This document shows positions 1 to 58,113 of a stretch of 58,113 nt of DNA, piece after piece. Each line of letters begins with the position of its first letter. Position 1 is the stretch's first letter. The notes below the pieces were generated by a model, which did no database searches, was not told the DNA's origin, and saw only the letters and a program-made list of their open reading frames with translations. The position numbers and the translations under genes are program-made. The DNA is from Eubacteriales bacterium (GTDB taxonomy: Bacteria > Bacillota > Clostridia > Oscillospirales > CAG-272): positions 1-58,113 of the forward strand of contig JAZUAS010000046.1 of the NCBI GenBank assembly GCA_045638125.1. Reading direction: 5' to 3'.

Positions 1-42
1 CAACTCCTTGGCTCACAGAACGACATGGCTACGATCCGACTT
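1..42 (-). other. Sequencing-adapter remnant at contig end (reverse complement of the 42-nt BGISEQ/MGI adapter AAGTCGGATCGTAGCCATGTCGTTCTGTGAGCCAAGGAGTTG)
   Basis: Bases 1-42 CAACTCCTTGGCTCACAGAACGACATGGCTACGATCCGACTT are the exact reverse complement of that adapter as I recall it. The first 23 nt of the same adapter recur in forward orientation at 58091-58113. Glutamine synthetase similarity stops at this junction. Confidence 0.9.
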
Positions 43-776
43 GTGTTGTGGATGATATACTTGATCATCATGGTCGCGTCAGCCATGTGGACGACCTCGC
101 CAAGCTGGGGCTCGATCTCGTACTGACCCGATGCCGCAACCTCGGGGTGGTGGTAGTTGATCTCGATGCCTGCGTCCTTCATAAGCATGCACATCTCGCT
201 ACGGCACTCGTATGAGGTGTCAAAGGGCTTAGCGATATGATAGTTCTTCTGCTTTTGAACGATAACACCCTTACCGTCGGTGTCACTGTTCCAGTAGGAC
301 TGACTTGCGTCAACGCTCGCTCCGATATAGTTAGGCTGTACGCTCCAAGTAACGTCGTCGAAAAGATAAAACTCGAACTCGGGGAGTATCTTCATCTCGT
401 CAGCAACGCCGCTGTCCTGCATATACTGAACCGCCGCCTTGATAATATTTCTGGGGTACTGCGCGAGAGGGCGGTTTTCGGGCGTGTCTATAATCATAGC
501 GTTGCCGGTCATGGAAAGGGTGGGGATAGAGCAGAAGGGATCGATAACGGCGGTGTCAGGGTCGGGAATGAACACCATGTCGCTCTTTTCAACTACCGCA
601 TAGCCGTAATTGGAAGCGTCAAATCCGATTCCGCTTTTCATCGTGTCCTCGGAGAAGTTCTCCGCAGGGATGGTAACGTGACGGTACTGACCGTTAATAT
701 CGACCATCTTAAAGTCGACCATTTTAACGTCGTTTTCTTTAATAAGTTTCAAAATGTCTTTGACGGTTTTAGCCAT
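43..776 (-). CDS. glnA: Glutamine synthetase, N-terminal ~245 codons (3' part lost at contig end)
   Basis: Absent from the ORF track because it runs off the window. Minus-strand ATG at 776-774 lies 9 nt after AGGAG. Translation is MAKTVKDILKLIKENDVKMVDFKMVDINGQYRHVTIP...EFEFYLFD...NYHHPEVAASGQYEIE (GS HHEV..GQ.E-type motif). The plus-strand ORF 237-824 is its antisense shadow. Confidence 0.85.
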
Positions 777-873
777 GATTATTTTCTCCTGTCCAGTGAA
801 TTTAGATTTCGTTTTAAATTATAACATTTTTAGTACTCTTTGTCAATCTTTATACGAAAAAAACACCTAAATA

Positions 874-914
874 ACACAAAATCCGAACCCTACCGTTTAC
901 GATAAGGTTCGGAT
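874..914 (-). terminator. Rho-independent terminator candidate downstream of the symporter gene
   Basis: ATCCGAACC (881-889) pairs with GGTTCGGAT (906-914). On the minus strand the hairpin is followed by TTTTGTGTTATTT. The loop is 16 nt, which is rather large. Confidence 0.45.
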
Positions 915-953
915 GTTTATTGTTACAGCCTAAAACGTGTGATAATACAGGGA

Positions 954-2411
954 TTAATTCTTTCTTTCGGGATTTTCGTGCTTTTTTGCAAAATGCTCAC
1001 GGGTTATCTTGACTACAAGACCCGAAAGACCGATGAGTGCTATAAGGTTAGGCAGAGCCATCAGTGCATTGAAGCAGTCGGCTACGAGCCAAACGATCTT
1101 TATATCGGCAATAGCGCCCACGAAAACGAAAATAACGTAGATCACTCTGTAAATGATGATGGCGGTCTTTGAGTGATTTTTGAAGAGATATCCAACGCTT
1201 ACCTCTCCGTAATATGCCCAGCCGAGGATAGTAGAGAGAGCAAAGAATACTGTTGAAAGTGCAATTCCTATTCCACCGACGTAGGGAATAGCCTCGTTGA
1301 ATGCGGCACTACTGAGTGCAGCTCCGCTTACGGAGGGCTCAACGCCTGCGTTGAATGCAGTTGAATAAATTCCGGAAGTAAGGATGACAAGCGCGGACAT
1401 GGTGCAAATGATTATTGTTGTGATAAACACCTCGAACACGCCCCAGACACCCTGCTTGACGGGGTCTTCGGTGCTTGATGCAGAGTGAGCGATAGGAGCG
1501 CTACCAAGTCCCGCCTCGTTTGAAAATACGCCTCTGCCGACGCCGTAGCGCATAGCCGCAAGTATGCCGTATCCCGCAACGCCACCAAAAGCAGACTTAA
1601 AGTTGAACGCTTCCTTAAAGATAAGCGCAAATGAATCGGGTATCCTGTTTATGTTGAAAATAAGAGCAACGATACAAGCAATGATAAAGAAAACAGCCAT
1701 AACGGGAACTAACTTTTCGTTAACCGTAGCAATTCTTTTTACGCCGCCGATAATAACCACTCCCACGATTGCGGTGAGCACTATTCCGGTTATCCAGGGA
1801 GCGATATTGAGATTAGAAGCAAGAACACCGGAAATTGAATTGGACTGAGTTGCATTTCCCGTACCGATACAAGCGATCATAGCAAAAGCCGCAAACAGTA
1901 CCGCAAGCCATTTTATACCCAATCCGTTTTTGATATAGTACATAGGACCGCCGGTATAAGCGCCGGTTTCGTTCTTCTCTCTGAATTTAAGTGCGAGGAC
2001 GATCTCGGAATATTTTGTCACCATACCGAGAAGGGCACTCACCCACATCCAGAACACGGCACCCGGGCCACCGAGTACCAGCGCGGTCGCAACACCTGCA
2101 ATACTTCCGGTACCGATAGTGCCGGCAAGGGCCGTAGTTACCGCCTGGAAGGGGCTTACACTTCCTTTGTCCCTTTGATGCATATTTTTGTTAAATAGGC
2201 TGCCGATCGTATTTTTCATAACGTAGCCAAAACGTCTGAACTGGAAGAATCCGGTTCTGACGCTTAAGAAAATGCCTGCAGCAATAAGAAGGATCATCAT
2301 AGCGATGCTCAGAATATTGTCGTACGCGAAGCTGAGAACTCCATTCAAGCCATTCATCCCGCTTTCAGCAAAGCCGAGAGCGGCGTTTAAAGCATTTGTC
2401 ACGTTTTCCAT
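954..2411 (-). CDS. alsT: Alanine/glycine:cation (sodium) symporter, AGCS family
   Basis: 485-aa polytopic membrane protein. It has GGPGAVFWMW and other AGCS-like blocks, and its N-terminus and length are typical of AlsT-like carriers. Confidence 0.85.
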   Translation of the reverse strand: MENVTNALNAALGFAESGMNGLNGVLSFAYDNILSIAMMILLIAAGIFLSVRTGFFQFRRFGYVMKNTIGSLFNKNMHQRDKGSVSPFQAVTTALAGTIGTGSIAGVATALVLGGPGAVFWMWVSALLGMVTKYSEIVLALKFREKNETGAYTGGPMYYIKNGLGIKWLAVLFAAFAMIACIGTGNATQSNSISGVLASNLNIAPWITGIVLTAIVGVVIIGGVKRIATVNEKLVPVMAVFFIIACIVALIFNINRIPDSFALIFKEAFNFKSAFGGVAGYGILAAMRYGVGRGVFSNEAGLGSAPIAHSASSTEDPVKQGVWGVFEVFITTIIICTMSALVILTSGIYSTAFNAGVEPSVSGAALSSAAFNEAIPYVGGIGIALSTVFFALSTILGWAYYGEVSVGYLFKNHSKTAIIIYRVIYVIFVFVGAIADIKIVWLVADCFNALMALPNLIALIGLSGLVVKITREHFAKKHENPERKN

Positions 2412-2506
2412 TTAAACCTCTTAATAATGCTAATATTTGAGAAATCAAAGACTATCTCATTATACGAATACAATTATACATAATGGGAAGAAATATTTCA
2501 ATGAAA

Positions 2507-2539
2507 AATCGATAAAATAAGTTGAATAATCGATAAAAT
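2507..2539. repeat. 12-nt direct repeat AATCGATAAAAT x2, spaced 21 bp, upstream of the symporter gene
   Basis: Exact copies at 2507-2518 and 2528-2539, about 100-130 nt upstream of the ATG at 2411. Possible operator half-sites. Confidence 0.3.
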
Positions 2540-2578
2540 TATTTAAAATACTTCAAGAATACGATACAAGCGTGTGGG

Positions 2579-2608
2579 AAAAAGAAAAAAGGAAGCGGTG
2601 GCTTCCTT
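2579..2608 (-). terminator. Rho-independent terminator directly after tRNA-Leu
   Basis: AAGGAAGC-GGTG-GCTTCCTT hairpin (2589-2608). On the minus strand it is followed by TTTTTTCTTTTT. Confidence 0.7.
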
Positions 2609-2610
2609 TT

Positions 2611-2697
2611 TGGTGCGGGTAACAGGACTTGAACCTGCACGAAGGTAACCTCACTAGAACCTGAATCTAGCGCGTCTGCCAATTCCGCCATACCCGC
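2611..2697 (-). tRNA. tRNA-Leu (anticodon CAG), class II with long variable arm, CCA encoded
   Basis: The reverse complement is GCGGGTATGGCGGAATTGGCAGACGCGCTAGATTCAGGTTCTAGTGAGGTTACCTTCGTGCAGGTTCAAGTCCTGTTACCCGCACCA. It folds by hand into a cloverleaf with anticodon stem CTAGA/TCTAG, loop TTCAGGT and T-loop TTCAAGT. Confidence 0.9.
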
Positions 2698-2719
2698 ATA
2701 TTAAGTTGACATAGAGGGT

Positions 2720-2820
2720 AGGTAACCTCACTAGAACCTGAATCTAGCGCAGTCTGCTCACGTAAGGCTTTCGCCTTACTTGCCGAGGTGCTACGCACCA
2801 TCGCAATTCGCCATACCCGC
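2720..2820 (-). pseudogene. Degenerate partial copy of tRNA-Leu(CAG): 5' acceptor to variable arm, ~47-nt structured insertion in the D-loop, no T-arm or 3' acceptor
   Basis: 2720-2750 is identical to 2643-2673, and 2805-2827 matches 2682-2704 (including 7 nt upstream of the tRNA). The insertion contains the hairpins GGTGC-GTA-GCACC and GTAAGGC-GAAA-GCCTTAC. Confidence 0.6.
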
Positions 2821-2853
2821 ATATTAAAATTCGCCACTTTAGGCGACCCTAAC

Positions 2854-2882
2854 ATTATACTATATAAAACAAATTTTGTCAA
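2854..2882 (-). promoter_or_regulatory. Sigma-70-type promoter for the tRNA-Leu transcription unit
   Basis: On the minus strand: TTGACA (2882-2877), 17-nt spacer, TATAAT (2859-2854). Confidence 0.6.
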
Positions 2883-2978
2883 TAGGTTTTTGAAAAATAT
2901 TAAAACATTAAAAAACAGGAACAAACCATTGAAGTGTTTACGATTTTTTTAGCATGATCATTTAAATATATCGGGAAT

Positions 2979-3009
2979 TAAAAAAATCCCACCCCCAAAG
3001 GGGCGGGAT
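2979..3009 (-). terminator. Rho-independent terminator ending the SipW/TasA-like operon
   Basis: ATCCCACCCC-CAAA-GGGGCGGGAT hairpin (2986-3009). On the minus strand it is followed by a T7 run. Confidence 0.8.
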
Positions 3010-3025
3010 AGATGGAATTAAAAAA

Positions 3026-4255
3026 TTACTTAATTGTAATGCCGTTCAATCCGTTGTAGAAGAATGTAGTTTCACCATTGCCCAGAGCTGTGGCGTTCTC
3101 ATCAGTGATCAGAGTATCACCGTAGTAGCAGTTGATGAAGACGATGTCAGAGGTTTTGGAGGTGTCAAATTCATAGCCCTCCTCGAATACGCAGTTCTCA
3201 AATACGGATGCATTATAGGGACGGCAGAATGCATAACTATAGCTACCGGTACCCTGACCGAAGTTACAGTTAGTGAAGACAACTTCCTTGTGAACGTCGG
3301 AGTAGCTGGTCCAACCGTTCAGAGTGGAGTTGCTGATGTACACACCGTAATCCTTACTACCACCGTCGGAGTTGAAGGTGTAGCATACTTTGTCGATAAT
3401 AACGTTGTCGATGTATACGTCACCGGTTGCACTGCCCATAAAGATGCCGCGGAAAGTTCCGCTAACGGTTGCGTTTTTGATCGTACCATTCTTCATGTTA
3501 ACCGCGCAGTCCCAGGTGCCGTTAGCGTCGGACACGGTAATGGTGTTGCCGTTTCCGTTAAAAGTGGCACCGTTGTCAATCTGAATACCGGTAGCACCGT
3601 AGCCACTGTTTGCGGTGGTATCGTTAGCGCTGAAGTCAAGGTCTTCGTTTATGATGATGTCACCGCCGTTTTTGAGATCGTCAAGATCTGCAACTTCATC
3701 AATGAGAGTGTTTGTATCAACGTTGCCCTGGATAGCTTCAACTGTGTAAGAGAAGGAGCAAGAGGTAGACATATATTCGTTGCCTGCGCTCTCGGGAAGA
3801 GTAATAGATACGGGAACGATAATGTCAGCGGAGCCGGGAGCTGCAACAGCCCAAGCCGCTCTTACGGTATTGCCGTCATATTCGGTACCGTCGACGGTAA
3901 CCTCAAGACCGTTCCAAAGACCGTCGTCAGCTACCATAGCAATAATTGTTCTGTAGCTGATGCTTACGTTGCTAATGTTTTTGATTATGATATCAAAAGT
4001 AAGAACGTCACCGGGAACTATCTGTGTAAGAGTCACAGTGTTGTCTACAATTGTGTAAGCGGTTTCGGGAACGTTGTTGCCGAGGGTAGAGGAGATCTGA
4101 TCGTTTTTAACAGTTGCTATAACTTCTACGTTACCTGCGGTAACAGCTACGTTAACGGTGCTTTCGCTGGTGAAGAGTGCGAAGGATGCGCCTGCGATGA
4201 TACTGATGCAAAGCGCGATGGTCAAAATGGAGGACACTAAAATTTTGGTTTTCAT
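3026..4255 (-). CDS. Secreted protein: SipW-type signal peptide and TasA/camelysin-like N-domain fused to a right-handed beta-helix-like C-domain
   Basis: 409 aa. The N-terminus is MKTKILVSSILTIALCISIIAGASFALFTSESTVNVAVTAGNVEV (A-x-F-T...AG pattern of SipW-cognate signals). The first ~180 aa are near-identical to the neighbour at 4278-5981. The C-terminus is rich in short N/G/T-containing beta-helix-like repeats (NGNGNTITVSD, NGTIKNATVSG, VYIDNVIID). Confidence 0.65.
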   Translation of the reverse strand: MKTKILVSSILTIALCISIIAGASFALFTSESTVNVAVTAGNVEVIATVKNDQISSTLGNNVPETAYTIVDNTVTLTQIVPGDVLTFDIIIKNISNVSISYRTIIAMVADDGLWNGLEVTVDGTEYDGNTVRAAWAVAAPGSADIIVPVSITLPESAGNEYMSTSCSFSYTVEAIQGNVDTNTLIDEVADLDDLKNGGDIIINEDLDFSANDTTANSGYGATGIQIDNGATFNGNGNTITVSDANGTWDCAVNMKNGTIKNATVSGTFRGIFMGSATGDVYIDNVIIDKVCYTFNSDGGSKDYGVYISNSTLNGWTSYSDVHKEVVFTNCNFGQGTGSYSYAFCRPYNASVFENCVFEEGYEFDTSKTSDIVFINCYYGDTLITDENATALGNGETTFFYNGLNGITIK

Positions 4256-4277
4256 TTTTTATTCCTTTCTGAAAAAA

Positions 4278-5981
4278 TTATTTGTTATTATAAATAACAG
4301 TTACGCCGTCATGGACAGGATTTCCGTAAACACCTTGACCGCCTCCGTAGAGCTGGTCAAATTCGCAAAGGATGAAGTGATCTTCGCCCTCGTTATGAAC
4401 GTGATTGTCGTCTACTACTTCATTTCCGTTTGCATCAGTAGGATGGCCGTATCTGGGGTTAGAGTAAGCAGAGTTGCTGACACCTGCCTGAACTCTTACG
4501 TAAGGCCAGCTTTTTCCTGCAAATTCGCAATAGGTGTAGTCAGCCCAATCACCGTAGATTACGGTTACGTTTTCGCATGTAAGCTGAGGAGCTGCTGCAA
4601 TAGTGTTTCCGTCTTCGGTGGTGGTTGTTTTTCCTGTGTTACCGATAAGCATACCGCATCTACGGTAAGCGTACCACTGGTAAGAAGAGGTTACGTCATT
4701 GTAAGCATCAATTCTACAGGCAACGGTACAATCTTTAATAAGGATTTCAGCGGTTGAGCCGCATCCGCCGATAATACCGCCGGTGGAGTTGTCAAAGTCG
4801 CCCCACTGAGCTGCAAGAGTAGTGCTTTCATCGACGATACAGTTGATAAACGTCTGTGTACCGCTTGCCCAACCTACGATGCCGCCTGCATAGTACTGAT
4901 AGTCAGCTCCTCTGGAGTTGCTTATAGTAATGTTTTCAAAAGTCGTTTCACCATACGAGCAACCTGCTATAATACCAACGATAGCAGATTCTCCGGAAAT
5001 ATTAGCATTGTCAATGTTGAGATTCTTTATGTGAGCATCTTCAACAAGGCCGAACAGACCCATTCCGAGATCGCCGTAGTAGTATCCGTTGTTGAGAGCC
5101 CAAGTGTTCTGATTCAGATTATAAATGGTGTGCCCCTGACCGTCAAAAGTGCCTGTGAATGCCTGATCGTTTCTGTAAGATCCGATAGGCTCGAAGCATA
5201 TAGGATCACCATTTTCATCTTCTGCATAGAGATCTACGTCGCTATCGAGCAAGAAGGTCTTTCCTTCCATAGTTATGGGAAGAGAAATTTCAACGTCAGC
5301 AGGAATGGGAGCGGTTCCGTCTATAAGAGCTGCAAGACCGGCGATCTGTTCTGCGGAAGAAAGTGTATATTCTGTTGCATCAGGATCGTCAAAGAACCAA
5401 TCGGCATCTATTGTTCCGTCCCACTCGTCCGGAATAGGAGCGTTACCCTGGAGAGCCTCTACGCTGTATGCAATACTACAAGTCTTGCTCATATACTCGT
5501 TACCTGCGTTTTCGGGAAGCGTGATGACAACGGGAACTATAATGTCAGCGGAGCCGGGAGCAGCTGTAGCCCAATCTGCTTTCTTGGTTGCGCCGTCATA
5601 CGCGACTCCGTCAATGGTAACCTCGAGACCGCTCCAAAGACCGTCGTCTGCAACCTTTTTGATAATAGTTCTGTAGTTGACGGTTACGTTGCTATTGTTC
5701 TTGATGACGATATCAAAGGAAACTGTATCACCGGGTACGATCTTGTCGAGGGTGATGGTGTTGTCGGTATCGTTGAAAGTAACGGAGGTCTCGGAAAGAT
5801 TTGTGCCGAGAGTGGAGTCGAGAATGACGTTTTCAACCGTAGCGATAACTTCAACATTACCCGCTGTAACGGCTACGTTAACGGTGCTTTCGCTGGTGAA
5901 GAGCGCGAAGGATGCGCCCGCGATGATGCTGATGCAAAGCGCGATGGTTAAAAGGGAAGAGACTAAAATTTTGGTTTTCAT
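4278..5981 (-). CDS. Secreted protein: SipW-type signal peptide and TasA/camelysin-like N-domain fused to a GLUG-like repeat C-domain
   Basis: 567 aa with the same N-terminal module as 3026-4255. The C-terminus has FTGTFDGQGHTIYNLN followed by GLFGLVE, GIIAGCS, GGIVGWASG and GGIIGGCG repeats typical of GLUG-motif adhesin or protease-like domains. Confidence 0.6.
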   Translation of the reverse strand: MKTKILVSSLLTIALCISIIAGASFALFTSESTVNVAVTAGNVEVIATVENVILDSTLGTNLSETSVTFNDTDNTITLDKIVPGDTVSFDIVIKNNSNVTVNYRTIIKKVADDGLWSGLEVTIDGVAYDGATKKADWATAAPGSADIIVPVVITLPENAGNEYMSKTCSIAYSVEALQGNAPIPDEWDGTIDADWFFDDPDATEYTLSSAEQIAGLAALIDGTAPIPADVEISLPITMEGKTFLLDSDVDLYAEDENGDPICFEPIGSYRNDQAFTGTFDGQGHTIYNLNQNTWALNNGYYYGDLGMGLFGLVEDAHIKNLNIDNANISGESAIVGIIAGCSYGETTFENITISNSRGADYQYYAGGIVGWASGTQTFINCIVDESTTLAAQWGDFDNSTGGIIGGCGSTAEILIKDCTVACRIDAYNDVTSSYQWYAYRRCGMLIGNTGKTTTTEDGNTIAAAPQLTCENVTVIYGDWADYTYCEFAGKSWPYVRVQAGVSNSAYSNPRYGHPTDANGNEVVDDNHVHNEGEDHFILCEFDQLYGGGQGVYGNPVHDGVTVIYNNK

Positions 5982-6090
5982 TTGCGAGTTTTTCCTCTCT
6001 GAAATATGTGCTTATTTATTTAGACTTTACGGTGGACAAATTACGTCCTAAGTCTTAAGTATCGTAATCTGTGTTTCTGCTTTAATGCAG

Positions 6091-6747
6091 TCAATCTTGC
6101 ACAGTTTCTTGAACAGCCGTCACTACAAGGTCAAATACTGCGGATTGATTTTTTGCCAAATCGTTGTCGATTGGTATCTCACCCTCGGCAAGATTGGCAT
6201 TTGCCACAATATCGTCGATGAATTCAACCTTTACGCTAAAGCTTTGCGACGTTTCGGTAGCCTTCATGGTACCGGTAAAGATAGAGGCGCCGTCAACCAG
6301 TTCGCTCAGTTTCTTTGTGGTCGTTGTTCCGTCAAAATGTGTCACCGTTACTATCAACTGTTCGGTCAGATCATTGGAGTCACTGATCAAAGCTATTCCA
6401 ACGCTGTAATCGAACGCAACGTTTCCGTTGTTTCTAATTTCCATATCTGCATCGAAATAGCTACAGGGCGCAAACTTGACATTTTCCGACTTAATTCCGA
6501 ATACGTTTTCTTCAGTTGAGCCGGAGAAATCGTAGTCGTCTGTAATTGTTGTGACTTCGAGATTTCCTTCCTCGTTCAGAATACAGTATTCCAGATCGGT
6601 CCTTATCAAGCTGATCTCAAGCTCTCCTGAATCTAAATGATTGCTTGTGTTTATTACATTAGTAAACAAACCAAATGTAGCACCGGCAATAATAGCAATG
6701 CACAAGAGAATGATCGGAATAGCTATAAAAAGAGCCTTTTTGTTCAC
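6091..6747 (-). CDS. Stand-alone TasA/CalY (camelysin, M73)-like protein with SipW-type signal peptide
   Basis: GTG start at 6747 lies 7 nt after AGGAGG (the ORF-track start at 6798 lacks an RBS). Translation is VNKKALFIAIPIILLCIAIIAGATFGLFTNVINTSNHLDSGELEISL, about 218 aa, the size of TasA-fold fibre subunits. Confidence 0.6.
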   Translation of the reverse strand: MNKKALFIAIPIILLCIAIIAGATFGLFTNVINTSNHLDSGELEISLIRTDLEYCILNEEGNLEVTTITDDYDFSGSTEENVFGIKSENVKFAPCSYFDADMEIRNNGNVAFDYSVGIALISDSNDLTEQLIVTVTHFDGTTTTKKLSELVDGASIFTGTMKATETSQSFSVKVEFIDDIVANANLAEGEIPIDNDLAKNQSAVFDLVVTAVQETVQD

Positions 6748-6804
6748 TGTTTTTCCTCCTTTCACACGGAATATATATTGAAAAGTTGTGAAAATCACAA
6801 CCGA

Positions 6805-7611
6805 TCAATCGGTGTCAGTAGTGTCTTCTTCTGTAACAGTGTCTTCTTCTGTAATTGTGTCATCTTTAGGAGGTTCTTTGGATTTGACTTTTTCAAGCAT
6901 GGCGAGTTTGGAGCGAAGTTCTTTGATCTCATTGTCCTTTTTCTCGTCTTCTTCAAACTGACGTTTCTTTTTTTCGGCTTTGTACAATCCCACGATCTTT
7001 AATACCTCTAACAAAATAATGATGAGGCAGGGTACAATGACCACCAAAATAATTCCAAGCGTTGTTTTCAGTAAGCTTACGATGAATCCAAGTATATATG
7101 ACTGCCCCGTGACCTTGCCGATCACATAGTTTTTGTTGTTGGGAGTAGAGGTGTTTATAGACTGATAAAGCTGATCTGAGTTAGAGCTTTTATTGTCTCC
7201 GGCAAGCTCTATTGAATAACCGCCGACATTGTTCCTTTCTATATCGGTTATTCGGTGAGTGATAGTCACTTGATGAGTATAAACGTATTTGAAGGTGAGA
7301 ACGTCGCCAACCTTTAAGTCAGCATACCATTCATCAGCTTCCTGCGGGTCTTCGGGAACAAGTTCAATAAAGACCATTGACCTCACGGGAATACTTTTGA
7401 TATTGTAATCGGAAACGTCGGTCAACTCACATTTCTCCATTGAATCCGACGTGATGACACGCATTTGATATCCGCCAATCTCCACTGTTCCGTCGATATC
7501 TCTTTTGGAAAACGCAGTAATCAATACGGCTATAATGCAAAGAGATAGAAAGAAAAACAACAGTACGTTGAGGGCAATATTGCCGATCTTTTTAAGTTTG
7601 ACTTTCTCCAT
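6805..7611 (-). CDS. sipW: Signal peptidase I, SipW (ER/archaeal) type, with C-terminal TM segment and long charged tail
   Basis: VITSDSMEK aligns to SipW VLSGSMEP (catalytic Ser). VTITHRITDIE aligns to VTHRIVDI (catalytic His). LAGDNKSSN aligns to KGDNN. These are followed by a C-terminal TM and a K/E-rich tail ending in TEEDTV/TEEDTT repeats. Confidence 0.85.
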   Translation of the reverse strand: MEKVKLKKIGNIALNVLLFFFLSLCIIAVLITAFSKRDIDGTVEIGGYQMRVITSDSMEKCELTDVSDYNIKSIPVRSMVFIELVPEDPQEADEWYADLKVGDVLTFKYVYTHQVTITHRITDIERNNVGGYSIELAGDNKSSNSDQLYQSINTSTPNNKNYVIGKVTGQSYILGFIVSLLKTTLGIILVVIVPCLIIILLEVLKIVGLYKAEKKKRQFEEDEKKDNEIKELRSKLAMLEKVKSKEPPKDDTITEEDTVTEEDTTDTD

Positions 7612-7637
7612 AAATTACTACCTACTTAAAATCTGTT

Positions 7638-7898
7638 CTATGATTTGTTTTTTGATTTAAAGAAATGAACGGTCAGATCTTTGCTGACAGAGCTTTTCTT
7701 TGCTTTCTGTCTGTCGCTGATAATACCGTGTATTTTCTTGTTTTGATTCTCAAGTTGATTTTCACATGCCCAGCAGATCATTCTCCCCTCAGAGACAACA
7801 GCTCCGCACGAAACACAAAAATCTGTATTATCAATAAATGTCATGTGCTTGTTGTTTAAAACTTGTAATACATCCATACTTTTCTTTGTCTTTTTCAT
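7638..7898 (-). CDS. Small zinc-ribbon protein (hypothetical), first gene of the operon
   Basis: 86 aa with CVSCG...16 residues...CWAC (a four-Cys ribbon) and a basic C-terminus. No family recognised. Confidence 0.45.
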   Translation of the reverse strand: MKKTKKSMDVLQVLNNKHMTFIDNTDFCVSCGAVVSEGRMICWACENQLENQNKKIHGIISDRQKAKKSSVSKDLTVHFFKSKNKS

Positions 7899-7976
7899 TG
7901 GCGTCTAATTGAGTGATTGAAACACGATTAATAATTGTCTTACGAACTCAACGCTATTTTCGTGCGCTTAATAATT

Positions 7977-8008
7977 AAAAGCAACATAACGAGAGTTATG
8001 TTGCTTTT
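7977..8008. repeat. Palindromic hairpin sharing a 19-nt core with the inverton repeats; bidirectional terminator-like
   Basis: AAAA-GCAACATAAC-GAGA-GTTATGTTGC-TTTT. Positions 7983-8001 are identical to 8016-8034. Confidence 0.6.
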
Positions 8009-8012
8009 AAAC

Positions 8013-8038
8013 AATAACATAACGAGAGTTATGTGATA
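8013..8038. repeat. Inverted repeat, left arm (IR-L) of candidate invertible element
   Basis: AATAACATAACGAGAGTTATGTGATA is the exact reverse complement of 8253-8278. It contains an internal 7-bp dyad ACATAAC/GTTATGT around the asymmetric spacer GAGA. Confidence 0.9.
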
Positions 8039-8094
8039 AACGGTGAAGTTTATTTTTCAAATCACTAAAATTAAAGGAAAAACAACAACACGGC

Positions 8095-8143
8095 AAAAAG
8101 CCTTTCGTCAATTTTTTAGAAAAATTATACGAAAGGCGTTTTT
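8095..8143. terminator. Terminator-like hairpin inside the invertible segment (insulator upstream of the promoter)
   Basis: AAAAA-GCCTTTCGT (8100-8108), 20-nt loop, ACGAAAGGC (8129-8137), GTTTTT. It has an A-run on one side and a T-run on the other. The large loop lowers confidence. Confidence 0.4.
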
Positions 8144-8189
8144 GGCGCGCAATAATTTATGTAATATGTTATGAAATTTTCGGAAAGAC

Positions 8190-8218
8190 TTGATTTTTTA
8201 ATTCGTTTATGGTATAAT
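8190..8218 (+). promoter_or_regulatory. Near-consensus sigma-70 promoter with extended -10 inside the invertible segment
   Basis: TTGATT (8190-8195), 17-nt spacer, TGg-TATAAT (8210-8218). In the assembled orientation it points into the 3' end of the recombinase gene (antisense). Confidence 0.65.
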
Positions 8219-8252
8219 TGATCTCACATCTTGATAAATATCAAATGACTAA

Positions 8253-8278
8253 TATCACATAACTCTCGTTATGTTATT
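8253..8278. repeat. Inverted repeat, right arm (IR-R) of candidate invertible element
   Basis: TATCACATAACTCTCGTTATGTTATT is the exact reverse complement of 8013-8038. Its spacer reads TCTC. Confidence 0.9.
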
Positions 8279-8313
8279 TTCATTCTCGGTGTATTCGCAT
8301 CGGGATTTTTTGT

Positions 8314-9156
8314 TTATATAATCAAACGCATGTGCTCCATTTTGCGCTTATGTTCCGCGCCAGTTGTAACAATATAAATACGCGTTGTGTTGATATTTGA
8401 ATGTCCGAGAATATCCGCAAGCTTGGCAATGTCCTTTTCAATTCCGTAAAAGGTGCGAGCAAACAGATGGCGCAGATTGTGAGGAAACACCTTACTCGAT
8501 GCAACCTGCGCCTGCTCACACAAGGATTTCATATCCTTCCATACATTGTTACGACTAATGGGTTTGCCATTTTTTGTAATAAATATCGCCCCTGAGGCTA
8601 TTTTCTGCTCCTTTACATAACGGAGTAGTTTTTTCTTTAGATTGGCAACAATAAAGATCTTTCGATTTTTGCCCTTGCATTTAACGACTGCCTCCCCCCT
8701 ACTTAGCGCTTCCACTGTTATATATTGGAGTTCACTCACGCGAATACCCGTTCCGCAGATCGTCTGAATGATAAGATTAAGCCGTTGATTGTGATTTTTG
8801 TTCGCTGCTTCAAGCAGACGGATATATTCTTCTCGCGTCAATTCCTTTTCTTCGGAGCAGTAAGCTTGCCTTTGTATGCGGAACTGCTTCACGCACAGAT
8901 CATGCCAACCGCAGAAACGCAGAAATGCGTTCAGTGCGGCAATCATAGAATTTGCACTGGTCACAGCGTAGGAATTTCCCAATTTTTGCTTATACTCCAT
9001 CACACTTTGTTTACAGACTTCATCCGTGCTGATAAAATTTGCAAAGCATCTTACGTCACGCATATATTTTTCAACCGTTGCTTGGCTCCGTTCTTCTTCT
9101 CTTAAATGAATTTCAAATTCTTGCATTTTGGAAAGATCTATAATCCTTTTATTCAT
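8314..9156 (-). CDS. Tyrosine site-specific recombinase (XerC/D / phage-integrase family), candidate invertase
   Basis: 280 aa. It has an N-terminal SAM-like core-binding domain (ATVEKYMRDVRCFANF) and a catalytic domain with GIRVSEL (Arg I), HNLRH (H-x-x-R) and LGHSNINTTRIY (His/Trp position and Tyr nucleophile). Confidence 0.85.
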   Translation of the reverse strand: MNKRIIDLSKMQEFEIHLREEERSQATVEKYMRDVRCFANFISTDEVCKQSVMEYKQKLGNSYAVTSANSMIAALNAFLRFCGWHDLCVKQFRIQRQAYCSEEKELTREEYIRLLEAANKNHNQRLNLIIQTICGTGIRVSELQYITVEALSRGEAVVKCKGKNRKIFIVANLKKKLLRYVKEQKIASGAIFITKNGKPISRNNVWKDMKSLCEQAQVASSKVFPHNLRHLFARTFYGIEKDIAKLADILGHSNINTTRIYIVTTGAEHKRKMEHMRLII

Positions 9157-9316
9157 AAAACACGCTCCTTATATTGGTTTTTGCTTTTATTATTTTACCA
9201 AATCTTTGCTAATAATACTTTAAAATTTTAACAAATATGGTCGTTAATCTGGAATTTTAAGAGAGATCGGATCATAGACGGAATAATATAGCAATAGCAC
9301 TTTTTTAGACAAGAAA

Positions 9317-9345
9317 TATCCCCTTGAAGCCAAGCCTCAAGGGGA
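9317..9345 (-). terminator. Terminator hairpin after giant lipoprotein gene 1
   Basis: ATCCCCTTGAAG...CTCAAGGGGAT, 10 nt past the stop. The same hairpin sequence follows the paralog (13996-14025). Confidence 0.6.
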
Positions 9346-9354
9346 TCAAATTAT

Positions 9355-12300
9355 TTATTCAGCTGTAATTGCGTCGCCCGTTTTGGGGTCGATCAACGTT
9401 GACTCTGTACGTCCTGTGGAAAGAGTAACCTTGCTCATATCGCTCTCAAGCTCGTAAATATCATCGAGATTATTGGAGAATCCGATGTAAGCGATGTCGA
9501 AATAGACGTCTTCATCGCACGCAAAGTTGAAGAAGTCAAAGCGGAAATATTTCGCCACATATACTCCATCCTCGTTCTTTGCGTAGGTGTCAAGCCCTCT
9601 CGCCTCAAGATCGATAATAAGTATCTGCCATTCGCCGTCGGCAATTACCTGAGTGCCTGCGCCCTCGCAGTTATAGCAGTTTGCGGAATTGCTCGCCGCG
9701 CCGCCGTCGGTATTAAGGTAGAACTGCCAATAGTAGAACATCTTGGGTATGTCAGCGGGAATACGATATTTCAAAACGAGATATCTGCCTGTTTCCTTGA
9801 AATTGTTACGGAAAAGCTCGATTCTTGTTTCTTCCTCCACAGAACCTGCCAAGCGGATGTAATCGCGCTCCTCGGAGAGGGTTACCGAGCCGAAGTGTAC
9901 CTTGCCACGTCCTATCATATCGTCAAGCTCTGCGGCGTCCATGTGGAAATTAAGCTCCTCGTTGTTGAGAGTGCTTCTGTACTCAAAGTGATAAGATTTT
10001 TCAAAGAGTGCAACGGTATTGAGGTCTTTGTTGTATTCGAGAATATCGTCGAGGGAATCGTGGTAACCGATGTAAGAAACGTCAATGTAAGCGTTGGGAT
10101 TGCCTGACTCGTTGAATACGTCGAAGCGGAGATATTTAGCGTAATAGTTTCCGTCCTCGCTCTTCTTGAAGCTATCGGTCTTGCCGTATGCCTCGAGGTC
10201 TATAACGATGGTGTGCCACTGTCCGTCCGAAAGAACGGCTGCATCTGCGATATAATCCTGACCAACTATGAGAATGTTGCCGTCAGCATCGTAAACCGTG
10301 TTTTCGGTGGAGGTGTAGAACTGCCAGTAGGTTATCATGGAGTCGAGACCCTGAGGAACGCGGAACTTAAACACAAAATATCTGCCTGCAAGAATACCTT
10401 CCTCGTCCTCGAACACGACCATGGTTGACTCCGCGTTCGTTCCGTTTCTGTTAACACGAACGAAGTTTACACCGTCCTCGGACATAATCGAGTATTCTCC
10501 GAATCTGCTTGCCGCGTATGTAAAGGAGGCGTTGAGATCCTGGGGATCAAACCAAGCGTTAAAGGGATCGGGCTCTTCTATTATCTCGGGCCAGCCCTCA
10601 AAATCCTCAGCCGCGGTCACGCGGAACTTTCTCGGGGCACCGTTATCCATTGTTGTGATGAATGAGTAAGAGAATGTGCCGTCGCCGTCGTAGTAGACAC
10701 CGTATCCGTCGTACTGATGGCCGTATCCGAAGTTATCGGGAGTGCTGAGGGAAGAGATGTCTACAAGCTTCCATTCGCCGTCAACGTATTCTTCGATAAC
10801 GGGTGCAGTCAGCTTTTCAAAGCCATAAATTCTAACAGCTACGTTGTTGTGACCGCCCGAAAGAGTAAATTCTGCACTCTTGCCGTTGGTAGTCTTGACC
10901 TTGGGGAGGAATACGCTATCCATGATCGTGCAATCCTTATCAGCGGTTGCCTTCAAGGGATCAAGCAGGGTGTTTTCTCTGACTCTGCGAACGTTTTTGT
11001 CGGGCTCTACCTCATCGTATTCCTCGTAGCACTGCCACGGCATGATGATCGCGTTGATTGTGAAAGTGTCGCCTTTCTTAAGCTCTACCGCATCAAGGTC
11101 AAGGGAGAGAGAAAGCTCGGCAAAGTTGTTGATGAGGAGGAAAGAGGGATTGATCTTGTCGCCGCCGATCGTGAACTCGGCATTGTAGATCATAAAGGAG
11201 AGATTGTTATATCCTCTTGCCGCATCTCCGCAGTTTTCCATATCAAAGAAAGAGAAGTAGGGGCATTCGTCACCGAGAACGTATTCAAAGCTCTGGTCAC
11301 GGTCGGCTGCCTTTACAACCTTGGACTCGTTGTTAGTGTCAAGATAGCCAACCTTGGTGTAGAGTCCGCTGTAGTCAAGAGATTTTACCGAGTAGAAGGA
11401 GAAATCGTGTCCGAAATCGGTGAAGCTGATGTCTTCAAGAACCTCATACTTCATTTCGTAGTATGCACGGTTTTCATCGGTCTGTGGGAACTCCATATGA
11501 TTGTACGAAACCTTGATCTTACCGTCGTCGGAGATGAAATCCATGGTAACGTCGGCATAGATAGGACCGTAAGAGCCAATCCTATCGAGGATGTTCTCGG
11601 TTGCCGAATAGTTTCCGTCAGCATCGGTGTACTGCAAGAAGGAGTGAACGCCTGCGTAGGTACGCTGACAAACGTTAAACTGAACGGGACCCGACATAGG
11701 ACGGTGATCGGGGAGCATATTGAGTGTCTCGCCAAATCTGCAGAAATAGTAGGGAATAATACAGTTACTCTCGTGAACTCCGGTTGAAAGATGGTAGTAA
11801 GGAGCGTAATACTGGATCCAGGAGATCTGCTTCAAGGGATATTTACCCCAGTTGTAGTAAAGATTGAGTATGGAGTAGGTGTTGTCGGTGTCAGAGTTGA
11901 CTATCATAGGAAGGATAGTTTCGCTATACGGAGCGTCACCCTCATAGAACATGGGAGAGTCGCCGCCCTCACCGTAGTTCTTGCCGACTTCAATAGGTAT
12001 AGGGAGCATCATCTGATTTCCGTCAAGAAGCGCGGCGGTTTCAAGCGCGCCACCGCCTGTATAACTGGTCAGAATGTATATCTTGCGGTCGTTTGCGCCG
12101 TCACCCTTAATGTTCAAGGTGATGCTGAAATGTCTGTTAGGATAGAACAAATACGGACGAGAAAATCCTGCGTCGCCGTCGATGCTAAAGGTATAGCAGC
12201 CTCGGAGAGCATTGTAGCCTATGAACCCTCCACCGGGAGATGTCTTGGTATCAATAATGAAGTTTTCTTCACCGAGAGGATTGACCTCAAGCTCTGCCTC

Positions 12301-13797
12301 GACTATAAAGCGATCAAAGGTGTGGTAACGGTCGGTGTAGATTCGGTGACCCATATAGAAGTCGTTTGCGTTATTGGTGCCCTTGGGAGAGGTGCGGAGA
12401 GTCTGACCGTCGGGAGCCTTGGACTGTTCTATCTTATAGACACCGTCTTCAAGGGTTACGCGGATCGTTCCGCTCAAGCCGTCGTAGGGAAGAATGTAAC
12501 CGTAGATACCTACGCCCTTGATGTCAAATCCGACGTACTGAACGGTGTTCCAAGCAATACCCTTAAGGTCGTAGTGCAGACCGTTTCTATCCTTTATAAC
12601 GAAGCCACCTACACGGCTTTCTGGAATTTCGGTGATCATACCCACTGCCTGAACGTTTTCAACGTCGCGGAGTGTGGTTACTTGTAGAGTTTGATGAAGC
12701 TTGTCGGAGTATGTGTTGAACATACGGTTGAGGTAAACTTCCTTAGTGGGGGTAGCGTTAAGGTCTGCTTTAAGCACGCGGAGATCCTTGATAGCAAAGG
12801 TAGCGTCGATAGCGCCCTGCATAGGCAGAAAGTCAAAACGAAGTCCCGTTACTTGTCCAAAGTATCCGCTAATTTGGTAAAGCGGTATGTAATATGTATG
12901 GAATTCTCCGTCGGGGATTATTTCAACACCTAACGACTGAGCACTTGAAAAACCGGTGTTAGCTCCTGCCGTGATATATACGACAAAGCTTGAGGAGAAG
13001 TTTGAGTCGGCTTTCATGGTGAGCGATAGAACGTTATACTCGGATGCCGAGAAATTGACTTTCTTATAGGATATCCAGGGGTCTTGGTTGTTGGTGGCTT
13101 TGATAGCAATAGCGCCGTCCTCAACTCCGATATATTCAGTCATGTTGTATCTGAGGATGTTGTTTGCACCGAAGTTGAGCTTTTTACCCTTTTCGTCTTC
13201 AAATACGTAACCGTTACCGAAGTTTAAGCCCTCGATGCGGTTTTCGTAAAAGTAGTAGCCCATACGGAAGATATTTGCGATGCCGTCCGCTTGGGAATCA
13301 GACGCATAGTAGGTAGTGCCATCGGTCATACGGACGAAAACGTCCATAGTATTTTCTATGTAGTTGGCACCTGCCTTGTTGTCGATCGAGGTGATCAGCT
13401 TGGTGTTTTGAAGATCGCATGTCACGCCAACGTTCTTGTTTTCAAAGAAATAAGAGGATCTTGTGGGATCAGTAAAGTATGCGTTGACTCCGTTTGCGAT
13501 GCGGTCTGCATACTCGATATACTCGGCATTTTCGCCCTCGAGGAGGGAAGGATAGGTCTCCTCAACGTATCCGTCGTCGGGATCAGAGGTGCTTTCCTCG
13601 GACTCGTCGCCGCTTTCTGTGCTTGAAGACTCTTGATTATTGGAAGATTCTTCGTTGCCTGACGAACTTCCGCTCTCGGATGAGCTTTCGGTCTCTGTCT
13701 CGGAGTCGCCGAAAAGCCACGCGCAGGACGAAAGAACACTCGCGAACATTATCAAAGCGATAAGTAGTGATAAGATTCGTATGCATTTGATTTTCAT
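9355..13797 (-). CDS. Giant surface lipoprotein, unrecognised family (paralog 1), with two C-terminal ~150-aa repeat modules
   Basis: 1480 aa. The signal peptide has a lipobox-like LSSC (MKIKCIRILSLLIALIMFASVLSSC), followed by an S/E/D-rich linker, then a large conserved body. It ends with two modules of pattern GRYLV(L/F)K(Y/F)R(I/V)P..YWQFY...DG(E/Q)W..(L/I)(I/V)IDLEA......Y(V/Y)AKY(F/L)RFD(F/V)FN. Confidence 0.75.
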   Translation of the reverse strand: MKIKCIRILSLLIALIMFASVLSSCAWLFGDSETETESSSESGSSSGNEESSNNQESSSTESGDESEESTSDPDDGYVEETYPSLLEGENAEYIEYADRIANGVNAYFTDPTRSSYFFENKNVGVTCDLQNTKLITSIDNKAGANYIENTMDVFVRMTDGTTYYASDSQADGIANIFRMGYYFYENRIEGLNFGNGYVFEDEKGKKLNFGANNILRYNMTEYIGVEDGAIAIKATNNQDPWISYKKVNFSASEYNVLSLTMKADSNFSSSFVVYITAGANTGFSSAQSLGVEIIPDGEFHTYYIPLYQISGYFGQVTGLRFDFLPMQGAIDATFAIKDLRVLKADLNATPTKEVYLNRMFNTYSDKLHQTLQVTTLRDVENVQAVGMITEIPESRVGGFVIKDRNGLHYDLKGIAWNTVQYVGFDIKGVGIYGYILPYDGLSGTIRVTLEDGVYKIEQSKAPDGQTLRTSPKGTNNANDFYMGHRIYTDRYHTFDRFIVEAELEVNPLGEENFIIDTKTSPGGGFIGYNALRGCYTFSIDGDAGFSRPYLFYPNRHFSITLNIKGDGANDRKIYILTSYTGGGALETAALLDGNQMMLPIPIEVGKNYGEGGDSPMFYEGDAPYSETILPMIVNSDTDNTYSILNLYYNWGKYPLKQISWIQYYAPYYHLSTGVHESNCIIPYYFCRFGETLNMLPDHRPMSGPVQFNVCQRTYAGVHSFLQYTDADGNYSATENILDRIGSYGPIYADVTMDFISDDGKIKVSYNHMEFPQTDENRAYYEMKYEVLEDISFTDFGHDFSFYSVKSLDYSGLYTKVGYLDTNNESKVVKAADRDQSFEYVLGDECPYFSFFDMENCGDAARGYNNLSFMIYNAEFTIGGDKINPSFLLINNFAELSLSLDLDAVELKKGDTFTINAIIMPWQCYEEYDEVEPDKNVRRVRENTLLDPLKATADKDCTIMDSVFLPKVKTTNGKSAEFTLSGGHNNVAVRIYGFEKLTAPVIEEYVDGEWKLVDISSLSTPDNFGYGHQYDGYGVYYDGDGTFSYSFITTMDNGAPRKFRVTAAEDFEGWPEIIEEPDPFNAWFDPQDLNASFTYAASRFGEYSIMSEDGVNFVRVNRNGTNAESTMVVFEDEEGILAGRYFVFKFRVPQGLDSMITYWQFYTSTENTVYDADGNILIVGQDYIADAAVLSDGQWHTIVIDLEAYGKTDSFKKSEDGNYYAKYLRFDVFNESGNPNAYIDVSYIGYHDSLDDILEYNKDLNTVALFEKSYHFEYRSTLNNEELNFHMDAAELDDMIGRGKVHFGSVTLSEERDYIRLAGSVEEETRIELFRNNFKETGRYLVLKYRIPADIPKMFYYWQFYLNTDGGAASNSANCYNCEGAGTQVIADGEWQILIIDLEARGLDTYAKNEDGVYVAKYFRFDFFNFACDEDVYFDIAYIGFSNNLDDIYELESDMSKVTLSTGRTESTLIDPKTGDAITAE

Positions 13798-13840
13798 AAA
13801 ATTCAGATCCTTTCAAAAAATTGATATTCTAACCAGTCAA

Positions 13841-13869
13841 TTATATCATATTTTCAAAAACAAGTCAAC
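13841..13869 (-). promoter_or_regulatory. Promoter of giant lipoprotein gene 1
   Basis: On the minus strand: TTGACT (13869-13864), 17-nt spacer, TATAAT (13846-13841). Confidence 0.6.
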
Positions 13870-13873
13870 AACA

Positions 13874-13904
13874 TGTCCGAAAGATATAAAAAGATGTCCG
13901 AATT
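13874..13904. promoter_or_regulatory. Tandem direct repeats abutting the -35 (candidate AraC-type activator site)
   Basis: Plus-strand ATGTCCGAAA (13874-13883) and ATGTCCGAAT (13895-13904), 21 bp apart and 4 nt from the -35. The same arrangement occurs upstream of the paralog. Confidence 0.45.
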
Positions 13905-13995
13905 TCATATAAGATTTTCAGCTTGTTGGCATTTGTCTCCCGTTCGTTGGATTTTGCGGCGGTTGCTTATTTTGCCCCATTTTGAAATAAAACGA

Positions 13996-14025
13996 GATCC
14001 CCTTGAAGAAATCCTCAAGGGGATC
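13996..14025 (-). terminator. Terminator hairpin after giant lipoprotein gene 2
   Basis: GATCCCCTTGAAG-AAAT-CCTCAAGGGGATC, with a T-rich tract following on the minus strand. Confidence 0.6.
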
Positions 14026-14048
14026 AAATTTTTATTCGATAGAACTAT

Positions 14049-17000
14049 TTATTCAGCCGTGATCTCATTACCCGTTTTGGGGTCGATCTTGGTGGATTCC
14101 TTTTGCGCTGAGGAAAGGGTAACGTAGCTCATATCTGCTTCGTACTCGTAAATATCCTCAAGACTGTTGCCAAACGCTATATACGCTACGTCGTAGGAGA
14201 CGTCCGCGCTAAATTGAGAGTTGAAGAAATCAAATCTGAAAAATTTTGCTATGTACCTTTCGTCGTCGTTCTTGACGTAGGTGTCAAGTCCTCTCGCTTC
14301 AAGGTCAACGATAAGTACCTGCCATTCGCCGTCGGCAATTACATGAGTGCCGTATCCCTCGCAGGAATAAGCGTTTGAGCTGCCTGCCGCGCCGCCGTCG
14401 GTGTTAAGGTAGAACTGCCAGTAACCGAAGGGAGGTTGATCCGCCTTGGGAATACGGTATTTCAGCACGAGATAGCGTCCGGTTTCACGGAGAGCGTTCT
14501 TGAAAAATTCTACGGTCGCTTCGTTGCCTGTGCATCCTGAAAGGGTGATGTAATCACCGTTTTCTGAAAGGGTAACAGAATGGAATTTTGACTTGCTGGG
14601 AGTGATCGCTGTGTTAAGCTTTTCTGCGTCATAAACGCAATTAAAAACAGGATTGGGTGTGTTGTCGCCATCGGTCGTATCATCACCATCGGTAGTGTTG
14701 TCACCACCGGTAGTATCATCACCGCCGGTAGTATTGTCGCCACCGGTAGTATCGTCACCGCCGGTTGTATCACCAACTATCTCACTACCCGTTTTGGGAT
14801 CGATCTTAGTAGATTCCTTCTGCGCCGTGGAGAGAGTAACGTAGCTCATATCTGCTTCGTATTCGTAAATATCCTTGATATCGTTGGAGAAACCGATATA
14901 GGCTATATCGTAGCTGACCTCCGCGCCAAATTGAGAGTTGAAGAAGTCGAAGCGGAAATATTTCGCGACGTATTTACCGTCTTCGTTCTTGGCGTAGGTG
15001 CTGAGCCCTCTCGCCTCAAGGTCAACGATAAGCACCTGCCATTCGCCGTCGGCAATTACCTGAGTACCGACTCCCTCACAGCTATAGGCGTTCTCTCCCG
15101 AAGCCTTGCCGCCGTCAGTATTAAGGTAGAACTGCCAATAGCCAAGCTTTCCGGGGTTATCTTCGGGGATACGGTATTTCAGAATGAGATAGCGTCCCGT
15201 TTCCTTGGTATTATTATGTAAAAGCTCAACGATAGCCTCGCTGCCCACAGAGCCTGCGAAAGTGATGTAATTACGGTCGCCGGAGAGGGTTACCGAATGG
15301 AATCTGCCCTTGTAGTAATCAACTATAGCATCAAGCTCGCCGGCATCAAAGTGAAGATTCAGCGCCTCGTTGTTCTTGGTGCTTACGTGATTGAGGGTAT
15401 TGTTTGTAAAGAGCGCAACGGTAGGCATATCCGTCTTGTTGTATTCAAGAATCTCGTCAAGAGAATCGTGCATGCCTACGTATGCAACATCGATTATCGC
15501 GTCAGTTGCGTATTCCGGATTGAATACGTCAAAACGGAGATATTTGATATAATAGTTGCCGTCCTCGTCCTGCTTGTAGCATTCGGTTCTGTTTGCGTAG
15601 GATGCGAGGTCGATGACAATAACGTGCCAGTCTCCGTCCGAGAGGTTGGGAGCCGAGGCATTGAAGTCCTGACCGACTATAAGAATGTTGCCGTCAGCGT
15701 CATACATCGTGTTTTCGGTGGAGGTGTAGAACTGCCATGTGCCGATCTTTGCGGCTGAGCCCTGAGGAACTCTGAACTTGTAGACCAAATATCTTCCTGC
15801 CAAAGCGCCCTCTGCGTCCTCAAACAGGGCGAGAGTCGCCTCGGTGTTCTTGCCGTTACGGTTGACACGGATGAAGTTTATTCCGTTCTCGGACATCATA
15901 GAGAACTCGCCGAATCTTGCCGCCGATACGGTGAATTTTGCATTCAGATCCTGAGGATCCATCCAGAAATTCATAGGATCGGGTTCTTTGATGATTTCGG
16001 GCCAGCCCTCAAAATCCTCGGCTGCACTCACGCGGAATTTTCTATCAGCACCGTTGTCCATTGTTGTAATAAATGAGTAGGAGTATGTTCCGTCGCTGTC
16101 GTAGTAGACGCCGTAGCCGTCGTACTGATAGCCGTAGCCGAATGCGTCGGGAGTGCTGAGCGACGAGAGGTCAACAAGCTTCCATTCGCCGTCAACGTAT
16201 TCTTCAACGACGGGAACGGTTAACTTCTCAAAACCGTAAATTCTGACTGCCACGTTGTTGTGACCGCCCGAAAGGGTGAACTCTGCGCTTTTGCCGTTAG
16301 TGGTCTTTACCTTGGGCAAAAAGACGCTCTCGATGATCTCGCAGTCCTTGTCTGCAGTTGCCTTCAAGGGGTCAAGCAGAGTGTTTTCACGAACTCTGCG
16401 AACGTTCTTGTCGGGTTCTGCCACGTCGTACTCGTCGTAGTACTGCCAAGGCATGATGATCGCGTTGATGGTGAAGGTGTCGCCCTTCTTCAGCTCTACC
16501 GCCTCAAGATCGAGGGAGAGAGAAAGCTCGGCGAAGTTGTTAACAAGCAGGAAAGAGGGAGTGACCTTTTCGCCGCCCATTGTAAACTCGGCATTATAGA
16601 TCAAGAAGGAAAGGTTGTTGTAGCCTCTTGCCGTGTCGCCGCAGTTTGTCATATCGAAGAAGGAGAAGTAGGGGCAATTATTGCCGAGAACGTATTCGAA
16701 GCTCTCGCCACGTCCCGCCGCGGTGGCAACCTGCGACGCATTGTTTGTATCAAGGTAACCGACCTTTGAGTACAGACCGCTGGGGTCGAGTGATTTTACC
16801 GAATAGAAGGAGAAATCACGTCCGAAATCGGCGAAGCTGATGTCCTCAAGAACCTCATACTTCATTTCGTAGTAAGCGCGGTTCTCGTCGGTCTGGGGGA
16901 ACTCCATATGATTGTAGGAAACCTTTATTTTACCGTCATCGGATATGAAATCCATAGTAACGTCAGCGTAGATAGGACCGTAAGAGCCTATGGTGTCGAG

Positions 17001-19229
17001 GATATTCTCGGTTGCCGCGTAGTTACCGTCAGCGTCAGTGTACTGCAGGAAAGAGTGAACTCCGGCATACGTGTGCTGGGGGTCGCCCTCCCAGAAGGGA
17101 CCCGACATAGGACGGTGGTCGGGAAGCATATTAAGCGTCTCGCCCCACTGACAGAAATAGTAGGGAATAATGCAGTTACTCTCGTGAACGCCCGTGGAAA
17201 GGTGATAGTAGGGAGAGTAATACTGAATGAACGAGATCTGCTTAAGGGGATATTTACCCCAGTTGTAATAAAGGTTTACTATGGAATAGGTGCTGTCGGT
17301 ATCAGCGCCCACTATCATAGGAAGAATGGTTTCGCTGTATACGGGGTCACCCTCATAGAATATGGGAGAGTCGCCGCCCTCGCCGAAGTTCTTACCTACC
17401 TCAAGAGGAATAGGAAGCATCATCTGCTTGCCGTCGAGAATCGCCGCACATTCAAGTGATCCACCGCCTCGGTACTGTGCAAGAACGTAGATCTTACGGT
17501 CGTTCACACCGTCGCCCTTGAGATTGAAGGTGACGTTATACTGACGGTTCTGGTGGAGCTTGTAGGGAGGGCCAAAGCCGCCTACACCGTCTATGTTAAG
17601 GGTATAGCAGCCGCGGAGAGCGTCGTAGCCGACGAACTCGCCAAAGGTGGAGGCTTCACCGTCGATGATGAAGTTTTCTGCACCAAGAGGATTGACCTCA
17701 AGCTCCGCCTCTACTATAAAGCGATCAAAGGTGTGGTAACGGTCGTTGTAAATACGGTGACCCATGTAGAAGTCGTTGGCATTATTTGTGCCCTTCAGTG
17801 ACGCGCGGAGCGTTTGACCGTCGGGAGCCTTGGTCTGTTCGATCTTGTAAACTCCGTCAACGAGTGTCACGCGGATTGTGCCGCCCGAACCGTCATAGGG
17901 CAGAATGTAACCGTAAATTCCAACGCCCTTGATGTCAAATCCGACGTACTGAACGGTATTCCAAGCAATACCCTTAAGGTCGTAGTGCAAGCCGTTTCTG
18001 TCCTTTATAACGAAGCTGCCCACACGATTTTCGGGAATCTCTGTAACTATACCAACTGCCTGAACGTTTTCAACGTCCTTTTGCGCGGCAAACTGGAGAG
18101 TCTGGTGGAGTTTGTCGGAGTATGTGTTGAACATACGGTTGAGATAAAGCTCCTGGGTGGGGGTGGCACTGAGGTCTGCCTTAAGCACGCGGAGGTCCTT
18201 GATTGCCAAGGTTGCGTCGATAGCGCCCTGCATAGTCATAAAGTCAAGACGAAGTCCGGTTACCTGACCTGCGAAGCCACTGATCTTATAGAGAGGGATG
18301 TAGTAAGTGTGATATTCGCCGTCGGGAATGATGTCATAGCCTAACGACTGCTCGCTTGAGAATGCAGTGTTGCTTCCCGAGTTCGCGCCCGCAACGATAT
18401 AGACCGCAAGATTCGAGGAGAAGTTCTGGTCTGCCTTCATGGTGATTGCCAGAACGTTGTATTCGGATGCCGAAAAAGAGATGTTTTTATAGGAGAACCA
18501 AGGGTCTTGGTTGTTGGTGACTTTGATCGCGATACCGCCGTCCTCAACTCCGATATATTCGGTCATGTTGTATCTGAGGATGTTGTTTGCGCCGCAGTTA
18601 AGCTTTTTCTCCTTACCGTCTACGAACTTGTAGCCATCGTTAAAGGAGAGACCCTCAATGCGGTTTTCGTAATAGTAGTAGCCCATACGGAAGATGTTGG
18701 CGATGGCATCCTTGTCGGAATCCGACGCATAGTATATAGTGCCGTCGGTCATGCGGACGAAAACATCCATAGTGTTTTCTATGTAGTTGCCTCCCGCCTT
18801 GTTACCGATCGAGCTTATCAGCTTGGTGTTTTCAAGGTCACAGGTCACGCAAACGTTCTTATTTTCAAAGTAATAAGAAGTTCTCGTGGGATCGGTAAAG
18901 TATGCGTTGACTCCGTTTGCGATACGATCTGCATACTCAATAAATTCTGCGTTATCGCCGTCTATTAGGGAAGGATTGGTTTCCTCAACGTATCCGTCAT
19001 CGGGATCAGAGGTGCTTCCCTCGGACTCGTCGCCGCCCTCGGTGTCGCTGCTCTCGGTTTTGTTGCTCTCAGAGGAGCTTTCAGAGCTTGACGAGCTGCC
19101 GCTCTCGGATGAGCTTTCGGTGCCGGTCTCAATCAGATCGCCAAAAAGATCTGCGCAAGACGAAAGAACGCCTGCCGCCATAATCAGTGCGATAAGAAGC
19201 GACAAGATTCGTGTGCTTTTGATTTTCAT
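14049..19229 (-). CDS. Giant surface lipoprotein, unrecognised family (paralog 2), with three C-terminal repeat modules and a T/G/D-rich linker
   Basis: The ORF-track frame 14049-19247 starts at TTG. The ATG at 19229 (MKIKSTRILSLLIALIMAAGVLSSC) aligns with the paralog start and follows AAAGGA. It is collinear with 9355-13797 at high amino-acid identity and has one extra C-terminal module. Confidence 0.75.
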   Translation of the reverse strand: MKIKSTRILSLLIALIMAAGVLSSCADLFGDLIETGTESSSESGSSSSSESSSESNKTESSDTEGGDESEGSTSDPDDGYVEETNPSLIDGDNAEFIEYADRIANGVNAYFTDPTRTSYYFENKNVCVTCDLENTKLISSIGNKAGGNYIENTMDVFVRMTDGTIYYASDSDKDAIANIFRMGYYYYENRIEGLSFNDGYKFVDGKEKKLNCGANNILRYNMTEYIGVEDGGIAIKVTNNQDPWFSYKNISFSASEYNVLAITMKADQNFSSNLAVYIVAGANSGSNTAFSSEQSLGYDIIPDGEYHTYYIPLYKISGFAGQVTGLRLDFMTMQGAIDATLAIKDLRVLKADLSATPTQELYLNRMFNTYSDKLHQTLQFAAQKDVENVQAVGIVTEIPENRVGSFVIKDRNGLHYDLKGIAWNTVQYVGFDIKGVGIYGYILPYDGSGGTIRVTLVDGVYKIEQTKAPDGQTLRASLKGTNNANDFYMGHRIYNDRYHTFDRFIVEAELEVNPLGAENFIIDGEASTFGEFVGYDALRGCYTLNIDGVGGFGPPYKLHQNRQYNVTFNLKGDGVNDRKIYVLAQYRGGGSLECAAILDGKQMMLPIPLEVGKNFGEGGDSPIFYEGDPVYSETILPMIVGADTDSTYSIVNLYYNWGKYPLKQISFIQYYSPYYHLSTGVHESNCIIPYYFCQWGETLNMLPDHRPMSGPFWEGDPQHTYAGVHSFLQYTDADGNYAATENILDTIGSYGPIYADVTMDFISDDGKIKVSYNHMEFPQTDENRAYYEMKYEVLEDISFADFGRDFSFYSVKSLDPSGLYSKVGYLDTNNASQVATAAGRGESFEYVLGNNCPYFSFFDMTNCGDTARGYNNLSFLIYNAEFTMGGEKVTPSFLLVNNFAELSLSLDLEAVELKKGDTFTINAIIMPWQYYDEYDVAEPDKNVRRVRENTLLDPLKATADKDCEIIESVFLPKVKTTNGKSAEFTLSGGHNNVAVRIYGFEKLTVPVVEEYVDGEWKLVDLSSLSTPDAFGYGYQYDGYGVYYDSDGTYSYSFITTMDNGADRKFRVSAAEDFEGWPEIIKEPDPMNFWMDPQDLNAKFTVSAARFGEFSMMSENGINFIRVNRNGKNTEATLALFEDAEGALAGRYLVYKFRVPQGSAAKIGTWQFYTSTENTMYDADGNILIVGQDFNASAPNLSDGDWHVIVIDLASYANRTECYKQDEDGNYYIKYLRFDVFNPEYATDAIIDVAYVGMHDSLDEILEYNKTDMPTVALFTNNTLNHVSTKNNEALNLHFDAGELDAIVDYYKGRFHSVTLSGDRNYITFAGSVGSEAIVELLHNNTKETGRYLILKYRIPEDNPGKLGYWQFYLNTDGGKASGENAYSCEGVGTQVIADGEWQVLIVDLEARGLSTYAKNEDGKYVAKYFRFDFFNSQFGAEVSYDIAYIGFSNDIKDIYEYEADMSYVTLSTAQKESTKIDPKTGSEIVGDTTGGDDTTGGDNTTGGDDTTGGDNTTDGDDTTDGDNTPNPVFNCVYDAEKLNTAITPSKSKFHSVTLSENGDYITLSGCTGNEATVEFFKNALRETGRYLVLKYRIPKADQPPFGYWQFYLNTDGGAAGSSNAYSCEGYGTHVIADGEWQVLIVDLEARGLDTYVKNDDERYIAKFFRFDFFNSQFSADVSYDVAYIAFGNSLEDIYEYEADMSYVTLSSAQKESTKIDPKTGNEITAE
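14655..14775 (-). repeat. In-frame 18-nt tandem repeat (~6.7 units) encoding a (TTGGD[D/N]) linker
   Basis: Units run GGTAGTATCATCACCGCC / GGTAGTATTGTCGCCACC and so on. Translation is GDTTGGDDTTGGDNTTGGDDTTGGDNTTDGDDTTDGDNT. Confidence 0.85.
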
Positions 19230-19268
19230 AAACTGAAATCCTTTCAAAATTGTTTTTGCTATGAATCA

Positions 19269-19297
19269 ATTATATCGTAATCTATAAATCAAGTCAA
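19269..19297 (-). promoter_or_regulatory. Promoter of giant lipoprotein gene 2
   Basis: On the minus strand: TTGACT (19297-19292), 17-nt spacer, TATAAT (19274-19269). Confidence 0.6.
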
Positions 19298-19301
19298 TAG
19301 G

Positions 19302-19331
19302 ATGTCCGAAAAGTATAATAATTGTCCCAAA
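19302..19331. promoter_or_regulatory. Tandem direct repeats abutting the -35 (candidate AraC-type activator site)
   Basis: Plus-strand ATGTCCGAAA (19302-19311) and TTGTCCCAAA (19322-19331), 20 bp apart and 4 nt from the -35. Confidence 0.45.
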
Positions 19332-19361
19332 AGTACAGTAAAAACACAAAAAAAGTCCGAT

Positions 19362-20225
19362 TTATGCATCGGACTTCTTGTCTTTATCTATGTTGCGACG
19401 GAAATCGCTGGGGGTCATTCCAGTATGTTTCATGAAAAATTTTCCAAAATAATTTGCGCTGGAAAAGCCTAATTTGTCGCTGATATCGTCTATAAACTCG
19501 TCGGTTTCCATCACCATTCGTTTAGCTTCCTCTATCTTTTGACCGTGAATGAACGACAAAAGCGAGGTGTTTTCATACAGGGAGAAGAGTCTGCCAAGCT
19601 GCTTTGAGCTGAGATTGCAGTAGCGAGCTACCTCGTCGCAGGAGAGAAACAGGTGGGGATTGTCTTCGATGTATTTTTTTGCCTTTATAAGACGCATATC
19701 GTATTCGTCGTTGTGTATGGTAGGGCGAATTCTCGTGCTTTCGGCTATGGCGTAAATGATCTCGCAAAGTCTGTTTTTTATCATCACATCCGAATAGGGA
19801 GTCTTGTTCGTTGCCTTACGAAGTATGAAAGATAAGGACTCTGTAAGCTCGTCGCCCATTTGTATTATACACTTATTTTTACTTTTGAGAATATCACGCA
19901 GCTCACTATCGCTTTTCAACTCAAATGCTACTGTTATTTTTTGGAAGTTGTCGCTTTCCTGGGGAATGCAGTGTATAGTGCGAGGAGAGATAAGCATAAT
20001 GCTGTTTTCACCGACGCTCACGTCACAGTTCTTAAAGCGGTAAACAATACTTCCGCTGGTTACGATGTGCATTTCAAAGAAGGTGTGATTGTGAGGCTTG
20101 GAGTTTAGATAAAATTTATTCTCGCTGCAAGCTGCATTCATCCAAAGGATTTCGGGATCGGATCCGAAAACGTTTTCGTTGGGCAAGTTTACCTTGTTTA
20201 TAGCATCAATAATTGCATTTTTCAA
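19362..20225 (-). CDS. AraC/XylS family transcriptional regulator (cupin sensor domain plus double HTH)
   Basis: 287 aa. The N-terminus has cupin-like HNHTFFEMHIVTSGSIVYRF. The C-terminus has an AraC-type HTH (LSCDEVARYCNLSSKQLGRLF...FSSANYFGKFFMKHTGMTPSDFR). Confidence 0.85.
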   Translation of the reverse strand: MKNAIIDAINKVNLPNENVFGSDPEILWMNAACSENKFYLNSKPHNHTFFEMHIVTSGSIVYRFKNCDVSVGENSIMLISPRTIHCIPQESDNFQKITVAFELKSDSELRDILKSKNKCIIQMGDELTESLSFILRKATNKTPYSDVMIKNRLCEIIYAIAESTRIRPTIHNDEYDMRLIKAKKYIEDNPHLFLSCDEVARYCNLSSKQLGRLFSLYENTSLLSFIHGQKIEEAKRMVMETDEFIDDISDKLGFSSANYFGKFFMKHTGMTPSDFRRNIDKDKKSDA

Positions 20226-20269
20226 TTTTCACCCTCCTTTCAACATTCTAATTTAATGAGACACTGTAC

Positions 20270-20298
20270 ATTGTATCATCGATATCGCAAAATGTCAA
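20270..20298 (-). promoter_or_regulatory. Promoter of the AraC-family gene, bracketed by a 9-bp inverted repeat
   Basis: On the minus strand: TTGACA (20298-20293), 17-nt spacer, TACAAT (20275-20270). It is flanked by GACACTGTA (20260-20268) and TACAGTGTC (20299-20307). Confidence 0.5.
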
Positions 20299-20366
20299 TA
20301 CAGTGTCCTAAATTTATCATTTTTTTGTTTTTGGCAAGCTCAAAAGCAAGTTGGTTATGAAAGATA

Positions 20367-20394
20367 GGGGGCATGATTTAATGAAATCAGCCCC
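20367..20394 (-). terminator. Terminator-like hairpin after the PL8-like gene
   Basis: GGGGC(A)TGATTT-AATG-AAATCAGCCCC, 11 bp with one bulge. The T-tract on the minus strand is weak. Confidence 0.4.
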
Positions 20395-20482
20395 ATATAA
20401 TCTTTAATGGAAAAACTCCGTAAAATAAACAACGTTGCTTTCACTGATTTTGCAATCCGAAATCAAGCAGTGTGAGCTCGCT

Positions 20483-22777
20483 TTAGATTATTTTGTATGC
20501 TTTTCCTCTCGCATTGTCGGTCTCAATCAAAAATTCTTTTCCACCAACAGAAAGTGCGATGTCGTTTCTTGTCTGGGTAGGGTCGCAGACCGTCATAGAG
20601 GTTGTTTTTCCGTCCTCGCCCCGTTTCATCATAGCAATAAGAGCGTGTTTCGCCTTAACACCGCACATTTCACCCGCTTCACGGAAGACTATGCCGTAAA
20701 GTGCGCTTGATTTTTCGCGCGCGGCGTGAATTTTGCCGTTTGACGAGAGAATTTCAACGTCGCTTGCATCATAGTCGGCAGTTTCTTGCTCGTTGGCGTT
20801 CAGAAGTATGAGGTAGACGTATTTTTCGTCCTCGGGGTCGATTCCGTGGTCAAGATAAATTGCTACGAAGCGAAGACCGTCCTTTTCGTAGAATTTCACC
20901 TTGATATTACCGCCCTCGGGGAAGATAAATCCGCCGACGTGTGGGATAAATATCTTTTGCGCCGTAAGGGTCATTTCGCCAACGGCAAAGGGGATTGCGA
21001 CTCCGTCTGCAAGGATGTTCTCATCCGCTTCAAGCACACGGTTTTCAACTATGGTGCGAACGGGGTAGCCGTCATGAGCCACGATATCTGTGCCGAGACA
21101 GAGAATTGCTCGATCAAAGAAGAAGTAGCTCTTATTTGCGGTCAGAGTGCAGTGATAAACGGGCAAGCTCCTACCGGCGCCCGTGTCGGGTCTGCCCTCG
21201 TCGATTTCGTTGTGGAATGATTCGTAGTCCATGCTTGCCGACAGATATTTGCCGTCAAGACAAACACCACCGACGAAATCTCGGTTGGGTCGCCATCCGC
21301 AGTTGAAGAACATTATCTCTCGCTCGCGGTCTTCGACGGTGGTGCCCGGGATCATAGTCTTGTCGGCGCCCTGCCACCATTCGGGGGAATATTCCTCAAA
21401 GCCCGTGGGGGTGTATAGATAAAGCGCACCGTCGCCCGTGTACCATCCGTCACCGTTGTCGCCGTTCATACATTCGTAGGCGATTGAGCGACGGGAAGGC
21501 ATACGGAGACCGATCATTGAGGAGTGGCGGTGCTGGACGCAGATGTCGCCCGAGTACCACATATAGGCATAGTCGGGGGAGTTTACGTCATATTTTTCGT
21601 TGGTCAACGCTTCGTAAAAATGAGCGTACGCGCAGATATTGGTTTTTGGACATTCTGCGGCGCGAGTGCCGGGCAAGGAGTTGATCTTTCGGTATTTCTC
21701 AAGGGTGGTGCCGCTGTCGTAGGTGGAGATAAGCTGCTCGCGAACCTCGGGGGAGTCATTACAACGGATCAGACGATTGATCTCGTGGTCAAACTCCTCG
21801 CCGAAAAGACCGTACAGATAGTGGACCTCACGGAGAATGCTTGCGGCGCAGTTATCGTACTGCATCGCTCTGCCGTTCATCGGCGCTAACGTGCGTCCAC
21901 GGTACATGACGGGAGCAAACGTATAGCGGAGCATTCCTTTAAGATTGTCCAGATTTTGCAAGGGATAGGCGAGAGGGGAACGGGAGAGTATCTGAACCGT
22001 CTTTCCTATGCGGGAGAGATTGATGACACCGTAGGCTACATTATATGGCATACCGTGGGTCATACAGCAAAAATCCCTTCGCATATTGTCTCCGCTGTCG
22101 TGGGCTTCAAGAAGCATTTCGCACTCTTCAAAAAGTTTTTGGAGAAGTTCTCTGTTCTCGGTTATGAGTGCAAGGGGAGTCAGAGTGACTATCCTTGACA
22201 TCGCCTCGGCGTTGGTGGGAGCGGTTCTCATTTTGTCACTTAGAAAGGCAACCGGTGTGATATATTTTTTAGTGAGATCAGGCGTGATCGAATCCTCTAC
22301 TATTATAAGAATGTCCATAAGAGGACAAGCCGCGCCTACGTACCAATCCCACCAATCGTAATCTTTCCAAGAACGGAAACTTGTGTCGGTGACCACGTTT
22401 TCGCCGTACATATTATCGTGCAGCCAATTGAGGGCGTAGAGGATGTCGGAGAGAAGCTCCTTTGACTGATAGGAACGGCAGCCGATAGTGCCAAATGGCA
22501 GAGCCATACGCAGAACGCGGTCGTATTGAAGCTTTAATTCGCCCGATGCGGTCGGTGCTTTATCGCCGAAAAGGATCGGGGCGTCAGGACCTCGGTTTAT
22601 CTCTTGACGCAGGCTCTCACTGTCCTTGTCACGCATGCGGAGCAATTCGCTCATTCCTTTTACAGATAGGGAATTATTCTTCTCGTCACCGCAGAGATCG
22701 AGTCGCCAGCTTGCCCTTGCTGATTTGAAATCATCGGCGGTAAAAAGGGCGGTGTCGTACGTTTTATTGTTGTTCAT
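20483..22777 (-). CDS. Polysaccharide lyase family 8-like protein (hyaluronate/chondroitin/xanthan lyase family), no signal peptide
   Basis: Start placed at ATG 22777 (MNNNKTYD), after AAGGAAAG. DYDWWDWYVGAACP resembles the PL8 WWDWEIG block. RRDFCCMTHGMPYNVAYGV resembles DGSF.QH...Y.G.YG. Its ~765-aa size fits an alpha-toroid plus beta-sandwich fold. Confidence 0.6.
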   Translation of the reverse strand: MNNNKTYDTALFTADDFKSARASWRLDLCGDEKNNSLSVKGMSELLRMRDKDSESLRQEINRGPDAPILFGDKAPTASGELKLQYDRVLRMALPFGTIGCRSYQSKELLSDILYALNWLHDNMYGENVVTDTSFRSWKDYDWWDWYVGAACPLMDILIIVEDSITPDLTKKYITPVAFLSDKMRTAPTNAEAMSRIVTLTPLALITENRELLQKLFEECEMLLEAHDSGDNMRRDFCCMTHGMPYNVAYGVINLSRIGKTVQILSRSPLAYPLQNLDNLKGMLRYTFAPVMYRGRTLAPMNGRAMQYDNCAASILREVHYLYGLFGEEFDHEINRLIRCNDSPEVREQLISTYDSGTTLEKYRKINSLPGTRAAECPKTNICAYAHFYEALTNEKYDVNSPDYAYMWYSGDICVQHRHSSMIGLRMPSRRSIAYECMNGDNGDGWYTGDGALYLYTPTGFEEYSPEWWQGADKTMIPGTTVEDREREIMFFNCGWRPNRDFVGGVCLDGKYLSASMDYESFHNEIDEGRPDTGAGRSLPVYHCTLTANKSYFFFDRAILCLGTDIVAHDGYPVRTIVENRVLEADENILADGVAIPFAVGEMTLTAQKIFIPHVGGFIFPEGGNIKVKFYEKDGLRFVAIYLDHGIDPEDEKYVYLILLNANEQETADYDASDVEILSSNGKIHAAREKSSALYGIVFREAGEMCGVKAKHALIAMMKRGEDGKTTSMTVCDPTQTRNDIALSVGGKEFLIETDNARGKAYKII

Positions 22778-22779
22778 AT

Positions 22780-23796
22780 TTACTTTCCTTGCGCCATAGC
22801 GAGGCATTCTTCAAACAAAATTTCGTGCATACGCATGATTTCTTCGTATGTTCGGGGTGTGCCGACGGGATCGTCGAGTATGCCCTCGTTGCTCTCATAG
22901 CATGCCGAAACTGCACCGCAGACGTGGTGAGTTGCACTGATGAGATTGAATGACAGAGGATTTTCGCCCGAGGGGATTCCGGGTATTGCTCCACGGAAGA
23001 ATTCAAGTCCTTCATTGTCACCAACTCTTTGGCAACGCTGATAAAGCTCGTCGATAGCGAGTGAGCATTCTTTTGTTACGTAGTCGGTGGGGAGCATACC
23101 GCCCTTTATATTTCCACCGCCGTGCAAATTGAGTACAAAATCGGCGCATTCGTCCTCGCAAATGTCGAGTATCGCCTGCGTTTCACGAGCCTTTGGGTGG
23201 AAGAAGTTGTCGTGCATAAGGTTTATGCCGTCATCATTGTAGTAGCCGCCGAGAAAGCCTGCCGCGTCCTTTATGGGATGGATCTTTTTACAGTCGGGCC
23301 ATCCGCAAAGCGAGCCGTCTGCCCAAGTGCCTTGACCCCAATAGCGGAACTCCTCAAAGCTTTTGCCTATCATCGAATCGGGCTTGACTCTTGCGCGTCC
23401 GTCGGGATTGGCAATGGGAACTATGACTAAACGGACGCCTTTTACGAGCGAAAGCAGCTTTTCGTTGGTCTTTCCCATAAGGTCGACTCCGGTTTCGAGG
23501 AGGGAGATCAGATTTGTGATCGCCGCAACGCCCTCGGTCTCCTGTCCGTGGACTGCACCTATAAGTATAACGCAGGGCTTTTGTCCCCTGGGCGAAAAGC
23601 AACCCTTATCTCTGCCGCCGAGAGCGGAGGAGTAGTTTGCGGTGCCGTGAGCTTTTTTTTCGCCGTAAGCCAGCATATATACGGGTCGGTCGCCCGCGCT
23701 TTGGCATAAAATGCGCTTTTCCGAGCAGTTTTTGGCATTCGTATAAATGTCCTTGATGTATTCAAGATCTGTTTTCCAGAAATCGGGAATAAACAT
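22780..23796 (-). CDS. M14 metallocarboxypeptidase-like protein (zinc carboxypeptidase fold), cytoplasmic
   Basis: 338 aa. It has IGAVHGQETEG (H-x-x-E zinc motif), ANPDGR and LNLHGGG (second His region). There is no signal peptide. Confidence 0.55.
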   Translation of the reverse strand: MFIPDFWKTDLEYIKDIYTNAKNCSEKRILCQSAGDRPVYMLAYGEKKAHGTANYSSALGGRDKGCFSPRGQKPCVILIGAVHGQETEGVAAITNLISLLETGVDLMGKTNEKLLSLVKGVRLVIVPIANPDGRARVKPDSMIGKSFEEFRYWGQGTWADGSLCGWPDCKKIHPIKDAAGFLGGYYNDDGINLMHDNFFHPKARETQAILDICEDECADFVLNLHGGGNIKGGMLPTDYVTKECSLAIDELYQRCQRVGDNEGLEFFRGAIPGIPSGENPLSFNLISATHHVCGAVSACYESNEGILDDPVGTPRTYEEIMRMHEILFEECLAMAQGK

Positions 23797-24039
23797 AACG
23801 ATGTCTCCTTTTAAAAAGTTGAATGATAACTCAAAGTTATTCTAACATAAAATTTTAGGGAATAACAGTCAATTTTGAACGAAAATATTGCAAATTTCAC
23901 CATCTTTTGGTGTCGATCCCTATAGCTATGTTCCAAAACCGAAAATTACCCCCTTTCTATATGAACTGTGAGGTCGTGGTTATGTCAAAAGATTGGATAA
24001 GTAGGAGGGGTTGCACGACAAAATACGGACTTTTGATTT

Positions 24040-24333
24040 TTGCAAAATGTATTCACTTGGCACAAGCAGAGAAGAACACCTTTTGTTTGTGCGATAAGCC
24101 GAGATAAGGGTGAGTTGTTTACAACGCCCTACAAAAATTCCGCCAATCCCGCTGAAACGAAATATTTCACAAGAGCCTGCTACTATCTTGAGGACGACGT
24201 TACGAATAGCTACTGTTATCCCACGGTTCTTGCGGTAAATGACGGAATTCTGATATCGTATTATCATAGCAACGGCACCGATTTTAGCCTCAACAGTGCA
24301 AAGGTAACGAAGGTGTATTTTGACGAGTTGTAA
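24040..24333 (+). pseudogene. Possible 3' remnant of a BNR/sialidase-like (beta-propeller) gene
   Basis: The 97-aa frame has ISRDKGELFT (Asp-box-like S-x-D-x-G) and a C-terminal YCYPTVLAVNDGILISYYHSNG motif typical of last propeller blades. Upstream frames (23907-24107) are broken, and no RBS or full-length ORF is present. Confidence 0.3.
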
Positions 24334-24457
24334 GACTGTGGTCGATTTTTTACCTCGCATTATATGTGATTTTCGCGTAAAATAAATTTTTCAACTCTGG
24401 CTCAAAACTCTTTTGTGAAAAAAACACCGTAATTTTTAGCAAAAATTTTGAAATCCT

Positions 24458-24486
24458 CTTGACAAATCGATTTTTTTGTTATATAA
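24458..24486 (+). promoter_or_regulatory. Promoter of the glycerol-3-phosphate oxidoreductase operon
   Basis: TTGACA (24458-24463), 17-nt spacer, TATAAT (24481-24486). Confidence 0.7.
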
Positions 24487-24514
24487 TCTCGTGTGGTACA
24501 GAGATTTGGAGACG

Positions 24515-24565
24515 TATCAAAACGGGACACCCAAGGGTGGCTCTTGTTTTGATATGTTATTTTTT
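24515..24565 (+). terminator. Leader terminator/attenuator (candidate GlpP antitermination target)
   Basis: ATCAAAAC...(CACC-CAAG-GGTG inner stem)...GTTTTGAT, followed by ATGTTATTTTTTT. It lies between the promoter and the ATG at 24612. Confidence 0.5.
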
Positions 24566-24611
24566 TGCCCAAAATTGATTTGAAAATATAATTATAAAAG
24601 GAAAAGATTAG

Positions 24612-26045
24612 ATGTTTGACGTAGTTGTTATTGGCGGCGGCGTTATCGGCGGTATGATCGCTCGCGAGCTGTCCAAGTATGAGCTTAGCATCTGCATTCT
24701 GGAAAAAGAAAACGACGTTGCAATGGGTGCAACAAAGGCAAATTCCGCAATCGTTCACGCGGGATTCGACGCAAAAGAGGGAAGCCTCAAGGCACTGCTG
24801 AACGTTCGCGGCTCCAAAATGATGGAGAAGGTTTGCTCCGAGCTTGGCGTTAAGTACCAGAGAAACGGCTCTCTCGTTATCGGATTTAACGATGAGGACA
24901 GAGCAACAGTTTTGTCGCTGGTTGAGAGAGGTATCACTAACGGTGTTGAGGGTGTTCGCCTGGTTGAAAAGGACGAGCTTAAGGCTCTTGAGCCCAACAT
25001 TTCGGATAACGCGACCTGCGCGCTTTATGCTCCCACCGGCGCTATCGTTTGCCCCTACGAGCTTTGCATCGCGTCCATCGGTAACGCTATGGATAACGGC
25101 GCTGCTCTTGAACTTGACTTTGAGGTAGCAAGCATCGAAAGAAAAGACGGCGAGTACGTTATCACAAGCAAGGACGGCAAGACCGTAACTGCAAAGTACA
25201 TCGTTAACGCGGCAGGTATCTTCTCCGATAAGATCGCAAAGATGGTCGGTGACAACTCTTTCGACGTTCATCCCCGTCGCGGCGAGTACATTCTTCTCGA
25301 CCGTGAGTGCGGCAATATAATCAAGCACACTATCTTCCGTACCCCCTCCAAGATGGGTAAGGGAATACTCGTTACCCCCACCGTAGACGGCAACCTCCTT
25401 CTCGGCCCTACCTCCGTTGATATGGAGGACAAGGACGACAAGTCCACCACTCCCGAGGGTCTTGGCAGAGTTATCCGTGAGTGCGGTGAGAACATCGAGG
25501 GCGGTCTTCCCGTTGGCGGTAAGTCCATTACCTCCTTCTGCGGTCTCCGTTCCGTAGGCAGCACCGGCGACTTCATCATCAACGTAAACGTAGAGAACGT
25601 AGTTAACGTTGCAGGTATCGAGTCTCCCGGACTTTCCTCCGCTCCCGCAATTGCAGAGTACGTTCGTGACCTTCTCGCAGAGAACGGTCTCGCACTCAAT
25701 GCTAAGAGCGGCTTCAACCCCATCCGTGAGCCCAAGCATCACTTCCGTGAGGCAAGTGTAGAAGAGAAGAACGAGATCATCAAGCGCGATCCCGCATACG
25801 GACGTATTATCTGCCGTTGCGAGACCGTCAGTGAGGGTGAGATCATCGACGCTATAAGATCCAATCCCCCCGCAAGAGATATCGACGGCGTTAAGAGAAG
25901 AACCCGTAGCGGTATGGGTCGTTGCCAGGGCGGATTCTGCGGTCCTTACGTAATGGAGCTTATCGCAAAAGAGAGAAACGTAGCATTTGAGAGCGTAACC
26001 AAGGCGGGCGGCGCGTCCGTAATGGTTTACGGCAAAACCAAGTAA
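24612..26045 (+). CDS. FAD-dependent glycerol-3-phosphate dehydrogenase/oxidase-like protein with C-terminal BFD-like [2Fe-2S] domain
   Basis: 477 aa. It has the dinucleotide-binding motif VVVIGGGVIGG and the C-terminal motif ICRCETVSEGEI...GRCQGGFC. It sits next to glpP. Confidence 0.75.
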   Translation: MFDVVVIGGGVIGGMIARELSKYELSICILEKENDVAMGATKANSAIVHAGFDAKEGSLKALLNVRGSKMMEKVCSELGVKYQRNGSLVIGFNDEDRATVLSLVERGITNGVEGVRLVEKDELKALEPNISDNATCALYAPTGAIVCPYELCIASIGNAMDNGAALELDFEVASIERKDGEYVITSKDGKTVTAKYIVNAAGIFSDKIAKMVGDNSFDVHPRRGEYILLDRECGNIIKHTIFRTPSKMGKGILVTPTVDGNLLLGPTSVDMEDKDDKSTTPEGLGRVIRECGENIEGGLPVGGKSITSFCGLRSVGSTGDFIINVNVENVVNVAGIESPGLSSAPAIAEYVRDLLAENGLALNAKSGFNPIREPKHHFREASVEEKNEIIKRDPAYGRIICRCETVSEGEIIDAIRSNPPARDIDGVKRRTRSGMGRCQGGFCGPYVMELIAKERNVAFESVTKAGGASVMVYGKTK

Positions 26046-26060
26046 TAGGAGGATAAGAAG

Positions 26061-27302
26061 ATGATAACTAAGGAACTTGTAATTATCGGCGGCGGCCCTG
26101 CGGGCATGAGCGCTGCGGTTGCGGCTTACGAGAGCGGCATTCGCGATATTCTTATTCTTGAAAGAGACGTAGCGCTTGGCGGTATTCTCCGTCAGTGCAT
26201 ACATAACGGCTTCGGACTCCACCGCTTCGGCGAGGAGCTTACCGGCCCCGAGTACGCTTGGAGATACGAGCAGAAGGTTAGAGAGCTTGAGATCCCCTTT
26301 AAGCTCAATACCATGGTTCTCGACATCACCCCCGATAAGGTTGTAACTGCAACCAACACCGAGGACGGTATCTTTATGATTCAGGCAAAGGCAATCATTC
26401 TCGCAATGGGTTGCCGTGAAAGACCCAAGGGAGCGCTCAACATCGCAGGCGACCGCCCCGCAGGTATTTACAGCGCAGGTATGGCGCAGAAGCTTGTTAA
26501 CATGAAGGGCTATATGCCCGGTAAGAACGTAGTTATCCTCGGTTCGGGTGACATCGGTCTTATTATGGCAAGAAGAATGACCCTTGAGGGCGCAAAGGTT
26601 CACGCAGTTTGCGAGCTTATGCCTTACTCGAGCGGACTTGCAAGAAATATTGAGCAGTGCCTTAACGACTTCGGTATCCCGCTCCGTCTTTCCCACACCG
26701 TTGTTGAGATCCACGGACGTGAGAGAGTTGAGGGCGTTACCATCGCAAAGGTAGACGAGAGAAGACGTCCCATCGAGGAGACCCGTGAGTACATTCCTTG
26801 CGATACTCTCCTTTTGTCGGTTGGTCTTATTCCTGAGAACGAGCTTACCAGATCTGCCGACGTTTCTATCGACAGAATTACCAACGGCGCATACGTTGAC
26901 CAGGACAGACAGACCGAGGTAGAGGGTATCTACTCCTGCGGTAACGTTCTCCATGTTCATGACCTCGTTGACTTCGTTTCCGAGGAAGCGGAGATCGCAG
27001 GACGCGGCGCGGCTGAATACATCAAGGGCGAGGTTGCAAAGAGCGACGTTAACATCACCGTAAAGGCTGACGGTAAGGTTCGCTACACCGTTCCCCAGAG
27101 AATTACCGCAGAGAAGGACGTTAGCGTTTACTTCAGAGTTGCTGACGTGTTCAGAGATAAGAAGGTCACCGTTAAGAGCGGCGACACCGTAATATACTCG
27201 AAGAAGCACCAGAAGCTCGCTCCCGGTGAGATGGAGTGCGTCAAAATCACCGCAGATAAGCTTGTGGGTGTAACTGAACTTACTTTCGGATTGGAGGATT
27301 AA
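26061..27302 (+). CDS. FAD/NAD(P)-binding pyridine nucleotide-disulfide oxidoreductase-like subunit
   Basis: 413 aa. It has LVIIGGGPAGMSAA and a second Rossmann motif VVILGSGDIGL. This is the usual partner of the preceding gene in clostridial glp clusters. Confidence 0.7.
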   Translation: MITKELVIIGGGPAGMSAAVAAYESGIRDILILERDVALGGILRQCIHNGFGLHRFGEELTGPEYAWRYEQKVRELEIPFKLNTMVLDITPDKVVTATNTEDGIFMIQAKAIILAMGCRERPKGALNIAGDRPAGIYSAGMAQKLVNMKGYMPGKNVVILGSGDIGLIMARRMTLEGAKVHAVCELMPYSSGLARNIEQCLNDFGIPLRLSHTVVEIHGRERVEGVTIAKVDERRRPIEETREYIPCDTLLLSVGLIPENELTRSADVSIDRITNGAYVDQDRQTEVEGIYSCGNVLHVHDLVDFVSEEAEIAGRGAAEYIKGEVAKSDVNITVKADGKVRYTVPQRITAEKDVSVYFRVADVFRDKKVTVKSGDTVIYSKKHQKLAPGEMECVKITADKLVGVTELTFGLED

Positions 27303-27389
27303 CGCGAAATATATTTCGCGTTTGGTGCTTTTTACGTCTTTGCGCTTTAAACAAGCGCAATTTCGTTCCGAAACCACGTAAAAATCACC
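27303..27389 (+). other. Highly structured intergenic RNA element (palindrome plus a long stem enclosing two hairpins)
   Basis: CGCGAAATATATTTCGCG (27303-27320). GGTGCTTTTTACGT (27324-27337) pairs 13/14 with ACGTAAAAATCACC (27376-27389). That stem encloses TTGCGCTT/AAGCGCAA (27339-27360) and TTTCG-TTC-CGAAA (27361-27373). Confidence 0.5.
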
Positions 27390-27411
27390 TTTATTTTAAG
27401 GAGTGAAAATT

Positions 27412-27771
27412 ATGAATAAGAGAGAATTAACTTGTATCGTTTGCCCCAGAGGTTGCCAGCTCGTAGTTGAGCTTGAAGGCAAGAACGTCCTCTCGGTCAG
27501 CGGAAATATTTGTAAGCGCGGCGCGGCTTACGCAGAAAACGAATGCACCAACCCAATGAGAACCGTTACCACCACCGCAAAGACCAACGATGGCGGCGTT
27601 GTTGCGGTTAAGACCGAAACCACCATCCCCAAGGAGAAGATGTTCGAGTGCATGGAGATGATCAACTCCGTAACCCTTGAGCTTCCCGTAAAGGTTGGCG
27701 ACGTTGTTCTTGAGGACGTGTTCGGTAGCCGTGTAGTTGTTTGCCAAAACAAGGAAATCGGCGAGAATTGA
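27412..27771 (+). CDS. DUF1667-like small Cys-rich protein (third member of the glp oxidoreductase trio)
   Basis: ATG 27412 lies 8 nt after AAGGAG (the ORF-track GTG at 27403 overlaps the RBS). Translation is MNKRELTCIVCPRGCQLVVE...NICKRG. Confidence 0.65.
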   Translation: MNKRELTCIVCPRGCQLVVELEGKNVLSVSGNICKRGAAYAENECTNPMRTVTTTAKTNDGGVVAVKTETTIPKEKMFECMEMINSVTLELPVKVGDVVLEDVFGSRVVVCQNKEIGEN

Positions 27772-27783
27772 TAAAATACCCAC

Positions 27784-27812
27784 TTGCAATTTTTTTGAAA
27801 ACAGTGTATAAT
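27784..27812 (+). promoter_or_regulatory. Promoter upstream of glpP
   Basis: TTGCAA (27784-27789), 17-nt spacer, TATAAT (27807-27812). Confidence 0.55.
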
Positions 27813-27816
27813 TAAT

Positions 27817-27850
27817 ACGTCCCATCACAGTGGTGGGGCGTATCCGTTTT
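27817..27850 (+). terminator. 5'-proximal hairpin plus U-tract in the glpP leader
   Basis: ACGTCCCATCAC-AG-TGGTGGGGCGT (with G-U pairs), followed by ATCCGTTTT. Confidence 0.35.
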
Positions 27851-27875
27851 AATTAAACGCCGCAGGACGGCTTAA

Positions 27876-28454
27876 ATGGAGATTTTTATGAAAGATTTGG
27901 CAGAGTTTTTCAGCAGTGGCAGAGTAATTTCCGCAACTCGCTCCGACGAGGAGTTTTTGCGCGCAGTAAAGGCGGAGCCTCAGATCATTTTCGATCTTGA
28001 TCCTGACCTTATGAACATTTCCGCAAAGGTGAAAAAAGCACACGATGCAGGCAAGAAATATCTGCTTCACGTCGATCTTGCCAAAGGACTTGGCAAGGAT
28101 GAGAGTGGCATTAGATTTCTCGGACGAGTCGGCGTAGACGGAGTAATCAGTGCCAAGGTTGGTATTATTAAGCTTGCCAGAGAGCAGGGACTCCATACGG
28201 TACAACGCTTTTTTATCGTGGATTCGCATTCAATATCCACCACGGTAGACGCAGTAAAATCGGCTAAACCCGAAATGATCGAGATCATGCCCGGAACGCT
28301 TTGTAAGGTAATAGAAAGAATAAAAGGTAGTGTGGATATTCCGATAATTGCAGGCGGTCTTATCGAGACCGAGACCGAGGTTGCAGAAATCTTGGCAAGT
28401 GGCGCGACTGCAGTATCTACTGCAAGACATGAGCTTTGGAACATAAAAAAATGA
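27876..28454 (+). CDS. glpP: Glycerol-3-phosphate-responsive antiterminator GlpP
   Basis: About 190 aa. It has VISATRSDEEFLRAV...IIFDL...LHVDLAKGLGKDESGIRFL...DGVISAKVGIIKLAREQGL..VQRFFIVDS...IEIMPG...IPIIAGGLI, collinear with the GlpP family. An alternative start is ATG 27888 (after GGAG). Confidence 0.85.
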   Translation: MEIFMKDLAEFFSSGRVISATRSDEEFLRAVKAEPQIIFDLDPDLMNISAKVKKAHDAGKKYLLHVDLAKGLGKDESGIRFLGRVGVDGVISAKVGIIKLAREQGLHTVQRFFIVDSHSISTTVDAVKSAKPEMIEIMPGTLCKVIERIKGSVDIPIIAGGLIETETEVAEILASGATAVSTARHELWNIKK

Positions 28455-28511
28455 GTTTTGTGCGTTAAAAATCCTCCGTGGCTTTAAATTCACAAAATCG
28501 TTACAAATTTC

Positions 28512-28540
28512 AAAAAGACCGCTTCGGCGGTCTTTTTTTT
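28512..28540 (+). terminator. Rho-independent terminator after glpP
   Basis: GACCGC-TTCG-GCGGTC followed by T8. Confidence 0.85.
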
Positions 28541-28737
28541 GCGTTTTCAACGTGTTTAATTAAGTCTTGACGCGAGGGACAAGCCCTGCTTGCAGGTGTT
28601 TTTGCATGAAAATTGTCATATGCCGAAAATGCGAAGTTTGCTCCATAAATTCTAATTTATACAAGGCAAAAAGTTTGAAAAGTGCGAATTTTTTGGCAAT
28701 AATTATTTAAATATATAAGATATATTACAAAGTTTGC

Positions 28738-28766
28738 TTGACAAAGATACCATTGGATGTTATAAT
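28738..28766 (+). promoter_or_regulatory. Strong promoter of the surface-polysaccharide locus
   Basis: TTGACA (28738-28743), 17-nt spacer, TGt-TATAAT (28758-28766). Confidence 0.7.
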
Positions 28767-28840
28767 ATAATTTGCATGATTGCGCACACTAACATTTTTT
28801 AATACATTTTTAATTAGCCACAGAAAGGTGAAGAGCAGAT

Positions 28841-30046
28841 ATGAACATCAAGTTTTCCCCCCCGGATATTTCCGAGATCGAGATAGAAGAGGTTGCCGCG
28901 GCACTGCGCTCCGGTTGGATAACCACCGGTCCCAGAACCAAGAAGCTGGAAGCTCAAATTGCCGAATACGTTGGCACAAATAAGTGCGTATGCCTCAATT
29001 CCCAGACCGCCTGTGCGGAGATGGCGCTTCGTGTTCTCGGCATTGGCGAGGGCGACGAGGTCATAACCAGTGCCTATACCTACACTGCGTCTGCTTCGGT
29101 CATTTGTCACACCGGAGCAAAGCTTGTGCTTGTGGATACCGCCCCAAATTCATACGAAATGGACTACTCAAAGCTTGAGGCGGCTATAAACGAGAAAACA
29201 AAGGCAATAATCCCCGTCGATCTTGGCGGCGTACCCTGTGATTACGATAAAATTTTTGAGATAGTCAATAAAAAGCGCAATATGTTCAAGCCCGCAAACG
29301 AGATTCAGGCGGCTATGGGCAGAGTTGCGGTTATGGCAGATACCGCTCACGCTTTCGGTGCGTCTTGGCACGGAAAGATGCTCGGCTCGGTTGCCGATTT
29401 CTCCAGCTTTTCATTCCATGCGGTAAAGAATCTTACTACCGCAGAGGGGGGGGCTTTGACTTGGAGAACAATTGAGGGCATTTCCGACGAGGATATATAC
29501 AAAAAGCTCCAGCTCCTCTCACTGCACGGCCAGTCCAAGGACGCTTTGGCAAAGACTCAGCTTGGCGCGTGGGAATATGACATCGTAGGCCCGTTCTTCA
29601 AGTGCAATATGACCGATATTATGGCGGCTATCGGGCTTGGTCAGATGCAGAGATACCCCGCAATGCTTGAAAGAAGACGCGAGATAATCGCAAAGTACGA
29701 TGCGGCACTCACGCCCCTCGGAGTTGAGGTGCTTGATCATTACAAAGATAATCACACCTCGTCAGGTCACCTCTATCTCACCAGAATTCCGGGTGTTAGC
29801 ATCGAGGAGAGAAACGAGATCATAATAAAGATGGCAGAGCGTGGAATCGCCTGCAACGTCCACTATAAGCCCCTGCCCATGCACACGGCTTATAAAAATC
29901 TCGGCTTTGACATAGCAGATTACCCCAATGCATACGATAGATTTAAAAACGAGATCACTTTACCCCTCCACACCTGTCTTACCGACGAAGAGGTGGACTA
30001 CGTGATCGAAAATTACGTTGAGATAGTTAAGGAGCACATAAGATAA
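28841..30046 (+). CDS. DegT/DnrJ/EryC1/StrS-family PLP-dependent sugar aminotransferase
   Basis: 401 aa. It has FSPPDISEIEIEEVAAALRSGWITTGPRTKKLE...SFHAVKNLTTAEGGA (the Lys of the SFH.(X)K motif). Confidence 0.85.
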   Translation: MNIKFSPPDISEIEIEEVAAALRSGWITTGPRTKKLEAQIAEYVGTNKCVCLNSQTACAEMALRVLGIGEGDEVITSAYTYTASASVICHTGAKLVLVDTAPNSYEMDYSKLEAAINEKTKAIIPVDLGGVPCDYDKIFEIVNKKRNMFKPANEIQAAMGRVAVMADTAHAFGASWHGKMLGSVADFSSFSFHAVKNLTTAEGGALTWRTIEGISDEDIYKKLQLLSLHGQSKDALAKTQLGAWEYDIVGPFFKCNMTDIMAAIGLGQMQRYPAMLERRREIIAKYDAALTPLGVEVLDHYKDNHTSSGHLYLTRIPGVSIEERNEIIIKMAERGIACNVHYKPLPMHTAYKNLGFDIADYPNAYDRFKNEITLPLHTCLTDEEVDYVIENYVEIVKEHIR

Positions 30047-30708
30047 TGACTTACCGTTTTTTTAAGAGATTTTTTGACATTGTGCTGTCCTTGGCGGCAT
30101 TGCCCTTTGTGCTTTTGATAATTGTGATCTTCGCGCCCATCATCTATTTTACCGATAAGGGCCCCGTGTTTTATAACGCAGAGCGTCTCGGATACAAAGG
30201 AAAGACCTTTAAAATGTATAAGCTTCGCTCAATGAAGGTCAATTCTCCCAATCTCAAAAACGCCGACGGTTCTACATACAACGGTGCAAATGACCCCAGA
30301 GTTACCAAGGTCGGTCGCTTTATGAGAAAGACAAGCATAGACGAGTTCCCCCAGTTTATCAACGTGCTCAAGGGTGATATGAGCTTGATAGGCCCTCGCG
30401 CACACCTTACTACCAACTACAAGGGCTATGAGCTGCTTGACGAGCCTCACCAAAAGCGTCTTGACGTGCGCCCCGGTATCACAGGATACAGTCAGGCATA
30501 CTACCGCAACTCGGCAACAAGTCAGCAGAAGATGGAGCACGACGTTTATTATGCAGAGAATGTTTCGCTGTCGCTTGACGTAAAGATCCTCTTCAAAACC
30601 GTGGCATCTGTATTAAAGCGTGAAAATATATACGTTACCGAAGCCTCCACACAGGGCAAGGAGGCAACCGTGGTAGAAGAAAAGCAGACCACCGAGGCAG
30701 GTAAATGA
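30046..30708 (+). CDS. Undecaprenyl-phosphate sugar phosphotransferase (small PglC/WbaP-C-type priming enzyme)
   Basis: 220 aa with one N-terminal TM. It has GPVFY..ERLG..GK.F.MYKLRSM, DPRVTKVGRFMRKTSIDEFPQFINVLKGDMSLIGPR and PGITG. Confidence 0.85.
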   Translation: MTYRFFKRFFDIVLSLAALPFVLLIIVIFAPIIYFTDKGPVFYNAERLGYKGKTFKMYKLRSMKVNSPNLKNADGSTYNGANDPRVTKVGRFMRKTSIDEFPQFINVLKGDMSLIGPRAHLTTNYKGYELLDEPHQKRLDVRPGITGYSQAYYRNSATSQQKMEHDVYYAENVSLSLDVKILFKTVASVLKRENIYVTEASTQGKEATVVEEKQTTEAGK

Positions 30709-31892
30709 TGAAAAAATTATTGATTATCGGCGCGTCAATTCTTCAGCTCCCCGCAATAAAGAGGGCGAAGGAAATGGGATTTTACGTTGGCGTGGTCGAT
30801 TACAACCCGCAGGCGGTGGGAATACCGCTTTCCGACGAGTTCTTTTGCGTCAGCACCATTGACGTGGAGGGAGTTGTGGCAGTTGCCGAGGCGTTTAAAC
30901 CTGACGGCATAATGACCCTTGCCACCGATATGCCAATGCGCTCAATCGCGGCGGCTTGCGAGAGGCTGGGATTGCCCGGAATCTCCCGCGATACCGCCCT
31001 CAAGTCCACCGACAAGGGCGAGATGATAAAATGCTTTGAGGAAAATGGCGTGGAGCACCCCTGGTATTTCATTCTATCCTCAAAGGACGAGCTTAATAAA
31101 ATAAGCGAGAAAATTACCTATCCCTGCATTACAAAGCCTACCGATAATTCGGGTAGCCGAGGAGTGATGCTGGTACATAGCGAAAAGGAGCTTCTCGATG
31201 CCGTTGCTTACAGCTCCGAAAACGGACGCTCGGGCGGTGTCATCGTTGAAGAATATATGAGAGGTCCTGAGGTCAGCGTTGAGATCATCGTGGCAGAGGG
31301 AGAGCCTCATGTGCTTCAGGTCACCGACAAGCTGACTACCGGTGCGCCCCACTTCGTTGAGATGGGTCACAGTCAGCCCAGCCGACTTGGGGATGAAAAT
31401 CTTGAAAAGATACGCGACCTTGCAAGCCGCGCGGTAAAGGCGGTGGGTATTAAAAACGGCCCCGCCCACGTTGAGATCATTTTGACTGAAAACGGACCGA
31501 AAATGGTTGAGCTTGGCGCGAGAATGGGCGGAGATTGCATCACCACCCACCTGGTTCCCCTGTCAACGGGAATTGATATGATCGAGGCGACGATACGCAT
31601 AGCCTGCGGAGAAATGCCCGATCTTGAACCGAAATTCAGGAAGGGAAGTGCAATACGCTTCCTTGACGCGCCCTGCGGAACAATTACCGCAATAGAGGGC
31701 GCAGAGCAAGCCGCAAAGCTTGAGGGTGTCCGCGAGATCTCCTTTACCAAGGGCGTGGGCGACACCGTGGGCGAGATCGGTTCGTCTACCGACCGCGTAG
31801 GCTTCGTTATCGCACAGGCTGAGGACGCCGCAGAGGCGGTCAAGGTCTGCGAGAGGGCGAAGGACGTTTTAAATGTAAAAACTAATATTTGA
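30705..31892 (+). CDS. ATP-grasp carboxylate-amine ligase (CPSase-like ATP-grasp)
   Basis: 395 aa. It has KPTDNSGSRGV, VEEYMRGPEVSVE and VELGARMGG. Confidence 0.7.
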   Translation: MMKKLLIIGASILQLPAIKRAKEMGFYVGVVDYNPQAVGIPLSDEFFCVSTIDVEGVVAVAEAFKPDGIMTLATDMPMRSIAAACERLGLPGISRDTALKSTDKGEMIKCFEENGVEHPWYFILSSKDELNKISEKITYPCITKPTDNSGSRGVMLVHSEKELLDAVAYSSENGRSGGVIVEEYMRGPEVSVEIIVAEGEPHVLQVTDKLTTGAPHFVEMGHSQPSRLGDENLEKIRDLASRAVKAVGIKNGPAHVEIILTENGPKMVELGARMGGDCITTHLVPLSTGIDMIEATIRIACGEMPDLEPKFRKGSAIRFLDAPCGTITAIEGAEQAAKLEGVREISFTKGVGDTVGEIGSSTDRVGFVIAQAEDAAEAVKVCERAKDVLNVKTNI

Positions 31893-31915
31893 TTTTACGA
31901 AAGGAAGAACCGGTA

Positions 31916-33019
31916 ATGAATTATATAAAGATGATGAATGCTTACTTTGGCTTTTATAATTATATGCGAAAAAAAGCTATTAAACGCTCTGATAGATATA
32001 ACTGTATGCAACGTTTGAGTGCTGAGGCTACGAAACTTACCAAAGAGCAAGAAAAAAAGATCAAAGACTTTTGGGCTCCGTATGAGAACGTTACTACCAT
32101 ATTTCATCAGATGTACTATGAAAAAACCGGTGTTTTTTCCGAAAAGTACATTCCAATAGATGTTTACACTAATGTCATTGACGAGTATTTTAATCCCAGA
32201 AATGAAGGCAAATATATTGATAACAAATGTTATTATAATGCTTTTTTCGGAAAAATCAGACAGCCTGAATTTGCGGTGTTGCGAAGTGGTGGTTTTTGGT
32301 ACAACGAACAGATGCAAATGGTAAATGAAGAAGATGTTGCCAATATAGTAGCAAATGAAAACGAACTTTTCGTAAAGGTCGCAACTGAATCTTATGGTGG
32401 AAAAGGCGTAAAATACATAAATAAAGACAACAACATCGTCGAAGAATTTTTTGATTTTGTTAAAAAAACAAATTGTGATATAATTGCGCAAAGAGCTGTT
32501 AAGCAGCATAAGGATATTGCGGCAGTAAACGAAAGCTCTGTGAATACCGTAAGAATGATATCACTGCTCTCCAAAGATGGTCCCAAAATTTACTCCAGTA
32601 TCTTCCGAGTTGGTATGAAAGGGAAAAAAGTTGATAACTACACCAGTGGTGGACTTACTGTTGGAATCAACGAAAACGGTTTACTTAATAAGTATGCTTA
32701 TAACGATAAAGGAGAACGCTTTGATAAGCATCCTTCTAATGGATTTGTGTTTGAAGGATATGAAATTCCCGGATATAAAAAAGCGAGAGAGCTTGTTATG
32801 AAGGCACATCCTATGATCCCTCATTTTAGATTGGTTTCTTTTGATGTTGCAATTGACGAGAATGGTGAACCGATATTTATAGAAGCAAATCTTTGTAAGG
32901 GTTCAGTTGAAATTCACGAGTTCAACAATGGTCCACTTTTTGGAGAAGACACTAAAATGGTTCTCGATGAAGTCTACGGTATTAAGGATAAAAATATTGA
33001 GGGGTCAGCTAAATTATGA
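31916..33019 (+). CDS. ATP-grasp protein, sugar-transfer-associated type (ATPgrasp_ST/TupA-like), paralog A
   Basis: ATG 31916 follows AAAGGAAG. It has LFVKVATESYGGKGV, TVRMISL and a C-terminal PIFIEANLCKGS (E-x-N). It is collinear with 33016-34086. Confidence 0.6.
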   Translation: MNYIKMMNAYFGFYNYMRKKAIKRSDRYNCMQRLSAEATKLTKEQEKKIKDFWAPYENVTTIFHQMYYEKTGVFSEKYIPIDVYTNVIDEYFNPRNEGKYIDNKCYYNAFFGKIRQPEFAVLRSGGFWYNEQMQMVNEEDVANIVANENELFVKVATESYGGKGVKYINKDNNIVEEFFDFVKKTNCDIIAQRAVKQHKDIAAVNESSVNTVRMISLLSKDGPKIYSSIFRVGMKGKKVDNYTSGGLTVGINENGLLNKYAYNDKGERFDKHPSNGFVFEGYEIPGYKKARELVMKAHPMIPHFRLVSFDVAIDENGEPIFIEANLCKGSVEIHEFNNGPLFGEDTKMVLDEVYGIKDKNIEGSAKL

Positions 33020-34086
33020 GTTTTTACCGTTTAAAAAAGTGTTGTTTTGAATTTTATCACAAGTGCAGAAGAATAGGTATAAAGCGTTTATGGAGAAAAA
33101 GATATAAGGCTCGTTTGAGAAACACTGCCCGCCTTACTGCTGAACATAAAATAAGATTAAAAGAGTTTTATGCGCCATATGCCAAAGTTTCACCTGTTTT
33201 TCATCAAGTATACTATGAGAGCACAGGGAATTTTTCTGAAAAGTATTTACCGGCAGACTTGTATTTTAATGTGATTGACGAGTATTTTAATGACCGATCA
33301 GAAGCCAAATATCTTGACAATAAGTGCTATTACAAAAAGCTTTTTCCCGGTATAAGACAGCCCGAATATGCAATAGCGCGAGTTGGAAAATATTGGTTCG
33401 ACGAAAATGATAATGTGATCAGTTATGAAAAGGTAAAAGAGATAATTTCCAAAGAGAGTGAACTTTTTATTAAAGTGGCAACCGATTCTTGCGGTGGCAG
33501 TGGCGTATCTTATATAAGTCGCGAAAAAGGCGATATGGTTAATCAGTTCGAGAAATTTGAATGCAAAACTGATTTCATTGCTCAAAGAGCTTTGCACCAG
33601 CATAAGGATATGTCGGCTATTAACGAAAGCTCGGTTAATACAATACGTGTTATATCATTTTTGACTGAAGATGAAGTAAAAATATATTCTTCGATTGTTC
33701 GAGCAGGTCAAAAAGGATCAAAATGCGACAATTCCACCGGCGGTGGTGTGTCAATAGGAATTGACGATAACGGAAATCTGAAAAAATATGGATATGAAAT
33801 TTCCGGAAAAAGATATGATAGGCATCCTACAAATGATTTTGTTTTTGAAGGACATCCTATTCCTTCGTTTAACAAAGTAACGGAGTTGGTAAAGAAAGTT
33901 CATCCAATGGTATCCCACTTTAGACTTGTTTCTTGGGATATTTGTATTGCCGAAGATGGTGAACCTGTTTTATTGGAGGCTAATTTGTGCCGAGGCAGTC
34001 TTGACGTTCACCAATATAACAACGGTCCTCTTTTTGGAGAGGATACCAAGAAAATATTGGATGAAGTTTTTGGTAAAAACAAGTAA
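33016..34086 (+). CDS. ATP-grasp protein, sugar-transfer-associated type, paralog B
   Basis: 356 aa. It has LFIKVATDSCGGSGV, TIRVISF and PVLLEANLCRGS. The start overlaps the previous stop (ATGA). Confidence 0.6.
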   Translation: MSFYRLKKCCFEFYHKCRRIGIKRLWRKRYKARLRNTARLTAEHKIRLKEFYAPYAKVSPVFHQVYYESTGNFSEKYLPADLYFNVIDEYFNDRSEAKYLDNKCYYKKLFPGIRQPEYAIARVGKYWFDENDNVISYEKVKEIISKESELFIKVATDSCGGSGVSYISREKGDMVNQFEKFECKTDFIAQRALHQHKDMSAINESSVNTIRVISFLTEDEVKIYSSIVRAGQKGSKCDNSTGGGVSIGIDDNGNLKKYGYEISGKRYDRHPTNDFVFEGHPIPSFNKVTELVKKVHPMVSHFRLVSWDICIAEDGEPVLLEANLCRGSLDVHQYNNGPLFGEDTKKILDEVFGKNK

Positions 34087-34109
34087 AATGGTTAAATATG
34101 AGGTAACTT

Positions 34110-35201
34110 ATGGCAATTCTTTCAATAAAATTCAAAAGTTTTCTTAAGGGAACAAAATTAGGAACATTTTTGAGAAGACAACGCTGGAATAAAGGGATCT
34201 TGTCGGAATCCGGAATTCATAAAAGTATTTCACGATATATGGGCGAAATTTCAGATGTTGAACGAGAGAAAATTTTTAGTGATATAGTATCTATGGCCAA
34301 AAAATATCGTTTTAGTGCTGAAGAGTACTTTTGCTATCACTTTCAAGAAAAATCTGAAGATGAAAGAAAGACCTTTATCTCTGATTTGAATCGAATTGAT
34401 TTTTGCGAAAAGTTAAATAAGGCTACCAATTTGCCGTATTTCGACGATAAAATGCAAAGTGCCCAAACATTCGGACGTTATTATGGCCGAGATGTTTGCG
34501 GTGTGAAAAGCAATAGTGATATTGATGATTTGAAGGCGTTTTTGAAAAAACATCCTCGATTTATGTTTAAGCCGCTTACCGGAACATGTGGACAAGGAAT
34601 TTCTATTATGACGATTTCTCACAATGAAACCGAAAAAATAGAGCAACTTATTCGTGAGAATTGTTCATCCGGTAAAGATGGATTCATTGTAGAAGAATTA
34701 ATAATTCAAGTACCTGAGATGGCACAGTTCCATCCGTCCTCGCTTAATACTATCCGCGTTGCAACCGTGAAATTTGATGATGGAGTTGAGGTTATTGAGG
34801 CGTTTTTCAGAACTGGCAGAGGTGGCAACATTGTTGACAACGCCGGTGCCGGAGGTGTATTCGGAACCATTGACATTGAAACCGGTATCATTGATGCCGC
34901 TGGCGACGAATATGGAAATCTTTATGAGGTTCATCCCGATTCCGGCTTACCTATTAAGGGCTTTGCTATCCCGCGCTGGGAGGAAGCAAAAGCTATGGCA
35001 ATAGAGCTTGCTGATATAGTTAAGGGAAATCGTTATTCGGGTTGGGATCTTGCTTTGACTGAAAACGGTTGGATCATGATTGAAGGAAATGCGCGCGGAC
35101 AGTTTGTTTGGCAGATGCCTCGTCAAAAAGGTTGGCTGTCTGAAGCAAATGCAATTCTCAGAAGACTTGGATTAAATGAAATGAAAAAACTTTCTATATA
35201 A
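34110..35201 (+). CDS. ATP-grasp protein, sugar-transfer-associated type, paralog C (more divergent)
   Basis: 363 aa. It has FMFKPLTGTCGQGI, VEELIIQ, TIRVATV, NAGAGGVFG and WIMIEGNARG. Confidence 0.6.
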   Translation: MAILSIKFKSFLKGTKLGTFLRRQRWNKGILSESGIHKSISRYMGEISDVEREKIFSDIVSMAKKYRFSAEEYFCYHFQEKSEDERKTFISDLNRIDFCEKLNKATNLPYFDDKMQSAQTFGRYYGRDVCGVKSNSDIDDLKAFLKKHPRFMFKPLTGTCGQGISIMTISHNETEKIEQLIRENCSSGKDGFIVEELIIQVPEMAQFHPSSLNTIRVATVKFDDGVEVIEAFFRTGRGGNIVDNAGAGGVFGTIDIETGIIDAAGDEYGNLYEVHPDSGLPIKGFAIPRWEEAKAMAIELADIVKGNRYSGWDLALTENGWIMIEGNARGQFVWQMPRQKGWLSEANAILRRLGLNEMKKLSI

Positions 35202-35216
35202 AATTTAGGAGATTTT

Positions 35217-36521
35217 ATGAAATTAAAGAACAAAACCCTTCTTCTTATGGGCGGTGGCGCATACGTTAAGGATATTGTAAAATATAAGAACGAAAAGGAT
35301 TTTCGCATCGTGGCTCTCGGCAGAGATGCCAACACTCCTATTGCAAGGATAGCGGATGCCTTTTATCAGATCGACACACAGAACGTTGACGCGGTCTGTG
35401 AGGTAGTAGAAAAAGAGGGAGTAAACGGTATTTTCGTAGGCGCGTCCGAGGTAAATATCGCCCCCGCCATCACTGTAAGCGAGAGAACAGGATGTAATTT
35501 CTATACAAACAGAAAGCAGTGGGATATTCTTGCCAACAAGGCAAAATTTAAGGAATACTGCCGCAAATACGGAGTTCCGGTAGTGCCCGAGTTTGATATT
35601 AAGCCCGGATATACCAAGGCAGACGTGGAAAAGCTTCAGTTTCCCGTACTCCTTAAGCCTACCGATAGCTCGGGAGCGAGAGGAATGAATGCTTGTTACC
35701 GCGCTGAGGACTTTGATGCCCTTTATGAAGAAGCTTTGCGTTGGTCGCCTAAAAAGGAAGTCATTGTTGAGGAATTGATAACAGGTGCTGACGAGGTCTT
35801 CTTCCAGTACACTCTGCAGGACGGGGAGTGCTCGCTTACCTCTTGCTTTACCAAGGTGTTCGTTAAGACCGAGAACAAGTCCTTGATACTTCCCATTTTC
35901 CACATGTATCCCAGCCAATATATCGAAAACTATTTCTCGGAGGTTCACGAGAGCGTTAAGGCGATGTTTCGCGCCATAGACGTGAGAGATGGTGTTATGA
36001 CTCTCCAAAGCTTCTATAGAAACGGACGATTCTATGTGTTTGAGGCCGGATTCAGAATGGGCGGCGCGCAGAATTACATATTCTCCGAGTACCAGAACGG
36101 AAATAATTCACTTAACTATATGATCAATTACGCTCTTACGGGCAGCATGAACGATAGACCCATTGTTGAGAGCGATAATGCTCGATTCCGCCACCCCTGC
36201 TGCAACTATTATGTTGGTTTGAAGGCAGGTGTTATTGCCAAAATGGGCGGTGTTGCAGAGGCGGAAAAACTGCCGGGTGTCCTTAATGTAACGGTTATGG
36301 CACATGAGGGTGAGGAAATATTGGATACCAACGCTCTTGAGCGTGTTTGCTTGAGAATTCACGTGGTTGGTGAAACGCCCGAAAAGCTTGCTGAAAATCT
36401 TGTGCGTATCAGTGACACGCTTAATATAATCTCCACCGAAGGAGAGGATATGCAGCTTGAACCCCTTTCTTATGATCGTTGTCTTGATGCCATTCACGGC
36501 GCGACATCATTTAACAAATAA
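35217..36521 (+). CDS. ATP-grasp carboxylate-amine ligase (second CPSase-like ATP-grasp)
   Basis: 434 aa. It has LLMGGGAY, LKPTDSSGARGM, VEELITG and VFEAGFRMGG. Confidence 0.7.
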   Translation: MKLKNKTLLLMGGGAYVKDIVKYKNEKDFRIVALGRDANTPIARIADAFYQIDTQNVDAVCEVVEKEGVNGIFVGASEVNIAPAITVSERTGCNFYTNRKQWDILANKAKFKEYCRKYGVPVVPEFDIKPGYTKADVEKLQFPVLLKPTDSSGARGMNACYRAEDFDALYEEALRWSPKKEVIVEELITGADEVFFQYTLQDGECSLTSCFTKVFVKTENKSLILPIFHMYPSQYIENYFSEVHESVKAMFRAIDVRDGVMTLQSFYRNGRFYVFEAGFRMGGAQNYIFSEYQNGNNSLNYMINYALTGSMNDRPIVESDNARFRHPCCNYYVGLKAGVIAKMGGVAEAEKLPGVLNVTVMAHEGEEILDTNALERVCLRIHVVGETPEKLAENLVRISDTLNIISTEGEDMQLEPLSYDRCLDAIHGATSFNK

Positions 36522-36532
36522 GGAGAAAATCA

Positions 36533-37897
36533 ATGCCAATTGAATTTTTGTATTTGGCTGTCGTGTTTGCGGTAGCGATCATTGGATTTATGGTGATCAA
36601 GCGTCCTCTTTATGAGTGTATGTTTGCTTCATTCATAGTGTTGGTTGCTATAACAGGTACGTGGGCTAATATTGGAAATTATATATGGGATGCGCTCAAA
36701 GAGCCCACGATGTACATAATTTTTGTGTTCATTATTTCAGCTCATTTGCTTTCAAAAACCAGTGTTATCGATGATTGTATTGCTATAATACTTTCTATCT
36801 TCGGCAAGCTGCCCGGAGGAGCCGGCTTCGTTTCAATTATAGGAAGCTCATATATGGGCTCTCTTTCGGGAAGCGGCCCCGGTAACGTGGCAACCACAGG
36901 TGTATTCACCATCCCCGCGATGATCAAATCGGGATTTCCCCCACACCTTGCCGCAAATGTTGAGGCACACGCATCAACTATGGGTAATATGATCCCTCCC
37001 GCAGGTATGATCGGTATAGCTTTTGCCGCACTGAATACCCTGTATCCCGGGAAATATACCGAGTCCCAGTATTGGATCCTTCTTTGGGGAGTGGCGCTCT
37101 GGTTTATTCTTCAGCGTATAGTAACCCTTTATTTCATGTGCCTTTACTACAAGGTAAAGCCTATGTCTAAGGAAGACGTTCCGCCCGTTTGGCAGTCGAT
37201 CAAAAAGGGATGGAAGGCGATATTTTTGCCTATCATCGTATTTGTACCGTTCCTGCTTACCAGTAATTTTGATGAATTTCTCAAGTCGCGCATAGGCGAT
37301 GCGGGCACAAAGGCGCTCAATAATAGCCTGCTTCTCTTGATTCCATCTATTATCGTTATTGCGGGTATTTTGCTTTCGGGTAGAAAGGGAATCAAGAGTG
37401 TTACTCCCCGCGTGCTTTATGAGGGAATTGAAAAGGGTATGCTTAAAGTTGTGCCCACCGCATCATTGGTGCTCTTTGCATATTTCGTAAGCAATGTTTT
37501 TGCGGATCTTAACGTAGAGGTTGCCATTGGTGAGTTTATCAGCTCGCTTAATATGAGCCATTGGTTGCTTTGTCTGACTATCCCGCTTTTTACGGCGATT
37601 CTCGGTATGCTTCTGCCCGGCTCTACTCAGGTCAAGATCTTTGGCGGAATTATTATTTCCATTATGGCGGCTGCCGGAGGTAATCCTATGCTTGCGGCTG
37701 CTATGCTCCCTTGCATTTGCGGTGCTATGCATGGCGTAACCCCACCTTATTGCGCATGTGTTTATACGGGAATGGGTATTGCTCAATCCGAGCTTAAGCC
37801 GACACTCAAAAACTGTATGATCTGGGTAGCGCTTCACTATATTATGTCGGTTATTATCTGGCTCGAATGGCTCCCCATCTGGGGATTGATAAAGTAA
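36533..37897 (+). CDS. DctM-like (TRAP large-subunit / ion-transporter superfamily) permease, orphan
   Basis: 454-aa polytopic protein. GSLSGSGPGNVATTGVFTIPAMIKSGF...GNMIPPAG resembles the DctM signature (GS..A...A.G....P.M...G...........IPPS). No DctP or DctQ gene is nearby. Confidence 0.5.
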   Translation: MPIEFLYLAVVFAVAIIGFMVIKRPLYECMFASFIVLVAITGTWANIGNYIWDALKEPTMYIIFVFIISAHLLSKTSVIDDCIAIILSIFGKLPGGAGFVSIIGSSYMGSLSGSGPGNVATTGVFTIPAMIKSGFPPHLAANVEAHASTMGNMIPPAGMIGIAFAALNTLYPGKYTESQYWILLWGVALWFILQRIVTLYFMCLYYKVKPMSKEDVPPVWQSIKKGWKAIFLPIIVFVPFLLTSNFDEFLKSRIGDAGTKALNNSLLLLIPSIIVIAGILLSGRKGIKSVTPRVLYEGIEKGMLKVVPTASLVLFAYFVSNVFADLNVEVAIGEFISSLNMSHWLLCLTIPLFTAILGMLLPGSTQVKIFGGIIISIMAAAGGNPMLAAAMLPCICGAMHGVTPPYCACVYTGMGIAQSELKPTLKNCMIWVALHYIMSVIIWLEWLPIWGLIK

Positions 37898-37907
37898 GGA
37901 GGTTGCC

Positions 37908-38192
37908 ATGAGAAAAAAGATATTTGCAATTCTCAACAAAATATACGGTGTTATGATGACCGTATCATTCTTTGGCGGCTGCTTGCCTCTTATACCTTTT
38001 ATCGTTGCACTCTGTGTTGGCGGAGAGACGGGGGAAAGTATTGCGGTGTTCCTTAAAGATCAGTACTACCCTTGGGTTATCGTTATCGGATGTGTTGCGA
38101 TCCTTGTAGGTCTTGTAGCTATGTATATAGGCAAGATGGAGGGGCTTTCGGTGAAGAAGATCAACACCGATAATAATGAGAAAAAGGATTGA
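37908..38192 (+). CDS. Small membrane protein (hypothetical), possibly a permease accessory subunit
   Basis: 94 aa with 2-3 hydrophobic segments. AAGGAGG RBS, 10 nt after the permease stop. Confidence 0.45.
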   Translation: MRKKIFAILNKIYGVMMTVSFFGGCLPLIPFIVALCVGGETGESIAVFLKDQYYPWVIVIGCVAILVGLVAMYIGKMEGLSVKKINTDNNEKKD

Positions 38193-38227
38193 CCATTTAT
38201 TAAAATAACGAGGAGCTTTACTGTTTT

Positions 38228-39445
38228 ATGAAAATATTGTTTTTAGCAAGTTCATTGAGAGTACCTAATCCGTCGTGGCATCTTATGAAGGCACTTATGG
38301 AGGATGTTCTTGATGCGGGAATAGAGATTCATGCAATACAACGTCATCGTTCCGATGCTACTATGCCTCCTTTTCCCGACAGTATATTGAACCATAAGAA
38401 TTTCTCATATACGGAAGTGACGTGCAAGCCAATTAATAAAAAGAAATTTGTTAAGCGTTATCTTGAGGCAATGGGATACTCTTGGAAGTTGCGTAAACAT
38501 ATAAGAAAGAATAACGATTACGACGCGATCTTTATGCAATCGTCGATCAATTCTTTCTATACTATGTGCTATGCCCGTCATTTTGCAAAGAAGCGTCCTG
38601 TGATCTTCAACAGTCAGGATATGTTCCCTGGAAGTGCTATTGCCAACGGCTCTATGCCCCAAAAGTGGATGCAGAAGATATTTTATACGATGCAGCGTTA
38701 CGCATACAAAAAGGTAACTATATTCACCGCAATATCCGAGGATATGAAGATCAAATTGATGGAGCAGGGAGTTCCCGAGGAGAAGATCAAGGTCATCGTC
38801 AACTGGTACGACGATGCCGCCGTAAAGGAGATCTCTTGGGAGGATAACCGCTTCGTCAAGCAGGAAAATATGTCGCGCGATAAGTTCTACGTGCAATATG
38901 CGGGAACTATGGGTACAAACTTTAATCCTGACGTTATTCTCGATGCCGCAGCGCGGTTGAAGGATAAAAAGGACATAATTTTCCAGATGATCGGAAATGG
39001 TGTTCGCCGCGACAATTTTGAGAAAAACGCCAAGGAGCGTGGGCTTGACAACATCATATTTTTGCCGCTTCAGCCCCAGGATATGGTTGCCGACGTTTAT
39101 AGCGCTTGCTCTGTGTGTCTCATACCCTTGAAACGCGGAGTTATCGGAAATTCCGTGCCCAGCAAGGCGGGACTTCTTATGGCTTGTCGCCGCGTTATCG
39201 TCAATTCTGTTGACTCGGGAAGCGATTACGGCGATATGTTCGAGCGAGAGAAGATAGGCTTCTCTGCAGACATTGAGGACGGAGAAAAGATCGCTCGTGA
39301 CATTCTCTATCTCTATGAAAATCCCGACGTGCGCGAGGAATATGCAAATAGAGCCAAGGAATACGGAGAAAAAGAGTATTCCAGAACTGTTAACACTAAA
39401 AAGTATATAGAATTATTTAAAAGCTTTGAAAAACAGGAGAATTAA
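38228..39445 (+). CDS. Glycosyltransferase family 4 (WbuB-like)
   Basis: 405 aa with a GT-B fold pattern. The C-terminal half has the EX7E-like region PSKAGLLMACRRVIVNS. Confidence 0.7.
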   Translation: MKILFLASSLRVPNPSWHLMKALMEDVLDAGIEIHAIQRHRSDATMPPFPDSILNHKNFSYTEVTCKPINKKKFVKRYLEAMGYSWKLRKHIRKNNDYDAIFMQSSINSFYTMCYARHFAKKRPVIFNSQDMFPGSAIANGSMPQKWMQKIFYTMQRYAYKKVTIFTAISEDMKIKLMEQGVPEEKIKVIVNWYDDAAVKEISWEDNRFVKQENMSRDKFYVQYAGTMGTNFNPDVILDAAARLKDKKDIIFQMIGNGVRRDNFEKNAKERGLDNIIFLPLQPQDMVADVYSACSVCLIPLKRGVIGNSVPSKAGLLMACRRVIVNSVDSGSDYGDMFEREKIGFSADIEDGEKIARDILYLYENPDVREEYANRAKEYGEKEYSRTVNTKKYIELFKSFEKQEN

Positions 39446-39448
39446 TTA

Positions 39449-40504
39449 ATGAAGGGTAAGTATAAGATCGGTGTATGGGGACAGTTTGGCGGCGGCAAGC
39501 AGGTCGCGGACGGTCAGGCGGTCAAAACCATCATTTTTGCCGAGGAATTGAGAAAAAAATACGGCGCCGATAAGGTATTCACAGTTGATACCAATAATTG
39601 GCGCAAGCATCCCTTCAGATTGTTCTTTAACACCTTAAAAATGAACGCAAAATGCGAAAACGTCTGCATTTTGCCTGCGGATAACGGATTTAAGATCTGT
39701 GTTCCACTGCTTAATTTTACTAACGCGTTCTTCCGCAGAACCATGTATTACGTTGTAATAGGCGGATTTTTGCCGGCTCTTCTCAAGCGTGAGCCGAAAT
39801 ACTTAAAAATGCTGAAAAAGTACAGAGCGCATTTTCCCGAGACCGAAAACCTCAAGAAGGATATGGAGGATGCGGGACTGGAGAATGTTCACGTGCTCCA
39901 CAACCTCAAGCGTTTGAATACGCTGTCGCCCTCTGAAGTCGAGGTCTGTCAAGAAAAAGAGGTAAAGGTTTGTACCTTTGCCCGTATAACCGAAACCAAG
40001 GGAGTTGCCTACGCTATCGATGCGGTCAAATTGGCAAACGAAAAGCTTGGCGGTAATTATATAAAATTGGATATGTACGGCATCTGCCCGCCATCATATC
40101 AGCCTACTTATGATAAGCTTTTGGCGGAAAACGGTGATTTTGTAACCTACGGCGGCGTGGTTGATTTCAACAAAACCACCGAGGTGCTGAGAAATTATTT
40201 TGCAATGTTGTTTCCCACCTTTTATCACGGAGAAGGCTTCCCGGGAACCGTTATCGATGCTTATAATGCGGCGCTTCCTATGATAGCGACCCGTTGGAAT
40301 TACAATGCCGACGTAATCGAGGACGGAGTTAACGGGATTTTGGTTCCCATCAAGGATGCTGAGGCAATGTGTAACGCCTTGCTTGAGCTTTATAACGATC
40401 GTGATAGAGCGCATAAGATCGCTATTAACAATCTGAACTCCGCGGCACAGTATACCCCCGACAGAGTGTTGGAAAAGTTTTATAAGTTTGTTGATCAAGC
40501 TTAA
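39449..40504 (+). CDS. Glycosyltransferase (GT4/GT1-like)
   Basis: 351 aa. It has GEGFPGTVIDAYNAALPMIATRWNYNADVIEDGVNGILV (GT4 E-x7-E region). Confidence 0.7.
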   Translation: MKGKYKIGVWGQFGGGKQVADGQAVKTIIFAEELRKKYGADKVFTVDTNNWRKHPFRLFFNTLKMNAKCENVCILPADNGFKICVPLLNFTNAFFRRTMYYVVIGGFLPALLKREPKYLKMLKKYRAHFPETENLKKDMEDAGLENVHVLHNLKRLNTLSPSEVEVCQEKEVKVCTFARITETKGVAYAIDAVKLANEKLGGNYIKLDMYGICPPSYQPTYDKLLAENGDFVTYGGVVDFNKTTEVLRNYFAMLFPTFYHGEGFPGTVIDAYNAALPMIATRWNYNADVIEDGVNGILVPIKDAEAMCNALLELYNDRDRAHKIAINNLNSAAQYTPDRVLEKFYKFVDQA

Positions 40505-40521
40505 TTTAAGGAGTAAATCGC

Positions 40522-41589
40522 ATGAAAAAACTGCTAATTGTCATTCCGTCACTTCAACAGGGCGGAGGTCAAAAGTTTGTTATGGATCTTGCCAAAGGTA
40601 TTGATGCCACTAAATATCAAGTTAAGATATTAGTGTATTATCCAAAGAGTGATTCTATTTTTGATCGTTTTGCAGAAGAGAATCAAATGGATATGGTTTA
40701 TCTTGATAAAAGAGTTGGTTTGGACATATCCTTTTTCAAGAAAGTGCGCGCAGTTGTAAGAGAATATCGTCCCGATGTTATTCACACCCATCTCGACAGT
40801 ATGCTTTATCTCCTTCCGGTTTACAAAAGGAAACAGATTAAGTTGCACACGGTTCATACACTTGCTGAAAAGGAGACGGGCGGCTTGCAGGGAGTAGTGA
40901 GATTCTTTGCATATAAAATTCTCGGTGTTCTTCCTGTGGGTATAAGCGACACGGTTGCTGACAGTATTGCGCGTGAGCATAAGATCAAGCGCGACAAGGT
41001 TCCCGTGGTTTACAACGGTGTTGATTGCAGGCGTTACGATCTTCCCAAAATTAAATCAGATAAAATCCGTTTTGTTACGGTTGGTAACATATATTATGTT
41101 AAAAATTACTCGTTTTTAGTCGATTGCTTCGCCGAGGTTGCCCGTGAAATTGAAAACGTATCTCTCACTATCGTTGGGGATGGCGTGCTTCGCGGTAAGA
41201 TAGAGGAGCTATCGCGAAGATTGGGAGTTGCCGATAAGGTTCGTGTAACCGGTGTGGTTTCTGACGTAGAAAATTATCTGGCAGATGCCGATATATATGT
41301 AGCTTCGTCAAAATTTGAGGGGTTGCCTATTTCAATGTTAGAGGCTATGTCTGCCGGACTCCCGGTTATTTCAACGAATGTTGGCGGTGTTCCCGATATT
41401 ATAAAAACCGGTGAAAATGGTATTCTTGTTGCTTCAGGTGATAGGGAAGGATACGTTAAAGCTCTTCGTGAGCTGATAACCGATGCGGAAAAGAGAAGCG
41501 AGTACTCGAGAAGAGCAAAGATTTTTTCTGCAAAATATGATGAAACTGTAACAATTGCTGGGTATCAGGCCCTCTATGACGGTGTTTGA
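40522..41589 (+). CDS. Glycosyltransferase family 4
   Basis: 355 aa. It has N-terminal GGGQKFV and C-terminal FEGLPISMLEAMSAGLPVISTNVGGVPDIIKTGENGILV. Confidence 0.8.
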   Translation: MKKLLIVIPSLQQGGGQKFVMDLAKGIDATKYQVKILVYYPKSDSIFDRFAEENQMDMVYLDKRVGLDISFFKKVRAVVREYRPDVIHTHLDSMLYLLPVYKRKQIKLHTVHTLAEKETGGLQGVVRFFAYKILGVLPVGISDTVADSIAREHKIKRDKVPVVYNGVDCRRYDLPKIKSDKIRFVTVGNIYYVKNYSFLVDCFAEVAREIENVSLTIVGDGVLRGKIEELSRRLGVADKVRVTGVVSDVENYLADADIYVASSKFEGLPISMLEAMSAGLPVISTNVGGVPDIIKTGENGILVASGDREGYVKALRELITDAEKRSEYSRRAKIFSAKYDETVTIAGYQALYDGV

Positions 41590-41603
41590 AAAAGGAGAAA
41601 ACA

Positions 41604-42791
41604 ATGCGTATTTTGTTATATAGCGATTTTGCGCTTCCGGATAGTTGTGCAGATGCTACACGAGTAATTAATTTTGCAAAACTTTTGCGTGATCTTGGAC
41701 ATGATGTGACGCTTCAGGGGGTTCAGTATAAAGCCGACGGAGAATTAGAGGGAAACTATGATGGTTTGTCATTCAAAATGTTTCGTGCAGGTCAGTGGTT
41801 TGGTTTCCAGGCTCCCCGGCGTGTTCGCGGTCTTGAGCGTGATATTACGAATTATTTGCATGAACACTTGGGAGACCGAGCCTTCGATGTGATTTTTCTT
41901 TCGGGGATTTATTATGATTTTACGAAGCCTTTCCTCAAATATTCCAAGCGTTGCGGAGCAAAATTGATCGTTAATTCTTTGGAGTGGTACGACAAGAAGA
42001 ACACGTATTTTATTGGATTGCGCGGTAAGATCACTTTTGTGAAAAATCGTATAGCACTTAGGCATATATTTGTAAAAATGAAGAATATTTTTGCAATCAG
42101 CTCGCTTTTGGATGATTATTACAAGTCGAGAGGCTGCAATACTGTGACGGTGCCCACTATTGTGGATATGAGGGAATACGAAAGTGTAGCAAATACTGAA
42201 AAATCACGCGATGGAATAGTACGTATCGCCTATGCCGGTACGCCGGAAAGAAAGGATTATGTGGTTAATGCAATTCGCTCACTTTCTCTTCTTTCCAAGG
42301 AAGAAAGAGAGAGGATAGAGCTTCATTTTTACGGCCCGAGCCAACAATATCTGACTAAGCTTGCGCTTACACCCGAAGAGCTTGAGGCTTGTAGAGAACG
42401 TGTCATTTGCCACGGCAGAATTCCTTATCAAGAAGTAAAGGAAAGGATCGCCGCGGCAGACTTTACAGTGCTTTTGCGCCCCAATAAGCGTTATGCAAAC
42501 GCGGGATTCCCCACGAAGGTGGGCGAGAGTATGGCTTGCGGCACACCGGTGATAGCTAATATTACCAGTGATCTCGGAAGGTATATTTTAGACGGCAAGA
42601 CGGGTATAGTATGCAAAGACGAGACTCCCGAGGCTTGCGCCGAGGCATTTCGACGCGCGATTGCGATGAGTGAGGATGAGCGCAAGGAAATGCATGCGGC
42701 GACTCTTGCTATGGCAAAAAAAGCCTTTGATTACAGAGCCTATAACGAGGCTATAGAAAAATTTTTACAAGCTTGTTTGACAAGAGGATAA
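41604..42791 (+). CDS. Glycosyltransferase family 4
   Basis: ATG 41604 follows AAAGGAG. It has NAGFPTKVGESMACGTPVIANITSDLGRYILDGKTGIV. Confidence 0.7.
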   Translation: MRILLYSDFALPDSCADATRVINFAKLLRDLGHDVTLQGVQYKADGELEGNYDGLSFKMFRAGQWFGFQAPRRVRGLERDITNYLHEHLGDRAFDVIFLSGIYYDFTKPFLKYSKRCGAKLIVNSLEWYDKKNTYFIGLRGKITFVKNRIALRHIFVKMKNIFAISSLLDDYYKSRGCNTVTVPTIVDMREYESVANTEKSRDGIVRIAYAGTPERKDYVVNAIRSLSLLSKEERERIELHFYGPSQQYLTKLALTPEELEACRERVICHGRIPYQEVKERIAAADFTVLLRPNKRYANAGFPTKVGESMACGTPVIANITSDLGRYILDGKTGIVCKDETPEACAEAFRRAIAMSEDERKEMHAATLAMAKKAFDYRAYNEAIEKFLQACLTRG

Positions 42792-42794
42792 TTT

Positions 42795-43961
42795 ATGAAA
42801 AAATGTTTGTTTGTGATGCACGCTCTGGATATGGGCGGCTCGGGCACGTCACTGCTCAACCTTCTTTCTCTTTATCAGGATAGAGGAGAGACCTGCGATC
42901 TGTTTTTAATGGCGCAGGAAGGAGCTTTGTTAGATAGAGCAAGAGCAGTTGCAAATCTTTTGCCTGAGGACAAGCTCCTGTCGTCGGTAATGGTTTCCAA
43001 AAAAGGCCTGAAGAAGCGAGGATTTTCCGCTTTCTTTATTCGCGCCTGCTTTGTCGTTGCCCGCCGTTTGTTCGGAACGGGACGCACTGTTAGATGGGTG
43101 TATAAAAAAAGTGCCAAGCGTTTTGAGGGCAAGTACGATACGGTTATCGCTTATCAGGAGTCGTTGCCTACCGAGTACGCGCAGTATATTCCCGCCAAAC
43201 GCCGAGTTGCGTGGTGTCACTCAAACTATGATGCTTTTTCATCAGGTAAAAGCGACGAGATGCAAAAGTCACTTTATGAAAAATACGACCATATTGTCTG
43301 TGTAACAAATGTGATCAAGCAGGCTTTGATTGATAGACTTGGATGTTCGCCGGATTCCGTTTCCGTTGTATATAACACCATCCCATCCAAATTCATCAAT
43401 AATCGTGCAGATGCAGAGAAGGTAGATATTGTGAAAAAGCAGTTTGTTTTCGTTTCCATGGGGCGCTTTTCAAACGAGAAACGTTTTGAACGCGCGGTGC
43501 TTGCCGCAGAAGCTCTTAAGAGCCGCGGTGTTGATTTTGCGTGGTATATCCTTGGTAACGGACCGCTTTTTGAAGACATAAATAAAATGGTAGAGGAAAA
43601 GAATCTATCGGCTGAAGTCATCCTCACAGGTTTGAAAATAAACCCCTTTCCATATCTCAAGCAATCGGATTGCTTTGTTATGACATCGGAAAACGAGGGA
43701 CAGCCAATGGTGCTTAACGAGGCGTTGACTCTCGGTGTTCCTACCATAACCACGGGATTTCCTTCAGCGTGCGAGGTAGTAAACGACGGAGTAAACGGTA
43801 TTATCGTGCCGAATACCGACGAGGGCGTGATTGAAGGTGTTATTCGTTTTACCGAGGATGCGGTTCTTCGCGAGCAAATCAGGCGCGGAGCGAATGATTT
43901 TTTATATGATAATGAAAGTATTTTGAGCCAAGTTTCTCAAATTGCTACTTTGGAGAATTGA
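42795..43961 (+). CDS. Glycosyltransferase family 4
   Basis: 388 aa. It has GGSGTSLLNLL and SENEGQPMVLNEALTLGVPTITTGFPSACEVVNDGVNGIIV. Confidence 0.8.
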   Translation: MKKCLFVMHALDMGGSGTSLLNLLSLYQDRGETCDLFLMAQEGALLDRARAVANLLPEDKLLSSVMVSKKGLKKRGFSAFFIRACFVVARRLFGTGRTVRWVYKKSAKRFEGKYDTVIAYQESLPTEYAQYIPAKRRVAWCHSNYDAFSSGKSDEMQKSLYEKYDHIVCVTNVIKQALIDRLGCSPDSVSVVYNTIPSKFINNRADAEKVDIVKKQFVFVSMGRFSNEKRFERAVLAAEALKSRGVDFAWYILGNGPLFEDINKMVEEKNLSAEVILTGLKINPFPYLKQSDCFVMTSENEGQPMVLNEALTLGVPTITTGFPSACEVVNDGVNGIIVPNTDEGVIEGVIRFTEDAVLREQIRRGANDFLYDNESILSQVSQIATLEN

Positions 43962-43969
43962 TTTCGATT

Positions 43970-45520
43970 ATGAGTTTAAGAAGTAAAAGCATATCCCGTA
44001 ATATGATCGTCTCGCTGATAAATCAGGTGGTGACGTTGGTTGCGGGATTGGTAGTTCAACGATATATTTTGGTCGCTTACGGTTCTACCTATAACGGTCT
44101 TACCTCCCTTGTGACTCAGATAATGTCCTATCTGGTGCTTTTGGAGGCGGGGCTTGGCGCGGCATCTACTCAAGCGTTGTATAAGCCCTTAGGTGAAAAA
44201 GATTGGAAACGTGCAAGCGGAATAATGAGCGCTACCGCTATCTCTTACCGCAACGTAGGATTTATGTTCTCAGGACTTCTTGTGGGAGGAGCATTGCTGG
44301 TTCCCATTATTGCCAGCGGAGAGGTCGATTTTATTTTGGCGGCATTGCTTACTCTGTTGACGGGAGGAAGCTATGTCTTTACTTATTTGGTCAGTGGAAA
44401 ATATGCGGCTTTTCTTACTGCTGATCGTAAGAGCTATGTTCGTTCGCTAATTTCGACCGTAACGACCATTATGTCTGCGGTTTTGCGTATTATTGCTCTC
44501 AATAATGGGCAGGATATTCTTTTTGTGCAGTCGATAGGGTTGGGATGTTCAATTCTTCACGGTGTAGTAACTATACTATATGTAAAAAGAAAATATCCAC
44601 TGTTAAATTTGCGAGAAAAACCCGATTTCGGTGCAATTGGAAAGAGGTGGAACGTTTTTGTCCATCAAATTGCAGGTATTGTTGTCAATCACACCGATAT
44701 TCTCATACTTTCTGTTGTAGATACACTTAAACAAGTAAGCGTTTACAGCGCTTATAATATGATTTACTCTCATTTGGGGACCTTTGTTCAGTCAACCTTT
44801 ATGCAAGCGCCACAGGGTGACTTTGGACAGCTGTATAATACGGATAAAAAAGCTTTTGAAAAGCTTTATGCCTTTTATGAGACAATGTTTACTGTGATCT
44901 TGTTTATCATTGCCACATTGGCGCTGCTTTTGACTTTGCCATTTATCCGTCTTTATACCGCGAACGTCGCCGATGTCGAGTACATCGACATATGGCTTCC
45001 TGTTCTGTTTGTTGCCATCTTTATTATGAATCAGGTACGAGCATCTGCTATAATTACCGTCAATGCGGCGGGAGCATTCAAGGAGACTCAATGGGGAGCT
45101 ATAGTTGAGGCAGTGATAAATATAGTAGTGTCGTTGTCACTATTCTTCTTTACCGATCTCGGTATGAAGGGACTTTTGCTGGGAACCGTGGCATCTTATC
45201 TCTTCCGAACAGTTGACGTTATATCTTACGTTTACCGAAAGCTTATAGACCGTTCAATAGGTAGATTTTTGCGTCTTGTGTTTGCAAACGTGGTTGCTCT
45301 CGGTGTTCTTGTGTTAGTGTTTTATATATGGCATCCCATAGAGGCCACGTCTTATTTTGACTGGTTTGTACGTGCGGTTGTTTTAGGTATCATTACCGTA
45401 TTTACTTACGTAGTATTTAATTTTCTTATAAATTTCCGCGATACTCGTGATATGCTTGCGAGAATCATTAATAAATTTTATAAAAAAAGAAGAATAAAAG
45501 GGAAGGAGGATAACAGATGA
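43970..45520 (+). CDS. wzx: Wzx-type oligosaccharide flippase (MOP/polysaccharide biosynthesis protein family)
   Basis: About 516 aa with roughly 12-14 TM segments and the N-terminal pattern typical of Wzx. The start is chosen at ATG 43970; the ORF-track TTG at 43958 overlaps the upstream stop. Confidence 0.7.
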   Translation: MSLRSKSISRNMIVSLINQVVTLVAGLVVQRYILVAYGSTYNGLTSLVTQIMSYLVLLEAGLGAASTQALYKPLGEKDWKRASGIMSATAISYRNVGFMFSGLLVGGALLVPIIASGEVDFILAALLTLLTGGSYVFTYLVSGKYAAFLTADRKSYVRSLISTVTTIMSAVLRIIALNNGQDILFVQSIGLGCSILHGVVTILYVKRKYPLLNLREKPDFGAIGKRWNVFVHQIAGIVVNHTDILILSVVDTLKQVSVYSAYNMIYSHLGTFVQSTFMQAPQGDFGQLYNTDKKAFEKLYAFYETMFTVILFIIATLALLLTLPFIRLYTANVADVEYIDIWLPVLFVAIFIMNQVRASAIITVNAAGAFKETQWGAIVEAVINIVVSLSLFFFTDLGMKGLLLGTVASYLFRTVDVISYVYRKLIDRSIGRFLRLVFANVVALGVLVLVFYIWHPIEATSYFDWFVRAVVLGIITVFTYVVFNFLINFRDTRDMLARIINKFYKKRRIKGKEDNR

Positions 45521-46827
45521 CGGATAAAACCATTTTGCCCAACCCAAAATCGAGAAGTACAGTTATAGATCTTAATCATTTACTATTGATCGCTCTGTAT
45601 GTATGTGCGTTTTTTGCATTCCTTTCAAAAGATTTGTGGATATTTACTGGCCCGGTTATGGCGGTGCTTTGCGTGTATCTGTATTTTAAGGGATTTGCAG
45701 AATACGTTACTGCGCTTATTGTTATAGCTAATGATGCAATGGGAACTATATTCCTCGGCTCTGTGTCATTCCCATACCTGCTCATAGTGCTTGCATTGAT
45801 TCGTTTTGTTTTAGTCAAGCGGCGCATAAGCATACAGGAAATTGTGTTCTTTGCGGTTTCGCTGCTTTTGCTTATAGAGCTTATGGCGGTTGAACTGATA
45901 GATGGTCGAGCGGTATTTTATTCTATGACGTACATCGTCGGATTTTTGGCGCTTTCTCGAGGTGATGAATGGACTCATCGTCTTTTGCGCGGTATTACCG
46001 TTGCCGTTGCGCTTATTTCGCTGCATGCTGTTGTCACAGGCGGTGTACCGTACGTTGAGATCGATGTTTCCGGATCGTCATCTATCATATCTGTGATTCG
46101 TTATGGCGTTTTAGGTACTGGAAACGGCGACCCTAATTTCTCTGCTTTTTTGATAAACGTGGGATTAGCTTGTACATTGGGAGACCCAAAGCTTCGATGG
46201 TTAACAAAGCTTCTATTATCCTTGCTGTACTTCTTTGCGCTCGGTGTTACGGTTTCGATATCGGGACTTTTGGCGGCAGCTTGTATCTTGATAATTTTTT
46301 TGCTTTTGCGAAACAAACCCAGCAAGGGATTGTTGATTCTATGTATTTCAATTTTTGCATTGATTGTTGCTTTCCAGTTATATATTAATCTGCCGGATAC
46401 TATGCGTAATGCGACAATTGACGGATACATTTTGCGTATTGAGGAAGCATTGGGTATGGCATCCGACGGAGATATTTCGGGTGCTACCACAAACCGATCA
46501 GAAATTCTTTTGGGATACATTTATTATATCTTTGATCAGCCTATATTAGGATTGCTATTTGGCGGAAATTCACTTAAGGTTGACGGCAGAGGAATGCCTC
46601 ACAATACTTTTATAGGTATTATACTACAAATAGGCTGTATTGGTTTTTTGTGCCTTATGTTTTGGATGGGATTGCAAGTTTTCCAAAATATCAAAAAGCC
46701 AAAGGATGATCTTTGTCGCAAACAAAATCTGCTTTTAAAGGCACTCTGTATTTTTATGGCATTTACGTTAAGCTTCTATCAGGGAAGTCTTTGGGCACTT
46801 TGGATGTTCTTCATTTTTCTGTTGTAG
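45517..46827 (+). CDS. wzy: O-antigen ligase/polymerase-like (Wzy) membrane protein
   Basis: 436-aa polytopic protein with a large loop containing PHNTFIGIILQIGCIGF (Wzy_C-like H-N motif). Confidence 0.65.
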   Translation: MTDKTILPNPKSRSTVIDLNHLLLIALYVCAFFAFLSKDLWIFTGPVMAVLCVYLYFKGFAEYVTALIVIANDAMGTIFLGSVSFPYLLIVLALIRFVLVKRRISIQEIVFFAVSLLLLIELMAVELIDGRAVFYSMTYIVGFLALSRGDEWTHRLLRGITVAVALISLHAVVTGGVPYVEIDVSGSSSIISVIRYGVLGTGNGDPNFSAFLINVGLACTLGDPKLRWLTKLLLSLLYFFALGVTVSISGLLAAACILIIFLLLRNKPSKGLLILCISIFALIVAFQLYINLPDTMRNATIDGYILRIEEALGMASDGDISGATTNRSEILLGYIYYIFDQPILGLLFGGNSLKVDGRGMPHNTFIGIILQIGCIGFLCLMFWMGLQVFQNIKKPKDDLCRKQNLLLKALCIFMAFTLSFYQGSLWALWMFFIFLL

Positions 46828-46892
46828 AGTGATTACAAAATCCCCAAGATTACCAAAATTTAAATATAGAAATATAATTAAGGAACTAAAAA

Positions 46893-48902
46893 ATGAAAGC
46901 CCTAATACTCAATTCCGGTCTTGGTCGCAGAATGGGAGTGCTGACAAGCGAGCATCCCAAGTGCATGACCGAGATATCGGCAAAGGATACTATACTTTCC
47001 CGTCAGCTTCGCTTGATCGCAGAGGCGGGAATAAGTGAAGTGGTTATGACCACGGGATATTTCGACGAGGTGCTGGTAAATTACTGCCACTCGCTGAATC
47101 TTCCCCTGCATTATACCTTTGTAAACAACCCTGTTTACGACACTACTAACTACATTTATTCTATATACTGCGCTCGTGACACTCTTGTGGGCGAGGACAT
47201 CGTGCTTATGCACGGTGACCTTGTGTTTGAAAGCGAGGTATTTGACAAGGTTATTGCAAGTGACGTAAGCTGCATGACGGTCAGCTCGACTTTGCCCCTG
47301 CCCGAAAAGGATTTCAAGGCGGTGATAGGCGAGGGAAGAGTCAAGGCGGTAGGCATCGAGTTCTTTACCGACGCTCTGGCGGCTCAGCCTCTTTATAAGC
47401 TTTGCCAAAATGATTGGAAGGTCTGGCTCGACGAGATAATCGCTTTCTGCGAGAGCGACAACAGAAAGTGCTACGCTGAGAACGCTTTCAACAAGGTATC
47501 GGACAAGTGTCTCATCTATCCTCTTGACGTTGCTAACGCCCTTTGCGGCGAGATCGACACGCCCGAAGATCTGGCAGTTGTAGCATCGAGAATTGCCGAG
47601 CTTGAGAGACGCACCGTTTATATGTGTTTCTCCACCGATATGATCCACGGCGGACATATTGCCATCATCAAGAAGGCGCAGAAGTTAGGTAAGCTTATTA
47701 TCGGCGTACTTTCCGACGAGGCGGTTGCTTCCTACAAGCGTTTTCCGCTTATGCCTTATGCCGAAAGGAAATCTCTTGTGGAGAACATCAACGGTGTTTA
47801 CTCTGTTGTCGAGCAAAGGGAGCTGAGCTACGCCGAGAACATCAGAGCCTTGAAGCCGACTTATGTCGTCCACGGCGACGACTGGCGCGAGGGCTTTCAG
47901 AAGCCTATCCGCGACGAGGTGGTTGAGCTTCTTTCCGAATATGGCGGCAAGCTTGTTGAGTACCCCTACTCCAAGACCGAAACCTACCTTGAAATGGAAA
48001 AGATCTCCCGAGCGCAGCTTTCTATGCCCGATGTCCGTCGCGGCAGATTGAAGAAGCTTATCTCTATGAAGGGTCTCGTCACGGCTATGGAAGCGCACAG
48101 CGGCATCACGGGTCTTATCGTTGAGCAGACCAAGGTGTTGCAGGACGGCAAGACCTATCAGTTCGACGCAATGTGGGTATCATCGCTTTGCGACAGTACG
48201 GCAAAGGGCAAGCCCGACATCGAGCTTGTTGACATGACGTCACGTTTCCGCACCATCGACGATATTATGGAGGTCACCACCAAGCCGATAATTTTTGACG
48301 GCGACACGGGAGGACTGACCGAGCATTTCGTTTATACCGTCAAGAGCCTTGAGAGAATGGGCGTTTCCATGGTCATCATCGAGGACAAGACCGGACTTAA
48401 AAAGAACTCGCTCTTCGGTACCGAGGTCGAGCAGACCCAGGACAGCATCGAGAACTTCTGTGAGAAGATCAGAGCTGGCAAAAAGGCGCAAAAAACCAAG
48501 GAATTTATGATCTGCGCGCGCATCGAGTCGCTTATCCTTGAAAGAGGAATGGAGGACGCGCTGGAAAGAGCCTTTGCGTTCTCGGATGCCGGGGCCGACG
48601 CTATTATGATCCATAGCCGCAAGAAGGACCCTGCGGAGATCTTCGAGTTTGTTGAAAAATTCCGTCAGCAGAACAAGGCGACTCCCATCGTGGTAGTTCC
48701 TACCTCTTTCAATGCCGTTACCGAGCAGGAGTTTAAGGACAGGGGCGTTAACGTGGTCATCTACGCGAACCAGCTGACAAGAAGCGGTTTCCCCGCAATG
48801 CAAAAGACCGCCCTTACCATCCTTGAAAATCACCGCGCCAAGGAAGCGGATGATATGTGTATGTCCATCAAAGACATCATTACCCTTATTCCGGAGGAAT
48901 AA
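46893..48902 (+). CDS. pepM: Tri-domain fusion: LicC-like nucleotidyltransferase, TagD-like cytidylyltransferase and phosphoenolpyruvate mutase
   Basis: 669 aa. Residues 1-240 have MKALILNSGLGRRMG (NTP-transferase G-loop). The middle has VYMCFSTDMIHGGHIAIIKKA (H-x-G-H cytidylyltransferase motif). The C-terminus has FDAMWVSS, IIFDGDTGG and VIIEDKTGLKKNSLFG (PEP mutase EDK..K.NS motif). Confidence 0.8.
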   Translation: MKALILNSGLGRRMGVLTSEHPKCMTEISAKDTILSRQLRLIAEAGISEVVMTTGYFDEVLVNYCHSLNLPLHYTFVNNPVYDTTNYIYSIYCARDTLVGEDIVLMHGDLVFESEVFDKVIASDVSCMTVSSTLPLPEKDFKAVIGEGRVKAVGIEFFTDALAAQPLYKLCQNDWKVWLDEIIAFCESDNRKCYAENAFNKVSDKCLIYPLDVANALCGEIDTPEDLAVVASRIAELERRTVYMCFSTDMIHGGHIAIIKKAQKLGKLIIGVLSDEAVASYKRFPLMPYAERKSLVENINGVYSVVEQRELSYAENIRALKPTYVVHGDDWREGFQKPIRDEVVELLSEYGGKLVEYPYSKTETYLEMEKISRAQLSMPDVRRGRLKKLISMKGLVTAMEAHSGITGLIVEQTKVLQDGKTYQFDAMWVSSLCDSTAKGKPDIELVDMTSRFRTIDDIMEVTTKPIIFDGDTGGLTEHFVYTVKSLERMGVSMVIIEDKTGLKKNSLFGTEVEQTQDSIENFCEKIRAGKKAQKTKEFMICARIESLILERGMEDALERAFAFSDAGADAIMIHSRKKDPAEIFEFVEKFRQQNKATPIVVVPTSFNAVTEQEFKDRGVNVVIYANQLTRSGFPAMQKTALTILENHRAKEADDMCMSIKDIITLIPEE

Positions 48903-48938
48903 GAGTATCCCCGAAGAATAATTTTTGAGGAATAAAAA

Positions 48939-50048
48939 GTGAAACAAAAAATTATTAAAGGAAGTGCATCCTATAGGGAGCTTGGAGAAGCGCTCTGCTC
49001 CCTTGGGGTCACCAAATATATGCTGGTCTATAGCGGATCGGCAAAAAGACTCCCCGTGTGGGAGTATCTTGCAGAGCTTGACGTCCCCCGCGTGCTCTTT
49101 TCAAACTTTACTCCCAATCCCAAGTATGAGGAGATCGTGGGCGGTGTTGACCTGTTTCGTGCCGAGAAGTGCGACGGAATCCTTGCCATAGGTGGCGGAA
49201 GTGCCATCGACGTGGCAAAATGCATCAAGCTCTACTCAAAAATGAGCAAGGACAAGCTTTACCTTGATCAAGAGTGTACCGACACGGGTATTCCGCTTAT
49301 CGCTCTGCCCACAACTGCGGGAACGGGAAGCGAATCCACTCCTTTTTCGGTTATATACTATAAAGGAGAGAAACAGTCGGTCAAGCACCCGAGCATTTTG
49401 CCCGACGTGGCGATTTTGGACGGTGACGTGCTTGAAAATCTGCCCACATATCAGAAAAAATGCACCGTGCTGGATGCTTACTGTCAAGCTATCGAGGCTT
49501 GGTGGAGCGTAAATTCCGGTGACGAGAGCAAGGCTTGCTCAAAGGCCGCTATCGAGCTGATAAGAGACTATATTTTCGAATACGTGGAGCAAAACACCCC
49601 CATCGCTCGCGACAAAATTATGACGGCATCAAATCTTGCAGGTCAGGCGATAGCGTACACCGCTACTACCGCTCCCCACGCTATGAGCTATAAGCTGACT
49701 ACCACCTACGGTTATCCCCATGGTCATTCTGTAGGAATCAGCCTGCCTAGAGTGTGGAAATATATGATTGAAAATTATGAGAGCTGCAACGACCGTCGAG
49801 GAGCAGATTACGTTCTTGCAACCTTTGACGAGATAGCCAATGCTATGGGCTACGCCACCGCCAGAGATGCGGCAGAGGGCTTTGAGGCTATGCTTTCAAG
49901 GCTTGAAATAGCCTATCCTCACGATGAAAACAGGGAAGAGATGGCACGCTATCTTGCCGCTTCGGTCAACGTAGAGCGACTTGGCAATAATCCTGTCTCG
50001 CTCGATAACGAAGCTCTTTACAATCTTTATCTGGAGATGTTTATATAA
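48939..50048 (+). CDS. Group III iron-containing alcohol dehydrogenase (candidate phosphonoacetaldehyde reductase)
   Basis: 369 aa with a GTG start after GAGGAA. It has GGGSAIDVAKCIK and His-rich metal-site regions (HAMSY, HGHSVG). It lies between pepM and ppd. Confidence 0.7.
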   Translation: MKQKIIKGSASYRELGEALCSLGVTKYMLVYSGSAKRLPVWEYLAELDVPRVLFSNFTPNPKYEEIVGGVDLFRAEKCDGILAIGGGSAIDVAKCIKLYSKMSKDKLYLDQECTDTGIPLIALPTTAGTGSESTPFSVIYYKGEKQSVKHPSILPDVAILDGDVLENLPTYQKKCTVLDAYCQAIEAWWSVNSGDESKACSKAAIELIRDYIFEYVEQNTPIARDKIMTASNLAGQAIAYTATTAPHAMSYKLTTTYGYPHGHSVGISLPRVWKYMIENYESCNDRRGADYVLATFDEIANAMGYATARDAAEGFEAMLSRLEIAYPHDENREEMARYLAASVNVERLGNNPVSLDNEALYNLYLEMFI

Positions 50049-51157
50049 TGAAGCTTGATTTTTTAAAGGAATTTGAATTTTTTGCGGGAGTTCCCGATTC
50101 ACTCCTCAAGCCTCTCTGCAATTACCTTATGGCGACCTACGGCATTTCAAGTAAGCACGTGATTGCCGCCAACGAGGGCAACGCCGTGGGACTTGCGGCA
50201 GGCTACCACTTGGCAACGGGCAAGGTTCCGGTGGTTTATATGCAGAACAGCGGTCTTGGTAATATCATCAACCCCGTGGCGTCGCTTATGAACGATAAGG
50301 TTTACGGTATTCCTTGCCTCTTTATCGTAGGCTGGCGAGGCGAGCCGGGAGTTCACGACGAGCCCCAGCATATCTATCAAGGCGGGGTTACCGTGCGTCT
50401 TCTTGAGGACATGGATATTGCTACCTTTGTAGTAAGCAAGGATACAGCCGCCGCGGAGCTTGAAGAGAAGATGACGGAGTTCCGTCAACTTTGGGCCATC
50501 GGTAAGCAGACCGCCCTCGTTATCCGCAAAGGCGCGCTTGAATTTGACGGAAAGGTCAAGTATTCAAACGACAATAAAATGGTGCGCGAGGAGATAATCG
50601 AGCATATTGCAGCTGCAAGTGAGGGCGACGTAGTGGTTTCCACCACGGGCAAGGCCTCCAGAGAGCTTTTTGAGATCAGAGAGAGAAGAGGGCAGACACA
50701 CGGCTCGGATTTCCTCACCGTGGGCTCTATGGGACATTCCTCGTCGATAGCTCTTGCCATCGCCAATGAAAAGCCCGACCGCAAGATCTGGATAATCGAC
50801 GGCGACGGTGCGTTGCTTATGCACATGGGATCTATGGCACTACTCGGTGTCAATGCGCCCCCAAATGTGGTTCACGTCGTTATAAATAACGGCGCGCACG
50901 AAACAGTTGGTGGTCTCCCCACCGTGGCAGAGAAGATAGATCTTATGAAGATTGCAGAGGGATGCGGCTACCCCTCATTTGAGAGTGTCGATAGCTTCGA
51001 GGCGCTGGATAAGGCGCTTGTAGCGGCAAAGGCAGCCGACCACCTCTCGTTTATTGAGGTCAAGTGCTCCATCGGAGCGAGAGACGACCTCGGCAGACCC
51101 ACGACCACAGCGAAAGAAAATAAAGAGAACTTTATGAAGTACTTGGAGGATAAATAA
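50048..51157 (+). CDS. ppd: Phosphonopyruvate decarboxylase (ThDP-dependent)
   Basis: 369 aa. It has FAGVPDSLLKPLCNY...ANEGNAVGLAAGY and the ThDP motif IDGDGALLMHMGSMA...NNGAHETVGG. Confidence 0.85.
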   Translation: MKLDFLKEFEFFAGVPDSLLKPLCNYLMATYGISSKHVIAANEGNAVGLAAGYHLATGKVPVVYMQNSGLGNIINPVASLMNDKVYGIPCLFIVGWRGEPGVHDEPQHIYQGGVTVRLLEDMDIATFVVSKDTAAAELEEKMTEFRQLWAIGKQTALVIRKGALEFDGKVKYSNDNKMVREEIIEHIAAASEGDVVVSTTGKASRELFEIRERRGQTHGSDFLTVGSMGHSSSIALAIANEKPDRKIWIIDGDGALLMHMGSMALLGVNAPPNVVHVVINNGAHETVGGLPTVAEKIDLMKIAEGCGYPSFESVDSFEALDKALVAAKAADHLSFIEVKCSIGARDDLGRPTTTAKENKENFMKYLEDK

Positions 51158-51158
51158 A

Positions 51159-52205
51159 ATGGGACTTTTTACAGGTAAAACACTTTTGATCACAGGCGGT
51201 ACAGGCTCTTTTGGTAACGCCGTACTTAACAGATTTCTTGACACTGACATCGGTGAGATCAGAATCTTCTCTCGCGATGAAAAGAAGCAGGACGATATGC
51301 GTCACTACTTCCAGGTGACAAAGCCCGAGGTTTCCGAGAAGATCAAATTCTATATCGGTGACGTACGCGACATCGCAAGCGTGCGCAACGCTATGCACGG
51401 AGTTGACTACATATTCCACGCGGCGGCGCTGAAGCAGGTGCCCTCTTGTGAGTTTTTCCCCATTGAGGCGGTAAAGACCAACGTGCTTGGTACCGAGAAC
51501 GTACTTACTGCCGCAATCGACGCGGGAGTTAAGAACATCGTCTGCCTCTCCACCGACAAGGCGGCTTACCCCGTAAACGCTATGGGAACAAGTAAGGCTA
51601 TGATGGAGAAGGACATCGTGGCGAAGTCGAGAACAGTCTGCCCCGAAAAGACCAAGATCTGCTGCACCCGTTACGGTAACGTAATGTGCTCTCGCGGCTC
51701 TGTAATTCCGCTTTGGATCGACCAGATCCGCGCAGGTAACCCCATAACCGTTACCGACCCCACAATGACCAGATTTATTATGTCACTTGACGAAGCGGTG
51801 GATCTCGTTCTCTTCGCATTTGAGCACGGTGAGAGCGGTGATATTCTTGTTCAGAAAGCGCCTGCTTGCACCATCAAGACCCAGGCAGAGGCTGTTTGCG
51901 AGCTTTTCGGCGGCGACAAGAACGCTATCAAGGTCATCGGCATCCGTCACGGTGAGAAGATGTACGAAACTCTCCTTACCAACGAGGAGTGCGCTAATGC
52001 AATCGACCTTGGCAACTTCTACCGCGTACCCTGCGATAAGCGCGGACTCAACTACGATAAGTACTTCAACAAGGGCGATACCGAAAGAAATCCCCTCACC
52101 GAGTTCAACTCTCACAATACCCAGCTCCTTAACGTTGAGGAGACCAAGGCGAAAATCGCGTCTCTTGCCTATATTCAGGAAGAATTGGCGAAATCGGGTA
52201 AATAA
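51159..52205 (+). CDS. fnlA: UDP-N-acetylglucosamine 4,6-dehydratase/5-epimerase (CapE/FnlA/WbjB type)
   Basis: 348 aa. KTLLITGGTGSFGNAVLNRFLDTDIGEIRIFSRDEKKQDDMR is nearly the S. aureus CapE N-terminus as I recall it. Confidence 0.9.
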   Translation: MGLFTGKTLLITGGTGSFGNAVLNRFLDTDIGEIRIFSRDEKKQDDMRHYFQVTKPEVSEKIKFYIGDVRDIASVRNAMHGVDYIFHAAALKQVPSCEFFPIEAVKTNVLGTENVLTAAIDAGVKNIVCLSTDKAAYPVNAMGTSKAMMEKDIVAKSRTVCPEKTKICCTRYGNVMCSRGSVIPLWIDQIRAGNPITVTDPTMTRFIMSLDEAVDLVLFAFEHGESGDILVQKAPACTIKTQAEAVCELFGGDKNAIKVIGIRHGEKMYETLLTNEECANAIDLGNFYRVPCDKRGLNYDKYFNKGDTERNPLTEFNSHNTQLLNVEETKAKIASLAYIQEELAKSGK

Positions 52206-52207
52206 TT

Positions 52208-53407
52208 ATGAAAATACTTATAACAGGAGCTTGCGGCTTCGTAGGTAAAAACCTTACCGAGGCTCTCAAAAACATAAAAGACGGCAAGGATAGACGTTTT
52301 CCGTCTCTCGCTATCGACGAGCTCTATCTCTACGACATCGACACCGACGAGAGCGTCCTTGAGGAAGGCTGCAAAAATGCCGATTTCGTCTTTAATCTTG
52401 CGGGCGTTAACCGCCCTCAAAACCCCGAGGAATTTATGCAGGGCAACTTCGGCTTTGCGTCAAAGCTGCTTGAGACGCTGAAAAAATATAACAACACCTG
52501 CCCCGTAATGATCTCGTCCTCAATTCAGGCGACCTGCATCGGTCGCTACGACAGCGATTACGGACGAAGCAAAAAGGCAGGCGAGGAGCTTGTTTTCGCT
52601 TACGGCGAGGAGACGGGCGCGAAGGTTCTTGTATATCGCTTCCCGAACCTTTTCGGCAAGTGGTGCAGACCTAATTACAACAGCGCGGTGGCAACCTTCT
52701 GCAACAATATTGCAAATGACCTGCCAATAACCGTCAACGACCCCTCGGTTCAGCTTGAATTGCTCTATATCGACGATCTCGTTGACGAAATGATCGCCGC
52801 ACTTGAAGGTAGCGAGCATCGTTGCGAGTTCAACGGCATTGAAACCGTGCTTTGCGAGGGCGGACATTATTGTGCCGCTCCCGTGACCCATAAGGTCACT
52901 CTTGGTGAGATCGTGTCTCTTCTTGAGAGCTTCCGCGCCCAGCCAAATACACTTGTTATGCCCGAAATCCCCGAAAACAGCTTTTCGAAGAAGCTGTATA
53001 GCACTTATTTGTCTTATTTGCCAAGGGAGAAGGTGTTTTTCCCTTTGAAGATGAACGTGGATGCGAGAGGCAGCTTCACCGAGCTGTTAAAGACTGAAAA
53101 ATGCGGTCAGTTCTCGGTAAATATCTCAAAGCCCGGCATCACCAAGGGTCAGCATTGGCACAATACCAAGTGGGAGTTCTTTATAGTTGTAAGCGGCAAG
53201 GGACTTATTCAGATGCGCAAGATCGGAAGCGACGAGGTTCTCAATTTCGAGGTCTCGGGCGAGAAAATCGAGGCGATACATATGCTCCCGGGTTATACCC
53301 ATAATATAATCAATCTGTCGGATACAGACGATCTTGTGACCCTTATGTGGGCAAACGAGCAGTTCGATCCCGCGCGTCCCGATACTTTTTTTGAGGTGGT
53401 GGAATAA
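52208..53407 (+). CDS. fnlB: UDP-2-acetamido-2,6-dideoxy-L-talose-forming reductase/epimerase (CapF/FnlB/WbjC type; SDR plus cupin)
   Basis: 399 aa. It has ILITGACGFVGKNL, YRFPNLFGKWCRPNYNSAVATFC, LYSTYLSYLP, ARGSFTE and ISKPGITKGQHWH, matching CapF blocks. Confidence 0.9.
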   Translation: MKILITGACGFVGKNLTEALKNIKDGKDRRFPSLAIDELYLYDIDTDESVLEEGCKNADFVFNLAGVNRPQNPEEFMQGNFGFASKLLETLKKYNNTCPVMISSSIQATCIGRYDSDYGRSKKAGEELVFAYGEETGAKVLVYRFPNLFGKWCRPNYNSAVATFCNNIANDLPITVNDPSVQLELLYIDDLVDEMIAALEGSEHRCEFNGIETVLCEGGHYCAAPVTHKVTLGEIVSLLESFRAQPNTLVMPEIPENSFSKKLYSTYLSYLPREKVFFPLKMNVDARGSFTELLKTEKCGQFSVNISKPGITKGQHWHNTKWEFFIVVSGKGLIQMRKIGSDEVLNFEVSGEKIEAIHMLPGYTHNIINLSDTDDLVTLMWANEQFDPARPDTFFEVVE

Positions 53408-54597
53408 TGGAAATGAACATAAAACTTGATTACAGCGACGTTTCTTTTAAGAACGACGGCAGACTTAAGCTTCTTATCATCGTTGGCACTCGCCCCGAGA
53501 TCATCCGTCTTGCGGCGGTAATAAACAAGTGCCGTAAGTATTTCGATTGCGTTCTCGCCCACACGGGTCAGAACTACGACTACAACCTCAACGGCGTGTT
53601 CTTCAAGGATCTGAAGCTCGACGCTCCCGAGGTCTATATGGATGCCGTGGGTGACGATCTTGGCGCGACGGTCGGCAATATCATCAACTGCTCATATAAG
53701 CTGATGAACACGATCAAGCCCGACGCTCTCCTTATTCTCGGCGACACCAACTCCTGTCTTTCCGCTATCGCGGCAAAGAGACTTCACCTCCCAATCTTCC
53801 ACATGGAGGCGGGCAACCGTTGCAAGGACGAGTGCTTACCTGAGGAGACCAACCGCCGCATAGTTGACATCATTTCCGACGTTAACCTTGCATACTCCGA
53901 GCAGGCGAGAACCTATCTCCACGATTGCGGTCTCCCCAAGGAGAGAACCTACGTTACAGGCTCTCCTATGGCAGAGGTGCTTCACGAAAATCTTGACGAG
54001 ATCAGAGCCAGCGACGTTCACGCGCGCCTTGGACTTGAAAAGAAGAAGTACATTCTCCTCTCGGCGCATAGAGAAGAGAATATCGACACCGAAAAGAACT
54101 TTTTGTCGCTCTTTACGGCGATAAACAAGATGGCAGAGAAGTACGATATGCCCGTTCTTTATTCCTGTCACCCAAGAAGTAAAAAGAGACTTGAAGCAAG
54201 CGGATTTCAGCTTGACAAAAGAGTTATTTGCAACCAGCCTCTCGGCTTCCACGACTACAACTGCTTGCAGATGAACGCCTTTGCGGTGGTGTCCGATAGC
54301 GGCACTCTCCCCGAGGAAAGCTCCTTCTTTACAAGCGTAGGCAATCCTTTCCCTGCGGTCTGCATAAGAACATCTACCGAGCGTCCCGAAGCGCTTGACA
54401 AGGCCTGCTTTATCCTTGCGGGTATTGACGAAAACTCACTGCTTCAGGCGGTAGATACCGCAGTTTCCATGACCGAGGCAGGCGACCACGGCATCCCCGT
54501 GCCTACCTACGTTGACGAAAACGTTTCCACCAAGGTGGTTAAAATCATTCAGTCCTACACGGGCGTAGTAAATAAGATGGTCTGGAGAAAATTCTGA
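53407..54597 (+). CDS. fnlC: UDP-N-acetylglucosamine 2-epimerase, non-hydrolysing (CapG/FnlC/WbjD type)
   Basis: 396 aa. It has KLLIIVGTRPEIIRLA, HTGQNYD, GDTNS, HMEAGNR and PEE.NRR. Confidence 0.9.
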   Translation: MEMNIKLDYSDVSFKNDGRLKLLIIVGTRPEIIRLAAVINKCRKYFDCVLAHTGQNYDYNLNGVFFKDLKLDAPEVYMDAVGDDLGATVGNIINCSYKLMNTIKPDALLILGDTNSCLSAIAAKRLHLPIFHMEAGNRCKDECLPEETNRRIVDIISDVNLAYSEQARTYLHDCGLPKERTYVTGSPMAEVLHENLDEIRASDVHARLGLEKKKYILLSAHREENIDTEKNFLSLFTAINKMAEKYDMPVLYSCHPRSKKRLEASGFQLDKRVICNQPLGFHDYNCLQMNAFAVVSDSGTLPEESSFFTSVGNPFPAVCIRTSTERPEALDKACFILAGIDENSLLQAVDTAVSMTEAGDHGIPVPTYVDENVSTKVVKIIQSYTGVVNKMVWRKF

Positions 54598-54620
54598 TTT
54601 TTTTGAGAAAGGAGCGCAGA

Positions 54621-55805
54621 ATGAACGAATTAAATAATATGTTTTTCGCGCTTTTGCGCTCGGTCTTATGCGGAGCGACGCTTGACAAGAGCCTTTTCCG
54701 CGACTTAGACGAGGAAAAGCTCGAAAGGCTTTATGAAATATCCAAAAGCCATGATCTTGCTCACCTTGTGGGCGCGGCGTTAGATGTCGCGGGTCTTCTT
54801 AAGCTCGGTGAAACATCTGAAAAGTTTGCAAATCAGCAGTACATGGCTGTTTTTCGTTATGAAAATATCAAATACGAGCAAGATAGAATACGCAAAGCGC
54901 TGGATGAAGCAGGAATAGCGTATGTTCCTCTTAAGGGTATGGTCATTCGCGACCTATATCCCGAGCCTTGGATGAGAACGAGCTGCGATATCGATGTTCT
55001 GGTTAGAGATAGCGAAGTAGATAAGGCAGCAGAAGCTCTCGTGAGCGCCCTCGGTTACGTTCTAGATCCGAGAAGGAGTTTTCATGATGTTTTGCTCCAT
55101 TCTGAGAGTGGTGTGCATCTTGAACTTCATTACAATATTAATGAAAATATTCCCGCAATAGATCAAGTGCTTACGCGAGTGTGGGAATATGCTTATCCTT
55201 TAGCCGAAGACAGAAGTGAGTATAGGCTCACAAAGGAATTTTTCATTTTCCATTTGGTAACCCATGCGTCCTATCATTTTGTAAACGGCGGATGCGGAAT
55301 TCGACCGATATATGATATTTGGCTTATGACCAAGGACGGCAGATATGATAGAAATAAGGTTTTATCGTTGTGCCGTGAAGGAAATTTGGAAAGATTTTTC
55401 TGCGCATTGGAAGAATTGGGCAAGGTTTGGTTTGAAGATCTCAAGCATGACGACGTAACACTAAATGTCGAAAGATACATCCTTTCGGGTGGTGTATATG
55501 GCACACAAGAGGCTAAGATTGCAGTGGTGCGCAAGTCCAAAGGCGGTAAGATCAGATATGTTTTTTCGAGAATGTTCGTATCATATGAGCATTTAAAATT
55601 CAAATATCCGTCTTTGAAATGCAAGGCTTTAGTGCCGATATATCAAGTACGTCGATGGTTTTCAGTTATCAAAGAAGGGAAGCTTTCAAGTTCTCTGACA
55701 GAGTATCGAATTAATCAAAATTTGAATAAGGATAAAGTAGATGAAATCGGAGCTCTTATGGATGAACTGGAATTAGAAAATTTGATAAAAAGAAAACAGC
55801 GTTAA
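54621..55805 (+). CDS. Uncharacterised nucleotidyltransferase-like protein (NTP_transf_5-like)
   Basis: ATG 54621 follows AAAGGAG. It has LKGMVIRDLYPEPWMRTSCDIDVLVRDSEVDKAAEAL..LGY and LHSESGVHLELHY (Pol-beta-type NTase pattern). Confidence 0.55.
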   Translation: MNELNNMFFALLRSVLCGATLDKSLFRDLDEEKLERLYEISKSHDLAHLVGAALDVAGLLKLGETSEKFANQQYMAVFRYENIKYEQDRIRKALDEAGIAYVPLKGMVIRDLYPEPWMRTSCDIDVLVRDSEVDKAAEALVSALGYVLDPRRSFHDVLLHSESGVHLELHYNINENIPAIDQVLTRVWEYAYPLAEDRSEYRLTKEFFIFHLVTHASYHFVNGGCGIRPIYDIWLMTKDGRYDRNKVLSLCREGNLERFFCALEELGKVWFEDLKHDDVTLNVERYILSGGVYGTQEAKIAVVRKSKGGKIRYVFSRMFVSYEHLKFKYPSLKCKALVPIYQVRRWFSVIKEGKLSSSLTEYRINQNLNKDKVDEIGALMDELELENLIKRKQR

Positions 55806-55832
55806 CGCATTTGCGTTAACGCTGTTTTCTTC
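55793..55832 (+). terminator. Rho-independent terminator closing the polysaccharide locus
   Basis: AAAACAGCGTTAACGC-ATTT-GCGTTAACGCTGTTTT, a 16-bp perfect stem. The stop codon lies within the stem. Confidence 0.8.
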
Positions 55833-55863
55833 AAAAAAAGGCAGTCGCCCTGGCGACTGCCTT
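55832..55863 (-). terminator. Rho-independent terminator of the permease gene
   Basis: AAGGCAGTCGCC-CTG-GCGACTGCCTT. On the minus strand it is followed by T7. Confidence 0.8.
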
Positions 55864-55875
55864 AAATATTTTTTA

Positions 55876-57303
55876 TCAATTATTATTTGATTCTTTGTCA
55901 GCGTTCTCGTCGCTGTTCTTTCTCGCCTTGTTAACCAAGAGGTTGGTAAGGATACCGAGAATAAGAGCGCAAGCGATAGCGGTGATAGTAACCTGACCAA
56001 AAGTAAGGGCAAGTCCACCGATACCGGAGATAAGGATTACCGAAACGGTAAAGAGATTTGCGTTCTGCTCGAGGTCTACCTTCTGGGTCATCTTAAGACC
56101 GGAAACTGCGATGAATCCGTAAAGAGCCATACAAACGCCACCCATTACGCAAGAGGGAATGGAGTTAACGAATGCAACAAAGGGAGCGAGGAAGGAGATA
56201 GCAATTGCTACGATTGCGGTGGTAACGATAGTGACAACAGATGCATTACCGGTAATAGCTACACAACCAACGCTCTCGCCGTATGTGGTATTGGGGCATC
56301 CGCCGAAAAATGCTCCTGCCATAGAACCAATACCGTCACCAAGAAGGGTTCTGTGAAGACCGGGATCCTCAAGAAGGTCGTGCTCGATGATGGAGGAGAT
56401 GTTCTTGTGGTCTGCAAGGTGCTCTGCGAATACAACGAAAGCAACGGGAGCATATGCAACGGCAACTGTCGCGATGTAAGGACCATTGATCTCCTTAAAT
56501 CCACCAAGTGCATTGAGGAAGGAGAACTCGGGGAGAGTTATAAAGGTGCTGAAGTTAACTCCCTCTGCAACAAGATTCTGGAAAGGAGCGAAGTTTATAA
56601 TCTTAAGGGCATCGATACCGGAAACGTTACCGATGACGGTGAAAATGGTTGCAACTGTATATCCTGCAAGAATGCCGAAAATGAAAGGGATGAGCTTAAG
56701 CATCTTTTTGCCGTAAACCGAGCAAATAATTGTAACGGCAAGGGTTACGAGACCGCAAACAAGAGCGATCTTGGGGTCGCCTCCTGCGGGAGCGGTCTGG
56801 AGGTCACCAACTGCATTTCCCGCGAGGGAAAGACCGATAATGGTAACTGTGGGACCGATAACAACAGCGGGCATAAGCTTATTGATCCACTTAACGCCTG
56901 CGAACTTAACGATAATGGCAATAACAACGTACACGAGACCTGCGATGATAGCACCGAGGATAAGTCCAACATAACCAAGAGCCATAGAGGATGCACCGGC
57001 GAATGCCGCTGTCATAGAGCCGAGGAATGCGAAGGAAGAGCCAAGGAATACGGGGCTACGGAATTTGGTGAAGAGAAGGTACACGAGAGTACCAATACCT
57101 GCACCAAAGAGAGCAACAGTTGAACTCATAGGAGCTGTAAGCTGCCAAGAGATGTTGCCATTGGTAATCATTTCGGCAACGTTGCTGTTGATGATTACGG
57201 GAACAACGAGAGTCGCCGCCATAATTGCGAGGAGCTGCTGGATTGCAAAGACGATAACCTGTCCAAATTTAGGCTTGTCCTTTACACCGTAGATAAGTTT
57301 CAT
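55876..57303 (-). CDS. Nucleobase:cation symporter-2 (NCS2) family uracil/xanthine permease
   Basis: 475-aa polytopic protein. The N-terminus KPKFGQVIVFAIQQLLAIMAATLVVPVI and the block NTTYGESVGCVAITG are typical of UraA/PyrP-type carriers. Confidence 0.8.
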   Translation of the reverse strand: MKLIYGVKDKPKFGQVIVFAIQQLLAIMAATLVVPVIINSNVAEMITNGNISWQLTAPMSSTVALFGAGIGTLVYLLFTKFRSPVFLGSSFAFLGSMTAAFAGASSMALGYVGLILGAIIAGLVYVVIAIIVKFAGVKWINKLMPAVVIGPTVTIIGLSLAGNAVGDLQTAPAGGDPKIALVCGLVTLAVTIICSVYGKKMLKLIPFIFGILAGYTVATIFTVIGNVSGIDALKIINFAPFQNLVAEGVNFSTFITLPEFSFLNALGGFKEINGPYIATVAVAYAPVAFVVFAEHLADHKNISSIIEHDLLEDPGLHRTLLGDGIGSMAGAFFGGCPNTTYGESVGCVAITGNASVVTIVTTAIVAIAISFLAPFVAFVNSIPSCVMGGVCMALYGFIAVSGLKMTQKVDLEQNANLFTVSVILISGIGGLALTFGQVTITAIACALILGILTNLLVNKARKNSDENADKESNNN

Positions 57304-57376
57304 AAAGAATCCTCCATTATGAAAATTTTATTTTAACAGAATGTCATTTGACAAAAAACGACACCTATCAAAAAAT

Positions 57377-57405
57377 ATTTTAACATATAGGTAAGAATTT
57401 GTAAA
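57377..57405 (-). promoter_or_regulatory. Candidate promoter of the permease gene
   Basis: On the minus strand: TTTACA (57405-57400), 17-nt spacer, TAAAAT (57382-57377). Confidence 0.4.
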
Positions 57406-57509
57406 TACTTTTTTATCAAATTGCCTATTGCTCATTTGTAGAAAAACGCTCTCGGAAACTGTGCATAATCGACAAAAAACAAAAATTGCCGTCAAAGCAC
57501 AATATTTTG

Positions 57510-57538
57510 ATTGACAATCTTGTTAAAAAGGTTTATAA
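57510..57538 (+). promoter_or_regulatory. Promoter of the RpiR-family gene
   Basis: TTGACA (57510-57515), 17-nt spacer, TATAAT (57533-57538). Confidence 0.6.
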
Positions 57539-57592
57539 TATAAGATGTATCATTTTGCGCTAAAGTTTTGACCGAAAGGTAAGGTTTTTGCT

Positions 57593-58090
57593 TTGAAAAC
57601 AGATATTTTGAAATATATTGACGAGAATTATTCGAGTTTTTCTAAAGGACAGAAGCAGATCGCATCATACATTGGCGAGCATTACGACAAGGCGGCTTAT
57701 ATGACCGCGGCAAAACTCGGACGAGAGGTTGGTGTCAGTGAATCAACTGTCGTGCGATTTGTTATCGAGCTTGGTTTTGATGGTTATCCCGATTTTCAGC
57801 GCTCTCTAAAGGAGCTTATACGCGCCAAGCTGACCGCGGTGCAAAGAGTGGAGGTTACCAATAGCCTTATCGGCGAGGGTGACGTGCTTGAAAAGGTCCT
57901 CTGTTCGGATATGGACAAGATAAAAAGAACTCTTGAGGGTATCGACAAGGAGGCATTTGATGCCGCTGTCAAGAATATAATCGACGCGAAAACCGTATAT
58001 ATTTTGGGTATGCGTGCGTCCTCTTATCTTGCAGGATTCCTCAATTATAGCTTCAGAATGATCTCTGATAACGTGCGTCTTATTCAGACC
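57593..58090 (+). CDS. MurR/RpiR-family transcriptional regulator (HTH plus start of SIS domain), 3' truncated at contig end
   Basis: Absent from the ORF track (no stop in the window). TTG start at 57593 lies 8 nt after AAAGGTAAGG. Translation is MKTDILKYIDENYSSFSKGQKQIASYIGEHYDKAAYMTAAKLGREVGVSESTVVRFVIELGFDGYPDF...TVYILGMRASSYLAGFL. The frame runs into adapter at 58091. Confidence 0.75.
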
Positions 58091-58113
58091 AAGTCGGATC
58101 GTAGCCATGTCGT
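58091..58113 (+). other. Sequencing-adapter remnant at contig end (first 23 nt of the BGISEQ/MGI adapter)
   Basis: AAGTCGGATCGTAGCCATGTCGT is the 5' part of the same adapter whose full reverse complement occupies 1-42. Confidence 0.85.

Follow-up and report, generated by a model that had tools for sequence, protein, structure and literature searches.

Five stand-alone ATP-grasp ligases and a DctM-family transporter pair in a surface-polysaccharide operon from an uncultured gut Clostridium

Results

Gene content and operon structure

A surface-polysaccharide operon bearing ligase genes was identified in an uncultured gut Clostridium. The whole stretch of DNA analysed, 58,113 nucleotides, is referred to as the window, and the features described below are as follows.

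28512-28537, glpP terminator with an 11-bp stem, 5' of the promoter
28738..28766, + strand, consensus sigma-70-type promoter (12/12 hexamer match, extended -10 TG)
28841..30046, + strand, DegT-family sugar 4-aminotransferase (PF01041, 2.6e-93)
30046..30708, + strand, small polyprenyl-phosphate sugar-phosphate transferase (PGT) of 220 aa, the priming enzyme (PF02397, 7.8e-63, 211.7 bits)
30705..31892, + strand, LalA, L-amino-acid-ligase (LAL)-type ATP-grasp enzyme (ATP-grasp_4, PF13535, 2.9e-25; LAL_C2, 2.9e-20)
31889..33019, + strand, ST1, ATPgrasp_ST ligase (PF14397, 1.5e-38)
33016..34086, + strand, ST2, ATPgrasp_ST ligase (PF14397, 9.6e-42)
34110..35201, + strand, ST3, ATPgrasp_ST ligase of a second subfamily (PF14397, 8.2e-55)
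35217..36521, + strand, LalE, divergent LAL-like ATP-grasp ligase (CPSase_L_D2, PF02786, 1.4e-9; ATP-grasp_4, 5.7e-8)
36533..37897, + strand, divergent DctM-family secondary transporter, large subunit, about 12 TM helices (PF06808, 1.3e-44)
37908..38192, + strand, sm94, 94-aa small subunit specific to this DctM clade, two predicted TM helices
38228..43961, + strand, five GT4-family glycosyltransferases (Glycos_transf_1 and Glyco_trans_1_4 matches)
43958..45520, + strand, divergent Wzx-type flippase of 520 aa, about 12 TM helices (hhalign profile-profile comparison)
45517..46827, + strand, probable multi-TM Wzy polymerase (Wzy_C, 24.9 bits, below the 31.7 cut-off)
46893..51157, + strand, phosphonate branch: two-nucleotidyltransferase-PEP mutase (PepM) fusion, Fe-ADH and phosphonopyruvate decarboxylase (Ppd)
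51159..55805, + strand, FnlA/FnlB/FnlC-like genes (6-deoxy-L-HexNAc) and an NTP_transf_5 gene (PF14907)

A sequence-only reading had described five ATP-grasp genes, a DctM-like permease gene and a gene for a 94-aa protein within a Wzx/Wzy-type locus. All seven ORFs (LalA, ST1 to ST3, LalE, DctM and sm94) were found where it had placed them, on the + strand and in one operon: 30705-36521 codes for five intact ATP-grasp ligases, followed by the DctM-family permease and the 94-aa membrane protein. The motifs that it quoted (ELGARMGG, EAGFRMGG, FIEANL, LLEANL and MIEGNA) were each recovered in the translations. Since the promoter at 28738-28766 follows a terminator and the genes are tightly spaced, with intergenic distances of -4 to +35 nt, they were assigned to a single operon whose first gene is DegT. 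The ligase genes are translationally coupled and placed between the PGT and the glycosyltransferases. Acetyltransferase, DctP, TAXI and DctQ domains were not detected in any of the 23 genes of the locus or in the window's remaining large ORFs, and domain searches of the window returned no UDP-sugar 6-dehydrogenase (Ugd) or other uronic-acid gene.

The priming amino sugar

The DegT protein matched PDB 6EWJ over residues 2-395 (E 1.5e-158, 531 bits). This entry is Streptococcus pneumoniae Spr1654, for which AATGal aminotransferase activity is predicted; a 4-amino group is already specified in the name AATGal (PMC5936713). As a close homolog of Spr1654, DegT is predicted to act in UDP-AATGal synthesis. 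The PGT aligns with no more of the EPS_sugtrans model than its C-terminal catalytic part; the PGT gene shares 1 nt with DegT and 4 nt with LalA. The close DegT homology and the adjacent small PGT together correspond to an AATGal-type priming pair, which counts in favor of the interpretation proposed in the Discussion. The retaining UDP-GlcNAc 4,6-dehydratase required for AATGal was not found in the window, where the sole dehydratase is FnlA-like and of the inverting type; the gene for the retaining enzyme may lie elsewhere in the genome.

In finished polymers the 4-amine of AATGal is normally left free. Acylation is therefore not demanded by the gene content, a point against the interpretation proposed below. 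The sequence-only reading had stressed an aminotransferase without an N-acetyltransferase; none was indeed found, but for the same reason this is weak evidence.

LAL-type and LAL-like ligases at the ends of the ligase array

All five ligases scored above curated ATP-grasp cut-offs, and the catalytic Lys and Mg ligands were retained, being invariant or conserved in the ST enzymes and LalE and mostly so in LalA. Both results had been named beforehand as checks on the ligase assignment, and they count in favor of the interpretation proposed below.

LalA combines an ATP-grasp_4 core (89.2 bits, cut-off 27) with a C-terminal LAL_C2 domain (72.7 bits, cut-off 29.4), the architecture of the LAL family, and matched PDB 4dim (2.6e-35), the LAL BL00235 (1.5e-31) and BacD (5e-19). 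In an alignment of 11 sequences K144 was conserved in at least 95%, and E183 and E268 in at least 70%. LalE scored 38.2 bits against PF02786 (cut-off 19.8) and 33 bits against PF13535 (cut-off 27), and its LAL_C2 score of 26.6 bits fell slightly below the 29.4 cut-off; K147, E185, Q264, E/D276 and R280, its nucleotide and Mg residues, were conserved among 17 aligned sequences. In LAL-type proteins G replaces the N of the E-x-N motif, as in ELGAR. The pair had earlier been called CPSase-like, and is better described as L-amino-acid-ligase-like.

ATPgrasp_ST ligases and the possibility of carboxyl amidation

ST1, ST2 and ST3, which lie in a polysaccharide gene context, scored 133-186 bits against PF14397 (cut-off 31.4) and were assigned to ATPgrasp_ST; none matched the TupA-like PF14305 at E <= 0.01. 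The earlier description of these three paralogs as sugar-transfer-associated was thus upheld, and its TupA-like alternative was dropped. ST1 is a paralog of ST2 (54% identity, BLASTP), and its translation probably begins from the 31916 ATG, with AGGAAG as ribosome-binding site. ST3 is 28% identical to ST2 and lies directly 5' of the LalE-DctM-sm94 block in five loci. The middle ligase cassette is a low-GC insert in this locus, with GC3 of 0.32 in ST1 and 0.30 in ST2 versus 0.60 in LalA, and ST2 was a singleton in 90% clustering. K154, D313, E325 and N327 were invariant across 47 sequences of the ST family, ST1 and ST2 included. The AF2 model of ST3 (pLDDT 92.9) joins an all-helical domain at the N-terminus (residues 1-125) to a catalytic body like that of RimK/LysX; its best Foldseek matches were RimK and LysX/ArgX (E 1e-9 to 1e-7, identity 12-19%), and the protein also weakly matched a RimK-related glutamate-ligase model.

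The modelled fold would imply an acceptor-borne carboxylate. This suits an alternative in which the ligases amidate glycan carboxyls, those of uronic acids, with amino acids or amines, and the DegT product remains a free amine in a zwitterionic polymer. The sole characterised TupA/ST-like capsule enzyme activates a sugar C6 carboxylate (PMC11800379); in locus L076, which has two TupA-like genes, the reading frame of a distant ST homolog runs into that of a UDP-sugar 6-dehydrogenase, and Ugd is also found in L075. The window, however, lacks any such dehydrogenase or uronic-acid gene, the constant partner across loci is DegT rather than Ugd, and LalA is LAL-type and LalE LAL-like, neither being TupA/ST-type. 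Carboxyl amidation as a whole is rather unlikely, but it could hold for ST1 to ST3 alone if an acidic first residue supplied the carboxylate. Conversely, aminoacylation of the amino sugar, the reading preferred here, requires an acidic first residue or a uronic acid if the RimK-like ST enzymes are to find an acceptor carboxylate, which counts against it.

A DctM-family permease with a two-helix partner

The DctM protein matched PF06808 as had been expected (153 bits, profile positions 3-408 of 413). It fell below the NCBIfam cut-offs for dctM and TRAP_fused, its best NCBIfam match being the M part of TRAP_fused, and its matches to solved TRAP permeases were all local (best 5.7e-8). The small protein sm94 has no Pfam family, and its HMM found no match in fused TRAP permeases; with two TM helices it is not the small 4-TM subunit DctQ. 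Its gene follows the permease gene in 43 of 43 assessable genome loci, its identity co-varies with that of DctM (Spearman 0.76), and 1.84 billion proteins yielded 106 stand-alone representatives of the family. DctP or TAXI binding proteins were found neither in the window nor in the Pfam-annotated relatives L001-L004, L077 and L078. The permease, previously regarded as an orphan, does lack DctP and DctQ, but it is not alone: sm94 is its constant, co-evolving partner.

Across 17 glycan loci DctM identity was 65-92%, whereas identity between the lineages of the neighbouring ligase was only 22-29%. A conserved transporter beside divergent ligases would suit a single imported building block that is joined to different acceptors. 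In relatives, gene contexts suggest both the metabolism of amino acids or amides (Peptidase_C26, Ddl) and di-/tricarboxylates (PrpD). As close relatives of the transporter lie between PrpD-family genes in L021, the cargo may be a di-/tricarboxylate and not an amino acid, which weighs against the preferred reading.

Conservation and variation among related loci

Around 50 related loci were compared. Two blocks were fixed, DegT-PGT-LalA and ATP-grasp-DctM-sm94, and separated by a cassette that varies in content, with 0-3 additional ligases and often a GNAT gene. DegT-PGT-LalA with overlapping stop and start codons was found in nine independent loci, and PGT-LalA also in L075. In 19 loci, namely L077, L078 and 17 non-redundant loci from genomes, the gene directly 5' of DctM-sm94 encodes a LAL-like ATP-grasp enzyme. 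In a second architecture (L008, L013 and L018-L020) ATP-grasp-DctM-sm94 is joined to a complete dTDP-4-amino-6-deoxyhexose cassette (RmlC-like/DegT/RmlA/RmlB); since this too is an amino-sugar cassette, an amino sugar is the constant companion. GNAT genes lie between or beside the ligases in L001, L018, L019, L023, L077 and L078, an arrangement that capping of a peptide N-terminus by N-acetylation would predict. The ligase module is widespread in gut Clostridia and differs in composition between loci. Five ligases had been thought unusual for one glycan locus; the number is instead the top of a continuum from 0 to 5, reached by at least one further species-level genome (L009). EPS loci with several ATP-grasp genes but no such transporter also occur (L076).

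The transporter pair might have no functional relation to the ligases and be a mobile nutrient-uptake cassette hitch-hiking in variable glycan loci. It does occur in catabolic-looking operons (GntR-AtuA-SSF-Peptidase_C26; PrpD), and L079 carries DegT-PGT-LalA-LalE without it. This explanation is nevertheless improbable, for the pair lies in one operon with LalE at gaps of 10-15 nt, the ATP-grasp genes adjoining it in the 19 glycan loci span four deeply divergent ligase lineages, and in distant taxa (L023, L028, L030, L031 and L033) it is again found beside an ATP-grasp gene, of Ddl-type or PylC-like kind. Wherever LalE and the pair occur together, LalE is directly 5' of it. The preferred reading, in which ligase and transporter work together, has to accommodate both L079 and the occurrence of LalE with DctM/sm94 outside glycan loci in L026 and L029, and these were counted against it.

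Downstream glycan genes and the phosphonate branch

The Wzx candidate had no sequence match in Pfam, NCBIfam or PDB and was recognisable by profile-profile comparison only: when hhalign compared it with a profile built on 13 Polysacc_synt ORFs of related loci, the probability was 97.4% (E 1e-11) over 444 columns, near full length. The Fnl-like genes scored 520 bits (FnlA), 346 bits (WbcJ-type reductase) and 216 bits (wecB), and such genes again adjoin the module in L001, L013 and L016-L019.

The PepM, Ppd and Fe-ADH genes, 9 kb downstream, invite another explanation: the ATP-grasp enzymes could make a free small peptide or phosphonopeptide of the bacilysin or rhizocticin kind, perhaps via PepM, with DctM/sm94 as exporter or self-resistance pump and the glycan genes as mere neighbours. 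Characterised LAL enzymes use two free L-amino acids as substrates; LalA and LalE could therefore first form a free dipeptide, which tells against the preferred reading, and BL00235 and BacD, the nearest characterised relatives of LalA, do produce free dipeptides. LalE with DctM/sm94 outside glycan loci points the same way. Against this stand the coupling of the ligases between PGT and glycosyltransferases in a single operon and the finding that no related ligase-module locus has PepM within 10 kb; because the phosphonate branch is missing there, it is better seen as an independent decoration. PepM fused to two nucleotidyltransferase domains is, moreover, the form known in phosphonate decoration of glycans, and the characterised DctM-family members are known as importers. 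Free-peptide synthesis is thus highly improbable.

Discussion

The locus is probably best explained, with moderate confidence, by ATP-grasp ligases that aminoacylate the priming amino sugar step by step and draw on an imported carboxylate. The gene content, the operon structure, the intact catalytic residues and the conserved synteny are observed, and the RimK-like fold of ST3 is modelled; the substrates, the order of steps, the stage at which they take place (UDP-sugar or lipid-linked) and the direction and cargo of transport are what we infer. The product would be a Wzx/Wzy-type surface glycan primed by an AATGal-type 4-amino-4,6-dideoxy-HexNAc, which the Spr1654-like DegT would make and the small PGT would load onto undecaprenyl phosphate. 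This sugar would bear an amide-linked amino-acyl or oligopeptide group, added residue by residue by the stand-alone ligases. LalA, which as a LAL-type enzyme would convert a free acid to an acyl phosphate, may begin the chain on the 4-amine; ST1, ST2 and ST3, if they activate an acceptor carboxylate and add an amine as RimK/LysX-like enzymes, may extend or branch it. LalE could then attach a carboxylate building block imported by the adjacent DctM and sm94 without a binding protein. The modified unit would be extended by the five GT4 enzymes before flipping and polymerisation. The core of the sequence-only reading, an amino acid or peptide on a glycan together with an acid-importing permease, finds support, short of proof, in the comparative evidence, and its details are revised here.

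The proposed chemistry has precedents. N-(N-acetyl-aminoacyl) and N-aminoacyl 4-amino sugars are known in O antigens (PMC7685785), and amide formation in a capsule by a TupA-like ATP-grasp domain, Cj1438C, has been proven biochemically (PMC11800379). That domain, the C-terminal amidoligase of Cj1438 in the Campylobacter jejuni HS:2 capsule, is, like the present ligases, an ATP-grasp enzyme encoded by a polysaccharide locus, and it makes an amide on the glycan, as they are proposed to do; PF14397 is related to PF14305. Cj1438C is fused to a GT2 domain and joins a GlcA carboxylate to serinol or ethanolamine phosphate (PMC11800379), whereas here five stand-alone enzymes of three types occur with a dedicated transporter and no uronic-acid gene. 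Amide-linked amino acids or polyglutamate are also found on the teichuronopeptide of Bacillus halodurans (TupA) and on O antigens such as those of E. coli O121, O114 and O123 (PMC8153356; PMC7685785), but the genes responsible are mostly not such ATP-grasp arrays, and none is known to come with this transporter.

LalA shares the ATP-grasp_4 plus LAL_C2 architecture of the L-amino acid ligases (BacD/YwfE, BL00235, RizA-type), of which LalE is a divergent relative. Known LALs belong to antibiotic or dipeptide pathways; the genes here are wedged between the priming transferase and the glycosyltransferases, and the acceptor of LalA and LalE is probably a sugar amine, judging from context. ST3 shares the Lys and the D..E-x-N set with RimK, LysX and ArgX, but where those enzymes have the pre-ATP-grasp domain, the ST enzymes carry a helical N-terminal domain of 125 residues that is unique to them, and as far as context indicates the acceptor of the ST enzymes is not a protein C-terminus. 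Like TRAP and TAXI-TRAP systems, the transporter has a full-length DctM-family large subunit; unlike them, it has a clade-specific 2-TM partner of about 90 aa instead of DctP/TAXI and a 4-TM DctQ.

The start of the locus, DegT followed by a small Bac_transf PGT, resembles the pneumococcal teichoic-acid AATGal pair (Spr1654 and the adjacent small PGT). WcfR/WcfS of Bacteroides fragilis PSA is likewise an AATGal priming pair. In both of those systems the 4-amine is free and no ATP-grasp gene is known to follow, whereas in the present locus translation of LalA is coupled to that of the PGT.

LAL-like and ATPgrasp_ST ligases form the array

The sequence-only reading had listed five consecutive ATP-grasp ligase genes, a DctM-like permease and a 94-aa membrane protein at 30705-38192. 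This gene content was confirmed, with Pfam matches for the ATP-grasp genes and DctM, and every motif cited was found in the translations.

Genes of the ligase array and the adjoining transporter pair. Domains are from Pfam.
30705-31892, + strand, LalA, LAL-like ATP-grasp ligase: ATP-grasp_4 (2.9e-25) and LAL_C2, the L-amino-acid-ligase C-terminal domain (2.9e-20)
31889-33019, + strand, ST1: ATPgrasp_ST, PF14397 (1.5e-38 to 8.2e-55 across ST1-ST3)
33016-34086, + strand, ST2: ATPgrasp_ST, as ST1
34110-35201, + strand, ST3: ATPgrasp_ST, as ST1
35217-36521, + strand, LalE, LAL-like ATP-grasp ligase: CPSase_L_D2 and ATP-grasp_4 over the cut-off, LAL_C2 sub-threshold
36533-37897, + strand, DctM permease: DctM (1.3e-44), full length
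37908-38192, + strand, sm94, 94-aa membrane protein: two predicted TM helices, no Pfam family

Family alignments showed that the ATP- and Mg-binding residues of the ligases are invariant or conservatively replaced. Pairwise identity was 54% between ST1 and ST2, 28% between ST2 and ST3 and 22% between LalA and LalE, indicating that the array consists of four lineages and not of five copies of one gene.

The nearest solved relative of LalA in a PDB sequence search was 4dim, an uncharacterised Anaerococcus protein (2.6e-35), followed by the Bacillus licheniformis L-amino-acid ligase BL00235 (1.5e-31) and BacD (5e-19). LalA relatives are numerous, with at least 5,816 proteins at E ≤ 1e-30 among 8,000 candidates scored, annotated at most as "ATP-grasp" or "biotin carboxylase". 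A PDB search by sequence returned no relative of ST3, but its high-confidence structure model (pLDDT 92.9) most resembled RimK and LysX/ArgX in Foldseek (E 1e-9 to 1e-7). These enzymes attach an amino acid to a macromolecular acceptor after activating a carboxylate on it. The literature search found nothing specific on PF14397, ATPgrasp_ST or orphan DctM.

A variable ligase cassette lies between two fixed blocks

Co-occurrence, which the earlier reading proposed to survey in gut Clostridia, was followed across related loci. A one-genome-per-species scan yielded 44 true DctM relatives (loci L005-L048); the window proteins were mapped onto all related loci, and Pfam-annotated contigs supplied extra detail. 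Among gut-Clostridia glycan loci, 17 non-redundant genome loci as well as L077 and L078 have an LAL-like ATP-grasp gene directly before DctM-sm94. The ligases at this position belong to four lineages sharing only 22-29% identity, next to transporters that are 65-92% identical.

The opposite border is also conserved: the aminotransferase gene degT, the priming transferase gene (PGT) and LalA stand in this order at the locus start in nine independent cases (window, L004, L007, L009, L022, L025 and L077-L079). A variable cassette sits between the fixed blocks DegT-PGT-LalA and ligase-DctM-sm94.

Cassette content in the window and related loci.
L025: nothing
L001: GNAT
L078: second LAL-like ligase and GNAT
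L022: second LAL-like ligase and an unannotated 172-187-aa ORF, GNAT-like in size and position
L077: second ligase, GNAT and pyruvyl transferase
L007: ST1 and ST3
L009: LAL2, x, ST1 and ST3; five ATP-grasp genes in the locus
Window: ST1, ST2 and ST3

Five ligases in one glycan locus, judged unusual from the sequence, thus mark the top of a continuum but are not singular, L009 having as many. In the window, the ST genes (31889-35201; GC 0.35-0.39) form a low-GC compositional island between higher-GC conserved blocks. GC3 is 0.30-0.32 in ST1-3, 0.57-0.60 in DegT, PGT and LalA, and 0.47-0.51 in LalE, DctM and sm94. At 90% clustering, ST2 and ST3 each stand alone, with no other member among 15 billion proteins. 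Composition and singleton status point to a putative recent horizontal insertion of the cassette.

In a second architecture, PylC-like and/or LalE-type ligases and DctM-sm94 directly adjoin a dTDP-4-amino-6-deoxyhexose cassette of RmlC-like, DegT, RmlA and RmlB genes. Since DegT is present in both architectures, the sole constant companion of the ligases is a sugar 4-aminotransferase. ATP-grasp arrays also occur without the transporter, in L079, in L075 (PGT-LalA-ST-LAL) and in L076. The last, an EPS locus on a metagenome contig, carries an ATPgrasp_ST gene that overlaps the gene for a UDP-sugar 6-dehydrogenase, together with two ATPgrasp_TupA and two pyruvyl transferase genes; it is a multi-ligase glycan locus of another kind, whose ligases probably amidate uronic acids.

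L076 favours the alternative that the ligases of the window likewise amidate uronic acids of the glycan. So does the precedent of Cj1438C, the one capsule enzyme from the neighbouring TupA-like family known to have been characterised biochemically, which activates the GlcA carboxylate (PMC11800379). We consider this alternative unlikely, given that the window contains no uronic-acid gene and that the conserved partner is DegT.

DctM and sm94 form a predicted two-component transporter

The permease had been described as an orphan DctM. No binding protein gene was found near DctM in the window or in its Pfam-annotated relatives (L001-L004, L077 and L078), and no DctQ nearby, but DctM does not stand alone: sm94 directly follows it in 43 of 43 assessable genome loci. 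The small gene is kept even next to DctM relatives of 39-45% identity in Tissierella, Soehngenia, spirochaetes and Desulfotomaculum-group genera (Desulfoscipio, Desulfallas and Desulfotruncus), and its identity follows that of DctM (Spearman 0.76). The sm94 family has only 106 representatives in 1.84 billion proteins, nearly all stand-alone and of ~80-140 aa; an sm94 HMM run against all ORFs of the 79 loci, including canonical fused TRAP permeases, revealed no relationship to DctQ or C-terminal TRAP domains. Clustering gave >120 representatives of the DctM-like protein itself (76-100% identity), each from a metagenome or MAG of Clostridia, and an exact look-up of the window protein gave no identical entry. 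The constancy of sm94, the co-tracking identities and the missing binding protein argue that the "orphan" is in fact the predicted large subunit of a two-component, binding-protein-free system.

It could be argued that this transporter merely hitch-hikes in the locus. This is improbable, as it repeatedly adjoins four divergent ligase lineages and, in distant taxa, Ddl and PylC-like ATP-grasps as well. LalE and DctM-sm94 also occur, convergently, outside glycan loci in L026 and L029, so LalE-DctM-sm94 may be an autonomous unit; in L029, an Anaerofustis stercorihominis MAG, they adjoin a LysR regulator and a surface protein of 1586 aa with Ig repeats. Two distinct DctM-sm94 pairs lie in tandem in L014, L034 and L041, which suggests two imported substrates.

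Related DctM-sm94 pairs offer conflicting contexts for the cargo. In 12 loci (L035-L045 and L048, from Desulfotomaculum-group genera, a spirochaete and Clostridiales), a distant pair belongs to a conserved GntR-AtuA-SSF-Peptidase_C26 operon, apparently an uncharacterised catabolic system with an amidase of the gamma-glutamyl-hydrolase family (Peptidase_C26). In four loci (L028, L030, L031 and L033, from Acidaminobacter, Tissierella and Soehngenia), a D-Ala-D-Ala-ligase-family (Ddl) gene is directly upstream, beside murB-rapZ-yvcK or a Glu/Asp racemase gene, which hints at a link of this transporter clade to cell-wall amino acids. In L021, the pair is flanked by two PrpD-family genes. These contexts conflict, so no specific substrate is named; the cargo is predicted to be a carboxylate, of either the amino-acid or amide kind or the di- or tricarboxylate kind.

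The locus has enzymes for a probable 4-amino priming sugar and a probable Wzx/Wzy pathway

A perfect consensus promoter (28738-28766), downstream of the glpP terminator, precedes the ligase and transporter genes, which are tightly spaced (gaps of -4 to +35 nt). Upstream of the array, Pfam identified DegT (28841-30046) and the 220-aa Bac_transf priming transferase (30046-30708). Downstream lie five glycosyltransferases of the GT4 family, a 12-TM protein of 520 aa and a probable Wzy polymerase that matches Wzy_C weakly.

DegT matched PDB 6EWJ with 531 bits (E 1.5e-158). This structure is Streptococcus pneumoniae Spr1654, an aminotransferase whose assigned role is in making UDP-AATGal for teichoic acid (PMC5936713). 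AATGal is by its name a 4-amino sugar, and the match provides a candidate nucleophile, the 4-amine, for acylation. In finished polymers the 4-amine of AATGal is normally left free. None of the 23 locus genes has an acetyltransferase domain in Pfam, as the sequence-only reading had stated; such an absence is normal for an AATGal-type module and is not in itself evidence for aminoacylation. AATGal requires a retaining 4,6-dehydratase; none was found in the window, and FnlA is of the inverting type. Supply of the DegT substrate from FnlA by a PseB/PseC-like route was considered, and the AATGal reading is preferred because DegT matches Spr1654 far better than PseC.

The 520-aa protein (43958-45520) had no match in Pfam, NCBIfam or PDB sequence searches, and its single-sequence AF2 model (pLDDT only 43.7) was of no use. 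It was identified by hhalign, in which 444 of its columns aligned to a profile built on 13 Polysacc_synt flippases of related loci (probability 97.4%, E 1e-11), and the Wzx/Wzy label of the locus therefore holds. This flippase is so divergent that only profile-profile comparison recognises it.

Farther downstream, a tri-domain NTP_transf_3, CTP_transf_like and PEP-mutase fusion is followed by an Fe-alcohol dehydrogenase, which matches the phosphonate PsrA model weakly, and by a phosphonopyruvate decarboxylase (46893-51157), with no AEP transaminase beside them. These genes predict a nucleotide-activated 2-hydroxyethylphosphonate-type decoration, putatively on the same glycan. That the ligases make a free peptide or phosphonopeptide instead is very improbable: they are translationally coupled between PGT and the glycosyltransferases, and the phosphonopeptide product was dismissed because PepM never accompanies the module in related loci.

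The locus also has FnlA/B/C-like genes, with which an uncharacterised nucleotidyltransferase gene, NTP_transf_5 (PF14907; 54603-55805), travels here and in L001, L016, L018 and L019. Some loci have it interposed between FnlA and FnlB or between FnlB and FnlC, suggesting a role in their 6-deoxy-L-HexNAc pathway. Elsewhere in the window are two giant minus-strand ORFs essentially without Pfam match (9355-13797 and 14049-19247; 1480 and 1732 aa). Their neighbours are genes for an AraC regulator, for a polysaccharide lyase of family PL8 (20483-22807) and for an M14 carboxypeptidase (22780-23796); 8314-9156 encodes a tyrosine recombinase.

Discussion

We consider it fairly likely that the ATP-grasp enzymes aminoacylate a 4-amino priming sugar using an imported acid. 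DegT and PGT would make and then prime the sugar, and LalA would activate a free acid and acylate the 4-amine. Further LAL-type enzymes would extend the chain toward its N-terminus, which GNATs would cap in loci having them. The RimK-like ST enzymes would add residues to free carboxylates, of an acidic first residue or a sugar acid, and LalE would attach the acid brought in by DctM-sm94. Substrates, step order and carrier state are inferred. Such chemistry exists in nature, as O antigens with amide-linked amino acids and N-acetyl-amino acids are known (PMC7685785).

A bolder and rather doubtful proposal is that gut Clostridia equip a surface glycan polymerised by Wzy with a true oligopeptide stem, three to five residues long and attached to the 4-amine of the priming sugar, as a murein-independent "peptido-glycan". 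A swappable stand-alone ATP-grasp cassette would make its length and composition strain-variable like a serotype. The transporter would represent a new class, a two-subunit DctM system independent of binding proteins, and would scavenge one of the building blocks from the gut.

Decoration with amino acids changes how bacterial surface glycans are charged, how antigenic they are and how phages or the immune system recognise them, and its enzymes are known for very few cases. Being modular and locus-variable, the ligase module is likely to be a major source, so far unstudied, of surface diversity among gut bacteria, and its stand-alone amide ligases have potential use in glyco-engineering. DctM-sm94 would be a system of the DctM family that lacks both DctQ and a binding protein, and would tie gut-metabolite uptake directly to cell-surface composition.

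Addition of amino acids by the ATP-grasp ligases of glycan loci had already been predicted, as the Pfam family name shows, and is proven in one case. New are the arrangement of two conserved blocks around a swappable set of ligases, the tight link of this arrangement to a priming pair of the AATGal type, the obligatory DctM and 2-TM transporter lacking a binding protein, and how abundant the module is among uncultured Clostridia of the gut. Among known systems, the TupA-like Cj1438C activates an acceptor carboxylate, as do RimK, LysX and ArgX, the nearest folds to the ST3 model, and ST3 differs from RimK by a helical domain (the first 125 residues of the model) that has no counterpart there.

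Follow-up and report, generated by a model that had tools for sequence, protein, structure and literature searches.

A predicted portable module for nucleotide-activated 2-hydroxyethylphosphonate beside a strain-specific glycan cassette in a Clostridia-type genome

The phosphonate genes in the 58,113-nucleotide stretch of Eubacteriales DNA analyzed here (the window) form a trio of intact, co-directional open reading frames on the + strand, spanning positions 46893–51157. Their order is PepM fusion, alcohol dehydrogenase (ADH), and phosphonopyruvate decarboxylase (Ppd). An earlier reading of the DNA made without database searches (the sequence-only reading) had given coordinates that match the three frames exactly and had identified the proteins correctly, but it named the ADH as the third gene, which is in fact the middle one. 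The PepM fusion gene (46893–48902, +) encodes 669 residues, and its ATG is preceded by an AAGGA ribosome-binding site. The ADH gene (48939–50048, +; 369 residues) begins with a GTG downstream of a GAGGA ribosome-binding site. Its stop codon overlaps the start of the Ppd gene (50048–51157, +; 369 residues) in the sequence TAATG, and the two genes are translationally coupled. Just 5′ of the trio, on the margin of the block conserved with relatives, is a promoter-like site, TTACCA-17-TATAAT (46850–46878, +); it agrees with the consensus at 10 of 12 positions and is a consensus match only. The GC content of the trio is about 50%, compared with 36–45% in the upstream cassette.

A second correction concerns the PepM protein, in which the PEP mutase domain is joined to two nucleotidyltransferase domains. 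Pfam matches cover residues 1 to ~235 (NTP_transf_3/DUF6564), ~236–380 (CTP_transf_like), and 386–643 (PEP_mutase). The N-terminal domain, NT1 (46893–47597, +; residues 1–235; PF12804, PF00483, DUF6564), is a LicC/MobA-like nucleotidyltransferase. Its closest relative in the PDB is LicC (1JYK, E 6.5e-8), whereas Tde-PntC (6PD1) reaches only E 5e-4. NT1 is found elsewhere alone or as NT1-CT2, and relatives of 70–80% identity also occur without phosphonate genes nearby; 2-hydroxyethylphosphonate (HEP) is its likely candidate substrate. The second domain, CT2 (47598–48032, +; residues 236–380; PF01467), is a Fom1-type cytidylyltransferase with an HGGH nucleotide-binding motif. It matches the CyTase domain of Fom1 (PDB 5X3D) with E 4.4e-44, 69 of 125 residues being identical (55%), and activity of the Fom1 CyTase on HEP is reported in PMC6697681, through its ref. 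28. The predicted product of CT2 is CMP-HEP. Similarity to Fom1 alone cannot fix the substrate, because PF01467-Ppm fusions are also present in AEP clusters such as that of Bacteroides fragilis (PMC8942020).

The C-terminal PEP mutase domain (48033–48902, +; residues 381–669) scores 408.5 bits against TIGR02320 (cutoff 319.55, E 1e-122) and matches PF13714 (E 4e-55) and PDB 1M1B (E 6e-40). It contains FDGDTGG and the PepM-specific EDKxxxxxNS motif, here EDKTGLKKNS, as the sequence-only reading had held. Its assignment of the ThDP motif of Ppd is likewise confirmed: the motif is GDG-25 residues-NN, and the protein scores 468.1 bits against TIGR03297 (cutoff 312.5, E 1.7e-140). The PepM and Ppd steps are both shown to the standard that curated equivalog models provide.

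The ADH is a PhpC-like Fe/Zn-type enzyme with matches to PF00465 (E 3.5e-39) and ADH_Fe_C (PF25137) and the motif GGGSAIDVAKC. It reaches no NCBIfam equivalog; TIGR03405 gives 138 bits, far under its cutoff of 423.7, which Streptomyces PepM-linked ADHs likewise miss (181–193 bits). In a neighbor-joining tree, the ADH groups with Streptomyces proteins from PepM-Ppd-ADH loci (L015, L039) and with an ADH of Planctomicrobium, apart from 65 generic Fe-ADHs. Next to the Planctomicrobium gene lie a phnY-like gene and phnA (TIGR02335, 510 bits; cutoff 407.6), a neighborhood that corresponds to the HEP-catabolic clusters of PMC13576164. Residues Y140, S147, W189, T243, T244, and T254 are common to the clade. 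The ADH shares its fold and, in the neighbor-joining tree, its clade with PhpC-type reductases and HEP dehydrogenases (PhpC, DhpG, and the catabolic PhpC of Paraburkholderia fungorum; PF00465; PMC13576164), and it is likewise tied to phosphonoacetaldehyde metabolism. K145, T243, Y251, and R347 are kept at or near the HEP contacts Lys157, Thr256, Tyr264, and Arg349 named for PhpC (PMC13576164). The metal ligands are D179, Q183, H247, and H261, the second being Gln rather than the His of PhpC-type enzymes. Identity to the sampled Streptomyces PepM-linked ADHs (L015, L039) is just 28–29%; among the biosynthetic proteins, the ADH diverges more quickly than PepM and Ppd do. Clade, signature residues, and synteny make the predicted reduction of phosphonoacetaldehyde to HEP well supported.

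Of 19 informative loci, 18 have PepM and Ppd next to the ADH (the window, L001, L003–L010, L081–L085, L090, L091, and L093). The adjacency is kept across phyla at 38–90% identity. Gene order and fusions vary: the ADH mostly lies between PepM and Ppd, and follows Ppd in L009, L091, and L093. Among the best 150 of the 50%-identity representatives of the ADH, 21 are fused to NT1, 11 to LicD, and 5 to a TagF-like domain; an NT1-ADH fusion is also present in L009. Two fusion genes have readable context (L091, L093), and both belong to CT2-PepM/Ppd operons, that of L093 next to an ABC-transporter gene. LicD genes adjoin the trio in L005, L010, and L084. Scanning proteins of the window revealed no PF00266 (class-V) transaminase, the sole aminotransferase there being a DegT-type sugar enzyme at 28841, and none appeared in the relatives' flanks examined. 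The earlier claims that an Fe-ADH takes the place of an AEP transaminase and that it marks the HEP branch point are both supported.

The trio is preceded by a strain-specific glycan assembly cassette of about 18 kb (28841–46827, +), recognized by Pfam matches and hydropathy. It encodes the DegT aminotransferase, a Bac_transf initiating transferase, a DctM-like permease, five GT4 glycosyltransferases, and five ATP-grasp proteins, three of which are ATPgrasp_ST paralogues. The Wzx/Wzy assembly line proposed earlier is upheld in its Bac_transf and GT4 genes, but its Wzy_C match is sub-threshold (24.9 bits against 31.7), and the putative Wzx (43958–45520) is a polytopic protein with ~10–12 hydrophobic segments and no Pfam family match. 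The cassette has no DNA similarity to the upstream sequences of L082, L084, and L085. Homology to relatives begins at 46875–46891, exactly at the trio, which is therefore a conserved block that abuts the strain-specific cassette and is not embedded in it as had been thought.

The conserved block continues 3′ with FnlA-, FnlB-, and FnlC-like genes of the UDP-2-acetamido-2,6-dideoxy-L-hexose (L-FucNAc) type (51159–54597, +), the first starting 2 nt past the Ppd stop. Their NCBIfam scores are 520.8 for TIGR04130 (below 730), 345.7 for NF047837 (below 500), and 216 for TIGR00236 (above 210). The genes are conserved with L081, L084, and L090, and FnlABC travels with the trio in four close relatives. 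The last gene of the locus (54603–55805, +) encodes a PF14907 NTP_transf_5 protein. This gene is not specific to the phosphonate trio, as L089, which lacks the trio, has it after FnlABC too. A two-way terminator-like hairpin of 11 bp with seven G-C pairs (55838–55863) separates the locus from a convergent xanthine/uracil permease gene. The relatives of the source are rumen or gut Clostridia MAGs, which suggests that it is a gut anaerobe.

We propose, with a probability of about 0.68, that the trio is a portable module, complete in itself, for the synthesis of nucleotide-activated HEP, destined for LicD/TagF-type transfer onto a surface glycan or teichoic-acid-like polymer. The PepM domain would isomerize PEP to phosphonopyruvate, and Ppd would decarboxylate this to phosphonoacetaldehyde, pulling the unfavorable mutase equilibrium forward. 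The ADH would reduce the aldehyde to HEP, which CT2, and probably NT1 too, would couple with CTP to CMP-HEP, as suggested by Fom1 homology and domain fusions. CMP-HEP would be the donor from which a LicD-type or TagF-type phosphotransferase esterifies the phosphonate onto the polymer, a step suggested by fusions and neighbors in the relatives. Together with the L-FucNAc-type genes, the module would make up the conserved 3′ part of a surface-glycan locus that is otherwise hypervariable, comparable to the shared precursor genes that border serotype-specific regions in capsule loci. The HEP-bearing glycan of the sequence-only reading is thus well supported as to HEP synthesis and less so as to decoration of the adjacent cassette's polysaccharide: the trio abuts the cassette, L082 and L083 carry the trio without glycan genes nearby, and no LicD, TagF-like, or other recognizable phosphotransferase was found in the window. 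If the proposal is true, a common metabolite, PEP, is turned into activated HEP, a rare carbon-phosphorus compound, at the end of a surface-sugar cluster. The HEP pathway type is known; we know of no chemical confirmation so far in gut or rumen Clostridia.

These same observations leave some room for a reading in which HEP is made and activated but attached to another target, namely a teichoic-acid-like polymer, cell-wall glycopolymer, or lipid made elsewhere. A promoter-like site belongs to the trio itself, the trio lies between glpP/HAD and permease genes with GDPD nearby in L082 and between mutS2 and feoB in L083, and TagF-like glycerophosphotransferase domains and the ABC-transporter gene of L093 accompany its relatives. 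We consider this target unlikely, because most trio loci are in glycan contexts with GT4, Bac_transf, Wzy, Rml, or Fnl genes (the window, L003, L004, L009, L081, L084, L085, and L090) and because of the association with FnlABC. It is improbable that the end product is AEP or a derivative formed by a transaminase encoded elsewhere, with the ADH as a side-branch or aldehyde-detoxifying enzyme. AEP is the usual cell-surface phosphonate (56% of ppm neighborhoods; PMC8942020), and its clusters often contain PF01467-Ppm and PF12804-Ppm fusions (PMC6697681). However, the ADH is conserved beside PepM/Ppd across phyla without PF00266 in the flanks examined, and its fusions to NT1, LicD, or TagF-like domains indicate that its product, not the aldehyde, is activated and transferred.

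HEP or CMP-HEP could also be an intermediate that is methylated, or oxidized to methyl- or hydroxymethylphosphonate, to give another phosphonate or a diffusible small molecule. HEP is passed through on the way to fosfomycin, phosphinothricin, dehydrophos, and methylphosphonate (PMC8942020, PMC8931226), and CMP-HEP is given as the Fom3 substrate in PMC6697681 (its ref. 28). This is very improbable, since radical-SAM, HEPD/MpnS-type, and other tailoring genes are absent from the window and none is consistently beside the trio, which alone is conserved across trio loci. MpnS and HEPD are O2-dependent, which fits the inferred anaerobic lineage poorly. Most improbable is that ADH and NT1 serve a non-phosphonate polyol pathway or that the ADH reduces sulfoacetaldehyde. 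Reductase-plus-cytidylyltransferase pairs exist for CDP-ribitol and CDP-2-glycerol, the NT1-ADH-LicD architectures resemble a reductase/CDP-alcohol/phosphotransferase logic, and NT1 relatives occur apart from phosphonate genes. Sulfoacetaldehyde reductase (6JKO/6JKP) is the best solved ADH homolog and shares the Gln as second metal ligand. Yet all readable-context NT1-ADH or ADH-LicD/TagF fusions (L009, L091, L093) directly adjoin CT2-PepM and Ppd, and Ppd scores 468 bits as a phosphonopyruvate decarboxylase against 112 as a sulfopyruvate decarboxylase beta subunit. At the position of a Phe in sulfoacetaldehyde reductases, the ADH carries Tyr (PMC13576164). It is also the sole operon enzyme that could consume phosphonoacetaldehyde, which would otherwise lack a consumer there.

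HEP-glycans have been isolated from two actinomycetes only, according to 2014 work as cited in PMC8942020, PMC13576164, and PMC8931226. That record, pointed to in the sequence-only reading, is true, but the novelty drawn from it was overstated: PhpC-type HEP neighborhoods, including those of Helicobacter and Campylobacter, make up 8.5% of ppm loci (PMC8942020), and the PF12804-PF01467-Ppm triple fusion has been counted in 42 proteins, 2.8% of Ppm (PMC6697681). In Glycomyces sp., as these sources describe it, PepM, Ppd, and a PhpC-type Fe-ADH likewise provide HEP for an extracellular polysaccharide, the destination predicted here. The actinomycetes are aerobic and their product was isolated, whereas the module described here is from a Clostridia-type anaerobe, with a product predicted from genes, and its PepM is a triple fusion with two nucleotidyltransferase domains.

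The early part of the fosfomycin pathway of Streptomyces wedmorensis (Fom1 CyTase-PepM, Fom2 Ppd, FomC ADH) has the same four steps, from PEP through phosphonopyruvate, phosphonoacetaldehyde, and HEP to CMP-HEP, and the same cytidylyltransferase-PepM fusion. The locus described here lacks Fom3, Fom4, and FomD, has the extra NT1, and is a glycan locus, not an antibiotic cluster. The AEP-bearing capsular polysaccharide B of B. fragilis and the PntC logic (PMC6697681) share with it a gut anaerobe, a PepM-nucleotidyltransferase fusion, Ppd, a glycan locus, and a CMP-phosphonate donor, and many loci of that sort also have LicD-like transferases. They differ at the branch point, which is occupied by an AEP transaminase in B. 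fragilis and by the ADH here. In Nitrosopumilus, Prochlorococcus, and SAR11, methylphosphonate clusters (PepM-Ppd-Pdh-MpnS; PMC8931226) also reach HEP through an Fe-ADH (Pdh), and their product ends on cell-surface glycoconjugates. MpnS is absent here, and HEP itself is therefore expected as the head group. The sole sampled Pelagibacterales Fe-ADH (L025), which has no PepM in its flanks, falls among the generic Fe-ADHs in the neighbor-joining tree, outside the clade of the ADH.

The phosphonate genes of the window are three co-directional open reading frames that together occupy exactly positions 46893–51157, the interval proposed by the sequence-only reading. The first gene (46893–48902, +) encodes a 669-residue fusion protein composed of a MobA/LicC-like nucleotidyltransferase domain (NT1, residues 1–~235; PF12804, PF00483, DUF6564), a cytidylyltransferase-like domain (CT2, residues ~236–380; PF01467), and a PEP mutase (PepM) domain (residues 386–668; TIGR02320). 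It is followed by genes for an iron-type (group III) alcohol dehydrogenase (ADH, 48939–50048, +; PF00465 and PF25137) and a phosphonopyruvate decarboxylase (Ppd, 50048–51157, +; TIGR03297). All the motifs quoted in the sequence-only reading are present in the trio, but the ORF annotation reverses its order of the last two genes, PepM / Ppd / ADH, to PepM / ADH / Ppd. Ribosome-binding sites precede the starts of the fusion and ADH genes, the stop codon of ADH overlaps with the start codon of Ppd (TAATG), and the next gene begins 2 nt past the Ppd stop codon. An Rfam scan of the window identified no regulatory RNA near the trio, the sole match being a tRNA-Leu.

The PepM domain scores 408.5 bits against the curated equivalog TIGR02320 (E 1.1e-122), above the cutoff of 319.55. 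The translated fusion protein contains EDKTGLKKNS, an instance of the catalytic motif EDKxxxxxNS that separates Ppm from the remaining isocitrate-lyase superfamily (PMC6697681). Ppd exceeds the TIGR03297 cutoff of 312.5 with 468.1 bits and reaches only 75–112 bits against models of sulfopyruvate decarboxylase. Its ThDP-binding motif (GDG, 25 residues, NN) is intact.

The ADH matches PF00465 (E 3.5e-39) and PF25137 (E 7e-22), and conserves both the NAD(P)-binding GGGS motif (G85–S88) and the metal ligands D179, Q183, H247, and H261. Residue 183 is a glutamine, as in 6JKP, whereas PhpC of P. fungorum has a histidine at this position. No curated NCBIfam equivalog is reached by the ADH, which scores 138 bits against the 423.7 cutoff of TIGR03405 (Phn_Fe-ADH). 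This model is narrow, because it is also failed by two Streptomyces ADHs adjacent to PepM and Ppd (L015 and L039, 181–193 bits) and by a Planctomicrobium ADH linked to phnA and phnY (185 bits). In a simple neighbor-joining tree of 89 Fe-ADHs, calculated without support values, a single clade stands apart from 65 generic Fe-ADHs. The clade comprises four groups: that of the window, the rumen PepM-linked ADHs, the Streptomyces PepM-linked pair, and a group from Planctomycetota and Latescibacteria. The gene of the Planctomicrobium ADH (L012) adjoins those of the phosphonoacetate hydrolase phnA (TIGR02335, 510 bits vs 407.6) and a PhnY-like aldehyde dehydrogenase, a layout that matches the arrangement for catabolism of 2-hydroxyethylphosphonate (HEP) described by Piazza et al. 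(PMC13576164).

Residues Y140, S147, W189, T243, T244, and T254 are common to the four groups of the clade and missing from generic Fe-ADHs. K145, T243, Y251, and R347 are invariant across all four phosphonate-linked groups. PhpC contacts its substrate, HEP, through Lys157, Thr256, Tyr264, and Arg349, and Tyr264 is replaced by phenylalanine in sulfoacetaldehyde reductases (PMC13576164). Mapping through the 6JKO/6JKP alignment places K145, T243, and Y251 of the window ADH at PhpC Lys157, Thr256, and Tyr264. R347 probably corresponds to Arg349. Two Pseudomonas Fe-ADHs (L036 and L040) were rejected as a reference for PhpC numbering, as their residue positions misfit and they lie outside the clade. 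We predict that the window ADH is a PhpC-like phosphonoacetaldehyde reductase, which would form HEP from phosphonoacetaldehyde with NAD(P)H as the reductant.

Among the matches listed for relatives of the window ADH, PepM and Ppd accompany the ADH in 18 of 19 informative loci, the window included. The exception, L002, contains an orphan ADH 44% identical to that of the window, with uninformative neighbors. The rumen and gut MAG loci in this count are matches listed from a scan of a genome collection with generic Fe-ADH motif patterns. Those of the trio type (L001, L003–L010) belong to Lachnospiraceae, Oscillospiraceae, unclassified Clostridia, Defluviitaleaceae, and even one Lentisphaeria. The trio is also present in the closer relatives L081–L085 and L090, and its genes recur in two fusion-bearing loci, L091 and L093; the relatives are annotated as MAGs of Clostridia, Oscillospiraceae, or Ruminococcaceae. 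Clustering of neighboring ORFs from 14 loci revealed no conserved fourth gene beside the trio. The family of 2-aminoethylphosphonate (AEP) transaminases (PF00266, class-V aminotransferases) is absent from every relative's flank examined and from the window proteins scanned; Pfam-based context covers a part of the loci from the genome-collection scan.

The ADHs of the rumen loci are only 41–44% identical to that of the window, at 76–84% identity of PepM, which could indicate that a paralogue replaced the original ADH. Against such a swap, all these ADHs fall into a single clade, and ADH identity declines smoothly together with that of PepM: 72, 60, 54, and 42% for ADH and 96, 94, 91, and 84% for PepM in L081, L082, L083, and L003, respectively (Ppd 86, 85, 71, and 71%). 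The paralogue explanation was rejected for this reason, and the ADH is, judging by these identities, the fastest-evolving component of the trio. In L003, a Lentisphaeria MAG from sheep rumen (3392–7637), the triple fusion and Ppd are 68–84% identical to those of the window, which suggests that the module has been transferred horizontally across phyla in the rumen or gut.

The trio had been proposed to be embedded in the glycan locus; instead, it abuts a glycan cassette. The 18-kb glycan cassette (28841–46827) ends upstream of a promoter-like site (46850–46878) that lies just before the trio, and the GC content jumps from ~40% to ~50% at the trio. The cassette encodes five ATP-grasp enzymes and five GT4 glycosyltransferases, along with a DegT aminotransferase, a Bac_transf initiating transferase, and a DctM-like permease. 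Of its two polytopic membrane proteins, one is a sub-threshold Wzy and the other has no match to any Pfam family. Downstream of the trio are FnlA/B/C-like genes for an L-FucNAc-type nucleotide sugar (51159–54597) and a gene for a PF14907 protein (54603–55805), followed by a strong hairpin (55838–55863) and a convergent gene for a xanthine/uracil permease. Similarity of the window to L082, L084, and L085 in blastn starts at 46875–46891, directly before the PepM start, and spans the trio as well as the Fnl genes and the permease in those loci that have them; the 18-kb cassette has no match in these three loci. L090 ends inside the fusion gene and has no upstream sequence to compare.

The surroundings of the trio vary even between close relatives. 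The ADH of L084 belongs to the same 90% cluster as that of the window, yet the upstream genes of L084 encode Wzx, CTP_transf_3, LicD, and IspD-like proteins. L082 combines the glpP and permease flanks of the window with the trio and lacks glycan genes. In L083, a CT2-PepM/ADH/Ppd operon without NT1 stands alone between mutS2 and feoB. The trio is a portable, conserved module. Given the sharp boundary, the variable upstream genes, and the stand-alone copies, the trio, often together with the Fnl genes, behaves like the common precursor genes that occupy the constant end of loci differing between serotypes.

The two N-terminal domains of the fusion protein provide candidate activities for nucleotide activation of the phosphonate. 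CT2 (PF01467, E 4e-13) lies N-terminal to the Ppm domain, carries the HxGH motif as HGGH, and is 55% identical (69/125 residues, E 4.4e-44) to the CyTase domain of Fom1 (PDB 5X3D), which makes CMP-HEP (PMC6697681, its ref. 28). CT2 is a candidate for forming CMP-HEP from CTP and HEP, but its substrate is not readable from homology alone, since AEP clusters also contain PF01467-Ppm fusions (PMC8942020). NT1, fused to CT2-Ppm and bearing a GLGRR loop, scores 36.3 bits against PF12804 (cutoff 27) and is distantly similar to LicC (E 6.5e-8) and more weakly to the AEP-specific PntC of Treponema (6PD1, Tde; E 5e-4). Tde1415 and Ari1348 are the characterized PntCs, with a preference for AEP. The role of the NT1 family is not strictly bound to phosphonate synthesis, because relatives 70–80% identical to NT1 occur in loci whose 7 kb of surroundings lack PepM, ADH, and Ppd. 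Examples, 73–76% identical to the NT1 of the window, are an NT1-CT2 didomain protein of 380 residues in a LicD/Fnl/sulfatase glycan locus (L087, 7001–8143), and a stand-alone NT1 of ~238 residues beside a pyrimidine biosynthesis operon (L088, 7001–7720).

Domain fusions of the ADH link it to later steps. We searched the window ADH against 1.84 billion representative proteins, and 34 of the best 150 relatives (37–54% identity) are fusions. An N-terminal NT1 is present in 21 of these best 150 and a C-terminal LicD domain in 11. Five have a TagF-like domain of the CDP-glycerol glycerophosphotransferase family (PF04464), to which an MptE-like domain is sometimes added. The NT1-ADH fusions point to HEP, not AEP, as the probable substrate of NT1. 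Both fusion genes with readable context lie in PepM operons, composed of CT2-PepM / Ppd / NT1 / ADH-TagF-LicD (L091) and ABC transporter / CT2-PepM / Ppd / NT1-ADH-LicD (L093). In L009, an NT1-ADH fusion adjoins CT2-PepM and Ppd. In L005, L010, and L084, the trio has LicD genes next to it, so that a phosphotransferase of the LicD, TagF-like, or similar type is encoded with the phosphonate genes in these three loci as well as in L091 and L093. On the Rosetta-stone principle, we argue that the ADH product would be activated by NT1 and then handed to phosphotransferases that use CMP- or CDP-linked donors. In the papers searched, we found no description of ADH fusions to NT1, LicD, or TagF-like domains. 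Four of the fusions (P0407, P0433, P0452, and P0507) end in an MptE-like/DUF115 domain (PF01973) and include TagF-like or LicD domains. The PF01973 family also includes Maf flagellin-glycosylation proteins.

The sequence-only reading predicted a surface glycan decorated with HEP, and this interpretation is supported in part. The ADH clade, its residues at the contact positions of PhpC, and the synteny with PepM and Ppd argue for a branch point towards HEP, to which we assign a probability of about 0.8. Attachment to a polymer is not recognizably encoded: LicD, TagF-like, and MptE-like domains are missing from the 58-kb window (tblastn, best E 0.03). The PF14907 protein was considered as the HEP transferase, since in the window, L081, L084, L085, and L090 its gene comes after the trio or the Fnl genes. 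However, this gene also follows FnlABC in L089, a locus without the trio, and neither L082 and L083 nor the rumen loci contain it; the candidate was rejected. We therefore consider the chances evenly balanced that HEP sits on the polysaccharide of the window's own locus.

An unlikely but more far-reaching alternative to pendant decoration is that HEP serves as a bifunctional structural building block, in a role like that of glycerol phosphate in teichoic acids. The TagF-like and LicD-type enzymes that are fused to ADH in relatives would, in this improbable case, build polymers from CMP-HEP, in which each HEP unit would be joined to one residue by a phosphonate ester and to the next through its hydroxyl. 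The window module would then be the precursor-supply half of a "phosphono-teichoic" or phosphonate-bridged capsule system, a proposal that we regard as a long shot. If it were true, such polymers would resist phosphodiesterases, might occur widely among Clostridia of the rumen and gut, and might feed the HEP-catabolic clusters of rumen Fibrobacterota and other bacteria.

The preferred reading, a HEP branch point, belongs to a pathway logic that has already been catalogued along with the triple fusion. Li and Horsman sorted 434 ppm neighborhoods, 8.5% of which are PhpC-type (HEP) and form ten gene-cluster families, including those of Helicobacter cinaedi and Campylobacter jejuni (PMC8942020). 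Rice et al. listed 42 triple fusions of PF12804, PF01467, and Ppm, 2.8% of Ppm proteins (PMC6697681). Among PhpC-type neighborhoods, only those of Nitrosopumilus and Stackebrandtia had an isolated product, which was methylphosphonate in the former and a HEP exopolysaccharide in the latter (PMC8942020). The window adds an instance in a Clostridia-type lineage, and the follow-up shows how broadly the module occurs in metagenomes of rumen and gut, and adds the ADH fusions with NT1, LicD, and TagF-like domains, which are specific candidate enzymes for the steps after activation.

If the HEP assignment is true, gut and rumen Clostridia would display or release HEP esters, groups on cell-surface polymers that carry negative charge and resist phosphatases. 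Chemical documentation of such groups is so far limited to two actinomycetes and to high-molecular-weight organic matter of marine origin. The surface antigen chemistry of the gut would thus extend past the AEP of Bacteroides. Piazza et al., who described HEP-catabolic clusters from rumen Fibrobacterota and other biomass degraders, raised the question of the HEP source explicitly and speculated that it might be made by members of the community (PMC13576164). The rumen MAGs with the module are concrete candidate producers. With only three genes in 4.3 kb, the module is small enough to clone and offers a direct route to the steps that follow nucleotide activation of the phosphonate.

Several other features of the window merit description. 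Inside the cassette, a tandem array of three paralogous genes of the "sugar-transfer associated ATP-grasp" type (PF14397, 31889–35201) is flanked by two L-amino-acid-ligase-type ATP-grasp genes and followed by the DctM-like 12-segment permease, an odd gene for a glycan locus; the adjoining segments are 30705–31892 and 35217–37897. This arrangement suggests that amino acids or other carboxylates extensively modify the glycan; a similar ATP-grasp pair is present in L089, without phosphonate genes. Left of the cassette is a forward-strand glycerol-3-phosphate dehydrogenase/DUF1667/GlpP unit shared with L082, composed of a DAO/BFD-type FAD dehydrogenase (24612–26045, +), a Pyr_redox_2 protein (26061–27302, +), DUF1667 (27403–27771, +), and the GlpP antiterminator (27876–28454, +). 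The 991-residue ORF at 24402–27377 (−), which has no family match, is almost certainly a shadow ORF.

Genes for an AraC-type regulator, a polysaccharide lyase of family 8 (774 residues; chondroitin/hyaluronan/xanthan lyase type), and an M14 carboxypeptidase lie together at 19362–23796 (−) and fit a lifestyle of degrading host glycans or polysaccharides. Two very large ORFs, 9355–13797 (−, 1480 residues) and 14049–19247 (−, 1732 residues), match no Pfam family at E 1e-3, and neither do the plus-strand ORFs overlapping the former; the two may encode novel surface proteins. A stretch of low GC content at ~6000–10000 (38–40% vs 44–50% around) contains a tyrosine recombinase (integrase, 8314–9156, −) and several ORFs without a family match, and may be an integrated element. 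The tRNA-Leu(CAG) gene (2611–2697, −) is located ~5.6 kb from the integrase.
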